A stretch of DNA of 64,000 bases from Obrimoposthia wandeli (Eukaryota): NCBI GenBank assembly GCA_977020255.1, contig CDROCS010005043.1:1-64000 (forward strand), read 5' to 3'. The position numbers and the translations under genes are program-made. The notes beneath the pieces were generated by a model, which worked only from the letters and a program-made list of their open reading frames with translations, searched no databases and was not told the DNA's origin. This document shows, in pieces, positions 1-64,000 of the stretch (position 1 is its first letter; each line of letters opens with the position of its first letter).

Positions 1-375
1 TACTCTCAGCAAAGATGCTTCGCCATTAAAGGCCAATGAATACACATAAAATAACCAACCGATACTACCGGCAAACGCAAAACAGCGGAAAAATAAGTTT
101 TTATCTTTCTGTAGTGACATAAATACCATAAATGCGATTGCCAGTGTCGACAATAATTTTTCTGTCATGACCGTATCAACAAACGGAACTCGACCTGAAA
201 CCATACACACTAAAGCAATCATCATCACGGTGATCATATCTATCACCTTACGTGATTTGATAAAACCAGCATGCTCAAGATAAGGTGATTCCTTCACTGT
301 GAAGGCAAAATTTACAATATACATCACGACACTTAATAACAATGTCGCAATGTGCAGCGGAATAGCAATATCCAT
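1..375 (-). CDS. ychQ: SirB2/YchQ-family inner-membrane protein; runs off the left edge, stop not in window
   Basis: Not in the ORF track. My translation from ATG 375 gives 125 open codons (MDIAIPLHIATLLLSVVMYIVNF...RVPFVDTVMTEKLLST...), hydrophobic with the SirB2-type PF..TEK motif. Position after prmC matches the hemA-prfA-prmC-ychQ order. Confidence 0.65.
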   Translation of the reverse strand, partial: MDIAIPLHIATLLLSVVMYIVNFAFTVKESPYLEHAGFIKSRKVIDMITVMMIALVCMVSGRVPFVDTVMTEKLLSTLAIAFMVFMSLQKDKNLFFRCFAFAGSIGWLFYVYSLAFNGEASLLRV

Positions 376-377
376 GA

Positions 378-1223
378 TTAAACTTCTTTTCGTTGTCCAA
401 CAGTAATACGATCGTTATTACCATAATCTTTATGCGTAACAACCTGATGATAATTTGATGCGTTAAATATCGCGCGAACCGCAGCACCTTGCTCAAAACC
501 ATGCTCAACTAACAACCAACCATCGATACTTAAGAACTGATAACCTTGGCTAATAATATGCTTAAGATCAGCAAGTCCATCCTCGCCAGCAACTAACGCT
601 GTTAACGGTTCAAAACGCACATCACCCATTGCTAGGTGAGGGTCATTTTCTTCAATATAAGGTGGGTTGCTGACTATTACATCAAAGCGTTGGTTAGCTT
701 GTAAAGGTTCAAACCAGCTACCTTGCAATACCGCGACATCACATCACAGCGCTTCAGACATGACGCGCTAACGCTGCAGCACCAGACTGATATTCAATAG
801 CAGTAACGGTCGCTTGTGGTGATTCAGATGCTAATGCCAGCGCAATCGCGCCAGTACCTGTGCCTAAATCTAATACCTGACAAGCGTCAATCGGCATGCT
901 GCGTGCTCTGTTCGACTAACACTTCGGTATCAGGTCTTGAATGAGGGTAATGTGCAGATACTTCTAATTCCAATGACCAAAAATTCACGGTAAACTAAGA
1001 ATACAAGGACAGGTTCACCCGTCTGACGACGGCTGATAAGTGCGGAAAAACGACTGATGATGTCATCATCCATCACTTTGTCATCCCAAGTGAAAAGATA
1101 ACTGCGATCTTTCTCTAACAGGAAACACAGGATGACTTCAGCATCAAGCTTCGGGCTTTCGCTGTCAGTGAGCTGTTTGGCAGCCCACTGCAGTAATTTT
1201 GCAATTGTTTTCACAGTACGCAA
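378..1223 (-). pseudogene. prmC: Release-factor glutamine methyltransferase PrmC/HemK, frameshifted as sequenced (probably sequencing error)
   Basis: Fragments in different frames: N-terminus (DAEVILCFLLEKDRSYLFTW), [28 protein letters not shown], and the C-terminal SNPPY...GFEQG. Directly downstream of prfA. Confidence 0.85.
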
Positions 1224-1228
1224 TACAC

Positions 1229-2316
1229 CTAGTCTGCTTCAGCAAGTGCCGCTAACAGATCTGCTTGATGTTCTTGAATGATAGTTGATCACTTCTAACT
1301 CGCCTTCCATCACTTCATTTAGACGGTAAAGCGTTAGGTTAATACGGTGATCACTAACACGGCCTTGTGGATAGTTATAAGTACGGATACGTTCAGAACG
1401 ATCACCACTTGCTACTAGGCTACGACGTGTACTTTCTTCTTCAAGGCGCACAACTTCATCTGCAGCCGCTTGAATACGCGCTTGTAGTATTGACATCGCA
1501 CGCACGGTTTTTATAAGCGTGAACGTTCGTCCTGACACTCCACCACAGTACCCGTTGGAATATGGGTAATACGGATAGCTGAATCGGTTTTATTTACGTG
1601 CTGACCACCCGCGCCTGATGCACGGAAAGTATCAACTTTAAGATCGGCAGTATTGATGCTAATCGCTTCAGACTCTGGGTACTCTCAGGCATAACCACAA
1701 CTGCACAAGCTGATGTATGGATACACCTTTGTGATTCCGTTTCCTGGTACACGTTGTACAGGTGGCCGCCTGATTCAAACTTCATGGTGCCGAATACAGC
1801 TTCACCTTCCATCTTCACGATAACTTCTGTAAACGCCTTGATCAGCCGTCGTGCTTAAGTTCATGATGGTTGCCAGCCTTTTTTTCAGCATAGCGTTTGC
1901 GCTGCTGCAAAGATCACCGCAAAGATTGCTGCTTCATCGCCACCAGCACCAGCACGGATTCCCAAGAAACAGTTATTACTGTCATTTGGATCACGTGGTA
2001 ACAGCAAAACTTCTAACTCTTCGCTGATACGAGCAACGGTTGCTTTGCTTTATATTCTTCTTCAACAGCCATTTTCACTTCGCATATCAGGATCTTTCAT
2101 CCTTTAGCATCTCTTCTTCTGCTGATTCAAAATCTTCTTTGCTTCTGATATTGTTTAAAGCAAGAAACGAGTTCTCTCTTAATTGCGCGTATTCCTTGAA
2201 GTTAATGCACGGTAACAGCCCTGATCACTGATGATCGATGGTTCACTTAATAATGCTTGAACTTCTTCATGACGTTCGATTAAGGCTTCTAATTTTGTAA
2301 TGATCGATGCTTTCAT
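1229..2316 (-). pseudogene. prfA: Peptide chain release factor 1, multiply frameshifted as sequenced (essential gene, so probably sequencing error)
   Basis: ATG 2316 gives [23 protein letters not shown]. Downstream pieces are [33 protein letters not shown] (GGQ motif) and [33 protein letters not shown] at 1229-1231; the 1088 bp span fits RF1. Confidence 0.9.
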
Positions 2317-2557
2317 CTTTACTCGTATTACCGTTAAATAGATCACTGAAGTCTGACACAGGCTGCTTCAGTAATTGGATATGAATTATTTCTTTGTTGT
2401 GATCGGCAAGGATACCTATATGTAAGGAAATAGTCGATTGCTTTCCGAACATTTACCTTGGATATAGCAAATATATGCCGAAAACAATTTGAAATAGACG
2501 ATTTGCCGTTGTTAATCGATAAAGACAATTAACAACGGTTTCTTTAGGAAGTGATTG

Positions 2558-3808
2558 CTACTCAAGCCCTACAACACGACGCACTAATAATAGTTCGTCA
2601 TCTTGTTTACGTTTACCCGCACTAACCAAAGCTTGTGTCGGTGCATGGATCAGCTTGTTGGTTAACTTATTGGCTAATTCTGTCAGAACCCGTTCGCAGT
2701 CAGTGCCGTTTTGCATCGCTGCAATTGCGCGTTCGAGTAATATGTCTTTTTCAGCCATTGCCGCATTGCGGTATTCTTTAATCGAATCAACACTAGATAG
2801 TGATGCGATCCATTCTGAAAACAGCTGCGTTTCTTCCGTAATAATGAATTCTGCTTGCTGCGCTGCATCTTGGCGCGCTTCTTTATTCTGCTCGATAATA
2901 CCTTGCAGATCATCGACGGTATAAAGATAAGCATTACCTAACTCACCCACTTCTTCTTCAATATCCCGTGGCACGGCGATATCGACTAAAAAAATCGGTT
3001 TCTGTTTACGTTGCTTCAGTGCACTTTCAATCATGCCTTTACCAATAATCGGTAAGGGACTGGCTGTTGAACTGATGACAATATCAGCATTGTGTAAATG
3101 CTGCGGGATCTCTTCGAGTGTGAACGTGGTAGCACCAAACTTTTCACCCAGCGCTTGTGCGCGAGAGACTGTCCGATTGGCGACCATCATTTCAGTGACA
3201 TTTTGCTCGGCCAGATGCGTCGCAACCAACTCAATAGTTTCACCTGCACCAATCAGCAATACCCGGGTTTTCGATAAATCATCAAAGATATGTTTACTTA
3301 AACTAACCGCAGCAAAGGCAACGGATACCGCATTAGCACCAATTTCGGTTTCGGTGCGCACACGTTTTGCAGCCGTAAAGGTTTTTTGAAATAACTTATC
3401 AAGTACTTGAGAAACACAGTTCAACTGTTTGGCTTTTGCAAATGATTGTTTTATCTGACCTAGAATTTGTGGCTCACCTAATACCAGTGAATCTAAACCA
3501 CCCGCAACACGCATTAAATGATGCACAGCGTCGGCATCATAATAACGATAAGTACAAGTCGCCAATTCATCCGCTGGCAGATGGTGGAAATCAACTAACC
3601 ATTGGGTGACACGTTCGGGTAAGCCTTGCTCAATTTTGCAATATATTTCAGTACGATTACAGGTCGATACAATCACCGCTTCCGAGACGATCCCATCGGC
3701 CATAATGCTGGCAAAGGCATCCTCAATATTGTCAGGTGAAAAAGCTACCTTTTCACGCAGTGATACAGGTGCCGTATTATGATTTATACCAAGTGCTAAC
3801 AGAGTCAT
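2558..3808 (-). CDS. hemA: Glutamyl-tRNA reductase
   Basis: [38 protein letters not shown], and NADPH-binding GAGET motifs. Confidence 0.98.
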
Positions 3809-3959
3809 GTATTACTTACAGTGAATAGTTGTAAAAATAGATAAGGAGGTCATTCTACGCAAAAAGTATGAATTTTTAAAGTGACAAAACCATGCATATC
3901 TGTTTTTATAAGCTCATGCTTGCTCTTTATCATCATTACTTTATTTTTTTGAGTATCTT

Positions 3960-4568
3960 ATGACATTTCAGCGTTCTATTTACATTGTGATTCTCAGCTT
4001 ATTTTTAAGTGCTTGTAGCACCACAACACAATTACCCGCACCGATTGGTAGTCCACAACAATTATGGCAGCAACACCAAGTACAGTTACAATCGATACAA
4101 ACCTGGCAACTGCAAGGGCAGATCGCGTTTATCACCCCTGATGACCGTAATTCCGCTACATTAAACTGGCAACAATTTAGCCAAGACTTTAAAATTAACC
4201 TTACGGGTCCTTTTGGTATTCATCTACTGAGCATTAAACGCAGTGATAATATCTCAACATTGACTCTAGCTGATGACCGCCAATATCAAGGCCGAGATAC
4301 CCAAGCATTAATTAACCAACTCAGTCCGATGCCGATCCCAGTGAATGAGTTACGCGCTTGGATCATTGGCGATCCTTTAACTAACGATGTGCAACTCGAC
4401 AATTACGGCCGTGTAACCAAAGCTAATCATCCACTTGGCTGGCACATCAGTTATACTAAGTATCAATTAATCGATAATATTTGGTTACCAAAAAACATTG
4501 TTATCAAACAAGACGACCTGCGTATAAAGATCACGACTCGAAACTGGAAATTAAATGCAAAAGAATAA
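3960..4568 (+). CDS. lolB: Outer-membrane lipoprotein insertase LolB
   Basis: Lipobox LSAC, GQIAF...W.Q...L.GPFG motif; divergent from hemA and upstream of ispE. Confidence 0.93.
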   Translation: MTFQRSIYIVILSLFLSACSTTTQLPAPIGSPQQLWQQHQVQLQSIQTWQLQGQIAFITPDDRNSATLNWQQFSQDFKINLTGPFGIHLLSIKRSDNISTLTLADDRQYQGRDTQALINQLSPMPIPVNELRAWIIGDPLTNDVQLDNYGRVTKANHPLGWHISYTKYQLIDNIWLPKNIVIKQDDLRIKITTRNWKLNAKE

Positions 4569-5406
4569 TAGCCATTGGTCAGCCCCTGCAAAACTAAATT
4601 TGTTTCTGTATATTAATGGCCGTCGTCCCGATGGTTACCACGAACTGCAAACCTTATTTCAGTTTGTTGATATCGGTGATGAACTCGCGATCACACCGAA
4701 TCACAGTGATAGCATTACCATTACTCCAGCTATCCCAGGCGTACCGCTGACCGACAATATCATCTACCAAGCAGCAATAATGTTGAAAGCATATTCATCA
4801 TTACCACTGGGCGCTGACATTAACTTAACCAAAAATCTGCCAATGGGCGGTGGTCTCGGAGGCGGTTCTTCGGATGCAGCCACAACACTCGTAGCCCTAA
4901 ATCAGCTTTGGCAATTACACCTAACTGAAGACCAACTCGCAGAGATAGGCGTTAAGTTAGGTGCTGACGTACCCGTGTTTGTTCGTGGTCATGCCGCATT
5001 TGCAGAAGGTATCGGTGAGAAGCTTACCCCAATAGAGGTGGATGAGAACTATTATCTTATTGCCATACCTGACACGCAGGTCAATACAGCGAAATTATTT
5101 TCTGATCCAGAACTGATCCGGGATACGCCAAAACGCCCGCTGAATCAGTTGTTACGAGACGAATGGAAAAATGACTTTGAAGCAACTGTAAAAAAACGTC
5201 ATCCCGAGGTTGCAAAAGCATTAGAGTGGTTGCTAAAATGTGCGCCATCTCGACTGACAGGTTCCGGTTGCTGTGTTTTCTCTGAATTTAAAACTAAGTC
5301 TGCCGCATTAGCCGTATTAGCTAAAGCGCCTAAAGACATGCAAATTTATCTTGCGAAGGGCTTAAATAAATCGCCACTATTAGATGATTTAGCAAGACAG
5401 GTTTAA
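4555..5406 (+). CDS. ispE: 4-diphosphocytidyl-2-C-methyl-D-erythritol kinase
   Basis: APAKLNLFL, GYHELQTLF, KNLPMGGGLGGGSSDAA and LTGSG GHMP-kinase motifs. Confidence 0.97.
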   Translation: MQKNNSHWSAPAKLNLFLYINGRRPDGYHELQTLFQFVDIGDELAITPNHSDSITITPAIPGVPLTDNIIYQAAIMLKAYSSLPLGADINLTKNLPMGGGLGGGSSDAATTLVALNQLWQLHLTEDQLAEIGVKLGADVPVFVRGHAAFAEGIGEKLTPIEVDENYYLIAIPDTQVNTAKLFSDPELIRDTPKRPLNQLLRDEWKNDFEATVKKRHPEVAKALEWLLKCAPSRLTGSGCCVFSEFKTKSAALAVLAKAPKDMQIYLAKGLNKSPLLDDLARQV

Positions 5407-5549
5407 ACTTTAATTCAGTACCAAACATCTGTTAAATAAGTTGTTACCAAATTTTAAGAGATTAATGCTGGGGATCTCTACTAAACAGTTCGCTGTTTAG
5501 GAGTATAATTATATCCCAGCCAAATACATCGATTACCTGAGGTTACACC

Positions 5550-6494
5550 GTGCCCGACATGAAACTCTTTGCTGGTAACGCTACACCAGAACTAGCTCAA
5601 AAAGTTGCTGAACGCCTTTTCATCCAACTTGGTAAAGCCAAAGTTGGTCGCTTTAGCGATGGCGAAATTAGCGTTGAAATTGAAGAAAATGTACGTGGTG
5701 GAGATATCTTCATCCTACAATCAACTTGTGCACCAACGAACGACAACCTAATGGAACTTATCGTTATGGTTGATGCGATGCGTCGTGCATCTGCGGGTCG
5801 TATTACTGCTGTAATCCCTTACTTTGGTTATGCTCGTCAAGATCGTCGTGTACGCTCTTCTCGTGTGCCAATTACAGCAAAAGTTGTAGCTGATTTCCTT
5901 TCAAGTGTTGGTGTTGACCGTGTATTAACGGTTGATCTACATGCTGAACAAATCCAAGGTTTCTTCGATGTACCTGTTGATAATGTATTTGGTACGCCAG
6001 TATTATTAGCTGACATGCAAGAAAAGAATCTTGAGAACCCAGTAATCGTATCTCCTGATATCGGTGGTGTTGTACGTGCACGTGCTAACGCTAAATTACT
6101 TGACGAAGCTGACCTTGCGATTATCGACAAACGTCGTCCAAAAGCAAACGTAGCACAAGTAATGCACATTATTGGTGACGTTAAAGACCGTGATTGTATC
6201 CTTGTTGATGACATGATCGATACTGGCGGTACTTTATGTGCAGCAGCAGTAGCACTGAAGAAAAATGGCGCGAAACGTGTATTTGCATACGCGACTCACC
6301 CAGTATTCTCAGGTAACGCGGTAGAAAATCTACTTAACTCTTGCATTGATGAAATCGTGGTAACAGATTCAATTCCATTATCTCCTGAAGTTGCTGCAAT
6401 GCCAAACGTACGCGTATTAAGCTTAAGCCCTATGCTTGCTGAATCAATTCGCCGCGTAAGCAACGAAGAATCAATTTCTGCAATGTTTAAATAA
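5550..6494 (+). CDS. prs: Ribose-phosphate pyrophosphokinase (GTG start)
   Basis: [44 protein letters not shown]. Confidence 0.98.
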
Positions 6495-6564
6495 TTGAGA
6501 CTGCTTTAAAGTATTTGTTAAAGAATCTTTAAAGCGTTCGTAACTAAAATTTAAGCGATGCAAT

Positions 6565-6598
6565 AAACCGAGTTTGGTATACCAGACTCGGTTTTTTT
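6565..6598 (+). terminator. Rho-independent terminator after prs
   Basis: aaaccgagtttgg-tata-ccagactcggttt stem followed by a T run. Confidence 0.85.
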
Positions 6599-6707
6599 AG
6601 TTCTATTAGCTTCCGTTTTTAGCTCTATCAACCCCAGTTTATAGTACTATTTAGCCTCAGTTTTTCAGCGTCGCTACCGACAATATCGCTTTTGACTCAT
6701 CCGTCAG

Positions 6708-6736
6708 TTGAGCTTTACGGTCACACAAGGTAAAAT
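6708..6736 (+). promoter_or_regulatory. Sigma70 promoter of pth-ychF
   Basis: TTGAGC-17 nt-TAAAAT followed by GC-rich agcgcg. Confidence 0.55.
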
Positions 6737-6816
6737 AGCGCGTTTTTTATCCAATGAGTAAGGTTCGATTCACTCGAAAACTCATTAAGCACTCATTACA
6801 GTAATATAGGTATACC

Positions 6817-7407
6817 ATGAGCAACGACATTCGTTTAATTGTCGGCCTGGCTAATCCAGGACAAGAATACAGCCGCACACGTCATAATGCCGGTGCTTGG
6901 TTTATTAACGAATTAGCAAAGTGGCACAACACGCAATTACGTGAAGAAGCAAAATATTTTGGTTATACAGCCCGCATCAATGTGGCAGGCCAAGATGTGC
7001 GCTTACTGGTACCGACTACATTCATGAATTTAAGTGGTAAATCAGTCGCTGCGATTGCCAAGTTTTACCAGATAGATGTAACCGAGATTTTAGTGGTTCA
7101 TGATGAGTTAGATTTACCACCCGGCGTGGCTAAGTTTAAGCAAGGTGGTAGCCACGGTGGTCATAATGGTCTAAAAGACATTATCAGCAAGATGGCAAAC
7201 AGCAAAGAATTCTACCGTTTACGTATTGGCATTGGCCATCCGGGCAGCAAAGAACAAGTAACCGGATACGTTCTTGGTAAAGCACAAAAGATAGAACAAG
7301 AACAAATGGATGCAGCCGTAGATGAAGCAGTGCGCTGTATTGATATTTTAGCTAAAGACGGCATGGTCAAAGCGATGAGTCGCTTACATACGTTTAAAGC
7401 GCAATAA
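6817..7407 (+). CDS. pth: Peptidyl-tRNA hydrolase
   Basis: [45 protein letters not shown]. Confidence 0.98.
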
Positions 7408-7494
7408 TGAATAAAAAAGAAGTAATTAAACACATACCGTTAATCGTTTAACGGTATGTACCAATTTTAGTACATAGCAAATAAGGTAAAAATC

Positions 7495-8586
7495 ATGGGT
7501 TTTAAATGCGGTATCGTAGGCTTACCAAACGTTGGTAAATCAACACTATTTAATGCACTAACACAAGCTGGTATCGAAGCTGCCAACTTCCCGTTCTGCA
7601 CAATCGAGCCGAACACAGGTGTTGTTCCAGTGCCAGATAAGCGTTTAGATGCATTATCTGCGATCGTAAACCCAGAACGCGTATTGCCAACTACAATGGA
7701 ATTCGTTGATATCGCAGGCTTGGTAGCCGGCGCATCAAAAGGTGAAGGTCTAGGTAACAAATTCCTAGCTAACATCCGTGAAACAGATGCAATTGGCCAC
7801 GTTGTTCGTTGTTTTGAAGATGAAAACATCATTCACGTGAACAACAAAATTTCACCATTAGATGACATCGAAATCATCAATACTGAACTTGCACTAGCCG
7901 ATCTAGATAGCTGTGAACGCGCAATATTACGTTTAACTAAAAAAGCTAAAAGCGGCGATAAAGACGCTAAATTTGAAGTGCCAGTAGTTGAAAAAATCAT
8001 GGCTCACCTTGGTGAAGGCGAAATGATTCGTTCTTTAGAATTATCTAAAGAAGAAATTGCTGCTGTTGAATACATGAACTTCTTAACGCTAAAACCAACA
8101 ATGTACATTGCTAACGTTGCTGAAGATGGCTTTGAAGATAACGCATTCTTAGATTCAGTACGTGAACTTGCTGCAACAGAAAATGCAGTTGTAGTAGCGA
8201 TCTGTGCATCAATGGAATCAGACATCGCGGAACTTGAAGATGAAGAACGTGCAGAATTCATGGAGGACATGGGTATCGAAGAACCAGGTCTTAACCGTGT
8301 AATTCGTGCAGGTTACGAGTTACTAACACTGCAAACTTACTTCACTGCCGGCGTTAAAGAAGTGCGTGCATGGACTATCCCTGTAAACGCAACTGCACCA
8401 CAAGCAGCAGGTAAGATCCACACTGACTTCGAGAAAGGTTTCATCCGTGCAGAAGTAGTGCCATATGCAGCATTCATTGAACACAACGGTGAGTCTGGAG
8501 CTAAGACTGCAGGTCAATGGCGTCTAGAAGGTAAAGACTACATCGTTAAAGATGGCGATGTTGTACATTTCCGTTTCAACGTATAA
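7495..8586 (+). CDS. ychF: Redox-regulated ribosome-binding ATPase YchF
   Basis: [44 protein letters not shown]-terminal FRFNV. Confidence 0.98.
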
Positions 8587-8686
8587 TTACATTTAAGTTA
8601 AGACGCTTAAGTTCTTAGTTTAAAGTTAAGCGCCTTAGGTTGTAGCTTCAGCAGATTACGACGCTATTATTTAACCGAATGCATTC

Positions 8687-8714
8687 AAACGCTGGCTATT
8701 GCCGGCGTTTTTTT
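8687..8714 (+). terminator. Rho-independent terminator after ychF
   Basis: aaacgctggc-tatt-gccggcgttt followed by a T run. Confidence 0.8.
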
Positions 8715-8930
8715 GTTTTTACGCATCGCAATAAATTTATTTACTTAAAAATATGACCCATTGGTTAAAATAACGAAATATAGCTCAAATCGTTAAATAA
8801 TTTTAAACACTGCTTCGCGGCTTCGAATTACCCAAGTTTGCACTTTTTCTACAAATAGCATAGAGTGGCAACAGGATTAGTACAGAATTTCAACAGGCGC
8901 AGCAAAATATGTTTTTATACTAAAAAACAG

Positions 8931-8966
8931 TTGACGAATATCGCTGTAATTAGCATAATGCGCCCC
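8931..8966 (+). promoter_or_regulatory. Stable-RNA-type sigma70 promoter of the tRNA operon
   Basis: TTGACG (8931)-17 nt-CATAAT (8954), then GC-rich discriminator GCGCCCC; A/T tracts upstream (UP-element-like). Confidence 0.85.
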
Positions 8967-9011
8967 GTTCCAACGAAACAGTTAACTGCTAGTCGGAATG
9001 AGATTTAAGAT

Positions 9012-9088
9012 GGCCATGTAGCTCAGCTGGTTAGAGCACAGCATTCATAATGCTGGGGTCACAGGTTCAAGTCCCGTCATGGCCACCA
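9012..9088 (+). tRNA. tRNA-Met (CAT), elongator type
   Basis: GGCCATG/CATGGCC acceptor stem, CAGCA-TTCATAA-TGCTG anticodon arm, GGTTCAAGTCC, encoded CCA; 77 nt. Confidence 0.95.
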
Positions 9089-9104
9089 TCTTAAATCTAA
9101 TTGT

Positions 9105-9179
9105 AGGGATATCGCCAAGCGGTAAGGCACCGGGTTTTGATCTCGGGATTCTGAGGTTCAAATCCTCATATCCCTGCCA
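9105..9179 (+). tRNA. tRNA-Gln (TTG)
   Basis: AGGGATA/TATCCCT acceptor stem, TTTTGAT anticodon loop, G73, CCA; 75 nt. Confidence 0.95.
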
Positions 9180-9283
9180 TTATAAAAATGATTGGCTATT
9201 ATTAGCGGATTGTTAAATTTATAAACACTGTTTATCATTAATTTGATTAACACTACCTCGTTTATAAATACAAAGAATATTGT

Positions 9284-9368
9284 GCGGAAGTGGCGGAATT
9301 GGTAGACGCGCTAGATTTAGGTTCTAGTATTGCAAAGTGTGAGAGTTCAAGTCTCTCCTTCCGCACCA
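9284..9368 (+). tRNA. tRNA-Leu (TAG)
   Basis: GCGGAAG/CTTCCGC acceptor stem, CTAGA-TTTAGGT-TCTAG anticodon arm, variable arm, CCA; 85 nt. Confidence 0.95.
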
Positions 9369-9431
9369 TGCTTAAACATGACTTACTTAGTTAATAGTTA
9401 TTATTGATAAGTATGTTCATGAACAGATTGT

Positions 9432-9506
9432 AGGGATATCGCCAAGCGGTAAGGCACCGGGTTTTGATCTCGGGATTCTGAGGTTCAAATCCTCATATCC
9501 CTGCCA
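9432..9506 (+). tRNA. tRNA-Gln (TTG)
   Basis: Identical to the copy at 9105. Confidence 0.95.
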
Positions 9507-9602
9507 TATATCAACACAGACTTCGGTCAGTGTTAACATTACAAGATTTATTGAACTCTAACCATTCAATACTACCAACCTTGTAATGACAAAGAATATT
9601 GT

Positions 9603-9687
9603 GCGGAAGTGGCGGAATTGGTAGACGCGCTAGATTTAGGTTCTAGTATTGCAAAGTGTGAGAGTTCAAGTCTCTCCTTCCGCACCA
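9603..9687 (+). tRNA. tRNA-Leu (TAG)
   Basis: Identical to the copy at 9284. Confidence 0.95.
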
Positions 9688-9751
9688 TGTTTAACATGAC
9701 ACTGCTTAGTTAATAGTTATTATTGATAAGTAATGTTCATGAACAGTTTGT

Positions 9752-9826
9752 AGGGATATCGCCAAGCGGTAAGGCACCGGGTTTTGATCTCGGGATTCTG
9801 AGGTTCAAATCCTCATATCCCTGCCA
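9752..9826 (+). tRNA. tRNA-Gln (TTG)
   Basis: Identical to the copy at 9105. Confidence 0.95.
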
Positions 9827-9876
9827 CTTTTATTTTATTCGTATTTATACGGGTAGAATGAAAAAAAAGTAAGAAT

Positions 9877-9953
9877 GGCCATGTAGCTCAGCTGGTTAGA
9901 GCACAGCATTCATAATGCTGGGGTCACAGGTTCAAGTCCCGTCATGGCCACCA
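9877..9953 (+). tRNA. tRNA-Met (CAT), elongator type
   Basis: Identical to the copy at 9012. Confidence 0.95.
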
Positions 9954-9976
9954 TTCTTATTTTAAAATAAAACATT

Positions 9977-10061
9977 GCGGAAGTGGCGGAATTGGTAGAC
10001 GCGCTAGATTTAGGTTCTAGTATTGCAAAGTGTGAGAGTTCAAGTCTCTCCTTCCGCACCA
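9977..10061 (+). tRNA. tRNA-Leu (TAG)
   Basis: Identical to the copy at 9284. Confidence 0.95.
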
Positions 10062-10103
10062 TGTTTTATTGCACAATACAGCCATGCTGTAGAAAAGATT
10101 TGT

Positions 10104-10178
10104 AGGGATATCGCCAAGCGGTAAGGCACCGGGTTTTGATCTCGGGATTCTGAGGTTCAAATCCTCATATCCCTGCCA
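10104..10178 (+). tRNA. tRNA-Gln (TTG)
   Basis: Identical to the copy at 9105. Confidence 0.95.
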
Positions 10179-10215
10179 CTTTTTTCTAAATTACTCCTCC
10201 CCATTAATACCTCCT

Positions 10216-10327
10216 CTAATTTCTAATTTCTAATTTCTAATTTCTAATTTCTAATTTCTAATTTCTAATTTCTAATTTCTAATTTCTAATTTCTAATTTC
10301 TAATTTCTAATTTCTAATTTCTAATTT
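10216..10327. repeat. Perfect heptanucleotide microsatellite (CTAATTT)x16
   Basis: 112 bp of uninterrupted 7-bp units read directly. Confidence 0.97.
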
Positions 10328-10440
10328 CAGCATTTTAATTATGCATATCATTACCATGCAAGTTTTATTACCCGCATTACTATAATCAACTTCTCATCAC
10401 CTTACATTCTACTTTATTAACTTATTTATCACATTTGCGC

Positions 10441-10467
10441 TAACAAAATACCTCTTTTGGCCGATAT
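10441..10467 (+). promoter_or_regulatory. Putative sigma28 (FliA) promoter of the chemoreceptor gene
   Basis: TAAC-15 nt-GCCGATAT versus the consensus TAAA-N15-GCCGATAA, about 120 bp upstream of an MCP gene. Confidence 0.65.
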
Positions 10468-10588
10468 CCTATTTGTACCAAGATTAATTTGTTACGATTA
10501 ACCCTACTAATTACAGTAGAATTAAAAGACCAATGGTCATCAGTAAGTGCTTGATCTCTTTTTGGTTGGTTTCAGATGGGAAGAAACG

Positions 10589-12199
10589 ATGTTAAAAAAT
10601 ATCTCTATAGCTAAAAAAATAAACCTCGCACTAAGCAGTCTGTTTATCTTGATCCTCGCTATTTCAGCGATATCACAAAGTAAGCAAGAAACGGCCTTGG
10701 TTTTATCTATTTTAGAGCAACAAGCCCATGAGCAAGCCGACACTTACTTTGATAGTTTAAATACGATGATGCTAACGGGCAGTATTGGTCAACGTGAAAC
10801 CCTGCGTCACAAAATGCTAGAAAATGATAACATTGCCGATATCCGTATCGTCCGAGCAGATAAGGTTAATCAGCTGTATGGCCCAGGATTAGCCAGCGAA
10901 CAAATCAAAGATGATTTTGATCGCCGCGCACTGGCAGGTGAAGATATAACTCAAGTCATTAGCACACAGCAAGGTGACACCTTATTAATCACCAAACCAC
11001 TTATCGCATCAAAAAATTACCGCGGTACTGACTGCACAGCTTGCCACAATGCCAAAGAAGGCGATGTACTCGGAACTGTCAGACTTGAATACTCGCTGAC
11101 CCATTTCTACCAACAAGTACAACAAAACATTTTACGCTCGAGTGCAATCTTAGCCGGGGTATTATTAGCCGGTTTGCTACTCACCTTATTCATCATACGA
11201 AAAATGATCCTCAAGCCAATTGGCGAACTGACCAACAGCATGGAACTTGCCAGTGATACCCAAGATGTCACGACGCTGATTGAAGTGAAAAACAATGACG
11301 AAATCGGCCGCATGGTCACCGCATTTAATTACATGATGAGTAACTTCCATTACAGCCTGACCCATGTACTCAATACCGCAGAGCAATTAGAAGACATTTC
11401 GACAAAATTAAGTACCGCCTCAACGCAAACCTATAACTCGGCTAATCAACAGAAACAAGAAGCGGCAACGATTAACGCCAGTATCGCCACCATGCAGACC
11501 CAGGTTGAGGATATTAAGACAAAAGCGACGCTGACTACGACAGCATCAACACAAGCCGCATTACAAACGGATAAAGGCAACATTCTAGCCAGTGCCACAA
11601 TTGATGAAATCAGTATACTGACCACACAGCTTGATCACGTCGTCGATAAAATGCATCAACTCGGTGAACAAACCAATAACGTCACTAAAATCTTAGGGGT
11701 GATTAATTCCATTTCCGAACAGACCAATTTACTCGCGCTAAATGCCGCGATCGAAGCCGCCCGTGCAGGTGAAAGTGGTCGTGGATTTGCCGTCGTTGCA
11801 GAAGAAGTGCGAGCATTGGCGATTAAGACCAATAACTCAACCAAAGAAATACAAACCATTGTCAGTTCATTGATTGAAACGTCAAACAGCTCGTTTTCAG
11901 CGATGGATACTGCCAAAGTAACAGCGACAGAAGGCGCGATCAAGGTATCGCAGTTAGCGGACATGTTAAATGAGATTGCACGGGAAATGCAGGAGATCAA
12001 TCAGCTCAACGATTCCGTTACCGAGTCATCGATAACGCAACAAGAATTGACCACTGACATTCAATACAACATTGAAATGATTGCCGTTCATTCGGATGAA
12101 ACTACGGTGGTAGCAACTCACGCAAGCAGTATCAGCCAAGACTTACTCAGTCACTCCACTGAACTACTGGCGAAAGTAAAAGAGTTTAAATTAAGCTAA
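10589..12199 (+). CDS. Methyl-accepting chemotaxis protein with a periplasmic c-type heme motif (DUF3365-like sensor)
   Basis: Two TM segments, periplasmic CTACH (11033-11047), HAMP domain, and signalling hairpin [32 protein letters not shown]. Likely start is ATG 10589 rather than 10547. Confidence 0.92.
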
Positions 12200-12219
12200 G
12201 GCGTCATCTTTAATAACCG

Positions 12220-13392
12220 CTAGCTTAAACCAATCGCATAACGTAGCGCCTGACGCTTTAATGGTCCGGCGCGTTGTGCAACTGCAAGTCCAAGATTACG
12301 CAGGATCTTAATGGGTGCGGAGTTATTACTGAATACCGAATAAAACAGATCCATGCTGGTTTGCATTAATAAATTATCTGGTCTTCTTGTGCGCTGGTAG
12401 CGTGCTAATAACGCTTCGCTATCCCATGCTTCACCTTCAATCACCGCACTTCTAATCAGTTCGCATAACACATTCACATCTTTAAAACCGATATTAACGC
12501 CCTGTCCTGCTAATGGGTTAATGGTATGCGCTGCATCACCCAGTAATACCACACGGCCTTTATAATACTGCTGAGCATGACGGCGTGTTAATGGGAATGA
12601 ACCGTGATTAGTGATTTCAAATTCACCAATTAAATCAGGAAAGTGTTGTTGCACTTCCTTTTTCAGATCGGCGTTAGATAACTGACTTAAATATTTGATT
12701 TGTGCAGTCTGGTGATACCAAACCAAGGATGCTTTATGCCCCGGTAACGGTAATAACGCCATTGGACCTGTGGGTGAAAACTCCTGCCAAGTCACCTCTT
12801 GTTGTGCTTGCTCTGTATCAATATTAATCAGCATACAGCTTTGGCGATAATCCCAGCTACTAATACCGATGTTCGTTTGTTGACGGATAATAGAGTTGGC
12901 ACCATCGGCGGCAAGCACTAACTTAGCGCGTAATTTAACGCCAGATGTGAGTGTGATCTCAGTGTAATCACTGTATTGCACTAGCGTGTCCACTTTTTCA
13001 GGGCACATTAACTGTACATTAGTATGGCGCTTCATTGCTTCGAGTAAACCTAACTGGATCACACGATTTTCAATGATGTAACCTAACTTATCGTAGCCGA
13101 TATCGTCAGCATGGAATTTAGTCTCGCAACCACCTTGATCCCAGGTTTCCAAACGTCGGTAAGGACAAAGACGCATTTCTCTGATGTTGCTCCAAGCACC
13201 TGTTGCAACAAGTAGCTGTTGAGAAGCTAAACTGATTGCCGATACACGCAAGTCCATTGGTTGCTCAAACGAGAACGCAGCTGGCATTTGCGCTTCAATT
13301 ACCGCAATCTTAAGTCCCGAAGGGGCGAGTAAATTAGCGGTACTGGCACCGACCATGCCACCACCAACAATAATTACATCAAATTCCTGCAT
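12220..13392 (-). CDS. ubiF: Ubiquinone-biosynthesis flavin monooxygenase (UbiF-like)
   Basis: IVGGGMVG FAD motif, LRVSAIS, AADGANS, GDAAHTINPLAGQGVNIG; divergent from miaB as for E. coli ubiF. Confidence 0.85.
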   Translation of the reverse strand: MQEFDVIIVGGGMVGASTANLLAPSGLKIAVIEAQMPAAFSFEQPMDLRVSAISLASQQLLVATGAWSNIREMRLCPYRRLETWDQGGCETKFHADDIGYDKLGYIIENRVIQLGLLEAMKRHTNVQLMCPEKVDTLVQYSDYTEITLTSGVKLRAKLVLAADGANSIIRQQTNIGISSWDYRQSCMLINIDTEQAQQEVTWQEFSPTGPMALLPLPGHKASLVWYHQTAQIKYLSQLSNADLKKEVQQHFPDLIGEFEITNHGSFPLTRRHAQQYYKGRVVLLGDAAHTINPLAGQGVNIGFKDVNVLCELIRSAVIEGEAWDSEALLARYQRTRRPDNLLMQTSMDLFYSVFSNNSAPIKILRNLGLAVAQRAGPLKRQALRYAIGLS

Positions 13393-13615
13393 CGTGTTTC
13401 CTGAGCCGTTAAGGTTAAATTCTTATCTGAATCAGAATTCTACCAAGCTTTACGCCGAAATGATTGCTTTGTGCAATGAAAATTACAGTAAATTTATGCA
13501 TAGAAGCACAGATAACGTCTAGTCAACAGCGTATTAAGGCAGTAGAATACGCGATCTTCTGTGTGTTCTCACACAACCCGAATATAGCAATAAATAATAA
13601 AGAGCAACGTGGATA

Positions 13616-15043
13616 ATGAGTAAAAAACTGCACATTAAAACCTGGGGCTGCCAGATGAACGAATACGATTCATCGAAAATGGCAGACTTGTTAAATGCCG
13701 AAAATGGTTTTGAACTAACTGACAACCCAGAGGAAGCGGATGTTCTTCTATTAAACACCTGTTCTATCAGAGAAAAAGCGCAAGAAAAAGTATTCCATCA
13801 ATTAGGTCGTTGGAAAAAGCTAAAGAAACGCAATCCTAAATTAGTGATTGGTGTTGGTGGTTGCGTAGCATCACAAGAAGGTGCTGAAATTCAAAAACGC
13901 GCACCGATTGTAAATCTCGTATTTGGTCCACAGACTTTACACCGTTTACCTGAAATGATCACTGATGCACAAGCCGGTAAAAAAGGCTTGGTTGATGTTA
14001 GTTTCCCTGAAATTGAGAAATTCGATCGTTTACCAGAGCCGCGTGCCGAAGGTGTATCAGCATTCGTTTCTATCATGGAAGGTTGTTCAAAATACTGCAC
14101 ATTCTGCGTTGTACCTTACACCCGTGGTGAAGAAGTAAGTCGTCCGCTTGATGATGTCTTATATGAGATTGCCCAACTAGCAGAACAAGGTGTACGTGAA
14201 GTAAACCTATTAGGCCAAAACGCCAATGCTTACCGTGGTGAAATGCATGACGATGATATGTGCTCATTTGCAGATTTGCTACGTTATGTAGCCGCGATTG
14301 ATGGTATCGACCGTATCCGCTATACAACCAGTCACCCAATTGAGTTTACGCGCGATATTATCGAAGTATATACCGACACACCAGAATTGGTATCGCATTT
14401 ACATTTGCCAGTACAATCAGGTTCAGACCGTATCTTGACCTTGATGAAACGTGCTCATACAGCGATTGAATATAAATCATTGATCCGTAAACTGCGTAAA
14501 GCACGTCCGGGCCTAGTGATGAGTTCAGATTTCATCATTGGTTTCCCTGGTGAAAGCAAGCAAGACTTCGCTGATACCATGAAACTGATTGAAGACATCG
14601 AATACGATATCAGCTTCAGCTTCATCTACAGCGCACGTCCTGGTACGCCTGCTGCAGATTTACCAGATGATGTATCACTAGAAGAAAAGAAAGAACGTTT
14701 GAAAATTCTACAAACGCGTATTAGCCAAATGTCACAAAAAATTGGTCGTGACATGGTTAACACAACACAACGTATTTTAGTTGAAGGTCCATCGAAGAAA
14801 AACATCATGGAACTAACCGGTCGTACCGAGAATAACCGTGTAGTTAACTTCGAAGGTTCACCAGATCTTATCGGTACTTTTGTTGATGTCGACATTGTTG
14901 ATGTATTCCCTAACTCTATCCGTGGTGTATTCCTCCGCGGTGAAGATGAGATGGGTCTACGTAGTGACGTTAAACCAAGCGAGATCTTGGCACGCGCTAC
15001 CAATCAACCGAATGAGCTAGGTGTTGCCAAGTTCAATCCATAA
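13616..15043 (+). CDS. miaB: tRNA-2-methylthio-N6-dimethylallyladenosine synthase
   Basis: [20 protein letters not shown], radical-SAM CSKYCTFC, C-terminal TRAM domain. Confidence 0.98.
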
Positions 15044-15074
15044 GAGCTAGACTTAGAGCCATTAATGATCGTTA

Positions 15075-16106
15075 ATGGCTCTGCCTAATGAGACTATTTT
15101 GAATAAAAATACGACAACGCTCGATATATTTTTAGAACCTGCCGACAGCGCCAGACTCGCACATTTGTGTGGCCCGTTTGATGACAACCTTAAACAACTT
15201 GAACATCGTTTAGAAGTTGACATTACGTATCAAAATAATCAATTTCATATTACTGGTAATCCAGTTAATTCGCACTGTTGCATGGATATTCTTCGTGACC
15301 TTTACGTTGAAACTCAGCCTGTTAAAGGCCAAGTCACCGATATTGATCCTGAAAAGATCCACTTAGCTATACAAGCATGTAAATTAGTTGCACCAGAACC
15401 AGCAGCAAAAGTTGCCAGCTTTAATACCGTTATCAAGACCAAACGCGGTATAATAAAACCGCGTGGTGACAATCAAGCCAATTACATTGCCAATATTTTA
15501 ACGCATGATATAACCTTTGGTATTGGTCCTGCAGGTACAGGTAAAACGTATTTAGCCGTAGCCGCTGCCGTCGATGCATTAGAGCGTCAAGAAGTACGCC
15601 GTATATTACTGACACGACCGGCCGTTGAAGCAGGTGAAAAATTAGGTTTTCTACCCGGTGATTTAAGCCAGAAAGTAGACCCTTATTTACGACCATTATA
15701 TGACGCGTTATTTGAGATGTTAGGTTTTGAAAAAGTGGAACGTTTGATTGAGCGCAATGTCATAGAAATAGCACCTCTTGCTTATATGCGTGGACGCACA
15801 TTAAACGATGCATTTATTATTTTAGATGAAAGTCAGAACACCACCATTGAACAAATGAAAATGTTTTTAACCCGTATTGGCTTTAACTCCAAAACGGTGA
15901 TCACTGGCGATATTACCCAAGTCGACTTGCCAAAACACATCACATCAGGCTTACGCCATGCAATGGATGTACTTGAGCCAGTGAAAGATATTAGTTTTAA
16001 TGTTTTCATATCCAATGATATTGTTCGCCACCCTGTTGTTGCAAAAATTGTCGATGCCTATGAACAATTTGAAAATGGCATTACCCGTGAGGATGAAGAC
16101 CAATGA
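15075..16106 (+). CDS. ybeZ: PhoH-like ATPase
   Basis: [36 protein letters not shown]; conserved miaB-ybeZYX-lnt order. Confidence 0.95.
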
Positions 16107-16564
16107 ATACCGTACTAGATCTACAAATTGCCACTGCAGATGAGCAGCAATTACCAACAGAACTACAATTTACAACGTGGCTAAATGCGGCGGTTAAACT
16201 GTTTCAAGAAAATGCCGAAGTGACAATACGTATTGTTGATAACGAAGAAAGCCAACAATTGAATCGTGACTACCGTGGTAAAGACAAACCAACTAACGTT
16301 CTGTCGTTTCCATTCGAAGTACCAGAAGGTATTGAATTAGATCTGCTTGGTGATTTAATCATCTGTAAACAAGTTGTCGAACGTGAAGCTATCGAGCAAC
16401 AAAAGCCCTTGACCGCACATTGGGCGCACATGGTTATTCATGGAACTTTACATTTACTCGGCTATGATCATATTATCGATGAAGAAGCTGACGAGATGGA
16501 AGCGCTAGAAACCGAAATTATGCTAAAACTCGAATTTGAAGACCCCTATATTACTGAAAAGTAA
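16103..16564 (+). CDS. ybeY: rRNA maturation endoribonuclease YbeY
   Basis: [13 protein letters not shown] and [11 protein letters not shown] metal-binding motif. Confidence 0.97.
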
Positions 16565-16606
16565 TATTTATACCATCAACCTTATATAACTTAGGTACAA
16601 CAAACT

Positions 16607-17491
16607 ATGAACGACGACAAACCTCACTCGACAAACGGTTCATCAAAAAAAGGGTTTTTTGAAAAATTTTCTCAATTATTCCAAGGTGAGCCGAGAAACA
16701 GAGAAGAGCTTGTAGAAGTTATCCAGGATGCAGAAAATCGCGAACTGATCGATCAAGACACCAAGGATATGATTGAAGGTGTACTCCAAGTCGCAGGACT
16801 GAAAGTACGCGATATTATGATCCCACGCTCACAGATGATTACCATCGATAAGAGCCAAGGTGTCGACCAATTTTTACCTATCATGATTGACTCTGCGCAT
16901 TCGCGCTTTCCGGTCGTCAATGAAGATAAAGATCATATCGAAGGGATCTTGTTAGCCAAAGATCTGCTTAAATTTGTGTTTGCTGGTGAGTCGGACAGTT
17001 TTGAACTGTCATCGATACTACGTCCAGCGGTTGTTGTACCAGAAAGTAAACGTGTTGATAAGCTCCTCAAAGAGTTTCGTTCTGAACGCTACCATATGGC
17101 CGTTGTGGTCGATGAATTTGGTGGTGTATCAGGCCTTGTGACCATCGAAGATATTCTTGAAGAAATCGTTGGCGATATTGAAGACGAATTCGATGAAGAT
17201 GAATCGGCACAAGAAGATATTCGCCGTATTAATAAAAGTGTATTCTCAGTGCAAGCATTAACACCCGTTGATGATTTCAATGATTACTTCTCATCACGCT
17301 TTAGCGATGATGAAGTGGATACTATTGGCGGTATGATTGCCCATGCATTTGGTCATTTACCAGAGCAAGGCGAGATTATTACTGTCGATGAATTCCAGTT
17401 TAAAGTCATTTCTGCTGACCGCCGTCGTATCATTCAGCTGCAAGTGAAGATACCAGAAGCACAGCAAGAGCGCTTAGCTGAGTCCGCTTAA
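16607..17491 (+). CDS. corC: CBS-domain Mg/Co efflux-associated protein CorC
   Basis: [48 protein letters not shown]. Confidence 0.93.
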
Positions 17492-17549
17492 CCGTCTCAG
17501 TGGCAGGTTAGTTCACTTGTCGCTGTAAATAGCTACAAAGGAATTAACT

Positions 17550-19094
17550 ATCAAGTCACTGATTCATAAAATAAGTGCGCTACTTACTGGCGCACTTAGC
17601 GTCTTTGCTTTTGCGCCGTTTGATTACACCATCAGCTTATACATTTCATTATTTTCTCTGCTTTTTATTCTTGATAATAAATCGGCCAAGCACGCGGCTG
17701 GATACGGTTTTCTGTGGGGGCTCGGGTTCTTCATTGCCGGTATTCACTGGATTTCAGTCAGTATCTTAGACTTTGGTGGATTGCCGCTCTCTGTGGCAGC
17801 ATTACTCGTGGTATTACTCTGCGCCTATCTAGCTATTTACCCTGCACTTTGTGCCTACCTACTTAATCGTTTTACCTCAGACTCGGCGTTACTGCGTTAC
17901 TTTGTTGCTTTCCCTGCTATCTGGTTAATCACAGATTGGTTACGCGGTTGGGTAATGACTGGCTTTCCGTGGTTACAGTTTGGTTATAGTCAAATGGATA
18001 CGCCACTGGTTAGCTTTGCGCCAATACTCGGTGTTGAAGGTGTTACAGCCGCAGTTTGCCTGATTACCGCCAGCTTGTATTACGCTTATCGTGAACGAAA
18101 AGCCGTCTTACCAGCCATTGTGATCACAGCAATCGTGTTGTCAGCCATATCGTTAAAAGGTTTAGAATGGACAGCGGCAGAAGCCGTTAAATCGATCGCT
18201 TTAGTGCAAGGCAATACCAATCAAGATGAGAAGTGGCTGCCAGAAAAACAAGCAGATATTCTCAATGAATACTTAGAACTCAGTTTAGAGAATACCGATG
18301 CTGATATTATCATCTGGCCAGAATCTGCTATTCCAGCATTAGAATTCCAAGTGAAAAATTATTTGGATTATGTCAGTGAATTAATGCGCGAGAGCAATAC
18401 CACCCTTATCAGCGGCATTATTAATTACCAACGTGTCGACGATATCGATGAATATTACAATGCTGTGATCGTACTTGGCCAGCCAGAACAAGCTGCTAAT
18501 CACTCACCGGTGAATGACCGTTATTATAAAAACAAACTATTACCGATTGGTGAGTTTGTCCCCTTTGAAGATCTGCTCAGACCGATTGCACCATTATTTA
18601 ACTTACCTATGTCATCATTTCAACGTGGTGGTGAAGCACAGTTAAACTTAGCCGCGAGCAACGTCCATATTGCCACGGCAATATGCTACGAGATAGCCTT
18701 TAACCAAACCTTAGTGAACACGGTAAAGCCAGATACCGGCTTTATTTTAACGGTAAGTAACGATGCTTGGTTTGGTACTTCAATCGGTCCTGATCAGCAT
18801 TTAGAGATCGCGAGAATGCGGGCGTTTGAATTCCAACGTCCGGTACTCCGTAGTACCAATACCGGCATTACCGCAATTTATGATGCTCAAGGTCAAGAGG
18901 CGGGCCGTATTCCACAATTCGAAAAAGCTGTATTACGTGCCGATGTCACGCCATATCAAGGCACAACACCCTTTAACCGTTATGGTCATACACCATTATT
19001 GATACTGGCAATGCTGTTATTCGCTGGTGTAGTCAGTCATCATTTATTCAGCCATAAAGTCAAAAATGAGAACCCACTTAAAACCTCGTTATAA
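17550..19094 (+). CDS. lnt: Apolipoprotein N-acyltransferase; true N-terminus lies well upstream of the ORF-track start (17781)
   Basis: GFPW...GYSQ, WPESAIP, K.KLLPIGEFVP, ICYEIAF, SNDAWFG, RSTNTGIT. The frame is open back to 17529 and encodes the expected FAFAPFD...GFLWGLGFFIAGIHWISVS. AAAGGA lies 7 nt before ATC at 17550. Confidence 0.9.
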   Translation: MKSLIHKISALLTGALSVFAFAPFDYTISLYISLFSLLFILDNKSAKHAAGYGFLWGLGFFIAGIHWISVSILDFGGLPLSVAALLVVLLCAYLAIYPALCAYLLNRFTSDSALLRYFVAFPAIWLITDWLRGWVMTGFPWLQFGYSQMDTPLVSFAPILGVEGVTAAVCLITASLYYAYRERKAVLPAIVITAIVLSAISLKGLEWTAAEAVKSIALVQGNTNQDEKWLPEKQADILNEYLELSLENTDADIIIWPESAIPALEFQVKNYLDYVSELMRESNTTLISGIINYQRVDDIDEYYNAVIVLGQPEQAANHSPVNDRYYKNKLLPIGEFVPFEDLLRPIAPLFNLPMSSFQRGGEAQLNLAASNVHIATAICYEIAFNQTLVNTVKPDTGFILTVSNDAWFGTSIGPDQHLEIARMRAFEFQRPVLRSTNTGITAIYDAQGQEAGRIPQFEKAVLRADVTPYQGTTPFNRYGHTPLLILAMLLFAGVVSHHLFSHKVKNENPLKTSL

Positions 19095-19266
19095 ATATAA
19101 TTTATCTATATAAATGACGAATTAAGTAATAAAAATGGCACTCTCGAGTGCCACCTTTAATTTAAAACACTATATTATCAATCACTTAAGGTGATCAACT
19201 GCCAACTGTTGTTAACAAGGTTTACTAGCAACTTTTATTAACAGCTCGCGTGATTAGATAATTTGA

Positions 19267-19641
19267 CTAAATAAATAGCGTCACTTTCGTTTTAGCAATA
19301 TAAAAAATCATCACAAAAAACACCATAGTGACCCCGATACAGAATTGACGCAGTTTTAAATTCATCTTAGGCTTAAAGGCCAACATCGCAAACCCGACAT
19401 AAGCAAACAACAACACAAACTTCTCGGTTACCCAACCATCGATAAATGGATATTGATTGATCGTCACACATAAAGCTAAGCCAGATAAAATAAGCACTAA
19501 GTTAAGTACTTTATGGATCTTAAATAACAGCACATTGTTAATATATTCAGAGCCCTTAATCGCCCAAAATGTACGTAATGCAAAACTTAACAAGCTGATT
19601 AACAGTAACGCCAGATGCGCTTGCAGTAATAATGGATACAT
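19267..19641 (-). CDS. Second SirB2-family membrane protein
   Basis: MYPLLLQAH...LSFALRT.WA..S...YPFIDGWVTEK, four TM segments. ATG 19641 preferred over the 19728 extension. Confidence 0.75.
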   Translation of the reverse strand: MYPLLLQAHLALLLISLLSFALRTFWAIKGSEYINNVLLFKIHKVLNLVLILSGLALCVTINQYPFIDGWVTEKFVLLFAYVGFAMLAFKPKMNLKLRQFCIGVTMVFFVMIFYIAKTKVTLFI

Positions 19642-19832
19642 GATAATTCCGTTAACAGAATAGAAATAAGGCTTATGATGATAACCAGCAATAAAAAATC
19701 TGTTTTGACCCAGATCATGACTTAACAATTACATAACAATTTACACCGTATACTCTCGCCGTACAAATCGGTAAACTAGCGTAACTATATACAGCTAAAC
19801 AAACACGACTATCTAGCCAAGAGAGATAAGCA

Positions 19833-20462
19833 ATGCAAGTTAACGTCATTCCAGTTACGCCTTTTGAACAAAATTGTAGTCTATTAATCTGCCCTGAAAC
19901 CAAGAAAGCCGCGATCGTAGATCCCGGTGGTGACATAGATAAGATTCTTAGCCAAGTAAAACAACATGGTGTAGAAGTAGAGAAGATATTTTTAACCCAT
20001 GGTCATATGGATCACGTTGGCGGCACTGAAGCACTTGCAGCAGTATTAAAGGTATCAATAGAAGGCCCACATATTGCCGACAAATTTTGGTTAGATCAGT
20101 TACCAATGCAAGGACAGATGTTTGGTTTTCCAGAAGTACCACCATTTGAACCTCAGCGCTGGTTAGAACACGGCGATACCATTACGTTTGGTAACCAAGA
20201 ACTAGCCGTATTACATACCCCAGGGCATACGCCGGGACACGTGGTATTTAATCACGCAGAGACGAAACAAGTTATTGTCGGTGATGTGCTATTCAGTGGT
20301 TCTATAGGTCGTACTGATTTTCCACAAGGTTGCTTTAATACCTTGATGACGGCGATCAAAAGCCAGTTATGGACGTTACCAGAAGAAACCGTATTCTTCC
20401 CAGGTCATGGACCAATATCGACTATCGGTCATGAAAAAAGAACAAATCCTCACGTAAGATAA
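19833..20462 (+). CDS. MBL-fold hydrolase (YcbL/GloC-like)
   Basis: PVTPFEQNCSL, THGHMDHVGG, HTPGHTPGH, GD.LF.GSIGRTDFP, PGHG. Confidence 0.9.
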   Translation: MQVNVIPVTPFEQNCSLLICPETKKAAIVDPGGDIDKILSQVKQHGVEVEKIFLTHGHMDHVGGTEALAAVLKVSIEGPHIADKFWLDQLPMQGQMFGFPEVPPFEPQRWLEHGDTITFGNQELAVLHTPGHTPGHVVFNHAETKQVIVGDVLFSGSIGRTDFPQGCFNTLMTAIKSQLWTLPEETVFFPGHGPISTIGHEKRTNPHVR

Positions 20463-20512
20463 CGTGATATTCAGTAATACGTTTATCGTCTAGCGATGAA
20501 CTCATAAGCATA

Positions 20513-20548
20513 AAAAAGCTTGTCAGCGTTTCCACTGACAAGCTTTTT
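20513..20548. terminator. Bidirectional terminator; left boundary of the GAG locus
   Basis: aaaaagcttgtcag-8 nt-ctgacaagcttttt perfect inverted repeat between convergent genes. Confidence 0.85.
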
Positions 20549-20568
20549 AGCTAAAAATATATTTGAAT

Positions 20569-21195
20569 CTAAGATTTTTTAAGTTTACCGGTATTTCGAG
20601 TGATCGTTTTATTCTTAGGCCAGTGATCAAAATAGATATGATTACTTTGCCACAATACTTTTTCAGTATTATCACTTAGTAATATATTTGCGACTGCAAA
20701 AGAAAATTCAAAACTAACACCTAAACCTCGGCCAGTAATAAAGTTATCTTCAATAACAACATCTTCATCGACAAAGACCCCATCATTAAATTTGGTTGGC
20801 AGGCCATCACCAGTGGTATATTTACGCGAGCCTAAAAGACCATGGGCAGCCAATACTTTCGCACCAGATGAACACAAGGCACAAATCAATTTATCTTCAA
20901 GAATATGGCGCTTAATAAAATCAATCACCATAGTATTAGCAGATAAATTATCCGTCCCCTTTGGTCCACCCGGCATCATGATCGCATCATAAGTCTGTGT
21001 TTGTTTTTCAGTAAGCGTATAGTCTGCCGTAATACGAGTTTCAAAATACGTCTCTAATGCCGTGGTTTCCATGCACGAAAGTACATCAACCTTAATATCA
21101 AGACGACGCATAATGTCGATAAATACCACCGCTTCACCTTCTTCAAAACCGTCAGCCAATAATACCGCTACATGTTTTTCAGTTTGAGGCTTCAT
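20569..21195 (-). CDS. DJ-1/PfpI (YajL-like) protein
   Basis: VAVLLADGFEEGEA, MPGG..G..NL, nucleophile-elbow ALCSS, ITGRG.G. Confidence 0.85.
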   Translation of the reverse strand: MKPQTEKHVAVLLADGFEEGEAVVFIDIMRRLDIKVDVLSCMETTALETYFETRITADYTLTEKQTQTYDAIMMPGGPKGTDNLSANTMVIDFIKRHILEDKLICALCSSGAKVLAAHGLLGSRKYTTGDGLPTKFNDGVFVDEDVVIEDNFITGRGLGVSFEFSFAVANILLSDNTEKVLWQSNHIYFDHWPKNKTITRNTGKLKKS

Positions 21196-21204
21196 AATGT
21201 CACC

Positions 21205-21840
21205 TTATCCGTTAACAAGTTTGCAAGTATCAACAGCATTTTTCGCAATCGTATCCCAGTCATGGTCACGAATGGCTGCCGTTGTTGCGATCCAACTACC
21301 ACCACATGCTATAACTTGTGGTACAGCAAGATACTCCAGAACATTAGATGGCTTAATACCGCCTGTAGGCATAAGTTTGATTTGACTATATGGACCAACT
21401 AACGCTTTGACCATATTAACGCCACCAGAGGCCTCCGCAGGGAAGAATTTAACGACATTAATACCAAGCTCTAATGCTTGTTCAATTTGACTTGGGCTAT
21501 TAATACCTGGGATGATTTTAATGCCATTTTCAATACAGTAATTCACTGTTGTTGGATTAAACCCTGGGCTAATAATAAAGTCAGCGCCCGCAGCTACAGC
21601 TTCATCAACTTGCGCAATCGTTAATACTGTACCTGCACACAAGATCACATCCGGAAAAGCGGCGCGAATACGGCGAATTGATTCAGCCGCAGCCGCACTG
21701 CGAAACGTAATCTCTGCTGCTGGTAAGCCATTTTCAGCTAAGACTTCCACCAGTTTTACCGCATCATCGGCATTTTCAATTTGGATCACTGGCATAACAG
21801 CCAATGCTGATAATTTATCAATTAATTCGTTATTTATCAT
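21205..21840 (-). CDS. eda: KDPG/KHG aldolase
   Basis: EITFRS, GAGTV-like AGTVL, F.ISPG, KFFPAE, PTGGI. Confidence 0.93.
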   Translation of the reverse strand: MINNELIDKLSALAVMPVIQIENADDAVKLVEVLAENGLPAAEITFRSAAAAESIRRIRAAFPDVILCAGTVLTIAQVDEAVAAGADFIISPGFNPTTVNYCIENGIKIIPGINSPSQIEQALELGINVVKFFPAEASGGVNMVKALVGPYSQIKLMPTGGIKPSNVLEYLAVPQVIACGGSWIATTAAIRDHDWDTIAKNAVDTCKLVNG

Positions 21841-22795
21841 TTTCGACTCTCATTCTGGTAATTAAATTTTGCATAAATTCGGTTGGTATCACAGCGCCTT
21901 TGTATTGAATGACTTGGCCTGCAAGGCTATTTCCCCAAGCGCAGCAATCAGCCATAGGTTGTTCTTCAGACCAAGCAGCAAGGTAGCCAGCATTAAAAGA
22001 ATCACCAGCCGCTGTGGTATCAACAACTTGGTCAACTTTATTACCAGTGACAACACCTTGTGAGCCCGCATGGGACCACATAGCCCCCTCACTACCTCGT
22101 TTTACCACCACCTGTTTAATGCCAAGGTCATGTAAACGTTTAGCAATAATGGTTGGCGCAGTATCTTCCGAACCCAGCAGTAAATCTTCATCATCGCCGG
22201 TCACTAAGGCGATATCACTCAACTGATAAAGTTTATCTAACCACTCTTGCGCATGTGCAGGGCTTTGCCATAATCGCGGACGATAGTTAGAATCAACCGC
22301 GATCTTAACGCCAGCTTTTTTTAACGTGGCTAATGAAGCCAGTAATTTCAATTTACTACTATCAGGTAAAATGGCCAGAGAGATACCCGATAAGTAGATC
22401 AGATCCGCATCCACTAAGCTAGCCATATTCAGCTCAAAGTCTGCATGTTCGCACATATGACGTGCCGCAGAATCATTGCGCCAATAACTGAATGTACGCT
22501 CACCTGTTGCATCAATCGCAATGGCGTACAGCCCGGGGATCTTAGTTTCATCTAAGGTGACAAGGCTGGTATCAATGCCTTCATTACGCCACGCTGTCAA
22601 CATTGATTGGCTGTATCGATCAACGCCCAATCCTGTTATGTATTGTACCGACACATCCGGTTGTAAACGCGAGAGATAAACAGCTGTATTAAGTGAATCA
22701 CCACCAAAGTTTTGTTGTTGAGTGCCAAACGGCTTACCGCTTAACTCAATCATACATTCACCAATAATGGCTATTTTTTTATGTTTTTTCATCAT
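21830..22795 (-). CDS. kdgK: 2-keto-3-deoxygluconate kinase (PfkB family)
   Basis: IGECMIEL, GGDSLNTAVYL, GERTFSYWR, DSNYRPRLW, DTTAAGDSFNAG. Likely start is ATG 22795. Confidence 0.93.
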   Translation of the reverse strand: MMKKHKKIAIIGECMIELSGKPFGTQQQNFGGDSLNTAVYLSRLQPDVSVQYITGLGVDRYSQSMLTAWRNEGIDTSLVTLDETKIPGLYAIAIDATGERTFSYWRNDSAARHMCEHADFELNMASLVDADLIYLSGISLAILPDSSKLKLLASLATLKKAGVKIAVDSNYRPRLWQSPAHAQEWLDKLYQLSDIALVTGDDEDLLLGSEDTAPTIIAKRLHDLGIKQVVVKRGSEGAMWSHAGSQGVVTGNKVDQVVDTTAAGDSFNAGYLAAWSEEQPMADCCAWGNSLAGQVIQYKGAVIPTEFMQNLITRMRVENDK

Positions 22796-22899
22796 AACCC
22801 TACTCAACGGTAATACCTCCATTATCGTAATATCCAACTGCCACAACGAATTAAGGCACTTGATTTATATTTACACAACTCAGACAATGAAAACAAAAC

Positions 22900-22933
22900 C
22901 TTTCGATTACTTTCAAACAATGATATTCGAAAG
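22900..22933. promoter_or_regulatory. AgaR-type boxes upstream of kdgK-eda
   Basis: CTTTC at 22900 and 22910 (10-bp period), inverted GAAAG at 22929. Confidence 0.6.
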
Positions 22934-22944
22934 TCATAGTAAAT

Positions 22945-22966
22945 AAATAGAGCTAGATCACAAAGT
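22945..22966 (-). promoter_or_regulatory. Putative CRP site
   Basis: Minus strand reads TTTGTGATCTAGCTCTATTT, against the consensus TGTGATCTAGATCACA. Confidence 0.45.
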
Positions 22967-23034
22967 ATTTGATCTTGCTGTTAAAACGAGGATTAAATTG
23001 ACAGTTCACCGTTAAACCACAAACATCGAGTATG

Positions 23035-23065
23035 AAAAAAGGGTAAGTAGCAACTTACCCTTTTT
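23035..23065 (-). terminator. Terminator after the lipoprotein lyase
   Basis: aaaaaagggtaagt-agca-acttacccttttt. Confidence 0.85.
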
Positions 23066-23084
23066 ATAGTGGTGGTGGTGGTCG

Positions 23085-26000
23085 TTATTTTTGTTTTTTG
23101 AGCGTCACTTGCTGTGGTATACCAAAATAGCTTACAAATGTTAAAGAAGTATTATCACCAGATACACTCACTTTAACCTTATCGTTATCGGCAATCACAT
23201 CCCAGCGGCCTTGAATAACAACGGGAATATCCATTGGTATCGCCGCTGTATAACGCGTCATATTCAAGTCCGGAGTCACACCACTAATATTAATAGTGTC
23301 TTCACTCACTTGTCGTGTCATGACAATCGATGGTTTTGACATACTCACAACTAAACCATCGCTAAAGCTAGTGCCTGAAAAAGCACTATACGCGGTCGTT
23401 TTAGTTTCTATATCATAAACAACATGGGCATTATCGTCTTTTTGCAGTACTTGATAAGGCTTGTTACCCGCGGTAGTTTCAGCTGCAATACGTGCCATCG
23501 ATTCCGGCGTCGCATCAAGTATGGTTAAATACTCATACTCAGCATCATCAGGGGCATCCCCATGATTTAACCAAGCAACAGTAAAGTCGCCCTCTGTTGG
23601 TTTTTTACTTTGATTATGTGCTGATTTTTGATGCTGACGGCGTACTTCAAGTTCACCATCACTGACTAACACATAGCCATTACCTTGGCCGTCAATGAGC
23701 CAGTCACCTTTCGCTAATGTCGCAGTATAAGGAAAGGCGTCAATTTCTGTGCCATTCACCCATATACTATTCGACTTAGCTGTGTTCGCATGTTGGAACA
23801 ATGTCGTTTCAGTATTAAAACCATCACTACTGCTCTCGATATTGCTACCCAACATCACCAAACGGTTGTTCACCGAGAAGGTTGTTTTAAGCATTGAGAA
23901 ACCACTATCAAATTTTGCCGTAGATGGTGCTTGATGCTTAAACGCAAACATACCATATTGACCATCCAAACTTGATGCACCACTAAATGCTTGGTTACCA
24001 CGTAACATCAAGGTATGCGAATTTGGACTATCAAGTTGCTCTAGCGGTAAATGAATCGTCGTGGCTCCAGGGTTACGATTCCAATCCCAACCCGCTTCAA
24101 CAAAACCAACATCAGCTTGCTTTCCATAAGGCACAATCTGTACTGCACCGTGACTTTGATAGCGACCATAACGGTTATCACGATGATAGATCTCTGACGA
24201 CCAAACATTACTATTATACGCCTTCATCGTCACCATTTTGTCCTGATAACGGTGAATACCAAACGCACCACCATTAAACGCCCAATAACCTTGTGGGAGG
24301 CTTTCTGGTTCAACCCGTTCGCCAAATAATGCCACCGACTGGTCTGCCGTTTTACCTGTGATTTGTAAATATGCAGCAGCAAGTTCATGATCGACATCAC
24401 CATCACCAGACAAATCACCTGAAAGTGCTAACCAACGAAATGAATCTTGGAATGACGCTAATTTAGGTGGATTTAATGGGTGGCGTCCAGATAAGCCGAT
24501 ACCGACTTCAGGATTACTATATACCCAAGCTGATAACATCGCTTTTTTCAACGCTTTGCGACCCGTTTCACCGACTGCATACGGGGTACCACTGAGCATA
24601 TAAACCAGTTGAGCAGCATTTTTGAAAGCAGGAAATGAATAACCCGGATAGTTACCTTCATGACGCCACGCAGTACCATCTGGTCGTAAACCATCATAAC
24701 CACCAGGTGGTGTTTGCGACAATGCGATATCAATGTAATGACCAAATTTTTGCAATAAAGCAACTCGACGATTAATATCAGGTTCGAGCATTAACAATGC
24801 GAGATGTTGTCGTGACAAGGTATTGAAATAATCTAAGTTAGAACTTTCAAGTCCCGGTACCATATCAAAATTATCTTTAAATTCACGTGAATACCATAAT
24901 AAGGCATCATAAACAGGCTTACGTAAATCATGCTGAGTTAACACATCAGACATTAACATCGCTGAAATATACCACCAACGACCATAGTAACCCCAGTGGT
25001 GTGTCGTCACCAATGAACTGCCATCAACGAATCCCTGGTCTAGGATATGTTGTGTCATTAACACATACATATCTTCCAGCTCTTGTTTAATAATAGGGTC
25101 GTTCGTATTGTTCCATGCTCTACTGATATTTAGCAATAATGTAGAATATTTTCCTTGCGATACATAATCATCAATCAATTTTTTATCTGCGGGCTTTAAA
25201 TGCTCAGGCTGATAAATAACACGCTGTTTATTATTGATCAGATGACGGCCAGAAAGATTACCGTCACTGTCACGTTTGATTTCAAGAGCAGTGAATTCAG
25301 CGCGTAACGCATCTAAATCGGTATTTATTTTCAACCCTGTTTCACCCGCTATGTTAGTAAATACATTAACCAGTGAATTACGTACCAAGTTAGCAGTTGC
25401 AATTTCTTCAGCTGTTGCAACTGGAACAATTTTAGATAAGTTAAAATCAATTTCAGGGATTGTATAACGGGTTTTAACTTGATCATCAGACCATTGATAA
25501 CGAGAATCATCAACTGACAACATCACTCGATCTATATAAAAAGTACCATCTTCAGCATTGCGAGGGGCAGTAAAACGGATAGTATCCATATCACTGCGGA
25601 CACTACCAAAAATACTACTACTACCTAAGCCTTCGCCATCTTTATTGTCAGTCGGCGCGATACCTTCGACTTCTCGGCCTTGAATGTCATTCGCTAAAGA
25701 AACACCAACGGCTCGCCAACCGGTAAAATTCATATTGACACTAAAACCAGCATCAGCATCAGCGGTTCCAGTCAATCCACGACCTAAGTCAACCACAACA
25801 TCATCATCAACAGCGACTTCATTGTAAATCCAAAATGATAATACTTGCGTGCCTCGACGTCCCCAAGTCTTTTTCGCTTGGGCGTCAGTAATTAGCTTGA
25901 TCGGTTGATTGATAACAAAAGCACTGCTCTTTGTCCAATCCCATTGCAGAGAATGTCTGCCCATGATGTAACGCTTGTCACTCATCTGTAAAGTAGAGCC

Positions 26001-26186
26001 TTGTCGAGCAACAATATTATCAGGTACTTTGTCTTCTGACAGTGGAATAATGAGCGATTCCATGACAGGTGCGATAACGTTTTTTTCTTCCACCGCTTGC
26101 ACTTTATTCATATCAGCACAAGCTGTGAGCCCAAGTGCGGTAACGATACATAAAGATATCTTTTTTAATTTCATTGAAGTATGCAT
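23085..26186 (-). CDS. Chondroitin sulfate ABC lyase, cABC-I-like (PL8), lipoprotein
   Basis: Lipobox LTAC. THHWGY, GLRPDGTAWRHEGNYPGYSFPAFKNA (catalytic His/Tyr), SGRHP, WSSEIY.RDNRYGRYQSHG and GWDWNRNPG match Proteus-type cABC I motifs. Confidence 0.93.
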   Translation of the reverse strand: MHTSMKLKKISLCIVTALGLTACADMNKVQAVEEKNVIAPVMESLIIPLSEDKVPDNIVARQGSTLQMSDKRYIMGRHSLQWDWTKSSAFVINQPIKLITDAQAKKTWGRRGTQVLSFWIYNEVAVDDDVVVDLGRGLTGTADADAGFSVNMNFTGWRAVGVSLANDIQGREVEGIAPTDNKDGEGLGSSSIFGSVRSDMDTIRFTAPRNAEDGTFYIDRVMLSVDDSRYQWSDDQVKTRYTIPEIDFNLSKIVPVATAEEIATANLVRNSLVNVFTNIAGETGLKINTDLDALRAEFTALEIKRDSDGNLSGRHLINNKQRVIYQPEHLKPADKKLIDDYVSQGKYSTLLLNISRAWNNTNDPIIKQELEDMYVLMTQHILDQGFVDGSSLVTTHHWGYYGRWWYISAMLMSDVLTQHDLRKPVYDALLWYSREFKDNFDMVPGLESSNLDYFNTLSRQHLALLMLEPDINRRVALLQKFGHYIDIALSQTPPGGYDGLRPDGTAWRHEGNYPGYSFPAFKNAAQLVYMLSGTPYAVGETGRKALKKAMLSAWVYSNPEVGIGLSGRHPLNPPKLASFQDSFRWLALSGDLSGDGDVDHELAAAYLQITGKTADQSVALFGERVEPESLPQGYWAFNGGAFGIHRYQDKMVTMKAYNSNVWSSEIYHRDNRYGRYQSHGAVQIVPYGKQADVGFVEAGWDWNRNPGATTIHLPLEQLDSPNSHTLMLRGNQAFSGASSLDGQYGMFAFKHQAPSTAKFDSGFSMLKTTFSVNNRLVMLGSNIESSSDGFNTETTLFQHANTAKSNSIWVNGTEIDAFPYTATLAKGDWLIDGQGNGYVLVSDGELEVRRQHQKSAHNQSKKPTEGDFTVAWLNHGDAPDDAEYEYLTILDATPESMARIAAETTAGNKPYQVLQKDDNAHVVYDIETKTTAYSAFSGTSFSDGLVVSMSKPSIVMTRQVSEDTINISGVTPDLNMTRYTAAIPMDIPVVIQGRWDVIADNDKVKVSVSGDNTSLTFVSYFGIPQQVTLKKQK

Positions 26187-26212
26187 GAAATAACCTTACA
26201 ACTATGAGAGAA

Positions 26213-26234
26213 GCTTATGGGCTAACCCATAAGC
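26213..26234. other. Intercistronic 9-bp hairpin between autotransporter and lyase genes
   Basis: gcttatggg-ctaa-cccataagc, with only a weak U tail on the minus strand. Confidence 0.7.
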
Positions 26235-26241
26235 AGCTAAT

Positions 26242-28341
26242 TTAGAAACGTTTAGTAGTAGAAATACCAGCAACCAATTCAGTATATTTATCACGCTGGT
26301 AATAATTTAAACCAGCAGAAATACTAAAGTCATTTTCCATTTTAAAATGACCATTTAATTTAGCTTCTAATACATCACCGCCAACTTGATCACCAGAGAT
26401 CACAAAACGATCCCCAGAAGTATCCATCTTCAGAGTTGCACTTTCACGGAACACTTGATCTGAGTTTAAGTCTTTATAACCCATCACAGAGAATGATGGT
26501 GTAAATTGACTGTTTTCCATTTGAAAAGTGGTGAATATGTTGTAGCCAATGCCAACTTGTTTTGTACTGTAAGTTTGACGGTCATATCGTAAGCTAGCAG
26601 GAGAGCCTTGCTCTTCATAATCAGCACTGCGGATCCACTGATAATTATAAGCAATACGAGGTTCAAATTGCACAGATTCCAGATCAAATTTCATCCCTGC
26701 CATCAATTGATAGCCTAACTGAAATGAACTGTATTCAGCCTTTGCATGAGTATCGCCTTCATAACCTGAACGATTACCAATAACTCTTTCGCTGGTATTA
26801 TCATTACGACCAATATTAACATTGCCATCAATAAAGTAACGTTGATCAAACCAGCCGCTATAAATCATCCCTTGAAAACTATCAACTTCATTACTGCTGT
26901 TATTATTGTTAATATCAGCGCTCGAATTAGCATAAGCTAATGAAGCGCCAAACAAGCGTTGTTTATCAAAAACGCGGTCAAAACCAACGTTAATACCATA
27001 GGTACTCAAAGAATAACCGTTCACAGATGCTGAATCAGCTTGCCTACCGCTACTGTATAGCGCATGGCTCCAGATATTCCAGCCATTATTTGCAGTTCCC
27101 AACGCACTTTGATTACGTAAAATATTAGTACGCTCATCAACTTGACCACGCATTTTATCGACGAGCATAAGCGCAGCACGTAGTTCACTTCCTTCTGCAT
27201 CAGGTGTGATGTCATCTGCTAGTTGAGCTGTTTTTATCGCGTCATTACCCGACGATGTTAATAAAGCCAATAACTCAGCAGAAGCATCTGAACCGGTTTT
27301 ATTATGTGTATTAAGCGCATAATTCACCATGTGGTTAGCGGTCGCTACTTCATTGTTATTAGCACCACCAGCAGCAGCTAAACTAACAAATTGATCACCA
27401 CCTTGATAATTAACCGCGTAACGTACAATTAATTGATTACCCGACACACCGCCGTTAAGTGCTGGAGGTGTTTTCTCTAACCATGAACTCTGCACCGCTA
27501 ATAGTGGTGACATAGTCAGGTTTGATTTTGCCGCAGGTTTATCTCCCTCAATAACAATACCGGATCCGCCTTTTATGCCACCATCAGATTTCAGTAACAC
27601 AATATCTTTACCTAAAATATCATTTACACTGCTACCTTTATAAGAGAATTTCACCTTGTTATTAACGAACTCTGTTTTTCCTTCAACCTGTAAAATAGGT
27701 GCATCTAAATTACTCGTATCACCGACATTGAAGGTCAAGGTTGAACCCGCTTTATTACCAAAGTCCCCTCCCCAAACAATCGTATTAGCCTGACTAATAA
27801 TCGTTAAATTACCATAGTTATTAATGGTGCCAATACCGGTAATAGCGCCTCCATCAAAGATCGCATCTTTACCACTACTACCGTTATAGCCAAAATTTAT
27901 TTTATTACCTGTTACACCATTACCAATAATGCTGCCATCAATTGTGCCGTCAACATCGATACGTAATGAAGACGAGCTCGTACTAAAGTCTATTGCGTTG
28001 ACAAGGCCACTTACCTTCGAACCAGCCTTAACGTAAATCCCTAAATTAGGACTTGCTGGATCACTTTGAATAAAGCGACCATCAATTTTGATACCAGTCC
28101 CGTTACTGCTGGTAATATCATAGCCATCGGTATAAATATTACCTTTAAGTACACCATCACTCGCAACATATATTGCATTCGCATTATCAGCCGTCACTGC
28201 AGCATCATTTTTTAACCACTGACTTCCGAACTCGCCACCTTTATAACTTAGTCCTTCTGCATTAACTAAGCTGGGTGTAAATAAATAGCTCACTACTAGT
28301 AGAGACAATAAACTCGGTTTAAACTTTGGCTTAATATACAT
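26242..28341 (-). CDS. Type Va autotransporter with a Gly/Asn/Ser-rich beta-helical passenger of unknown function
   Basis: Signal peptide ending VNA, AIDA-like passenger, linker helix, and C-terminal barrel (WNIWSHALY...G.SL.TYG...GFD...FEPRIAY...), ending in Phe. Confidence 0.85.
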   Translation of the reverse strand: MYIKPKFKPSLLSLLVVSYLFTPSLVNAEGLSYKGGEFGSQWLKNDAAVTADNANAIYVASDGVLKGNIYTDGYDITSSNGTGIKIDGRFIQSDPASPNLGIYVKAGSKVSGLVNAIDFSTSSSSLRIDVDGTIDGSIIGNGVTGNKINFGYNGSSGKDAIFDGGAITGIGTINNYGNLTIISQANTIVWGGDFGNKAGSTLTFNVGDTSNLDAPILQVEGKTEFVNNKVKFSYKGSSVNDILGKDIVLLKSDGGIKGGSGIVIEGDKPAAKSNLTMSPLLAVQSSWLEKTPPALNGGVSGNQLIVRYAVNYQGGDQFVSLAAAGGANNNEVATANHMVNYALNTHNKTGSDASAELLALLTSSGNDAIKTAQLADDITPDAEGSELRAALMLVDKMRGQVDERTNILRNQSALGTANNGWNIWSHALYSSGRQADSASVNGYSLSTYGINVGFDRVFDKQRLFGASLAYANSSADINNNNSSNEVDSFQGMIYSGWFDQRYFIDGNVNIGRNDNTSERVIGNRSGYEGDTHAKAEYSSFQLGYQLMAGMKFDLESVQFEPRIAYNYQWIRSADYEEQGSPASLRYDRQTYSTKQVGIGYNIFTTFQMENSQFTPSFSVMGYKDLNSDQVFRESATLKMDTSGDRFVISGDQVGGDVLEAKLNGHFKMENDFSISAGLNYYQRDKYTELVAGISTTKRF

Positions 28342-28389
28342 AATTATCACTCTCAGAAATAAATTCAGATCAACTCACACAACACTGAC

Positions 28390-29322
28390 TTAAAATACCG
28401 TACTAACACCAAACGAAAGATACTTCACTTGGCCATCCGCTTTACCTAAATTAAAGCCATCTTGGTATTTGGTATCTTCTATATAGTACTCAGCGCTTAT
28501 TTTAAAACTATCCGTGATCGGATAAGAAAGCTGCAATGCATAACGATAAGTTTTACTGTTAGTATGATCCTCATCATGATAAGCACTGTCATACCAAGCG
28601 TAAGCCTTAGAATAACCGATAGGTAAGCGGAAATAAGGAGACACAGTTATGCCAAAAGGTGCTTTCCAATAATAATAAATGCGAGCCTGTTGGCCTGATT
28701 TATCATCTGATAAGCCCCAAGTATCACCTTTATCACTTTTTAGTCCGGAATTATAATACGTCATGGTGAGTCGAGATCCGTTAGCGAAATAATAACGAGG
28801 TCCTGATTCAAATTCCCAGCTTAAATAATCACTATCCATGGTTGGTTTAACATTATCCGCCGTATGACTGGCTTGGGTATTTAGGCCAAATTGTACTTCG
28901 CCCCACACGCCCCATTGATCATTAAATGAATATATATAAGCCGTCTCACTGCTATATAGATTAACGATCAAGCGAGAACCACTGTCATAAATCGTGCTAT
29001 CTTTTTGTAAATTGATACTCGGTTGGATCCAACCACCATCGAATCGAAAGCGGTACGACATTTCCATACTCGCTTGGGTATATCTTTGTTTGGAATCATG
29101 TTTACGATCACGATAACCTAAACTGTAATACCAATTTGAACCATCAGGGTTGATCGTCATATCCAGTCTTGGACCTGAATAGTTATAGTCTGAACCATAA
29201 TTCCCAGATTCTTGACTCAATGAGACATTAATTTTTGCAGCATTTGCCTGTAAAGGTAATAGCAGGCTTAATAATCCAACTGACAATAGACTGCCAGATA
29301 CTTTAACAAAATCAGATTTCAT
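28390..29322 (-). CDS. OmpG-like monomeric porin
   Basis: Signal peptide (ANA), Tyr/Trp-rich amphipathic strands; C-terminal SPYFR...YALQLSY...SAEY...KYLSFGVSTVF resembles the OmpG C-terminus. Confidence 0.65.
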   Translation of the reverse strand: MKSDFVKVSGSLLSVGLLSLLLPLQANAAKINVSLSQESGNYGSDYNYSGPRLDMTINPDGSNWYYSLGYRDRKHDSKQRYTQASMEMSYRFRFDGGWIQPSINLQKDSTIYDSGSRLIVNLYSSETAYIYSFNDQWGVWGEVQFGLNTQASHTADNVKPTMDSDYLSWEFESGPRYYFANGSRLTMTYYNSGLKSDKGDTWGLSDDKSGQQARIYYYWKAPFGITVSPYFRLPIGYSKAYAWYDSAYHDEDHTNSKTYRYALQLSYPITDSFKISAEYYIEDTKYQDGFNLGKADGQVKYLSFGVSTVF

Positions 29323-29663
29323 AACTTTTTATGACTCCCTAACGTTAAACTCAATGTGATTGTATATATTTTATAAACGCAATTTTAACGATTTCTCACT
29401 AAAAGTTTGTGATCAACCACCAATTATCGAAAGCAAACAAAAGAAACAAAGTAAGTAAAAGAAAAAGTTCAAAAAATATTAACTAATATTTAAATAAGAT
29501 CTAAAACATCATAAACTACTGGTTAATAAAGAATAAGTCGATTTAAATCGCTAGATTAGTAAGCATTGTTAAATTTACTGATCAACACCATGTCACAAAA
29601 CAGTTAATAAAAAGTATAAATACATTGAAATACATTTCATTAAAGCTTTAAAATCTTCACATA

Positions 29664-29698
29664 GAAAGACAAAGAAAGAAAAGGAAAGCAAAGGAAAG
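29664..29698. promoter_or_regulatory. Four AgaR-type GAAAG boxes upstream of the Ig-like lipoprotein
   Basis: GAAAG at 29664, 29674, 29684 and 29694, an exact 10-bp period. Confidence 0.7.
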
Positions 29699-29772
29699 AT
29701 AGGTTTGATGTATTAGTTCTACTAACCGTCAAATATAATTCTCTTATAATGAAACTACCCTAGGCAGGAATC

Positions 29773-32265
29773 ATGAAAAAAAGCTTTAAGTATTGCGCCA
29801 TTGCAATCGCCATTAGCAGTGTTCTTACAGGCTGTAATGACGAAGACACCACGAATTCAAATAACAATAACGGAAATCCTTACGTTGTACCGATCGCTTC
29901 TGATATAAGTATCTCTGGTGATAGTTACGTGAATTCAACGCTAACAGGTGAATATAAATTTATTGATCCGAACTATTCACCACGTGCAGAAGGCGCAAGT
30001 GCTTATAGCTGGAAAGTAGATGATCTTGATGGCGATAGAACTAATGATGTTGCCATTACGGGTGCAAATGAGCGCACCTTATTACTAGCTGATAATCAAC
30101 TAGACCAGTCTGTATATTTGTGTGTCACACCTGAAGCAACAGGTAACACAAATACGACTGGTGAAACGAAATGTTCAACGGCGAAATTGGTTCAATCAGC
30201 AAACGGCTCTAAACCCTCAGCAACAAGTGCTGTTATCGATAACACAACTCCGACAGTTGGCGACACCTTGACGGGTAGTTATGACTATGCCGATGCTGAT
30301 AACGATCTAGAAAGCGGTTCAACTTTCCGCTGGAAAGCCAGCGCGAATGACATTACGGGTGCGACGAGCATTACTCACACACTGACTAATCAGCAAGAAG
30401 GGAAAGTCATTGAGTTTTGTGTCACACCAACGTCTGCCAACCCAGATAGCATTTCTAATTACCCAACAATTGGCGATGAAGTGTGCTCTGCTGTTGATAC
30501 AGATGCAGTACAGGAAAAAGTAGGTGATGCGCCGACAGCAAATAATATTGTGATCACTGGTGATCACACGGTAGGCTCAACACTGACTCCAACCTACGCT
30601 TTCAGTGATGCTGATAATGATGCACAAGGCAGCAGTACCTTTAGCTGGAAACGCGGTTCAATCGAAGTAGCAACAACATTAGCTTATGAATTAGTAAGCG
30701 CGGATGTTGGTGCGAATATTACCTTTACTGTGACGCCCGTTTCAGCGACAGGGCTACCAACAAATGGTACACCTGTAGAATCTGGCGCGATAACCGACGT
30801 CGCGCAACCTTCAGGTCCAACACCGACAATCTCTTTAAAGGCAGTAGATAAAGCCGGTAAAGCTTACCCTGAAATTAACGATACATTGACCGGTGGTTAC
30901 ACTTACACCCCGTCAATAACCAACTCAGCAGATGAATCTACCGCGGTATGGAAAGCAGCAGGTGTACCGATCACCGATGTCACTTGTACTACCGGTTCCG
31001 ATTGTTCTTTAACGCTCACTGACACTTATTACAATAAAGACTTAACGTATTGTGTGACGCCGAAAGCAGTTGATAGCTCTGCAGGTACTGAGAAATGTAG
31101 CGCCATCGAAAAAGTCTATGGTGTAAAACTCTCTGGCACACTCGAGTTTGGTAAAGAGTTAAAACTAGACATATCGGGTTATAACAATCCAAAGGTTGAA
31201 TGGAAAGTCGACGTTAGTGATATTGAAGGCCCAACCAGTGATGATAATCGCACGCCGCGTAATCCAGTAAAAACCGGTGAAGCAGCAAAAACGTTCTTAA
31301 TTGGCGCTGAAGTATTGAAACAAATCATCAATACAGATCAAGCTAGTCTACTTGACTTAGATGCTACTATTGGTAACAAAAACGGGATTGTTGATGATGC
31401 CGATTGGGCACAAGCCTCTCTTTTAGGTAATGTCACTATGGACAGTGGTTCTGTTGATGCCAACGCCATTAATGCCGCGAACTACGTAGGTAAAGAAGTC
31501 GAAGTTACTGTCACATTTACTGAATCAAACGTAGATCCAGTTACCTTGATCGCGTCAAAAACAACTGAAGTACTCGGTGGCGTTTATTACGATACCAGTG
31601 ATGCAACCAAGCGTGGTATTGAGCCTGTAAGAGAATTAGTTTTCGGTACTCTGGTTTATCACCGTCCATTGACTGTGGCTGAAGCAACTCATAAAGCGGC
31701 TGTTGGTTTTGGTGCTAACGTAGCTTATCCGCGTTATTCAAAACCATCAGCAGGAATCAACTGGGGACTATATCGCGCAATAAAAGATGCATCAGATACT
31801 GCTGATAAGTACAACTCAGACTTCCCTGCGGTTGAATCTTGCTTGAATCTATATGATGAAGCGGCTAAGGATGTTTGGCATTTACCTGCAAGCCGTTATG
31901 ATTCAGCTTACACAGCAAACGGTTTTGCAGCCCAAGGCAATAAGCCACCAATGGAAACTGCCGATGAAAAGTATTCATTAATCCAATTGGCAAGCGCGAT
32001 CAACAAAAGTGATAACACAGTCAGAAATGGCTTACTCGGCACTTATATCGACCGTACAACGCCGAACGAGAAACTTAATTATACCATTTCACCGACGACT
32101 GGGTGGCTATTAAATGGCAATACTGGACTAACTGCTTTTTGGAGCGCTACGAAACCAAATTCAAGTTCATCGACAGCGAACTCGGTATTATTCACAGAAT
32201 CAGGTGGTTCAGGTAACAACGGTTTGACCAATGGCCGCTTTGTTTCATGTGTTAGAGCAAAATAA
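29773..32265 (+). CDS. Lipoprotein with four tandem Ig-like repeats and a C-terminal invasin/DUF823-like (C-type-lectin-like) domain
   Basis: Lipobox LTGC. Four ~95-aa repeats (VG.TLTG.Y...D...S...W...V/CTP...G...CS). The tip has YHRPLTVAE...W...C...WHLP...TGW...FWS...FVSCVR. Confidence 0.75.
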   Translation: MKKSFKYCAIAIAISSVLTGCNDEDTTNSNNNNGNPYVVPIASDISISGDSYVNSTLTGEYKFIDPNYSPRAEGASAYSWKVDDLDGDRTNDVAITGANERTLLLADNQLDQSVYLCVTPEATGNTNTTGETKCSTAKLVQSANGSKPSATSAVIDNTTPTVGDTLTGSYDYADADNDLESGSTFRWKASANDITGATSITHTLTNQQEGKVIEFCVTPTSANPDSISNYPTIGDEVCSAVDTDAVQEKVGDAPTANNIVITGDHTVGSTLTPTYAFSDADNDAQGSSTFSWKRGSIEVATTLAYELVSADVGANITFTVTPVSATGLPTNGTPVESGAITDVAQPSGPTPTISLKAVDKAGKAYPEINDTLTGGYTYTPSITNSADESTAVWKAAGVPITDVTCTTGSDCSLTLTDTYYNKDLTYCVTPKAVDSSAGTEKCSAIEKVYGVKLSGTLEFGKELKLDISGYNNPKVEWKVDVSDIEGPTSDDNRTPRNPVKTGEAAKTFLIGAEVLKQIINTDQASLLDLDATIGNKNGIVDDADWAQASLLGNVTMDSGSVDANAINAANYVGKEVEVTVTFTESNVDPVTLIASKTTEVLGGVYYDTSDATKRGIEPVRELVFGTLVYHRPLTVAEATHKAAVGFGANVAYPRYSKPSAGINWGLYRAIKDASDTADKYNSDFPAVESCLNLYDEAAKDVWHLPASRYDSAYTANGFAAQGNKPPMETADEKYSLIQLASAINKSDNTVRNGLLGTYIDRTTPNEKLNYTISPTTGWLLNGNTGLTAFWSATKPNSSSSTANSVLFTESGGSGNNGLTNGRFVSCVRAK

Positions 32266-32301
32266 TACTCACTAACTAACTAACACATATGAAGTATAGT
32301 T

Positions 32302-32346
32302 AATCTCGTCATGACAAGTAACTCTTGTTAATGACGAGATTTTTTT
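32302..32346 (+). terminator. Terminator after the Ig-like lipoprotein
   Basis: aatctcgtcat...atgacgagatt stem plus T run. Confidence 0.8.
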
Positions 32347-32493
32347 AATCAAATATTCATAATTTATATCAAGATCTGATTAACAGACCTTGCACATGAG
32401 CCTGCTAACCAAATGAATATGCCTTGTAATTAGCGCTACCCCACGATTTCACTTAGTTACACCAAAGTATACTTCACGCCCCACCCCCTAAAA

Positions 32494-32548
32494 CAAAGCC
32501 AAACAAAGAAAAACAAAAGCGATCGAAACCACAAAATTAAAATCGAAG
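32494..32548. promoter_or_regulatory. Degenerate 10-bp-phased (C/G)AAAG boxes upstream of the beta-helix gene
   Basis: CAAAG 32494, CAAAG 32504, CAAAA 32514, CGAAA 32524, CGAAG 32544. Confidence 0.45.
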
Positions 32549-32700
32549 CCATTCACAACTAACAAAAAAAACATGTCGTCCTGATAAAATAAACCTAATT
32601 CTATATATTACTCATTGAGCTTAACTGTTGACTCAACACTCAAACTAGGACAACAGTTGCTCAACATAACTCTTAACAACTTATATATGGTAAGAACTTT

Positions 32701-33825
32701 ATGAAACACATGAAAAAAGTAAAATCAATATTAGGACTTTCTCTTCTATATTTACCGCTTAGTGTGAGCGCTTCAGTCTGTGGTGTAGTAGGTGGGGGTT
32801 CAGTCCCTCTCACTATAGATCATGACACCGCAAAAACAGTGTCAATTACCACTTACACTGAATTACAAAGTGCGCTGTTAGCAGGGGAAAAACATATCTA
32901 CATTCCCGGCAACATCACAATTACGATCCCCAATAGCAAGAATGCGTTAATCATCCCTGAAGGGACAACTTTATTCAGTGACCGTGGAACGAATAATAGT
33001 CCAGGAGCTTTATTGCAAACCAACTACCTCAATGAGGCAGACAATTATTATGCCGTGATATCCATCGCGAGTAATGTCGAATTAAGTGGCTTAAGGATCC
33101 AAGGCCCAAATAGTAATATTGATACAGACAATCTGACCATTGGCATGCAGTCTGTCGCTGGCAGTAAAAATATCGCTATTACTAATAGTGAACTCTATGC
33201 TTGGCCTGGCGCTGCGTTATCACTAAAAACATCGTTGAATGCAGAAATTAGCTACAGCTATATTCATCACAACAGAAAATCATCACGTGGTTATGGTGTT
33301 GTCGTACAAAACGGTAGTACATCAGCAGCAATATACTGCAATGTATTTGATGCCAACCGTCATAGTATTGCTGGTTCAGGGCAGTCTGGAGAATCTTATA
33401 CCGCGTCTTACAACCTGGTACTGCCAGAAGGTAAAGGCCATGCGTTTGATATGCATGAAAGCTCCGACCCAGCAAGTAAGATAGGTGGTAGTTATGTCAA
33501 TATAAGTAACAACTGGTTAGATTTTGGCGGTACAAAGTGGGGGCATTATCCGTCGATAAATGTGCGTGGAATACCAGAAGTTGGCGCGGCAACGATTCAG
33601 AAAAATCATTTCACATCAGCAATACAATATCTTGATGGCGGAGCCAGAACGAAACGCCCAATTGAAGGCGTATCTGGCGCGATAGCTGCAGATAATACAT
33701 TAAAAAGTAACAATGAATTTGATGTTAATTTTAACTATGCCAATGATGGTCAACAGTGTTCTTTCAGTTATGGTTCGATGACACAGCAAGTTAATTGTAC
33801 AGCTGTAAGTTCAGTATTACCTTAA
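32701..33825 (+). CDS. Secreted right-handed beta-helix (pectin-lyase-fold) protein, function unknown
   Basis: Signal peptide. Repeats with Asn/Ile ladders (VELSGLRIQG, IAITNSEL, ISYSYIHHN, IYCNVF..NRHSIAG, HAFDMH, VNISNNW). Confidence 0.7.
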   Translation: MKHMKKVKSILGLSLLYLPLSVSASVCGVVGGGSVPLTIDHDTAKTVSITTYTELQSALLAGEKHIYIPGNITITIPNSKNALIIPEGTTLFSDRGTNNSPGALLQTNYLNEADNYYAVISIASNVELSGLRIQGPNSNIDTDNLTIGMQSVAGSKNIAITNSELYAWPGAALSLKTSLNAEISYSYIHHNRKSSRGYGVVVQNGSTSAAIYCNVFDANRHSIAGSGQSGESYTASYNLVLPEGKGHAFDMHESSDPASKIGGSYVNISNNWLDFGGTKWGHYPSINVRGIPEVGAATIQKNHFTSAIQYLDGGARTKRPIEGVSGAIAADNTLKSNNEFDVNFNYANDGQQCSFSYGSMTQQVNCTAVSSVLP

Positions 33826-34107
33826 TTTCCTTATCTAATATTGATTGTGTTCACGGCCTTGTGTTACGTTTTCAGCAAGGCCGATACAAAACTCAGCAAC
33901 TGATTCAAGATACTCAGCCCAAAATAGCATCAAATAAACGTGGCTTTGCAAGTCATCAGATAAAATGACAAACGCGGTCAGATTACTATATTTACGACCT
34001 GAAAAGGATAAAGTACTTCTATATATTATCGTAAACTAACCCCGTCATCGGCAGATATTACGTGTAATAACGAGGTAGAGCATGCATTTTAAATATTGCC
34101 AAAAAAT

Positions 34108-34887
34108 TTAATAATCAGTCACTAATTTAAACGAATAAGACGGTGTCCTTAATCCTTTCATATCAACCGTCACCATCAGCCCTTCCCCTTGTTTTACAAG
34201 CGAAACTCGTGACTCTGGATCATCCACATGAATTGTGTCTGATAGCAATGTATCCACGCCTCGATGCATAAAACGATTCAGCTTTTCCGTATCCATAAAA
34301 TCAACATCAGATGCGTGTAGTTTAAACTGAGCTTGCGTTTGCGCTTTGTCTTTCACTGCCACATTAATAGCCATGTTTCCCAATTGATGCTGAGTACTCA
34401 CCAGCAAGGGGGTTTCAGCACTAATATAACCAGCATTACTTGGTGCAATAAAATCTGCCACTAAAAAGTATCGACGGTTCTCAGCCACAGCACGCACTTT
34501 GGTATTGTTGGCTAACACGCGAACATCTGGTTTCGCTAAATAATGAGTCTGTAACGTGTTTGGCATATTAGGCAATAATAACGTATGTTCACCATCACCG
34601 CGCATCACCACAATTTCATCATCCGACAGAAAATAACTGGTATTATCATCACTGACTAACACGGCATTTTGCAACGAACTGAATGCCATATCGCCAAAGT
34701 TCGCCAAACCAAATGTCAGGCCTGGTAAAGGTTGCATATCAGTCACTTTAATTTTATCGGCTTGCTTGTAAACAATAAAATCATCACCTTGATACTGCCA
34801 GTCACTTGCTTGTGCTGTTACTACTGTGGTTGCTAATAGTGATGCACATAAAAGCGATAACAGGGCTGGTTTCGATGTCATCATCAT
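34108..34887 (-). CDS. Exported hypothetical protein
   Basis: Signal peptide (..TAQA), no family recognised; ATGA overlap with the upstream phosphoesterase stop. Confidence 0.8.
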   Translation of the reverse strand: MMMTSKPALLSLLCASLLATTVVTAQASDWQYQGDDFIVYKQADKIKVTDMQPLPGLTFGLANFGDMAFSSLQNAVLVSDDNTSYFLSDDEIVVMRGDGEHTLLLPNMPNTLQTHYLAKPDVRVLANNTKVRAVAENRRYFLVADFIAPSNAGYISAETPLLVSTQHQLGNMAINVAVKDKAQTQAQFKLHASDVDFMDTEKLNRFMHRGVDTLLSDTIHVDDPESRVSLVKQGEGLMVTVDMKGLRTPSYSFKLVTDY

Positions 34888-36110
34888 GAGGCTACTCCAT
34901 AGGTTAATTCGTCCAACATCTCGCCTTGATCGTTACTGATCTGAACGTGGATGTTTTGACTATCCGCTTGCACATAAATGCGTGTTGCGGTGCCCGCTTT
35001 CGGACCACCACCCACAATCAACGGGAAACCGACATCTAGATTTTCATAAACATGGGTATGACCCGCTAACATCAAATCGACACCTGCCGCAGTTAGCACT
35101 TTCAACCAACGAGCCTGAAACGAACGACTAATTTCAGAAATCCATTGCGTTGGCACATGGTGCCAAATCGGGATGTGGCAACAAACAATACGAAACTGTG
35201 CATTTTTCCATTCAGGTGTTTGGATCACGGTTTTGATCCACTCTAACTGCTGCTCACGATAGGCTTCAAAATCCGCCAAACCTTGGTAATCTTCCCAAAA
35301 GTCAGGTTTATCTTCCCCTGTATCTAACATTAAAAACTGTACTGGCCCCTGTTTGAAAGTGTAATAATTAACACCTTCTGTCGGGGTACTTAAATAACGC
35401 TGCATACTGCGGGCATGTGTACCGCGACACTCATGGTTACCGCGTAAAAAATGCAAGATAGAGTTTGGCTCAATACCAACAAATTGCTGATAAATAATGT
35501 CTCTCAGCTGGTTTTCACTTTTTGCTTCGGTAATAAGATCGCCATTCAACAAGGTAAAATCAGCAGGCTGTTGCTTGGCTTGTGCCACCAAACGTTTTAT
35601 CACCGGATTATTTTGGTGCAGATCATTAAATACATTAAACCTAACTTGCTCTGTATTCTGAACTGGCATATAAACCGCAGGCTCAGAGACGACACGGTGG
35701 CCAAGCTTAAATGGCCATTCATCATTTAAACAAGGGCGTCCTAAAAAGCGGTAATTAATCTTGCTAACACCGCTACCAATTGCAAGTCGGAATGTATGAC
35801 AAGTATTTAATGTATTCATCAATCCCATGACCGCAGGTTTATGCGCAGTAAAAAAACCACCATCAACAGCATATTCAAGCTCAACAGCGGCATTTATATT
35901 GGTGAAAATAATGAGGTCAATGAAACCTGATTCGGCATAAGTGATCGCAGGGTGAGTAACGAAGGCAAATGCTTCGACAGGTTGCATCGTATGCTGTTCT
36001 TCCGGTTGAGATTGTGCAGTCACTGTCGGTGAAAACAACGATACCCCGGTACCGATAGCAACGGATGCAACAGACACCCCCTTCATAAACTGCCTTTTAC
36101 TTTTATCCAT
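34884..36110 (-). CDS. Tat-type calcineurin-like metallophosphoesterase (purple-acid-phosphatase-like, with N-terminal FN3-like part)
   Basis: NDLH, NGD, RGNHE, HIP and GHTH motifs; N-terminal SKRQFMK Tat-like motif. Confidence 0.85.
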   Translation of the reverse strand: MDKSKRQFMKGVSVASVAIGTGVSLFSPTVTAQSQPEEQHTMQPVEAFAFVTHPAITYAESGFIDLIIFTNINAAVELEYAVDGGFFTAHKPAVMGLMNTLNTCHTFRLAIGSGVSKINYRFLGRPCLNDEWPFKLGHRVVSEPAVYMPVQNTEQVRFNVFNDLHQNNPVIKRLVAQAKQQPADFTLLNGDLITEAKSENQLRDIIYQQFVGIEPNSILHFLRGNHECRGTHARSMQRYLSTPTEGVNYYTFKQGPVQFLMLDTGEDKPDFWEDYQGLADFEAYREQQLEWIKTVIQTPEWKNAQFRIVCCHIPIWHHVPTQWISEISRSFQARWLKVLTAAGVDLMLAGHTHVYENLDVGFPLIVGGGPKAGTATRIYVQADSQNIHVQISNDQGEMLDELTYGVAS

Positions 36111-36142
36111 AAATATACTCCTTCAAATAAATAAAATAATGT

Positions 36143-37897
36143 CTATTGCAACCACGTCGGCAAATACCCTAACCTGCGCTCGACTTGTGCTTGATATAAC
36201 GACTGCGGATACACAGATTTACCCAATGACTCAACATATGCCTGCGGTACGGTTAGCAACGGCTCTGGATACTTGGCATAACCGTTGTCATTCACGTATT
36301 GCACATAACCTTGGGTATCACTTACCGTGATTGGCGCACCGTGAAAGCCAATCAAATACGGCATAATGATCCGTCCATAAGCATTGTCCTTACGCATTAA
36401 CTCATAACCCTGTATTGGCTTATCAATATTGTTATAATTCCAATATATCAACCCTTTCAGATGGTTAGGTTGATTCATTATTGCCGCGCCCCAACGACCG
36501 TAGATCCAGCCCCCAGTGACATTATCAAACAAGTTCAAACGTGGTTGTGCACCATGTAAATCAGATGACGCATTGGCATTAAATTGGGTTTTAAAGTGCA
36601 CATTCGATGACGACATATGCGAGAAACCCGGTGCATGCCAAGCGTTAGAATTATCTGTAACATTCATCGACAAATTATTAAATGAGAACTGCATCTGTAA
36701 TGATAAATGCCCAGCATTACCATTGAGGTTCATATTTTTCACTGTCGAATTTGCCGTGATTGTGAGCGACATGCCGGCATTGAAATCGACTAATTCAAGA
36801 TCTTGCGCCCAGCTATTGGCAACACGTCGGAACTGGACAAGACTCCAAGCGCTGTCATGGATAAGGCCATCCGTCGTTAATTTATGATGTTTAAATGTAT
36901 CTTGCCAATTACCGCGAATGGTTAACTGTTCTAATCCCACGTTTTCCAGCATCGCGACTTTCGTTACCTGCCAATTATCTTCCGGGTCAATATCCACTTG
37001 GATTGGCGCATAAAACTTAATTTGATCACCATTAATGGCTTTGACCTGATGCAATTCTTGTAAGGCCAAACCTTGTCGCAATTTCGTCCAACGGCTTTCT
37101 AGCTTGTACGGTGAAATTTGCGCCTCAATATAATCGGGACGTTTAACTGATGCAGCTAATGCAACCCAATCACCAACTTTAAATTCCGCACCAATAATGC
37201 GCAGCTTATTCAGCTGGATAGTGTTACTGCTACCAGCAACATGGGTAGAACTGACCTTTGCAACAACGGCTTGTTCAGGTTGGCCTTTATTCGGTGAAGT
37301 GAAATTAATGATGCGTGGTGTTGACCACATTTTTTTCGGGTCTTTAGGCAATAACGGCATGCGCATAAACAGTTCAGTTTTACCCTGACCCGCGCCACGT
37401 AACACGATATTACTTTGCGTAATATTAATCAGTTTCTGCGCGGCAACATCGCTACTTTCATTAATCAATAATTGTCCTTCAGGGAAAGCTACGATAGCCG
37501 CACGTTTCTCCGCATCGTTGCCTTTTCGCCCATCTTCGACGTAACCTTCAGCTTGTTTGATTGCCTCGATAATTGCGCTTTTATCACTGTGTTCATCGTT
37601 AGCAATAGCGCCATAATCGGTGACGTTAAACACTTTATAAGTGGCACCATTCGGGGCGATATCACCACTCGGTAACGGCTGTTCGCCTCGTTGATAACCG
37701 ACGTAAGCAAAATTATTAAGTACCTCATCACCAGTAAACTTGCTTGCTGGGTCATACAGATCATTGCCCGCACTGCGTGAGGCTTCAAATTGTTGCCAAT
37801 AACGCGAAGTATTGACTTGCTCTGCAGCAAGTTCTCCACTCATCACCATCACCAGCGGCGCTAAACCCAGCAACAAGTTAATATATTTATATCTCAT
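36143..37897 (-). CDS. Secreted beta-helix protein, DUF4955-like, putative polysaccharide-active enzyme
   Basis: Signal peptide; FAYVGY..GE..LP, VFNVTDYGAIAND..SD..AI (pectate_lyase_3-type start), LRGAG, and C-terminal H..QPR.NLFD..GG...PNH...L.YWN. Confidence 0.7.
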   Translation of the reverse strand: MRYKYINLLLGLAPLVMVMSGELAAEQVNTSRYWQQFEASRSAGNDLYDPASKFTGDEVLNNFAYVGYQRGEQPLPSGDIAPNGATYKVFNVTDYGAIANDEHSDKSAIIEAIKQAEGYVEDGRKGNDAEKRAAIVAFPEGQLLINESSDVAAQKLINITQSNIVLRGAGQGKTELFMRMPLLPKDPKKMWSTPRIINFTSPNKGQPEQAVVAKVSSTHVAGSSNTIQLNKLRIIGAEFKVGDWVALAASVKRPDYIEAQISPYKLESRWTKLRQGLALQELHQVKAINGDQIKFYAPIQVDIDPEDNWQVTKVAMLENVGLEQLTIRGNWQDTFKHHKLTTDGLIHDSAWSLVQFRRVANSWAQDLELVDFNAGMSLTITANSTVKNMNLNGNAGHLSLQMQFSFNNLSMNVTDNSNAWHAPGFSHMSSSNVHFKTQFNANASSDLHGAQPRLNLFDNVTGGWIYGRWGAAIMNQPNHLKGLIYWNYNNIDKPIQGYELMRKDNAYGRIIMPYLIGFHGAPITVSDTQGYVQYVNDNGYAKYPEPLLTVPQAYVESLGKSVYPQSLYQAQVERRLGYLPTWLQ

Positions 37898-37932
37898 CCA
37901 CTTTCTCCAGATAACACATCAAAATAAAATAT

Positions 37933-37969
37933 AAAAAAAGCCGACCAAACAAAATGTTTAATCAGCTTT
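37933..37969 (-). terminator. Terminator after GH105
   Basis: Minus strand aaagctgattaaac-atttt-gtttggtcggcttt (G-U pairs) plus U run. Confidence 0.7.
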
Positions 37970-38003
37970 ATTAGTGCTACTCAATAATTGTATTTAACTA
38001 TTG

Positions 38004-39053
38004 TTATTTAGCTAAATGGGCAACTTCAGTTGCCGCAAGTAAGAAAGCACCCGCACCATAATCGATGTTGTGTTCGAACTTCACGTCACGTGGGTTAAAC
38101 GCCGGTAATTGTACCCACCCCATCATGCCATTATCGTGGATAGCTGTTTGCAGCGCTGTCCAGGCTTTTTCTAATACTGGTAAATAAGTCTCACGATCTA
38201 ATTCACCGTTATTAATCCCCCAAGCAAGGCCGTAGCAAAACAATGATGTAGCGCTACTTTCTGGTGCAGGGAAGTTTTCTGGATCCAGTAAACTGGTACG
38301 CCAGAAACCGTCTGCTTGCTGATATTTAATCACTTCAGCAGCCAGGTTTTTAAACAATGCTAAATAACGCGCTTTATCAGCAAAATCGTCCGGTAAACGC
38401 GCCATCAAACGTGGTACAGACGCAAGAACCCAGCCGATGCCACGGCTCCAGAATACTTTTTCACCATTGGCTTCACGTAATTCACCGCCTTTTCCATCTG
38501 GAATATAACGGTGATCACGATAAAAAAGACCGGTTTCTGGATCAAACAAATGCTCTACTGAATCCCAATAAGCGATATTCATGTAGTCTAAATATTTGTT
38601 ATCACCCGTTTGCTTAGTTAATGCTGCAAACGACGGCGGAGCCATAAATAATGAATCACACCACCACCAGTCTTTACGACCAGGTTCTGGGTTATCAACC
38701 ATCAGATCTAACGCTTTAACGGTAGAGTCTAATGCTTCAACTTGATCGACCACAGGGTAAACATCTAAGTACGCCTGACAACAGATATGGTCATCAGCAA
38801 AACGGGCATTAGGCCCGGTTCTGAATCCAGTATGTAGTGCATAGTTCATCACTCCGTCTAGGTACTCTGCATCATCACTTGCTTTCCAAGCTGCTGACGC
38901 ACAAGACCAAAACACACCACGTTCCCAATCAGTATCTTTAATGAAGCGTGTTTTACCACTGCGACGTACCACACTACGAGTTTGGTTTGCCGCTTGATAA
39001 CGATAGACACGTTTCATCGTATCTAAAACTTGCTGTTTCGTTCCAAAAGCCAT
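38004..39053 (-). CDS. GH105/GH88-type unsaturated glycuronyl hydrolase, cytoplasmic
   Basis: W.RGVFW, ADD..C.Q.Y, WWWCDSLFMAPP, GLFYRD, FWSRG.GW, ESSATSLF.Y, YG.GAFLLA; no signal peptide. Confidence 0.88.
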   Translation of the reverse strand: MAFGTKQQVLDTMKRVYRYQAANQTRSVVRRSGKTRFIKDTDWERGVFWSCASAAWKASDDAEYLDGVMNYALHTGFRTGPNARFADDHICCQAYLDVYPVVDQVEALDSTVKALDLMVDNPEPGRKDWWWCDSLFMAPPSFAALTKQTGDNKYLDYMNIAYWDSVEHLFDPETGLFYRDHRYIPDGKGGELREANGEKVFWSRGIGWVLASVPRLMARLPDDFADKARYLALFKNLAAEVIKYQQADGFWRTSLLDPENFPAPESSATSLFCYGLAWGINNGELDRETYLPVLEKAWTALQTAIHDNGMMGWVQLPAFNPRDVKFEHNIDYGAGAFLLAATEVAHLAK

Positions 39054-39063
39054 AACGGACTCC

Positions 39064-39819
39064 TTAGCGTGCTAACCAACCACCGTCAACAGCGATAGTG
39101 TAACCATTAACATAATCACTTGCGCTTGATGCAAGGAATACCGCAGGACCCGCTATATCTTCAGGTGTACCCCAACGGTCAGCAGGAATACGTTCTAAGA
39201 TTGCCGCGTTACGCTCTGGATCAGCACGTAATGCTTCAGTATTATCTGTTGCCATGTAACCCGGTGCGATTGCATTCACGTTGATATTATATTTAGCTAA
39301 TTCATTCGCCATTGCACGTGTTAGACCCATAACCGCAGATTTACTTGCAGTGTAAGACGGCACTCGGATACCACCTTGGAAAGATAACATCGACGCGATG
39401 TTGATGATCTTGCCGCCTTCACCTTGTTTTACACATTGTTTTGCAACAGCTTGTGATAGGAAAAATACTGTTTTTTGGTTAATGTTGATCACATCATCCC
39501 AATTCTTTTCAGAAAACTCTAAAAAATCTTCACGGCGGATGATACCCGCATTGTTTACCAAAATATCAACACGACCCATTACTTCAACAGCTTCACTTAC
39601 AATGTTAGACACTTGGTCTTGTTCCATTAAGTTAGCTGTAATGTAATGAAACTTACACCCTAACGCTTCAATCTTAGCTTGTGTTTCTGGAGCAGGCTGA
39701 TGACCAACACCAACAATATCAGCACCAGCTTGGGCTAGACCAATCGCACTGCCTTGACCTAAACCTGTATTACAACCCGTTACAATGGCAACCTTGCCTG
39801 ACAAATCAAAAGAGTTCAT
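39064..39819 (-). CDS. kduD: 2-dehydro-3-deoxy-D-gluconate 5-dehydrogenase
   Basis: VTGCNTGLGQG, NNAGIIRRED, GKIINIASMLSFQGGIRVPSYTASKS. Confidence 0.97.
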   Translation of the reverse strand: MNSFDLSGKVAIVTGCNTGLGQGSAIGLAQAGADIVGVGHQPAPETQAKIEALGCKFHYITANLMEQDQVSNIVSEAVEVMGRVDILVNNAGIIRREDFLEFSEKNWDDVININQKTVFFLSQAVAKQCVKQGEGGKIINIASMLSFQGGIRVPSYTASKSAVMGLTRAMANELAKYNINVNAIAPGYMATDNTEALRADPERNAAILERIPADRWGTPEDIAGPAVFLASSASDYVNGYTIAVDGGWLAR

Positions 39820-39907
39820 ATCAACTTCCTAACTATAGAATAACAGCACTCTGGTGAATCCTTTTAAAATCACCAGATTACCGTGAAAGAGGAATAACGA
39901 TTATTCG

Positions 39908-40738
39908 TTATTTCAGGTCGCTCATTGCGATGTGATCCATATCGTGGAACGTTTGGTTTTCACCCACCATACCCCAGATAAAAGTATAAGATGCAGTACC
40001 TACACCAGAGTGAATTGACCAACTTGGGCTAATTACCGCTTGCTCATTACGCACTACGATGTGACGAGTTTCTTGCGGCTGTCCCATGTAATGGAAAGCA
40101 ATGTTGTCATCTTTCATATCAAAATACAGGTAAACTTCCATACGTCTTTCATGGGTATGACAAGGCATCGTATTCCATAGACTACCAGGGGCTAGCTCTG
40201 TCATGCCCATTAATAACTGGCAAGTTGGTAGCACCGCTGGATGCAGATATTTGTAAATAGTACGAACATTACAGTTTTCTTGATTACCTAATGTTTCAGG
40301 TGATGCTTCATCACGGGTAATTTTACGTGTTGGGTAAGTCATATGTGCAGGTGCACAGTTTAGATAAAAACGCGCAGGTTGCTCAGCGTTGTCACTCAAG
40401 AACTGAATCTCTTGTGCGCCTTTACCTACGTAAAGTGCTTCACGTGCGCCGATTTCATAAGTCACACCATCAACGATCACAGAACCCGCTTCACCGATGT
40501 TAATGACACCTAGCTCACGACGTTGTAAGAAAAAATCAACACCAATCTCTTTACCACCTTCAAATACCACAGGTACTGTTGTTGGCACTACACCACCAAC
40601 AATAATGCGATCGATATGACTATATGTAAGGTTGATTTGACCTTCCTGGAACATATCTTCAATTAAAAACTGTTCTCTTAGACCCGCGGTGTCTAGCTGC
40701 TTTGCATGCTCACTGTGTATTGGCTGACGAATTTCCAT
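39908..40738 (-). CDS. kduI: 4-deoxy-L-threo-5-hexosulose-uronate ketol-isomerase
   Basis: [47 protein letters not shown]. Confidence 0.97.
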
Positions 40739-40843
40739 TAAATAAACCTCTTAACTATTAACTATTAACTACCAGTTACACAAATTATGCATAACTACTA
40801 AAGATTAACTCTTCACATCGACAACAAGGTATGATCGCTTAGA

Positions 40844-41992
40844 CTAGGCTTGAAAAGCCCACTTCCCCTTGACCAAGGTACCCCGTACTTGTAATTCTTT
40901 ATTCATAACGGTCAGGCTAGCATCCATACCGACGGCGATAGAACCAAGGCGGTTAGCTAAACCTAAATACAGTGCAGGTACTGAAGTCGCCATTTGCACG
41001 GCTTCCCAGGCTGGGACACCAGAAGCGAACACCATATTGCGCACTGCTTGATCTAAACTGCAGGTACTGCCTGCTAATGAACCATCATCAGTGCGGGCTT
41101 CACCATTTTTAACATTAACGATCTGCGCCCCTAATTGATAAGGACCATCTGCCAGTCCACCAGCGCGCATACAATCAGTGATAAGTGCAATCTTTTCATA
41201 ACCTTTCATACGATAGGCAAGTTGCATCATCACTGGATTAACATGGATACCGTCAGCAATCAGTTCGGCTAGCATGTCGTGATAAAGCACTGCGCCACAG
41301 CAACCCGGTTCACGGTGATGTAAACCACTCATGCCATTAAACAAATGCACACCACAGTCGGCACCAAGTTCAAACGCTTCGGTAACTTGGGCAAAATTGG
41401 CATTGGTATGAGCTACAGACGTTTTAATATTATTTGCCGTTAACCACTTAATCGACGCCATCGCATTATCGGCTTCTGGCGCAATGGCCACCCGTAATAA
41501 TGACTCACCAGCAACGATTTTTAATTCTTCCAGTTCATGATGTTCCGGTGATTTTAACAATCGACTTGGGTGCGAACCGCGGTGACGTTCTGTAAAGTAA
41601 GGTCCCTCTAAGAAGCTACCTAACAATTCTGCGCCCTCTGCTTGTCCGTCTGCGATATAACTACGCACCTTAGTTAACGCGGTAATAATATCTTGCCAAG
41701 GTGCAGTTACCGTTGTGCCTACCCATGCAGTAACACCAGTAGAAGGTAAGGCTTGAGCAATACCGTCTAACGCCGCATCTGTCGCATCCATCACATCATG
41801 GCCATGACGACCATGAATATGGATATCAACGAAACCTGGCATCAAGGATTGTCCTGTTAGGTGTATAACCTCACAGTCCGTTGGCACTGTTGTTGAGACC
41901 TCGGCAATTTTGCCATCTTCAACCACGACAACCTGATTTAACTCAATCCCATTTGGGGTATAAACTTCATCTGCTACCAACGCAAAACGCAT
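40844..41992 (-). CDS. agaA: N-acetylgalactosamine-6-phosphate deacetylase (NagA family)
   Basis: PGFVDIHIHG, LEGPY, SVAHT, HLFNGM, IADGIHV, ITDCM, LAGS. Real start is ATG 41992. Confidence 0.92.
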   Translation of the reverse strand: MRFALVADEVYTPNGIELNQVVVVEDGKIAEVSTTVPTDCEVIHLTGQSLMPGFVDIHIHGRHGHDVMDATDAALDGIAQALPSTGVTAWVGTTVTAPWQDIITALTKVRSYIADGQAEGAELLGSFLEGPYFTERHRGSHPSRLLKSPEHHELEELKIVAGESLLRVAIAPEADNAMASIKWLTANNIKTSVAHTNANFAQVTEAFELGADCGVHLFNGMSGLHHREPGCCGAVLYHDMLAELIADGIHVNPVMMQLAYRMKGYEKIALITDCMRAGGLADGPYQLGAQIVNVKNGEARTDDGSLAGSTCSLDQAVRNMVFASGVPAWEAVQMATSVPALYLGLANRLGSIAVGMDASLTVMNKELQVRGTLVKGKWAFQA

Positions 41993-41993
41993 G

Positions 41994-42437
41994 CTATAAA
42001 CCCTCGTCGTCAAATTCGTCTGTTGTTGGCGCCATCGCCGCTTCAAACTCTTTACGCATGTCTTTAATACAAGCATGACCAATTTCTAATACGATCTCAA
42101 CTAACTCATGTAAATCAACATCATCACGTTCAAATGCTGCATTGGCAATCATGGGTAAATTAGCACCACCTATCACTTCAACTAACGGTGTATCCATCAT
42201 GATAGCCGTGGCACGATTCGACGGTGAACCACCTGGAATATCAGTCAAAAATAGCACTCCATCACCGGTATTAACCTCGGCAGCGGCAGCACGTAATTCA
42301 CCTTCCAAGTCATCTGTTGACATGGTTTCAACAAAATCAACAAAGCGCATTTGCGCTTGTTCGCCGGCAATTGCGCCGACTGCAGATTGAACACCGGATG
42401 CAAAGTTAATATGTCCTGAAACTACAATTCCAATCAT
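41994..42437 (-). CDS. agaF: Mannose-family PTS EIIA (AgaF-like)
   Basis: MIGIVVSGHINFASG (phospho-His), TDIPGGSP, GANLPM. Start ATG 42437 with AAGGA SD. Confidence 0.85.
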   Translation of the reverse strand: MIGIVVSGHINFASGVQSAVGAIAGEQAQMRFVDFVETMSTDDLEGELRAAAAEVNTGDGVLFLTDIPGGSPSNRATAIMMDTPLVEVIGGANLPMIANAAFERDDVDLHELVEIVLEIGHACIKDMRKEFEAAMAPTTDEFDDEGL

Positions 42438-42482
42438 AATAAAGTCCTTAAAATTGGGAGAAACATGTTCTCCCAAAACATA

Positions 42483-43376
42483 TTACATAATGCCGATAGC
42501 GTGGCCGATAACACCCGCCGCTAAGGTTGCAAAAATAAGTACCGGTGGTTTAGCCCAGAAGCCAGTGCCTTTTACCATTTTCAGCATAAAGAATACTAAT
42601 GCCAGCGGTAGAATGTTGGGCATGATCTTATCGAATAGCGCCGTTTGTAACTCGACGCTTGCACCACCAAGCTCTGCAGTCAAGGTTGTTTCTACTTTAA
42701 TGAATGTCGCCGATAGCGCACCAATCACAAAGATACCCATGATATTCGCTGCTTTTGCTAACTTCTCTGTGGTATCACTCATGTTCACCATGGCAGCGGT
42801 ACCCGCTTTATAACCCATGAACATTAAACCAAAGTACGCAAAGAAGTGCGCCGTTTGGTATAAGAAGAAGAATACAAAAGGACCAGCAATCGAGCCCTCC
42901 AGTGCGATAGACGCACCTAAGGCCAGTGTTAATGGCATGATTGTCATGTGATCAAGCGCATCACCAATACCACCTGTAGGCCCCATACCTGCCACTTTCA
43001 TGACGTTAATCGTTGACGGTTTCTCTTTACTTTCTTCCATCGCTATCGCGGTACCGAGTAAGAAAGTAAATAGTTTTGGGCTGGCATTAAAAAACTGTAA
43101 ATGATTCTTTAGCGCTTTAGCAAAATCACGTTCATTACCGTGAATTTTCTTTAATGCTGGGATGATAGAATAAGCAAAACCACCCGCTTGCATACGTTCA
43201 AAGTTGAAGTTACCTTCCATTAACAAACCACGTAACGCACATACCCAAAGATCTTTCTTGGTGATCACACCTTTCTTTGTGGTATCTTCGTAAGCATCAA
43301 TGCCATCAATTAAATTAATATGATTCTGTGATTTTTTCTCAACAAAGTTGCTGCTAGCTGTGATATCAGATGCCAT
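42483..43376 (-). CDS. agaE: Mannose-family PTS EIID (AgaE-like)
   Basis: FNFERMQAGGFAYS..P.L.KI, HLQFFN, MGPTGGIGD, LDKIMP-type motif. Confidence 0.85.
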   Translation of the reverse strand: MASDITASSNFVEKKSQNHINLIDGIDAYEDTTKKGVITKKDLWVCALRGLLMEGNFNFERMQAGGFAYSIIPALKKIHGNERDFAKALKNHLQFFNASPKLFTFLLGTAIAMEESKEKPSTINVMKVAGMGPTGGIGDALDHMTIMPLTLALGASIALEGSIAGPFVFFFLYQTAHFFAYFGLMFMGYKAGTAAMVNMSDTTEKLAKAANIMGIFVIGALSATFIKVETTLTAELGGASVELQTALFDKIMPNILPLALVFFMLKMVKGTGFWAKPPVLIFATLAAGVIGHAIGIM

Positions 43377-44139
43377 CTTCAAAGTCCTCTTCAGAATTAT
43401 CTACATTATTTTCTGTACCATTACTGCTATAGAAGAAATACAGTGCTGCAATCGATGCACCGATAATAGCTACAGCCATAATTGGTAAATGTAGGTATGT
43501 CGTCATCACGAAACCGATGAAGAATACCCCTGCTACTTCTTTAGACCACATGATTTTAAGTAACATCGCGAAACCAATCGCTGGCACCATTTTTGCGCCA
43601 ATACCAAGACCTTCAAGTACGACTGTCGGTGCATTTTCATCGATCCATTTTGCGCCATGCTCACCAAAGTAAACGGTAGCAAATGCAATAACAGCATATA
43701 ACATTGCCCGGGCAAATAAGGTGCCCAGTAACAAACGGTCAATACCGCCTGAATCACCACTTTCTGCATAACGGTCAGCTTTGCCCATCGTAAATGATGT
43801 CATAGCAAAGAAACCGATCACCAACATTTGCATTAATACAGCAATCGGCATACCTACACCCATTGCCACTGCCGCAGACTGATTGGTCATCACTGCAAAT
43901 GCTACCGCTGCGATTGTACCCATGGTTACATCTGGCGGCTGAGCACCGGCGTTAGGCACAAGACCTAACCAAGCAAGTTCCAGTGTCGCACCGGCGATTA
44001 GACCGGTTTGCATGTCACCCATGATAAAACCGACAACAGGACCGGTAATAAGTGGTCGGTGAATATTTAGTGCAATATCGTATTTATCGATACCACATAA
44101 AAATGCCCACGCGGCAACTAATAACGCTTCATAAATCAT
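43366..44139 (-). CDS. agaW: Mannose-family PTS EIIC (AgaW-like)
   Basis: HRPLITGPVVG, GATLEL, AGAQPPD, PAIGFAMLL, C-terminal FEDGI. Confidence 0.85.
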   Translation of the reverse strand: MIYEALLVAAWAFLCGIDKYDIALNIHRPLITGPVVGFIMGDMQTGLIAGATLELAWLGLVPNAGAQPPDVTMGTIAAVAFAVMTNQSAAVAMGVGMPIAVLMQMLVIGFFAMTSFTMGKADRYAESGDSGGIDRLLLGTLFARAMLYAVIAFATVYFGEHGAKWIDENAPTVVLEGLGIGAKMVPAIGFAMLLKIMWSKEVAGVFFIGFVMTTYLHLPIMAVAIIGASIAALYFFYSSNGTENNVDNSEEDFEDGI

Positions 44140-44182
44140 AATAATTCCCCTTTATAATCATAATATTACATACAAAATCTAT

Positions 44183-44683
44183 TTATGCTTTTTCAGCAAT
44201 CGCAGCTAAGATATCAATAGGACTTTGATCTGGTGTATTTTGGATGGTACAAGTCACATTACATTGAACAATGCGTTCAAATGCTTCAATATCGTTGTCA
44301 TCCACAGATACTGTTTTAGTCAACTTGCGCTTACCTTCATGGAAGTGCATGTTGCCCACATTGCAATGTGGAATTGGCACGCCACCTTCAACCAAACGAG
44401 CAACATCAGTTGGGTTGTTACATAAGATAAAGATCTTTTGTTTTGCTGACGCTTTGGCAATTACATCAATCGTTTTCTGGATTGAGAAAAAACGTACCGC
44501 ATATTCACCACCCGCAGAGGCTTTCATACCCGCTTGCATAAATGCGGCGTTTGGGCCATCTGCAGCGTCATCATTCGCGACTAAGATTAGATTCGCTTCA
44601 CTGTGTTTACCCCAAGTAATGCGGATTTGTCCATGTAGTAGGCGTTCGTCAATACGAGTCCAAACGATATTAGGAGATGTCAT
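44183..44683 (-). CDS. agaV: Mannose-family PTS EIIB (AgaV-like)
   Basis: RIDERLLHGQ (phospho-His), NVGNMH, KTVSVD. Confidence 0.87.
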   Translation of the reverse strand: MTSPNIVWTRIDERLLHGQIRITWGKHSEANLILVANDDAADGPNAAFMQAGMKASAGGEYAVRFFSIQKTIDVIAKASAKQKIFILCNNPTDVARLVEGGVPIPHCNVGNMHFHEGKRKLTKTVSVDDNDIEAFERIVQCNVTCTIQNTPDQSPIDILAAIAEKA

Positions 44684-44698
44684 AATCAATTCCTGTAC

Positions 44699-45862
44699 TT
44701 ATTTGTTAAATTTATGAATCGTCACACCTTGAACCACTCGGTTTACTTCACCGGTTGGGCAAGGGTTGTCAGGTGTATTGCCTAACTCTACTGACAGATG
44801 GAATGCATAAATTTGTGCCACTAAGATGTAAGAAAAAAGTAGTCCAGCATCTGTTGCATCTTGCATATCATCAGCAAGCCAGTAATCACCGTTACTCACT
44901 TGATTATCAAGTTGAGCTGTAATCGCAATTACTTTATTAGCAATGCCATCACGGCGTAATTCAGCTAATAAATCTAAATCATATTTACGGGTTTGTGGGT
45001 TATTTGAGATATAAACAAAAATTAATGTTTTATCATCAACAATCGATTTCGGTCCGTGGCGGAAGCCAAGCGGAGAATCGAAACTAATCACAACCTTACC
45101 GGCAGTCAGTTCAAGTAATTTTAATGCAGACTCTTCAGCCACACCTTTAAAACCACCACTCCCGAGGTAAATAACTTTGTTTACTTCAGTGTTGTCTATT
45201 GTACCGATAAATTTATTAATTTCTTTGACCTGCGCCTCAGAATGCTTACAAATACTTTCGATATCTTTCAACTTGAACTCGCCGTCACCTAATATCGAAA
45301 AAGCAGAGAGCATCATTGAAGAGAAACTAGAGGTCATTGCGAACGATTTATCATTGGTTTGCGCTGGCATTAATACCGCTAATGATTTGCTGTCAGTTTT
45401 ACTTGCTACGTATAACTGACCTTCGTTATTACAAGTCAGTACTAAGTGGTAACAATTACTCAAGCATTCATTGGCTAGGTTTACCGCTTCTACACTTTCA
45501 GGGCTGTTACCTGAACGTGCAAACGATACTAATAGTGTCGGGATATCTTCAGCAAAGTACTGATAAGGGTTTGATACAATATCAGTCGTTGATACTGCTT
45601 CAACACGGCGTTGAGTTTGCTGTGTTAAAATAGGAGCAAGTGAACGACCAACAAATGCAGATGTACCAGCACCAGTTAATACAATACGTAAATCACGATG
45701 TGCTAGAATCGGCGTCATAAAATCATTAATTAACGCGCTATTTCGTTCTAAAATTGCTTTTGTTTCACGCCAGCATTCAGGTTGTTGTTCGATCTCTTTC
45801 GCTGTCCAGAAGCCTTTTAATTGTTCTAATTCTGTCGCGCTATAACCCAAGTAATTACTCAT
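44699..45862 (-). CDS. agaS: Galactosamine-6-phosphate deaminase/isomerase (SIS domains)
   Basis: WTAKEI.QQP, TGAGTSAF, SFARSGNSPES, FAMTSSF, GFRHGPKS, PCPTGEVNRVVQGV. Confidence 0.95.
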   Translation of the reverse strand: MSNYLGYSATELEQLKGFWTAKEIEQQPECWRETKAILERNSALINDFMTPILAHRDLRIVLTGAGTSAFVGRSLAPILTQQTQRRVEAVSTTDIVSNPYQYFAEDIPTLLVSFARSGNSPESVEAVNLANECLSNCYHLVLTCNNEGQLYVASKTDSKSLAVLMPAQTNDKSFAMTSSFSSMMLSAFSILGDGEFKLKDIESICKHSEAQVKEINKFIGTIDNTEVNKVIYLGSGGFKGVAEESALKLLELTAGKVVISFDSPLGFRHGPKSIVDDKTLIFVYISNNPQTRKYDLDLLAELRRDGIANKVIAITAQLDNQVSNGDYWLADDMQDATDAGLLFSYILVAQIYAFHLSVELGNTPDNPCPTGEVNRVVQGVTIHKFNK

Positions 45863-45885
45863 ATCTCTAATCCTTTAATTCAAAT

Positions 45886-47160
45886 TTATTTACAAGCTTT
45901 TGCGTAGCTACGCATTACTTGTTGGATCTTATCGATAACTAGCGCTTCTGGTTGGGCACTAATTTGACCTTCACGTACAGCGTGGAATTGTTCTGGCAAG
46001 TACTGACTTAACAGTGGTAATGCGATACCGCTTGTTTCTAAGTTGTCAAATAATTTTGCTTGTGCAGCAACGATATTTGCATTTGGCCAGTAATAACGAA
46101 TACGATCACTGAAACTAAAGCGGCGTGCAAAACTCTGCTGCGCTTCCGTGCCTTGGTAATATTTTTCCCAATAGCCAGGTGCTGCAAGCATTTCAGCTTC
46201 AATTACGTCACGTAAATTTGAACGTTGCTCAGGGGCAAAGGTTTCATTTTCAATTGAACAAAGGTTAAATAGCGCTTCACGTAATGCAAACGTTAAGGCT
46301 GGACCTACTTTGAGGATGGCAAAATGATCTTCAACTAACGCTTTATAAGCACCGTCAGTTTGGTAATCGGTAGAGTGTGCTTCAAAAACCATGTTGTCAT
46401 AATCTGCAACAACTTTGCTTAGTTCTTGTGCTTTTTCGCGGTTGTAATCAATAACACCCGTGTGGTCAAACTCGACACCAGGCTGAACAACTAAACCAAC
46501 AATACGGTCTAGGCAACTCGCAACGCCAGCATCAGCAAACGCTTGATAATGACAATCGATGGTTTTTTTCGCAGCTTCTGGCGATGTTACTTCTAATTCC
46601 TGTAACTCTTCCGCTGCGCCACCTGGCACAGGCACTTCAGTACCTACAACATAAACCAAGTTGCTCTTACCGAATACGTTAACCGCAGTCATTTCAGCTA
46701 TTGCCGCTAAACGGGCAGCACGACCAGCAACAATTTCGTCAGACAGTGGGATTGGATCACCAGCACAAGACATACTGCAATCAAGGTGAATTTTTTCGAA
46801 ACCAGCTTCAACATACGCAGCAATCAATACATCTGCATTTGCCATTGCTTCTTCGGCAGGCAGGTCTTGCCAGCGATTTGGACCTAAATGGTCACCGCCA
46901 AGAATAATTTTTTCAACAGGGAAGTTAAGCTCAGCGGCTTTATTCAATACGAATGCACGGAAATCAGCAGGTTTCATACCTGTATAACCGCCGAATTGAT
47001 CAACCTGATTAGAAGTCGCTTCGATTAACACTAAAGAATTATCGCTCAACGCTTGCTTTAAACTTGCTTCAATAACAAGAGAATGCGCAGAACAAACAGA
47101 ATAGATGCCGATTTTCTCGCCGGCTTTATGAGACTTAACTAATTTTAAAAGGGTATTCAT
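45886..47160 (-). CDS. kbaZ: KbaZ/AgaZ/GatZ-family protein (possible tagatose-6-phosphate 4-epimerase)
   Basis: GIYSVCSAH, EATSNQVDQFGGYTGM, GGDHLGPN, GTEVPVPGG, EAHSTDYQ, SFSDRIRYYW. Confidence 0.95.
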   Translation of the reverse strand: MNTLLKLVKSHKAGEKIGIYSVCSAHSLVIEASLKQALSDNSLVLIEATSNQVDQFGGYTGMKPADFRAFVLNKAAELNFPVEKIILGGDHLGPNRWQDLPAEEAMANADVLIAAYVEAGFEKIHLDCSMSCAGDPIPLSDEIVAGRAARLAAIAEMTAVNVFGKSNLVYVVGTEVPVPGGAAEELQELEVTSPEAAKKTIDCHYQAFADAGVASCLDRIVGLVVQPGVEFDHTGVIDYNREKAQELSKVVADYDNMVFEAHSTDYQTDGAYKALVEDHFAILKVGPALTFALREALFNLCSIENETFAPEQRSNLRDVIEAEMLAAPGYWEKYYQGTEAQQSFARRFSFSDRIRYYWPNANIVAAQAKLFDNLETSGIALPLLSQYLPEQFHAVREGQISAQPEALVIDKIQQVMRSYAKACK

Positions 47161-47209
47161 TAAATAACTCCACAGTTAACATCTGGAATGCAACTATGGA
47201 GTTAGTGGA

Positions 47210-47986
47210 TCAATCTTCCTTTTCGACAATAATCACTTCAACTTTCATATCTCGAAGACCTTCTACGTACTCGTCCGGGATACCTGAATCAGTAACTAAT
47301 ATGTCAATTTTACCGAACTCGCGAATCATATGACAGCTACGTTTTCCAAACTTACTGGAATCGGCAACTGCAATCACTTGTTCAGAAATATCACACATCA
47401 AACGATTAAGACTTGCTTCTTGTTCGTTATGAGTAGTGATACCGGCACGCAAATCAAAACCATCGACCCCTAAAAACAACTTATCGAAACAGTAATTTTT
47501 AAGACCTTGTTCTGCTTGTGAACCACTAAAAGAAAGTGCATTCTTACGGAGAATACCCCCGGGCATCAACACTTCAATTCCAGGTGCTGATGCTAACTCC
47601 ATCGCTACATCCAGACCATTGGTCATAACCACTGCACTGCCAATTGATTTTAGGCTAGAGGCAATCTCTTTTGCAGTAGTTCCCGAATCTAGAATAACAG
47701 TGTCACCACTATTGATAAGTTTTGCTGCAGCTTGACCAATCCGAGTTTTAATGTCGGGGTTATGCCGACGTTTCTCATGAACAGTCAATTCTGCAACAAC
47801 CCCAATATTTGGAATCGCAGCACCATGTGATCGAACCACATAACCGCTACTTTCCAGAAAACTAAGGTCACTTCGAATCGTGACACTAGAGACATTAAAT
47901 AGTGCAGCAAGGTCTTCAACGCGGGCTTTACCGTCTCGGTTAACCACATTGATGATTTCCATGCGCCTTTCGACAGCACTTTTCAT
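47210..47986 (-). CDS. agaR: DeoR-family repressor AgaR
   Basis: ERR..II...G.A.V..LA..F.VS.VTIR.DL HTH, DSGTT, VMTNG, DSSKFG; directly upstream of kbaZ. Confidence 0.93.
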   Translation of the reverse strand: MKSAVERRMEIINVVNRDGKARVEDLAALFNVSSVTIRSDLSFLESSGYVVRSHGAAIPNIGVVAELTVHEKRRHNPDIKTRIGQAAAKLINSGDTVILDSGTTAKEIASSLKSIGSAVVMTNGLDVAMELASAPGIEVLMPGGILRKNALSFSGSQAEQGLKNYCFDKLFLGVDGFDLRAGITTHNEQEASLNRLMCDISEQVIAVADSSKFGKRSCHMIREFGKIDILVTDSGIPDEYVEGLRDMKVEVIIVEKED

Positions 47987-48089
47987 AAAACTTGTCTCCC
48001 AACAAAACTAAAAATTAATAAAACCTTTCGCTTTGCTTCGAGTGAAGAATACACCCTAAAACGAAAGGAACAATATAAAAAACAAAAAC

Positions 48090-48141
48090 CTTTGAAGTCT
48101 TTCACAAACTTTCAATTTCTTTCAATTCATTCCGAACTTTA
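48090..48141. promoter_or_regulatory. AgaR operator array upstream of agaR-kbaZ
   Basis: CTTTC at 48099, 48109 and 48119 (10-bp period) flanked by CTTTG 48090 and CTTTA 48137; further boxes at 48025 and GAAAG at 48356, 48382, 48417. Confidence 0.7.
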
Positions 48142-48457
48142 CATTTACATTTTCGAAAAACGAAAATATCACTTAATGAGTACGTAACCAACTGATTTTA
48201 CGTTAAATTCAAAAATAAAAATAGAAATACGTGATAAAAATGACTATTACCATGCTTCTTAGCGCATATTTTATCACGTAATATCGCGTAATAAGGTTAC
48301 ATCCCCCACAGAAACACCTTCAAAGTGAAAACCATTTTGTTTACACTTATATAACGAAAGTGAACGTATACGTTAAAATATGAAAGTTAGATACGAAAAT
48401 AACTGTTAACGACAACGAAAGCAATAATTTCATGCCTCTACATTAAAAATCATCGAT

Positions 48458-49933
48458 TTAAAAAAAGTGAGTCATTTTAGAGCTATAACACGTCACACCT
48501 TTACGTAATAAGTTGTTTTTTGGACGTTTAGCACGACAAAATATAACTTCGAGCACTTTATTTTGCCAACTTTGAGATTCCAATCTACGTGTTAAAGGTC
48601 CTTGTGACATTATATATTCGGATAAAAAGATCACCACGACCTCTTTAGTTGCCTGCACACCAATGACCTTTGCATTAATATCTAGAATATTCAGCTCAAA
48701 ATCGCTATTTTCAACCATTAACGGTGTTTCGGCCGCTTCCCATAACCCGGTTCGCTCTCCACAATAAAAGGCTATATTCAATGCACGTAATGACCAAAAG
48801 CTACTTGCTGGACCACTATAGTTATCAATCAGCCGCGTATCATCAGCAAATAACCCTTGAGTTGGTGCACCATGTCTCATTGCACCTTGGCTGATAAAGT
48901 ATTTTAGATTGGTCGCAAAGGCACGTTTCGCTTCACCAATACGTATATCACCAGCATGACAATCCACAGCTGCTAATAGCGGTGCAGCTGCAGCTAATCG
49001 ATAACACGCGCTACGTCCAAATAGCGGTAAGCCATCCGGTGTAAAGAAATAACGATAACTATTACTAAACTCAGCCAGAACACCACAGATAAAGCCGGCA
49101 TCATAATCTGGATTGATTTGCTGTAACCAATACAAAGAATAATGAAAGCCCCAGGCATTATAAAAATCATAATTACCTTTAGCACCATCGCGAAACCACC
49201 CACTTCCGACATGAAATTCTTTCACTCGTTCATATTTATCATAAGAGATTATGTCTTCACCAGTCAGCGCTAAGATCACAAATTCAACCGTTAATGAAAA
49301 TAAATGCCAGTTATTATCAACAGTCTGGACACAGCTCGCTTGCTTAAACCAACAGATCACTTGATTCTGCTCTGTGGCTGAAAATACATCCCAGGTAGTC
49401 GTTTTACTTAACCACAGTGCGAGAGCCAGATCTGCACTTTCACAGATACGCTGATCGTAGTCGGTTAACGCGCCCCAGTAACCCTGGTGAGTGGGATCAG
49501 TTCCAGCCAACAATGCTTTCCGTAGAATATCCGCGACATCTATGTCTTTATGATTTAATCCTTGCATGCAGGTCATATCGACAGGCCGATTATGTAACCA
49601 AGCTGCTAATGTGGGTAATACTCGGCTAACCCCTTCCATCGCATCAATCCTTGCAGATTGTTGGCTAGGTCGGCCAGGATAATAGGCATGGCTATAATCC
49701 CAAACAGCATAATGCTCAAATGCTTCCGTAACATAACGCACGAGCTGATCACATAGATACGCTAAACCAACCTGCTCATTCGAAAATATGGCTTGTAAGG
49801 TATCGTCATGTTTATCATAAGGTGTGCGTTTAAATACTTGGCGTTGAAGATTGTGTTTTATATTGTGCCAATGCATTTTTAAATTGGGGTGTTCGTAAGG
49901 AATAGTTGGACGGGGTTTACCTGTAATGTTCAC
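48458..49933 (-). CDS. DUF2264-family protein (GH154-like), cytoplasmic
   Basis: D..EGVSR...LAAW, GTDP.H.GYWG, DQRICESA..AL.LW, NNW.LF, GW..DG...D.YN.WG.H, FGRS..YR.A; no signal peptide. Confidence 0.8.
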   Translation of the reverse strand: MNITGKPRPTIPYEHPNLKMHWHNIKHNLQRQVFKRTPYDKHDDTLQAIFSNEQVGLAYLCDQLVRYVTEAFEHYAVWDYSHAYYPGRPSQQSARIDAMEGVSRVLPTLAAWLHNRPVDMTCMQGLNHKDIDVADILRKALLAGTDPTHQGYWGALTDYDQRICESADLALALWLSKTTTWDVFSATEQNQVICWFKQASCVQTVDNNWHLFSLTVEFVILALTGEDIISYDKYERVKEFHVGSGWFRDGAKGNYDFYNAWGFHYSLYWLQQINPDYDAGFICGVLAEFSNSYRYFFTPDGLPLFGRSACYRLAAAAPLLAAVDCHAGDIRIGEAKRAFATNLKYFISQGAMRHGAPTQGLFADDTRLIDNYSGPASSFWSLRALNIAFYCGERTGLWEAAETPLMVENSDFELNILDINAKVIGVQATKEVVVIFLSEYIMSQGPLTRRLESQSWQNKVLEVIFCRAKRPKNNLLRKGVTCYSSKMTHFF

Positions 49934-49973
49934 GGTTATACACCTATTAATAATGAATGGATAACATGCATAT

Positions 49974-50003
49974 AATAAAAGGGCACAGTGTTTACCGTGT
50001 CCT
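49974..50003 (-). terminator. Probable terminator between the sulfatase and DUF2264
   Basis: Minus strand aaggacacgg-taaaca-ctgtgccctt plus ttttatt. Confidence 0.55.
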
Positions 50004-50040
50004 TAGTGCTATTATTATGGTCTACGGAATCAAATAAAAA

Positions 50041-51654
50041 TTATGGTTTTGCCGATTCAGTCAGTATTTGATACTGATCTTGTCCCCATATGACTGGTTT
50101 TGGCTTGGCCTTAATCCAGTCATAGAATGCCGTTTTCATTTCTTTTACTCGTTTAGGGTGTTGTGTGGCAAGGTTTTTAGACTCCATAGGGTCAAGCTTG
50201 TCATTAAATAGTTGTAATTCATTACGACCATCATCGACAAAATACAGCGCCCATTCTTGATCACGTATCGCCCAAGCACTTTTCGATAACCGTTCTAGGT
50301 TTGGATTGTTGGCTTTATCATTAGTTTCAAATGTGATCCACTGACGGTAATCTTTCCAAAACTGGACATTTTCATCACTGTAATGCTTGGCGTCTGGACC
50401 CGCCCAATATAAGTACTGATGGGGTGACAGTGTGGTTTCACCTGATAGTATCGGTAATATATCGCGCCCTTCTACTTGCAGCGATGCAGGGATCTTAATA
50501 TTTGCCGCCGTCAACGCGGTAGGGATAATATCCATTGCTGACACTAATGAGTCATTGTGACCACCAGCAGGGATCGCTTGTGGCCAATGCACAATAAGCG
50601 GCACCCTTACACCACCATTAAATAACCGACCTTTATGACCTCTATCCATGCCATTTTGTGGCATTGGTGATTCATGTACCGCACCATTATCTGACAAGAA
50701 GAACACCATCGTATTATCAAGTTCGCCACGTTGTTTAAGTAACGTCAAAATCTTACCAACCCCGTCATCGGCGGCATTAAGTGCAGCAAAATACTTATCG
50801 ACTTCGACATTACCGGTATTAAACTTATCCATGTATTTAGCAGGTGAATTCGTCTCCAACGGTATATGCGGCACACTGTAAGCTAAATTAATAAAGAAAG
50901 GTTTATCGCCACTCGCTTTAATCGCAGTAAGCGTTTCGTTCGTCAAATTATGGGTTAAATAACCCGTTGATGGCACATTGACGCCATTCCGCCAAATCGC
51001 AGGCGTATTCCATAATGCTGCGCCAGATGCATAATAGCTATAAGAGTAATCAAACCCACGCTCGTCCGGGGCATAACCCGGCGCGGCGACAACGATCTCA
51101 TTATCATGATAATCGCGACTACGTGACTCATTAGCAATTCTATTTTTACCGGCTTTCTTGGCATTATGCCACTTACCAACATTCGCAGTGTAATAACCAT
51201 TATCTTGGAATAATTCTGGTAATAAGGTGACATCTAATGGAATACCATCGAGTGAATCCGTGTTACTGTAAATACCAAAATTAGCTGGTGCACGTCCGGT
51301 AAAGATACCTGCACGTGAAGGCCCACATACCGGGTGAGCGACAAACGCATTGGTCATCTTAATGCCATCAGCAGCCATCTTAGTCGTGTTTGGCATTGCA
51401 CGTTTTGCAGCATCCATCAGCTTATCCATATCGCCATTATAGCGTTCTGAAATAATCCGCTGACCCAATAAATCTTTATCTATTGTATCTAAAGTAAAAT
51501 CAAATTGGCCAGTACCGAGATCATCCATCACAACAATCAGCACATTTGGCTGTAGTGGCTTATCGCTAGCCGCATTTGCCGTTATTGGGGCAACCGCACA
51601 AGCTGCGGCTATCGCACCTGCAAGTAACGTTTGTTTTGATAAAGACAGTTTCAT
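50041..51654 (-). CDS. Periplasmic S1 sulfatase, YdeN-like, Cys-type
   Basis: Sec signal (ANA); PNV...MDDLG.GQ, VAHPVCGPSRA (CxPxR), GKWH, TRDYHDN-like SRDYHDN, YS.PH.P, SDNG, and W...Y..FDEEN..FW-like segment as in E. coli YdeN. Confidence 0.92.
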   Translation of the reverse strand: MKLSLSKQTLLAGAIAAACAVAPITANAASDKPLQPNVLIVVMDDLGTGQFDFTLDTIDKDLLGQRIISERYNGDMDKLMDAAKRAMPNTTKMAADGIKMTNAFVAHPVCGPSRAGIFTGRAPANFGIYSNTDSLDGIPLDVTLLPELFQDNGYYTANVGKWHNAKKAGKNRIANESRSRDYHDNEIVVAAPGYAPDERGFDYSYSYYASGAALWNTPAIWRNGVNVPSTGYLTHNLTNETLTAIKASGDKPFFINLAYSVPHIPLETNSPAKYMDKFNTGNVEVDKYFAALNAADDGVGKILTLLKQRGELDNTMVFFLSDNGAVHESPMPQNGMDRGHKGRLFNGGVRVPLIVHWPQAIPAGGHNDSLVSAMDIIPTALTAANIKIPASLQVEGRDILPILSGETTLSPHQYLYWAGPDAKHYSDENVQFWKDYRQWITFETNDKANNPNLERLSKSAWAIRDQEWALYFVDDGRNELQLFNDKLDPMESKNLATQHPKRVKEMKTAFYDWIKAKPKPVIWGQDQYQILTESAKP

Positions 51655-51707
51655 CTGTCACTCCTTTCAGTTAAAAATTAGAATTATTCAGCCCGCAATC
51701 ATTAATC

Positions 51708-52952
51708 CTAACGTCCTTGCGCTTTCATTCGAGCAATCACTGGCATCACATTTTCTGCTAATCCGCCGCGCTGAATTTCTTGCGCCATTAAATGCATTGC
51801 AGGTGTCGTATGCCCAAAGATCTGCTTATAAGAGCCGCACAAATAGTTATGTTTATGCTTTTCATCTGTGATGGTCGTGATCCTATGTTTAGGACAGCCG
51901 CCATAACATAAAGCCTGAAAATCACATTGTTGGCAATGGCTCGTGAGTTTGGTATTTTTTGCCGCACCAAAACGTTGTTGCTGTTTACTGGTCGCCAATT
52001 TAGCCATGTTTGTTTGCTTAATATTACCGAGCTTATTGGCGGGATAAACATAATGATCACATGAATACACATCACCATTAGTTTCAATCACCAAGGCTTG
52101 GCCACATTCCTTGGCTTGTACACAAACTGAGGCGGGATAACCCATCCAAGTTGCTAACATGCTATCGAACATACGCACAAATATTTTACCAACGTCCGCT
52201 TTGATCCACTCATCAAATACATCAGTCATGAACTTGCCATAACCATGGCTTGGTACTGAAAAGTGCGTTAATTTTGCTTCTTTGATCGGGGTGTAGTAAC
52301 CACTTTCATTATTCTGATCGCTCGCGTCGACTTCAACAATGGGAATAAACTGAAAGTGCACAGAGCCTAATTCTTTGAGGATATGGTAGGTTTCTTTGCC
52401 TTTATCCCAGTTTTGATCATTAATCACAGTAAGGGTATTAAATTGTACTTTATATTCAATGAGCAGTTTTATTGCGCTTTTTACACGTTCAAAGGTTGGA
52501 TTACCATTTACTGATATTCTATATTTATCGTGAACTTCTGGCGCGCCATCGACAGAAACACCAATTAAGAAATCATTATCTGCGAAAAATTGTGCCCACT
52601 GGCGATTAATAGCCACGGCATTCGTTTGAAACCCATTGGTAATCGTCTTGCCACCTGCAAATTGTTTCTGATATTTTACCACGGATTTATAGAAATCAAG
52701 CCCTGCTAGCGTTGGTTCACCGCCTTGCCAGGCAAAATCGATGACGTCGCCCGCTTGAGAACGAATATACTCTCGAACATATATTTTTAACATAGCGTCA
52801 GACATTCTATCCGACTGCTTATGTGCTGATGCTGGAGTCATCATTTCTTCTTTTTCAAGGTAAAAACAGTAATCGCATTTTAAATTACAGCGATAACTCG
52901 CTGGCTTTGCCATCATATGAAAATGTGCTTGAGAATGTGTACTAGCAGCCAT
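51708..52952 (-). CDS. Anaerobic sulfatase-maturating radical-SAM enzyme (AslB/ChuR/YdeM family)
   Basis: MAKP...CNLKCDYCFY, WQGGEPTL, QTN, SVDG, SPASM Cys clusters (C..AKECG, YSCDHYV, C..C.....C.GGCPKHR). Confidence 0.95.
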   Translation of the reverse strand: MAASTHSQAHFHMMAKPASYRCNLKCDYCFYLEKEEMMTPASAHKQSDRMSDAMLKIYVREYIRSQAGDVIDFAWQGGEPTLAGLDFYKSVVKYQKQFAGGKTITNGFQTNAVAINRQWAQFFADNDFLIGVSVDGAPEVHDKYRISVNGNPTFERVKSAIKLLIEYKVQFNTLTVINDQNWDKGKETYHILKELGSVHFQFIPIVEVDASDQNNESGYYTPIKEAKLTHFSVPSHGYGKFMTDVFDEWIKADVGKIFVRMFDSMLATWMGYPASVCVQAKECGQALVIETNGDVYSCDHYVYPANKLGNIKQTNMAKLATSKQQQRFGAAKNTKLTSHCQQCDFQALCYGGCPKHRITTITDEKHKHNYLCGSYKQIFGHTTPAMHLMAQEIQRGGLAENVMPVIARMKAQGR

Positions 52953-53127
52953 GGCATACCTCTAGAGTAAATAAGAAAAAGAATAACGAAAGTAAATATA
53001 TTCCCAATCTAGATCAGACGCACTTAACTTCAAAAGAAAATATACGAGAGATCCGGATATGAAAGGAATCGTTTAAATAAAAATAACCATCAGCAAATAT
53101 AGGCTCAATACTGGTTATCTTTACATA

Positions 53128-54930
53128 CTAAGACAACTGAAATTCATTCATATGGGTATATATTTCGTCTTTACACTGACTTAATTGTAATGCGCTGCTT
53201 GCAAGTTGCTCGCCCGTTGTCGATGCTGTGCGCGTAACTGTAACGATAACTTGTAAACTACGATTAAAAGATTCTGAAGTCGCACTTTGCTCGACAGTCG
53301 CTTGTGATAAGCTAACCGTTTGTTCCTCAACATTCTTAATTAATCCAGCAACATGTGATATATGAGAGCCAATTTCTTCAACTTGATAACGTGAGGATGC
53401 CACCGATTCTTGGCTAACGCCCATTGCTTTTACAGCATGCTCTGCGCCGCTGCGTAATGACTCAATAATGCTGTGGATCTCTTGTGTTGACGCTTGTGTT
53501 CGCTGTGCTAACAACCGCACTTCATCCGCAACAACAGCAAACCCTCGACCTTGTTCGCCAGCTCGTGCGGCCTCGATAGCCGCATTTAATGACAACAAAT
53601 TTATTTGGTCAGAAATACCATTGATGACATCTAATACTGAACTGATATTTTCTGTTTCATCGGCTAAATTATTCACCACCGTTGAGGCATTGGCAATATT
53701 ACTGCTGAGTTGTTTAATATCTGTTATTGCGGTATCAGAGACTTCATTACAACTATCAATTAAGCTTTGGCTATCACGAACACTACCTGAAACCTCATTA
53801 ACACTCTGGCTAATCTCGGTCATCGTGGCTGACATCTGTGTCATCGCTGCCGCAAGTTGCTCCGACTCCGATAACTGCTGCTCGGTACCATGCTTATTAT
53901 CGATAGCGATATCTGTCATACCTGTTGTCATTTTCGTCAATACAATCAGGTTGTGGTTAATATCACTGACCATATGATGTAAAGCATGACTCATGTGATT
54001 AATTGCCGTGACCAAACTGGCCATTTCATCTTTACCTTCTGGTTTTAGCTGATGAAACAGTTCACCTTTGGCTAGTTGCTCAACCATTGTAATCGCCGCA
54101 GTAATTGGTTTAACAACAGAGCGGGTGATGACATAACCAATCAGACCACACGCTATAACAGCACAAATACTCACGATAAAACCGAGCATAAAGCTCAACT
54201 GTTTATCTTCAGCCATCTGCTTTTCAACATTGACGACCATCTTTTTTGCACTATCCCGTACCGCTAATGCAGCTTGTAACATTTCATTACGGGTAACGAT
54301 AGATTCCTCAAGTAAGCTAGTAATATTATCCAGCGATTGTTGGTAATTTGAATACTCTGACGCAGATATAAATTCACGTAAAGGCAATAGCGTTACTAAC
54401 CAGCGCTGAATCATCTCGGGTTGTAAGCTAGCTTGTACTTGTTCGCGAGCCCGCGCTAATTCCGTTAGTAGCAATTCTTGTTCAAGCGCCTGTTGTTCTT
54501 GCCGCCATTGTTTTTCCAATAACAATAATTGTTCCATGTTTTTTTGAATGTTCAGTACTTGTTGGTTAAACACATTAAAAAACTGACCATATTGTCGATT
54601 AGCCATTTCAAATTTATTGACCAAAGGTAGATTTAGTGAAGAATTAAAAACATGTTTAGTGGCAATGAAATTATCTAAATTCACTTTATGCCATTTATTA
54701 AAACGTTGGGCATACAGTGGATCACGGGTATTTAAATAATTATTTTCCAGTACCTGCAAGCCAAATACTTCACGAACACCAACATTAGCGGTATTTAACT
54801 TTATTATTCCTTCGTCAACAACAGCACGGCTTCGTAGTCCTTCAGCATACACACTTAAAAATAATAAAATGATGATCGCAAAGCCAAAGCCAATCCTTTT
54901 ACCAAAGCTATATTGGTTTAACTTAAACAT
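53128..54930 (-). CDS. Methyl-accepting chemotaxis protein with a helical periplasmic sensor
   Basis: Two TMs, [37 protein letters not shown]. Confidence 0.95.
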
Positions 54931-55044
54931 ATTTCACTCCTTATTTTAGGTGATTAACATACTGAAAAGACATCAATATAGCGGTGGATAATAAGCCACT
55001 TATTAACTAATTGTTGTGATCGCCATCAATAAAATAAACCAAAC

Positions 55045-55275
55045 GAAAGCATTCGAAGAACCACTTGATAAAATGAACACAAATAAATCAACTCAATTTT
55101 ATTTATTATTTTTATCCAAGATATCATTAACACAGCTTAACAACGCGATTTGTTAACGCTACGCTTATCACAAAATAAATATAAAAATAAAAAATGGCAT
55201 ATCCGAAAATAACTAATTAACTTACAATGAAAATAATCGAAACAAACATAACAATAAAAACCTTCATTAACTTTC
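55045..55275. promoter_or_regulatory. Paired AgaR-type boxes in the MCP/lyase divergent region, plus possible CRP site at 55015-55030
   Basis: GAAAG/GAAGA 55045/55055, GAAAA/GAAAC 55229/55239, CCTTC/CTTTC 55261/55271; TGTGA-N6-TCAAT at 55015. Confidence 0.5.
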
Positions 55276-55303
55276 ACTCAATGATTTTTATTTTTACTGC
55301 AAT

Positions 55304-58300
55304 ATGCCGGGAAAGTCTATGCCATCACTTAGTCGCCATACTAATCGCTTAATAAAAAAATCTCTTTTTTTATTAAGCGTTCTACTGCCAACGATTAGCC
55401 ATGCCAACAGTTTAACTGCAGATATTTTCAGTTTTGAAGCAAGCCAAAAACCAAGCTGGATATCTGGCGAACAAGTTGCTCTCTCAACAAAACGCGCCGT
55501 ACTCGGACAACAATCACTGTACTGGCAATGGCAACAACCAAGTGCAGAATTAGCCCTGAATAACCTTGGTATTCAACGCCTCAGCGATAAACAGGCCACA
55601 GATGCTTATGTGAGTAATGCAACGCAAGTCCTGTCTTTTTGGATTTATAATGAAAATGCTATCGATGCGTCTTTAACCGTGACGCTTCATGACGATACAC
55701 AAAGTAAAGTAACTAACTTTCCTGTACTGCTTAATTTCACCGGTTGGCGCGCGATTGGTGTCTCACTGAATCTTGATTTAGACAAAAGCTTTAAAGATAC
55801 TGCTGAACTATCACGTATCACATTCACATCCCCGACTAAAGTAGGGATGACAACAGGGGCACTGTATCTCGACCGTATTATGGTTTCTGTCGATGATTAC
55901 CGCTATCAATGGTCAGATTCTCAAGTCACGACACGCATAACTGAACCTGAAATTGATTTTGAATTACCTGCAGATCTACCTGAACCATCAGTATCAGAAC
56001 TGGAGGATGCCGAATTAATTAAACAAACGATTATTACTGAATTTAGCGGAGATCCTGGCTCAATAAGTACACTGGAAAGTCGATTTTCCAATTTCAACAT
56101 CAGTAAAGATAATAATGGCGTGATCCGTGGGCGCCATCTGTTAACAGCTAAACAGCAAATAATTTATCAACCCAATAATTTGACAGCCGCTGATAAAATT
56201 GATTTCAATGAATACGCTATACTCGATGACGGCGATAGCAAGGGAAATAAAGCTTCAGGTTACAGTAAGTTAATGTTAGATATCGCCAAGGCCTATCACA
56301 ACCCTAAGTACAGCGGTGATAAAGTACGTCTTAGTAGCATGTATCAGTTAATGACAGAACACCTACTCGATCAGGGTTTTGCGGATGGCAGTTCTTTGGT
56401 CACCACCCATCACTGGGGTTATGCAGGTCGTTGGTGGTATATATCGGCGCTCATGATGGAACAAACATTAACGGACAATCAGTTACTTGATCCGGTCTAC
56501 AAAGCATTATTATGGTTCTCACGAGAGTTCAAAGAGAGCTTTGATATGAAATTAACCACAACAAGTTCTAATCTCGATTACTTTAATACCTTATCTCGTC
56601 AACATTTAGCGCTACTGTTACTCAATCCTGATGACAAAGAACGTATTGCCCTATTGCATAAATTTAGTACTTTCTTTTCTGGTGCGTTAGCGCAAACGCC
56701 CCCTGGCACCAATGATGGTTTCCGCCCTGACGGTACCGCATTCCGTCACCACGGCAACTACCCAGGTTATGCTTTCCCGGCTTTCCAAAATGCCGGTCAT
56801 GTTATTTATATGCTACAAGATACCGAATTCAGTATTAATAAAGCCGGTATGGATAAACTAAAATTAGTGATGCAAGCCGGTTGGAACTACACCAATGCCG
56901 TCGTGCCACTAAGCATTGCGGGTCGCCATCCTTTCACAACATTAGGAGTGAAAAACTACGCAAATGCATTAAAGTGGGTTGCGAACAGTTATCCTCAGGT
57001 TGATGAAGAATTAGCGGCTGTTTATTTACAAGTCATGGGCATTAGCGAGCAAAACAGTGCTACTCATTTCGGCAAAACAATTAAACCGGCCGTATTACCA
57101 CAAGGCAGCTGGAGTTATAACGGCGGTGCATTTACCGTCCACCGTAGTGGCGAACGCATGGCAATGGTCAAAGGTTATAATAAAGATGTTTGGTCTGCAG
57201 AGATCTACACCAAGGATAATCGCTTTGGTCGCTATCAAAGTCACGGTAGCGTACAAGTGTTCCCTTACGGCAATCCCGTCGATTACGGCTTTAAACAAGA
57301 AGGCTGGGATTGGAATCGTAACCCAGGTACCACGACGATCCATCTGCCTCTATCACAATTAGAAAGTCCTAAAACGTCAACAGTAATGGTGCGTTCAGAA
57401 GAAGGCGTTAGTGGCGCAGTATCACTGCAAGATAAATACGGATTATTTACTTTTAAACATAAAGCGCCGAGTAACATCACCAATTTTGAATCCAGCTTTG
57501 TAGCCCATAAACAAGTGCTTACCAATGGCGATAAATTATACCTAACGGGTAACAACATCAGTAATACCGATGGTATCAACAGCACAGAGACAACCCTGTT
57601 CCAACTGGCGATTACCAGTAAATCACAAGGTCTGTTTATCAATAATGATAAACGCATAACGAATGATACATTCAGCACTGAAATAACATCAGGTGACTGG
57701 ATCATTGATGATAACGGAGTCGGCTATTACTTGATCAATGCACCCAAGGTTAATGTACAAAGAAAAATGCAAAGTTCTAAGCATAATAAAACTAAAGCAG
57801 ATACTTTAGGGCGATTCTCCTCCGCTTGGATAGATCACGGTACTGCACCAGATAAAACCAGTTATGAATATATTATGGTGATGCAAGCCACACCGCAACA
57901 AATGATAGCATTAGCGCAAGAAATGCAGAACGGACCACTATTTAAAGTCTTAACCGAAGACCTAGATAAGCAAGTAGTCTGGAGTAAAACCGATAATTTA
58001 TATGGCTATACAAGTTATATTGCGAGTACCTTTAACCAAGGACCAATAAAAAAGATTGAGACCACAGCTTTAGTATTAGCAAAAATAACCACAGATAAAC
58101 TTCATTTGAGTGTATCTGCACCAGAATTAAATCTCACGAACAATGGTAGTCCGGTGCAAGCAATACCAGTAATTTTCGAGATAAATGGTTTATGGCAAAC
58201 AGACGATACGACCTTCAGCCATACAGCTAACAGCACCATCATCACTGCTGAAAGTTTATTCGGTCAATCCGTTAATATCAGCTTACGGCCTGTTGACCCT

Positions 58301-58426
58301 GTTGACCCTGTTGACCCTGTTAAACCCGTTGACCCTGTAGATCAACCAAAAGACACAGGTGGTTCATTCAACTTCAGCTTGTTAGCTTTCCTTGGGCTGA
58401 TTATGGCCTTTAGAATTAAATTATAA
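55304..58426 (+). CDS. Chondroitin sulfate ABC lyase, cABC-I-like (PL8), with C-terminal GlyGly-CTERM sorting signal
   Basis: Sec signal; THHWGY, GFRPDGTAFRHHGNYPGY, AGRHPF, WSAEIY..DNRFGRYQSHG; ends in Pro-rich linker plus TGGSFNFSLLAFLGLIMAFRIKL. Confidence 0.93.
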   Translation: MPGKSMPSLSRHTNRLIKKSLFLLSVLLPTISHANSLTADIFSFEASQKPSWISGEQVALSTKRAVLGQQSLYWQWQQPSAELALNNLGIQRLSDKQATDAYVSNATQVLSFWIYNENAIDASLTVTLHDDTQSKVTNFPVLLNFTGWRAIGVSLNLDLDKSFKDTAELSRITFTSPTKVGMTTGALYLDRIMVSVDDYRYQWSDSQVTTRITEPEIDFELPADLPEPSVSELEDAELIKQTIITEFSGDPGSISTLESRFSNFNISKDNNGVIRGRHLLTAKQQIIYQPNNLTAADKIDFNEYAILDDGDSKGNKASGYSKLMLDIAKAYHNPKYSGDKVRLSSMYQLMTEHLLDQGFADGSSLVTTHHWGYAGRWWYISALMMEQTLTDNQLLDPVYKALLWFSREFKESFDMKLTTTSSNLDYFNTLSRQHLALLLLNPDDKERIALLHKFSTFFSGALAQTPPGTNDGFRPDGTAFRHHGNYPGYAFPAFQNAGHVIYMLQDTEFSINKAGMDKLKLVMQAGWNYTNAVVPLSIAGRHPFTTLGVKNYANALKWVANSYPQVDEELAAVYLQVMGISEQNSATHFGKTIKPAVLPQGSWSYNGGAFTVHRSGERMAMVKGYNKDVWSAEIYTKDNRFGRYQSHGSVQVFPYGNPVDYGFKQEGWDWNRNPGTTTIHLPLSQLESPKTSTVMVRSEEGVSGAVSLQDKYGLFTFKHKAPSNITNFESSFVAHKQVLTNGDKLYLTGNNISNTDGINSTETTLFQLAITSKSQGLFINNDKRITNDTFSTEITSGDWIIDDNGVGYYLINAPKVNVQRKMQSSKHNKTKADTLGRFSSAWIDHGTAPDKTSYEYIMVMQATPQQMIALAQEMQNGPLFKVLTEDLDKQVVWSKTDNLYGYTSYIASTFNQGPIKKIETTALVLAKITTDKLHLSVSAPELNLTNNGSPVQAIPVIFEINGLWQTDDTTFSHTANSTIITAESLFGQSVNISLRPVDPVDPVDPVKPVDPVDQPKDTGGSFNFSLLAFLGLIMAFRIKL
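58289..58342 (+). repeat. Six tandem 9-bp units encoding the PVD/PVK linker
   Basis: cctgttgac x3, cctgttaaa, cccgttgac, cctgtagat. Confidence 0.9.
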
Positions 58427-58527
58427 TCTAACCATATTTGGTAATAAGACATTCTGCTCTTATTACCAAATCATCAGATCATTACTTTTATAGTCTTTAT
58501 TTTGAGACCTTATTAAGGAAACTAGAA

Positions 58528-60087
58528 ATGTCGATTTCACGCCGCGATTTACTTAAAGGCATTGCAATTACAGGTGCGGGAGCCGCTGCAGTTGCAACAA
58601 CAGGATGCAGCTCACTGACTTCCAGTAACGCGATTACGCCAAAAGCCGTTCCGGGTAAAAAGCCTAATTTACTTATTGTTTTCCCTGATGAGATGCGAAC
58701 TCATGCGATGGAATTCATGAAGCAAGACCCATCACATACACCCAACATCAACAAGTTTGCCAAAGAAGGCGTGCATTTAAAACAGGCTGTATCTAACTTC
58801 CCGTTATGTACACCATTTCGCGGTATGTTAATGACGGGTCAGTATCCGGTTCGCAGTGGTATTCAAGGTAACAGTCATACGCCTATGCCAGGTAAATACG
58901 GTGGTAGTGACTTTGGTATTGAGCTCAACCGTAATGCATTAACCTGGTCTGGCATCATGAAAGAACAAGGTTATAGCATGGGTTATATTGGCAAGTGGCA
59001 TCTTGATGCACCGCACGCACCATTTGTACCAAGTTATAATAACCCAATGGAAGGCAAATATTGGAACGACTGGACACCACCTGAACGTCGCCACGGTTTT
59101 GATTTTTGGTACGCATACGGTACCTATGATTTACACATGAATCCGATTTATTGGACCAATAATACGCCGCGTGATAAACCGCTGCAGATCAATCAGTGGA
59201 GCCCTGAACATGAAGCCGATATCGCGATCAAATATTTACGTAATGAAGATGGTAAATACCGTGAGGATGACCAGCCGTTTAGCTTAGTTATATCAATGAA
59301 TCCACCGCATTCACCATATGACCAGGTACCACAGAAATATTTGGACCGATATAAAGATGATACGTCTGAAAGTCTCAATACCCGTCCAAACGTACAGTGG
59401 GATAAAGAATATACCGAAGGTTATGGGCCTAAATTCTTTAAAGAATACATGGCAATGATCAATGGTGTTGATGAGCAATTTGGCCGCATAGTCGATGAGT
59501 TAGACAGCCTACAGTTAGCTGAAGATACCCTAGTGGTCTTCTTCTCTGATCACGGTTGCTGCATGGGCTCAAACGGTAAACCAACCAAGAATGTACACTA
59601 TGATGAATCCATGCGTATCCCAATGATCTTCCGTTGGCCAGGCACACTTGCTGCACAAGACAGTGATATTTTATTCTCAGCACCTGATATTTATCCGACC
59701 ATGTTAGGTCTGTTAGGTATGGAAGATTTGATCCCAGATACGGTTGAAGGTACCAACTTTGCTAATACCGTACGTGGTATTAAAGGTGATAAACAGCCAA
59801 CATCACAGTTCTATACCTTCATGCCATACGGCGCTCAATCTTATGGTCGACGCGGAATAAGAACAGATCGTTATACCTTGGTGGTTGATCGTCGAATTGC
59901 AAAACCACTCAGCTATATTTTGCATGATAATCAAAACGACCCTTACCAAATGAGTAATATTGCCGAAGGTAATGACGAACTGATCCACCAACTTATCGTC
60001 GCAGAACTCATGCCATGGCTTGAACACACTGGTGATCCTTGGCGTCCAACCGAGGTGCCTGAAAGCGTGATGAATGCTTATACTTAA
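58528..60087 (+). CDS. Tat-exported S1 sulfatase (possible lipoprotein); candidate chondroitin 4-O-sulfatase
   Basis: ATG 58528 after AAGGAA; SRRDLLK Tat motif and TTGC; PNLL...DEMR, CTPFRG (CxPxR), GYIGKWH, NPPH.PY, SDHG. Specificity is inferred. Confidence 0.9.
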   Translation: MSISRRDLLKGIAITGAGAAAVATTGCSSLTSSNAITPKAVPGKKPNLLIVFPDEMRTHAMEFMKQDPSHTPNINKFAKEGVHLKQAVSNFPLCTPFRGMLMTGQYPVRSGIQGNSHTPMPGKYGGSDFGIELNRNALTWSGIMKEQGYSMGYIGKWHLDAPHAPFVPSYNNPMEGKYWNDWTPPERRHGFDFWYAYGTYDLHMNPIYWTNNTPRDKPLQINQWSPEHEADIAIKYLRNEDGKYREDDQPFSLVISMNPPHSPYDQVPQKYLDRYKDDTSESLNTRPNVQWDKEYTEGYGPKFFKEYMAMINGVDEQFGRIVDELDSLQLAEDTLVVFFSDHGCCMGSNGKPTKNVHYDESMRIPMIFRWPGTLAAQDSDILFSAPDIYPTMLGLLGMEDLIPDTVEGTNFANTVRGIKGDKQPTSQFYTFMPYGAQSYGRRGIRTDRYTLVVDRRIAKPLSYILHDNQNDPYQMSNIAEGNDELIHQLIVAELMPWLEHTGDPWRPTEVPESVMNAYT

Positions 60088-60099
60088 TAAGATAGATCA

Positions 60100-60131
60100 T
60101 AATCAGTACTTCTTTGCGTAAGTACTGATTA
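60100..60131. terminator. 12-bp hairpin after the sulfatase (probable terminator)
   Basis: taatcagtactt-8 nt-aagtactgatta. Confidence 0.65.
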
Positions 60132-60199
60132 TTACGACGTGATTCAAAATTTTTATGCCATTATGCATTTGTTACATAAAAATGAAAAAACAAGAGTTA

Positions 60200-60236
60200 G
60201 AAACCAATCGCAAATACAAACGAAGGGAATTGAAGG
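60200..60236. promoter_or_regulatory. Degenerate phased boxes upstream of the phosphodiesterase-like gene
   Basis: GAAGG at 60222 and 60232, GAAAC at 60200. Confidence 0.35.
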
Positions 60237-60299
60237 TGGCAACTAAATGTTATATAACTGAAGTTCCGTTATTTTAATTCTATGATTAGGTATATAAAA

Positions 60300-61202
60300 A
60301 TGAAAGTTAGTCTAAACACTCTTTATGCATGCGCTATCCTATCTTCTTGTAATGCCCTTGCTGAATCCAATAATAAAGTAGTACTTATTGGCCTTGATGG
60401 CGTACAGTATGAACAATTACTTACAGCATCCACACCTAATATTGACAAATTAAATATTTTATCCGGTTTCACTGGAGGGGAGTTAGGCGGTATTTCTGAA
60501 CAAATTACATCATCAGGACCAAGCTGGACGACCATTTTAACCGGTACTTGGGCAAACAAGCACCAAATTAAAAACAACAGTGCTCGCTTTGCAAATCCTC
60601 AACACCCTTCAATTTTCAAAGTACTGTCAAATGCAGAGCGCAGCAGTAGTGCAATGCTTGGTTGGGCGAATCCAATGCGTGATTACCTTACTTATGATCA
60701 ACCATTATTAGACTATCTATATTACCCTGATGTTAAAAATAATAATTTAGAAGACTACCGAGTAATGGATGAAAAATTATCTTATATGTTTACTCGAACA
60801 TTAAAAAAATTCAATTCAGACTTTACATTTGTACATTTAGATCATGTCGATGATGTCGGTCATCAGTTAGGATTTGGTCCTAAATACAGCCAAGGTATTA
60901 CGAAATTGGATGATTACGTTGGTCGAATAATTACCGCAACAAAAAAAAATAAAGATCAAAATTGGCTAATTCTGTTAGTAACAGATCATGGCCGAAGTAA
61001 TAAAAATGGCGGTAAATCGCACGGAGAACAGACAGCACAAGAAAGAACAATATGGATAGCTGCAAATAGAGATATTAAAATCCCTCTAAATTCACTTTAT
61101 GGCCAAGTATCCTTAGTAGATATAGCACCAACAATTTATGATTTTCTTGCAATAGAAAGTAAAGGCCTTGATTTAGATGGTCAGTCATTATTGGTAAAAT
61201 AA
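60300..61202 (+). CDS. Exported alkaline-phosphatase-superfamily (type I phosphodiesterase/NPP-like) protein
   Basis: VVLIGLDG, TSSGPSWTTILTG, HL..VD..GH, TDHG, DIAPTI; signal peptide with possible LSSC lipobox. Confidence 0.85.
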   Translation: MKVSLNTLYACAILSSCNALAESNNKVVLIGLDGVQYEQLLTASTPNIDKLNILSGFTGGELGGISEQITSSGPSWTTILTGTWANKHQIKNNSARFANPQHPSIFKVLSNAERSSSAMLGWANPMRDYLTYDQPLLDYLYYPDVKNNNLEDYRVMDEKLSYMFTRTLKKFNSDFTFVHLDHVDDVGHQLGFGPKYSQGITKLDDYVGRIITATKKNKDQNWLILLVTDHGRSNKNGGKSHGEQTAQERTIWIAANRDIKIPLNSLYGQVSLVDIAPTIYDFLAIESKGLDLDGQSLLVK

Positions 61203-61282
61203 CCTCAGCTAATACAGAGAGTCATTCAATATTCTATGATAAGCACCTGTAACATCGCCTACAGGTACTTATCTGTGAAATA

Positions 61283-64000
61283 TTAACCTTGAGTTAGTTC
61301 AAGCTTAATACCTTCAGCGCGAACAGTGGTGACCTGCAACAACGTATTACCACCTTTCTGCACAGTTAGTTTAACTGCTGCTGGTAATGTTGAAGTTGCG
61401 TGCCACAACCCTTTTAATACAAGCTGCGTAGCGGTATCGGCAGAAGCATTATCTTTCCAACTATTACGTGAATAGATGCTAACTTCTTTTTGGATACCGC
61501 CAGCGTCATATTGACTCTCATCTTTACCTTGATAAAGATTTAAATCGGGATTCACAATATGCATGATTAATTGCTGTTTATCTTGTGTCACCATCACCAT
61601 CGATGCAGCATCTATTGACTTAATCAAGCAGTCCCCGAGGTTCGTAACAGGATTAAAGAAAGCATAACTACGTGTATTAGACGCCCGGTCCCAGACAATA
61701 TGTGCATTATTATCTTGTTGCTCGACAATAAAAGGTGCTGCGCTTGTTGATTGTAATTGTTCAGCAAATTTAGTCGCTTGCTGGACATTTGAATCAATCA
61801 ATACCGAATATGCATAACGTCCATCCGTTGGTTTAATACCATGATTAATCACGGCCGTGGCAAACCTCCCTTGTGTTGGTTTACTATTCTTTTGATTAAA
61901 TGACTCCTGCTCAATAACCGACACAGTAACGGTACTATCGTCACCAACAAAATAAGCATTCTTATCAGGGTCTAATAATATATTTATGCCATTTTCTGTC
62001 GTTTTCGTAATATAAGTACCAGGTTCTACAACTTGCCCATTAACAACCATTTTATCACTATCTTGACGTAGTGCATGCTGGAACAATGTGGTATCAACCT
62101 GATGTTGTACATCTTCAGTCTGAATACCACTACCAAGGGCGACAATGAGATTATCAAAAAAGAACACTGATTTATTCGCCACAAAGCTAGCATCATATTT
62201 AGGATGCCCTTGTAGCTTCATAGCAAATAACCCGTTATCACCGTCACTGAGTGCGCCAGAATATGTTTGTTCCGACATTAACATTTCTTCTAAGCCACTG
62301 AACTTATCCACATTCAATAATTCAGCTTCTAGATCAGCGATAGGTAACTGTACTGCAGTTGTGCCAGGCCAGCGATTCCAATTCCAACCATCGTGACTAA
62401 AACTACGTGATTTACCATCATTATCCATGATCTCTAATTGACCGTAATTAACATAACGCCTTGGGTTATCGATTAAAGTATTAGCATAGCCTGCGAATTG
62501 TCAAGTGCAACGCACTAAATCCACGAGCTGCAGCAACCAGCTATATCAATGGCAAGGATACCCAAGTTCGCAAAGTCTACGTCTAGTTTCCCGTTGTTAT
62601 TGCCGCATTAATATCTTGTGACGTATGCAACGCGAAAACGCATCAACGCCCGGAGCTGCTGCAACAGGTCAGCCATATCGGTATCAATCACACTTTTACC
62701 ATCAACAGAACCTGCCATCGTCATATGTTCAAAAGGCTTTATAGCAATATCTTGCTTTCCATCAGGATGACACCTGGCTTTATCGACATTGTACCAACCA
62801 ATTACTATAAATCTCCGTCATTGCCACAGCATTTTAATACCGCGATGCGCTTGTGGTTGGGGTCGTTATAAAGATGTACAGTCGACCCAGCGCTTCCAAT
62901 GTGAGTTAACCCATTTACGTAACCTTAGCATAAGCAGGGCAATGCTAGCAACGGTGAAAAACAGTTCATCCGGTTTAAATCCACCACCAAGCCCTTTAGA
63001 ATTATTAATCGAGCGTGATAACCAGAAGCTAAATTGATTTAACCACGCTGACTTTATATTTACATCTGGCTGCATTAATATACTGTATAACATGCCTCGC
63101 AATTGGGTATTCATCACATCAACATTGAAATTGGTCATTTCCGATATAGGACGATAAATACGTCCCGTCCCTGCAAACCACGCCATCATATCACTCACAT
63201 CTTTGGCCAACATATTGGCCGCGAGTAGGTCTCGATTATAATAATGGGCTTGAAACAGCGCACGTAAGATATAACCAAAGTGATGAGAAGTACCGACAGC
63301 ACTACCAGACTCATAACCTTGCGTTAGCCCATAGCGCGTTAATGACAGATACATTTTGGTCAATTCTTGTTGTTCAGCGTCAGAAATATCTGTATGCATC
63401 ATTTTCGCAATCGCAAACATAAAATCACCATAATCACGCAATTTAACAACATCAAAAACGGTATCGAAACCACTTTCGTTTAGTAACCCTTTATTAATGC
63501 CTTTATCTAAAAATGTTTGTAAACGATTGGCATTATCGAGTGGTTTTCCGGTAACAACACCATTTATCTCTAGCAATTCATAAGATTGATATTGGCGACG
63601 TACATCATCCATCGTCATCGCATTCATACGACCAGAATCTTGATTAACAAAAGAATCAAGCTTTGCAGTGATCACATTCACTGCTGAGTCATCTAATGAT
63701 GGAACCGATGAGCCAACATCAGTACCCAGCAAAAAATTGTGGTAACGGTAGAGTGCTAACCAGTGTCGATTCGGCGCCACGTCCGCAGCTAAATTAATAA
63801 AAGGAACAGTCGCATCGCGGGTTGGCCAACGCGGATCGACAGGAATATTCATCATCATTTGATCAAAGTATAAAGTAGTAGCATCAAGTGTGGCAGCTGT
63901 ACGAACCTGCATGAAATTCATGCCTATTTTCGGATTCCCTTGCATATCTTTAAAAGGGATCATCAACTGACGCCAACCATCAAAATCCAGCGACACATCA
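61283..64000 (-). CDS. Third chondroitin ABC lyase, cABC-II/exolyase-like (PL8); 5' end outside the window, frameshifted at about 62430-62965
   Basis: 5' part: GWR, PVDPRWPT.D, SHHFGY, D..NT.LRG, GGFKPD. Reading across frames gives PAYAK and HPDGKQDIAIKPFEHMTMAGSVDGKSVIDTDMA. 3' part: GWNWNRWPGTT, Lyase_8 C-terminal domain. Confidence 0.85.

What the first reader, a model, noticed from the sequence alone, without database searches (positions are those of the whole stretch)
36143..37897. Secreted DUF4955-like beta-helix protein: candidate new GAG lyase/hydrolase family
Seen: Sec signal, pectate-lyase-3-type N-terminus, and His/Arg/Lys-rich C-terminal rungs (HKL..HDSAW, GH.S, HAPG, DLHGAQPR, PNH). 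It heads the three-gene unit immediately after GH105. Established: chondroitinase B (PL6) is a beta-helix enzyme and DUF4955 has no function known to me. Inference: it may act on dermatan or unusually substituted (for example fucosylated or over-sulfated marine) CS that PL8 handles poorly.
Basis: inference. Interest (0 to 1): 0.7.

Follow-up and report, generated by a model that had tools for sequence, protein, structure and literature searches.

The report
Known-family (PL29) secreted chondroitin/hyaluronan lyase
This gene encodes a secreted beta-helix enzyme from the already described PL29 family of glycosaminoglycan lyases (founder: Bacteroides BT3328); it sits in a marine bacterium's chondroitin-sulfate utilisation locus, so it is an uncharacterised member of a known family, not a new family.

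Summary
Window 36143-37897 (minus strand) is an intact 584-aa ORF with a Sec-type signal peptide, a pectate-lyase-3-type N-terminal cap (PF12708) and a DUF4955 domain (PF16315).

The claim of a candidate new family does not hold. The protein matches NCBIfam NF058554, 'BT3328 family hyaluronic acid endo-lyase', at E 1.3e-93 over the whole catalytic part. BT3328 (BtCDH) founded CAZy family PL29 in 2018 and cleaves CS, HA and, weakly, DS endolytically. The protein here is a short form: it lacks the ~300-aa Bacteroides spacer and the lipid anchor, and it scores far below the equivalog cut-off.

The AlphaFold model (pLDDT 90.5) is a right-handed beta-helix with only generic structural neighbours. 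Chondroitinase B (PL6) is not among the top 50.

Six His, one Asp, one Trp and one Asn are invariant across 29 diverse homologues. No Lys, and no Arg within the beta-helix, is invariant.

Fourteen of 17 homologue loci carry PL8, sulfatase, GH88/GH105 or KduI/KduD genes within 10 kb.

The contig is bacterial and Moritella-like, inside a 1.35-Gb assembly.

Verdict: a new member of a known kind, of low to moderate interest.

The parts
36143..37897 (-). PL29-family (BT3328/BtCDH-like, DUF4955) glycosaminoglycan lyase gene, 584 aa, short secreted form
   Evidence: ORF. NCBIfam NF058554 at E 1.3e-93, aa 55-583 against profile positions 318-836 of 840. Pfam DUF4955 and PF12708. 30% identity, E 1e-75, to BT3328-family protein P0054. 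AF2 beta-helix model, pLDDT 90.5.
37823..37897 (-). Sec-type signal peptide (about aa 1-25); no lipobox cysteine
   Evidence: Read from the translation. pLDDT is below 50 for residues 1-25. Family conservation starts at W34.
37373..37630 (-). N-terminal cap of the beta-helix (pectate-lyase-3 / RHGA-epimerase type, aa 90-175)
   Evidence: PF12708, 28.9 bits. A profile of the family matches the same cap in AlgE epimerases, PfbA, GH55 and GH110 structures.
36437..36889 (-). Block of family-invariant polar residues on successive beta-helix coils (H337, H338, D348, H397, H421, H448, H479, W486, N487; nearly invariant D415, Q451, D458, N478). This is the candidate active-site groove.
   Evidence: Invariant in 29 sequences that span the gammaproteobacterial, Kiritimatiellota and Bacteroidota BT3328-type clades. 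The spacing 397-421-448-479 (24-31 residues) equals one coil of the predicted helix. A catalytic role is inferred, not shown.
36257..36640 (-). DUF4955 Pfam domain (aa 420-547)
   Evidence: In the control genomes the same Pfam model hits only Bacteroides thetaiotaomicron.
37905..37908 (-). GGAG ribosome-binding site, 8 nt upstream of the ATG
   Evidence: Sequence read.
37937..37969 (-). Terminator-like AT-rich hairpin followed by a T-run, between the GH105 gene and the lyase gene. It could be a partial terminator or an mRNA-processing site.
   Evidence: Consensus scan and sequence. No convincing sigma-70 promoter lies between it and the ATG, so read-through from the upstream operon is likely. 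This is inference.
38004..39053 (-). GH105-like unsaturated uronyl hydrolase. It is the upstream neighbour, and this adjacency is conserved in the Moritella relative.
   Evidence: PF07470 at E 1e-71. Best PDB hit 4CE7 (GH105) at E 3.7e-61. 95% identical gene directly upstream of the 80%-identical lyase in L010/L012.
34108..36110 (-). Two downstream genes: a Tat-signal metallophosphoesterase (34884-36110) and a 259-aa ORF with no family match (34108-34887). They are not conserved partners of the lyase.
   Evidence: Pfam Metallophos. N-terminus SKRQFMKG...TAQS. No tblastn match in any of 20 homologue loci, including the syntenic Moritella MAG. No defence-system match.
20569..63996 (.). Surrounding chondroitin/dermatan sulfate utilisation island. 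It contains Eda, KdgK, PL8 ChABC-type lyase (23085-26186), autotransporter, OMP, Ig-lipoprotein, the lyase gene, GH105, KduD, KduI, NagA-like, mannose-type PTS IIA/D/C/B, AgaS, KbaZ, DeoR regulator, DUF2264, sulfatase, anSME, MCP, a second PL8 (55304-58426), a second sulfatase and a broken third PL8.
   Evidence: Pfam scans.

Best explanation
The gene encodes a Sec-exported, single-module right-handed beta-helix polysaccharide lyase of CAZy family PL29, the BT3328/BtCDH family that Pfam still labels DUF4955.

By homology it should cleave the beta-1,4 hexosaminidic bonds of chondroitin sulfate and hyaluronan (possibly dermatan sulfate) endolytically by beta-elimination. That releases Delta-4,5-unsaturated oligosaccharides.

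The two ChABC-type PL8 lyases and the sulfatases of the same island would then trim these to disaccharides. The GH105-like hydrolase would remove the unsaturated uronate, and KduI/KduD/KdgK/Eda and the GalNAc PTS/AgaS/KbaZ pathway would consume the products.

The active site is probably the groove lined by the invariant residues H337, H338, D348, H397, H421, H448, H479, W486 and N487. Because no Lys, and no Arg within the beta-helix, is invariant, a His-based (metal-independent or His-ligated-metal) mechanism is more likely than the Ca2+/Lys/Arg mechanism of PL1/PL6/PL9.

Shown here: homology, fold, residue conservation and genomic context. Inferred: activity, substrate range, endo mode, catalytic residues and final location (periplasm or secreted).
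For: Homology:
- NCBIfam BT3328_fam at E 1.3e-93 covers aa 55-583, equal to profile positions 318-836 of 840.
- BLASTP gives 30% identity and E 1e-75 to P0054, which itself scores 968 bits on that model.
- DUF4955 at E 1.2e-34. The DUF4955 model hits B. thetaiotaomicron alone among 14 control genomes.

Literature:
- BT3328 is the PL29 founder, an endo-acting beta-eliminase on CS/DS/HA.
- Its preference is CS-A > CS-C > HA with little DS, it needs DP >= 8, and its N-terminal ~300 aa are a separable spacer.
- SoPL29 is likewise endo-acting on HA and CS.

Structure and conservation:
- AF2 model with pLDDT 90.5 and pTM 0.91. It is a beta-helix with Z 20-24 to beta-helix lyases, epimerases and hydrolases.
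- Invariant polar residues are shared with the BT3328-type sequences.

Context:
- The window's island is described.
- 14 of 17 distinct homologue loci have PL8, sulfatase, GH88/GH105 or KduI/D within 10 kb, and 10 of the 17 have a PL8.
Against: - No enzyme of this gammaproteobacterial short-form clade has been assayed, as far as the searched literature shows.
- Identity to the characterised Bacteroidota clade is only ~30%. The score (315 bits) is far below the NCBIfam equivalog cut-off of 1100, so the same substrate specificity cannot be assumed.
- No PL29 structure is in the PDB copy searched, and I found no report of mutagenesis. The catalytic assignment therefore rests on conservation only.
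- Three homologue loci (Pseudoalteromonas luteoviolacea and two Photobacterium) show no GAG genes within 10 kb.
Confidence: 0.85

Rival explanations
1. It is a PL29-fold lyase, but the marine gammaproteobacterial clade has shifted specificity. It would attack a substrate the PL8 enzymes handle poorly, such as dermatan sulfate, highly sulfated CS-D/E, fucosylated chondroitin sulfate of echinoderms, or another sulfated uronic-acid polysaccharide.
For: - The clade is well separated from the BT3328 clade (100/100 support), with ~30% identity.
- Its hosts are largely animal-associated marine bacteria: Endozoicomonas, Vibrio, Photobacterium, Psychromonas.
- The neighbouring uronyl hydrolase is GH105-like, with its best match the ulvan-type 4CE7, not the GH88 usual in CS loci.
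- Sulfatases flank many homologues.
Against: - All family-invariant polar residues are kept.
- The island's sugar catabolism is GalNAc plus unsaturated uronate, which fits ordinary CS/DS.
- The two ChABC-type PL8 enzymes already cover DS in characterised systems (general knowledge of chondroitinase ABC).
- BT3328 has little DS activity.
- No fucosidase or fucose pathway turned up in the Pfam scans of the window's larger ORFs.
Confidence: 0.1
2. It is not a lyase. It would be either a beta-helix glycoside hydrolase or a non-catalytic glycan-binding or adhesin protein that merely shares the fold.
For: - Structural neighbours include many hydrolases (GH28, GH110, GH82) and an adhesin (PfbA), at Z values similar to those of the lyases.
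- The PF12708 cap is shared with GH28, GH55 and GH110.
Against: - Sequence homology is to a family whose two assayed members are beta-eliminases.
- The invariant polar cluster is fully retained, which argues against a degenerate binding protein.
- A downstream unsaturated-uronate pathway (GH105, KduI, KduD) is adjacent.
Confidence: 0.04

Closest known systems
BT3328 / BtCDH of Bacteroides thetaiotaomicron, founder of CAZy PL29 (Ndeh et al. 2018, J Biol Chem 293:17906; Ndeh et al. 2020, PMC6994673)
   Same: - Homologous over the entire catalytic module (NF058554 at E 1.3e-93; ~30% identity to a BT3328-family protein).
- It has the DUF4955 domain and the same invariant His/Asp/Trp/Asn residues.
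- It lies in a CS/DS/HA utilisation locus with PL8 lyases, sulfatases and an unsaturated uronyl hydrolase.
   Different: - It lacks the ~300-aa N-terminal spacer (DUF4988 region) and the lipoprotein anchor, and has a plain Sec signal instead.
- It is 584 aa rather than ~840 aa.
- It scores 315 bits against the equivalog cut-off of 1100.
- It belongs to a separate gammaproteobacterial clade.
- The host uses a PTS and an autotransporter/Ig-lipoprotein module rather than SusC/D.
SoPL29 of Segatella oris (CBM105-PL29; Liu et al. 2024, Int J Biol Macromol 271:132518, as cited in bioRxiv 10.64898/2026.10.07.757250)
   Same: Same family. It is an endo-acting lyase on HA and CS that works with an exo-acting PL8 and an unsaturated uronyl hydrolase.
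   Different: SoPL29 carries an appended carbohydrate-binding module, whereas the protein here is a bare catalytic module.
   Same: A right-handed parallel beta-helix GAG lyase.
   Different: - No sequence similarity was detected.
- It is not among the 50 best structural matches in either VIA search.
- PL6 uses Ca2+ with Lys/Arg catalysis, whereas this family has no invariant Lys or Arg in the helix.
Klebsiella K1 capsule lyase (7W1C), AlgE-type mannuronan epimerase/lyases (8JA4, 2PYG) and Geobacillus virus E2 ORF18 (7CHU)
   Same: These are the best structural matches. 7CHU: Z 23.7, rmsd 2.7 A over 276 aligned residues. 7W1C: Z 23.1-23.5, rmsd 3.1-3.2 A over 302-338. 8JA4: Z 22.8, rmsd 3.5 A over 291. 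They share the N-terminal cap motif. They are beta-helix enzymes that abstract the C5 proton of uronates.
   Different: Sequence identity is only 14-17%. They do not stand clearly above GH28 hydrolases (Z ~20), so this is fold-level resemblance only.

Membership tests
CAZy PL29 (BT3328/BtCDH family) | Significant sequence similarity to the catalytic module of the founding member | tested here: met
   NF058554 at E 1.3e-93, 314.7 bits, aa 55-583 against profile positions 318-836 of 840. BLASTP E 1e-75 and 30% identity to P0054, a 968-bit member of that model. The dbCAN PL29 HMM itself was not available.
CAZy PL29 (BT3328/BtCDH family) | DUF4955 (PF16315) C-terminal region | tested here: met
   E 1.2e-34, 120 bits against a cut-off of 25. 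The same model hits B. thetaiotaomicron among the control genomes.
CAZy PL29 (BT3328/BtCDH family) | Retention of the polar residues invariant across the family (candidate catalytic set) | tested here: met
   H337, H338, D348, H397, H421, H448, H479, W486 and N487 are invariant in 29 sequences, including three BT3328-type proteins. Their catalytic role has not been established experimentally in any source I could read.
CAZy PL29 (BT3328/BtCDH family) | Beta-eliminative endo-cleavage of CS/HA (unsaturated products, A232) | not testable with these tools
   This needs a recombinant enzyme assay.
CAZy PL29 (BT3328/BtCDH family) | Genomic association with GAG catabolic genes | tested here: met
   Window island. 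14 of 17 distinct homologue loci carry PL8, sulfatase, GH88/GH105 or KduI/D within 10 kb.
NCBIfam NF058554 equivalog (true BT3328 orthologue: surface lipoprotein with N-terminal spacer) | Full-length match above the 1100-bit cut-off, with the spacer domain and lipid anchor | tested here: not met
   314.7 bits. Profile positions 1-317 are unmatched. The signal peptide has no Cys. The protein is therefore a family homologue, not a BT3328 equivalog.
PL6 (chondroitinase B / alginate lyase beta-helix) | Sequence similarity to PL6, and a Ca2+ site with Lys/Arg catalytic pair | tested here: not met
   No Pfam or PDB sequence hit. Not in the top 50 structural matches. No invariant Lys or Arg in the helix.
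Right-handed parallel beta-helix fold (pectate-lyase-like superfamily) | Predicted three-dimensional fold | tested here: met
   AF2 model with pLDDT 90.5. Z 15-24 to more than 50 beta-helix entries over model residues ~85-561.

The most novel reading that the evidence does not exclude
The short, anchor-less gammaproteobacterial PL29 clade (Moritella, Vibrio, Photobacterium, Psychromonas, Endozoicomonas) may be a functionally distinct subfamily. It would be a freely secreted endo-lyase tuned to marine-animal GAGs such as highly sulfated or fucosylated chondroitin or dermatan. It would use a His-based mechanism not yet described for beta-helix GAG lyases, and it would pair with a GH105-type rather than a GH88 uronyl hydrolase.
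Probability: 0.15. Interest if true: 0.5.

Novelty: new member of a known kind. Interest (0 to 1): 0.25.

Why it matters
The main result is corrective. Pfam's 'DUF4955' label hides a family that has been enzymatically characterised since 2018 (PL29). This gene should therefore be annotated as a PL29-family chondroitin/hyaluronan lyase, not flagged as a new family.

Some value remains:
- No solved PL29 structure and no defined catalytic residues turned up in the PDB copy and the literature searched here.
- All the assayed members found in that literature are Bacteroidota.
- A compact 560-aa single-module enzyme from a psychrophilic marine bacterium would be a convenient target for the first structure and mechanism.
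- It might also be a cold-active tool for making GAG oligosaccharides.
- The invariant His/Asp set listed here gives a direct mutagenesis plan.

Tried and rejected
- A full-text search for 'DUF4955' found no paper. The link to PL29 came from NCBIfam instead.
- The founding paper, PMC6240882, is not held. Its content is cited second-hand from reviews and from Ndeh 2020.
- Searching the PDB by sequence with the single protein found nothing. A 29-sequence profile found only the generic N-terminal cap in other beta-helix proteins. No solved PL29 structure could therefore be used to map catalytic residues.
- The search for related loci with the 29-sequence alignment failed because no stretch was conserved enough. 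It worked with an 11-sequence alignment.
- Defence-system (PADLOC) scans of the two downstream genes and the second beta-helix gene were empty.
- I looked for a sigma-70 promoter between the hairpin and the ATG. The only match overlaps the start codon, so I did not accept it.
- I considered horizontal transfer into the eukaryotic host genome and rejected it. The contig is 66.6 kb of dense bacterial genes, including miaB, phoH, lnt and ychF, and near-identical DNA occurs in marine sediment and ice metagenomes.
- The large representative protein search and read laying were not used, because the family scans had already settled the identity.
Full report
**Observation**

The stretch 36143-37897 is a single intact ORF on the minus strand: 584 aa, ATG start, GGAG 8 nt upstream. 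The N-terminus, MRYKYINLLLGLAPLVMVMSGELAAEQ, reads as a Sec/SPase-I signal with no lipobox cysteine. The AlphaFold model is disordered over residues 1-25.

Pfam gives DUF4955 (PF16315, E 1.2e-34, aa 420-547). It also gives a marginal but above-threshold pectate-lyase-3-type cap (PF12708, 28.9 bits, aa 90-175).

**Identity**

NCBIfam model NF058554, 'BT3328 family hyaluronic acid endo-lyase', matches at E 1.3e-93 (314.7 bits). The match covers residues 55-583 of the protein and positions 318-836 of the 840-position profile.

The word-based homology search returned 59 relatives, 58 of them carrying DUF4955. The longer Bacteroidota-type ones (P0050 and P0054) score 897-968 bits on the BT3328 model. 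The window protein aligns to P0054 with 30% identity and E 1e-75, residues 55-583 against 307-833. The Pfam DUF4955 model hits B. thetaiotaomicron alone among 14 control genomes.

BT3328 (BtCDH) is the founding member of CAZy family PL29:
- It is a surface-located, endo-acting beta-eliminase on CS, DS and HA (Ndeh et al. 2018, as summarised in PMC9067506, and PMC7793863).
- A later study found CS-A > CS-C > HA with little DS activity, and a requirement for DP >= 8.
- The same study identified the N-terminal ~300 residues as a spacer shared with surface glycan-binding proteins (PMC6994673).

That spacer corresponds exactly to the part of the profile our protein lacks. A second member, SoPL29 from Segatella oris, is also an endo-lyase on HA and CS. 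So the protein belongs to a known, characterised lyase family.

The score is far below the equivalog cut-off of 1100 bits. I therefore file it as a PL29-family homologue, not as a BT3328 orthologue.

**Fold**

A 29-sequence alignment (A1) gave an AlphaFold2 model with mean pLDDT 90.5 and pTM 0.91. Foldseek and two VIA-align searches, one of them exhaustive over 48,161 representative chains, show a right-handed parallel beta-helix. The best matches are:

| Entry | Protein | Z | rmsd (A) | Aligned residues |
|---|---|---|---|---|
| 7CHU | Geobacillus virus E2 ORF18 | 23.7 | 2.7 | 276 |
| 7W1C | Klebsiella K1 capsule lyase | 23.1-23.5 | 3.1-3.2 | 302-338 |
| 8JA4 | AlgE-type epimerase/lyase | 22.8 | 3.5 | 291 |
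| 1BHE | GH28 polygalacturonase | 20.4 | 3.5 | 313 |

Nothing stands out from the general beta-helix background. No PL29 structure was found in the PDB copy by sequence or by profile.

**Conserved residues and likely mechanism**

Across 29 sequences spanning the gammaproteobacterial, Kiritimatiellota and BT3328-type Bacteroidota clades, the invariant polar residues are H337, H338, D348, H397, H421, H448, H479, W486 and N487. D415, Q451, D458 and N478 are nearly invariant.

The spacing 397-421-448-479 (24, 27 and 31 residues) equals one coil of the predicted helix. These His residues should therefore stack along one face. I infer that this face is the substrate groove, but I could not check it because model coordinates are not exposed.

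The only invariant Arg (R575) lies in the C-terminal helix.

I therefore favour a His-centred beta-elimination. His would act as base or acid, or as a ligand of a metal that neutralises the carboxylate. This differs from the Ca2+/Lys/Arg chemistry of PL1, PL6 and PL9. It is inference.

**Context in the window**

From about 20.5 kb to the end of the window lies a chondroitin/dermatan utilisation island. In order it contains:
- Eda and KdgK;
- a ChABC-architecture PL8 (23085-26186);
- an autotransporter, an OMP barrel and an Ig-repeat lipoprotein;
- a small beta-helix protein;
- a 259-aa ORF with no family match, a metallophosphoesterase, then the PL29 gene;
- a GH105-like hydrolase, KduD, KduI and a NagA-like amidohydrolase;
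- a mannose-type PTS (IIA, IID, IIC, IIB), AgaS, KbaZ and a DeoR regulator;
- DUF2264, a sulfatase, anSME and an MCP;
- a second PL8 (55304-58426), a second sulfatase, and a third PL8 split by stops.

The first 19 kb carry housekeeping genes (miaB, phoH, corC, lnt, ychF).

A 15-pair AT-rich hairpin with a T-run (37969-37937) lies between the GH105 gene and the lyase gene. No credible promoter follows it. The lyase is probably transcribed by read-through; this is inference.

**Context of homologues**

I examined 17 distinct loci with up to 10 kb of flank on each side. They came from the look-up of encoding contigs and from the search for related loci in GTDB species genomes. I scored them with the tools' Pfam tables and by tblastn with the window's proteins.

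Fourteen of the 17 carry at least one of PL8, S1 sulfatase, GH88/GH105, KduI/KduD or anSME. Ten of the 17 carry a PL8. The exceptions are Pseudoalteromonas luteoviolacea and two Photobacterium loci.

The hosts are mostly animal-associated or cold marine bacteria: Endozoicomonas (six species), Vibrio, Photobacterium, Psychromonas and Moritella. Niabella hirudinis, Pontiella and Labilibacter also appear.

The closest relative (80% identity, a Moritella sp. MAG) has the order PTS-NagA-KduI-KduD-GH105-PL29. This is followed directly by the Ig-lipoprotein, OMP, autotransporter and PL8. The metallophosphoesterase, the 259-aa ORF and the 374-aa beta-helix gene have no counterpart in any of the 20 loci. 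The 'three-gene unit' is thus a local insertion next to the lyase, not a conserved functional unit.

Within the family of that Moritella MAG, only 1 of 13 species genomes carries DUF4955. The gene, and probably the island, is accessory.

**Phylogeny**

A maximum-likelihood tree of 30 sequences places the window protein with the Moritella sequence (100/100). Both fall inside a gammaproteobacterial clade of 16 rows (100/100) that is separate from the BT3328-type clade. No row was left out.

**Origin of the contig**

The genome search shows that the window belongs to contig C5043 (66,567 bp) of an assembly of 1.35 Gb in 6,912 contigs. That is a eukaryote-sized assembly. The contig is entirely bacterial in content.

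The lyase gene's DNA is found in the source sample (96% of sampled words). It is found partially in marine sediment (45%) and ice (29%) metagenomes. I read it as a Moritella-like associate or contaminant, not host DNA.

A paralogue (39% identity, 609-aa ORF) lies on another bacterial contig, C4085 (550 kb). It sits next to a sulfatase, an AraC regulator, a PfkB kinase and an SSF transporter. In the tree it falls in a different, Vibrio/Photobacterium-type sub-clade.

**Verdict**

It is a new, biochemically untested member of PL29, in a short secreted form typical of marine Gammaproteobacteria. Interest is low to moderate. The useful points are the annotation correction, the absence of any solved PL29 structure in the PDB copy searched, and a concrete list of candidate catalytic residues.

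Noticed in passing
whole window (G000:C5043, 66,567 bp): The window is a wholly bacterial, Moritella-like contig inside an assembly of 1.35 Gb and 6,912 contigs. It is probably an associated or contaminating marine psychrophile. Near-identical DNA also occurs in marine sediment and ice metagenomes.
   Followed up: partly
G000:C4085:528832-530661 (L002:187-2016): A second DUF4955/PL29 paralogue (609-aa ORF, 39% identical) lies on a 550-kb bacterial contig. It sits beside a sulfatase, an AraC regulator, a PfkB kinase and an SSF transporter, and is followed by DUF294/RNase T genes as in Vibrio alfacsensis. It may come from a second bacterium in the assembly.
   Followed up: partly
window 32701-36110: A Tat-signal metallophosphoesterase, a translationally coupled 259-aa ORF with no family match, and a 374-aa beta-helix protein on the opposite strand form a block. 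The block is absent from the syntenic Moritella locus and from all 20 homologue loci, so it is an insertion of unknown function between the lyase and the Ig-lipoprotein.
   Followed up: partly
window 38004-39053 (-): The unsaturated uronyl hydrolase of this chondroitin island is GH105-like. Its best solved relative is the ulvan-type 4CE7 at E 3.7e-61. It is not the GH88 found in Bacteroides and several Endozoicomonas loci. A 60%-identical copy accompanies the lyase in one Endozoicomonas MAG.
   Followed up: partly
window 61283-63996 (-): A third ChABC-type PL8 gene is split into two ORFs (Lyase_N/Lyase_catalyt in 62866-63996, Lyase_8 in 61283-62428). About 440 bp with several stops in frame lies between them. 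It is probably a pseudogene.
   Followed up: partly
window 26242-32265; L004, L006, L010, L022: The autotransporter, OMP barrel and Ig-repeat lipoprotein travel, in whole or in part, with PL8 and PL29 genes in Moritella, Vibrio and Psychromonas.
   Followed up: partly
L007:12984-13715, L008:13692-14486, L011:7217-7810; protein P0011: DUF1961 (PF09224) proteins recur within a few kb of DUF4955 lyase genes in Pontiella, Labilibacter and a metagenomic contig. In P0011 (824 aa) the DUF1961 domain is fused N-terminally to the lyase. It may be an accessory binding or catalytic module of PL29 systems.
   Followed up: no
window 48458-49933 (-): A DUF2264 protein (E 2e-76) sits between the DeoR regulator and the sulfatase/anSME pair of the island. 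Its role in GAG breakdown is not known to me.
   Followed up: no
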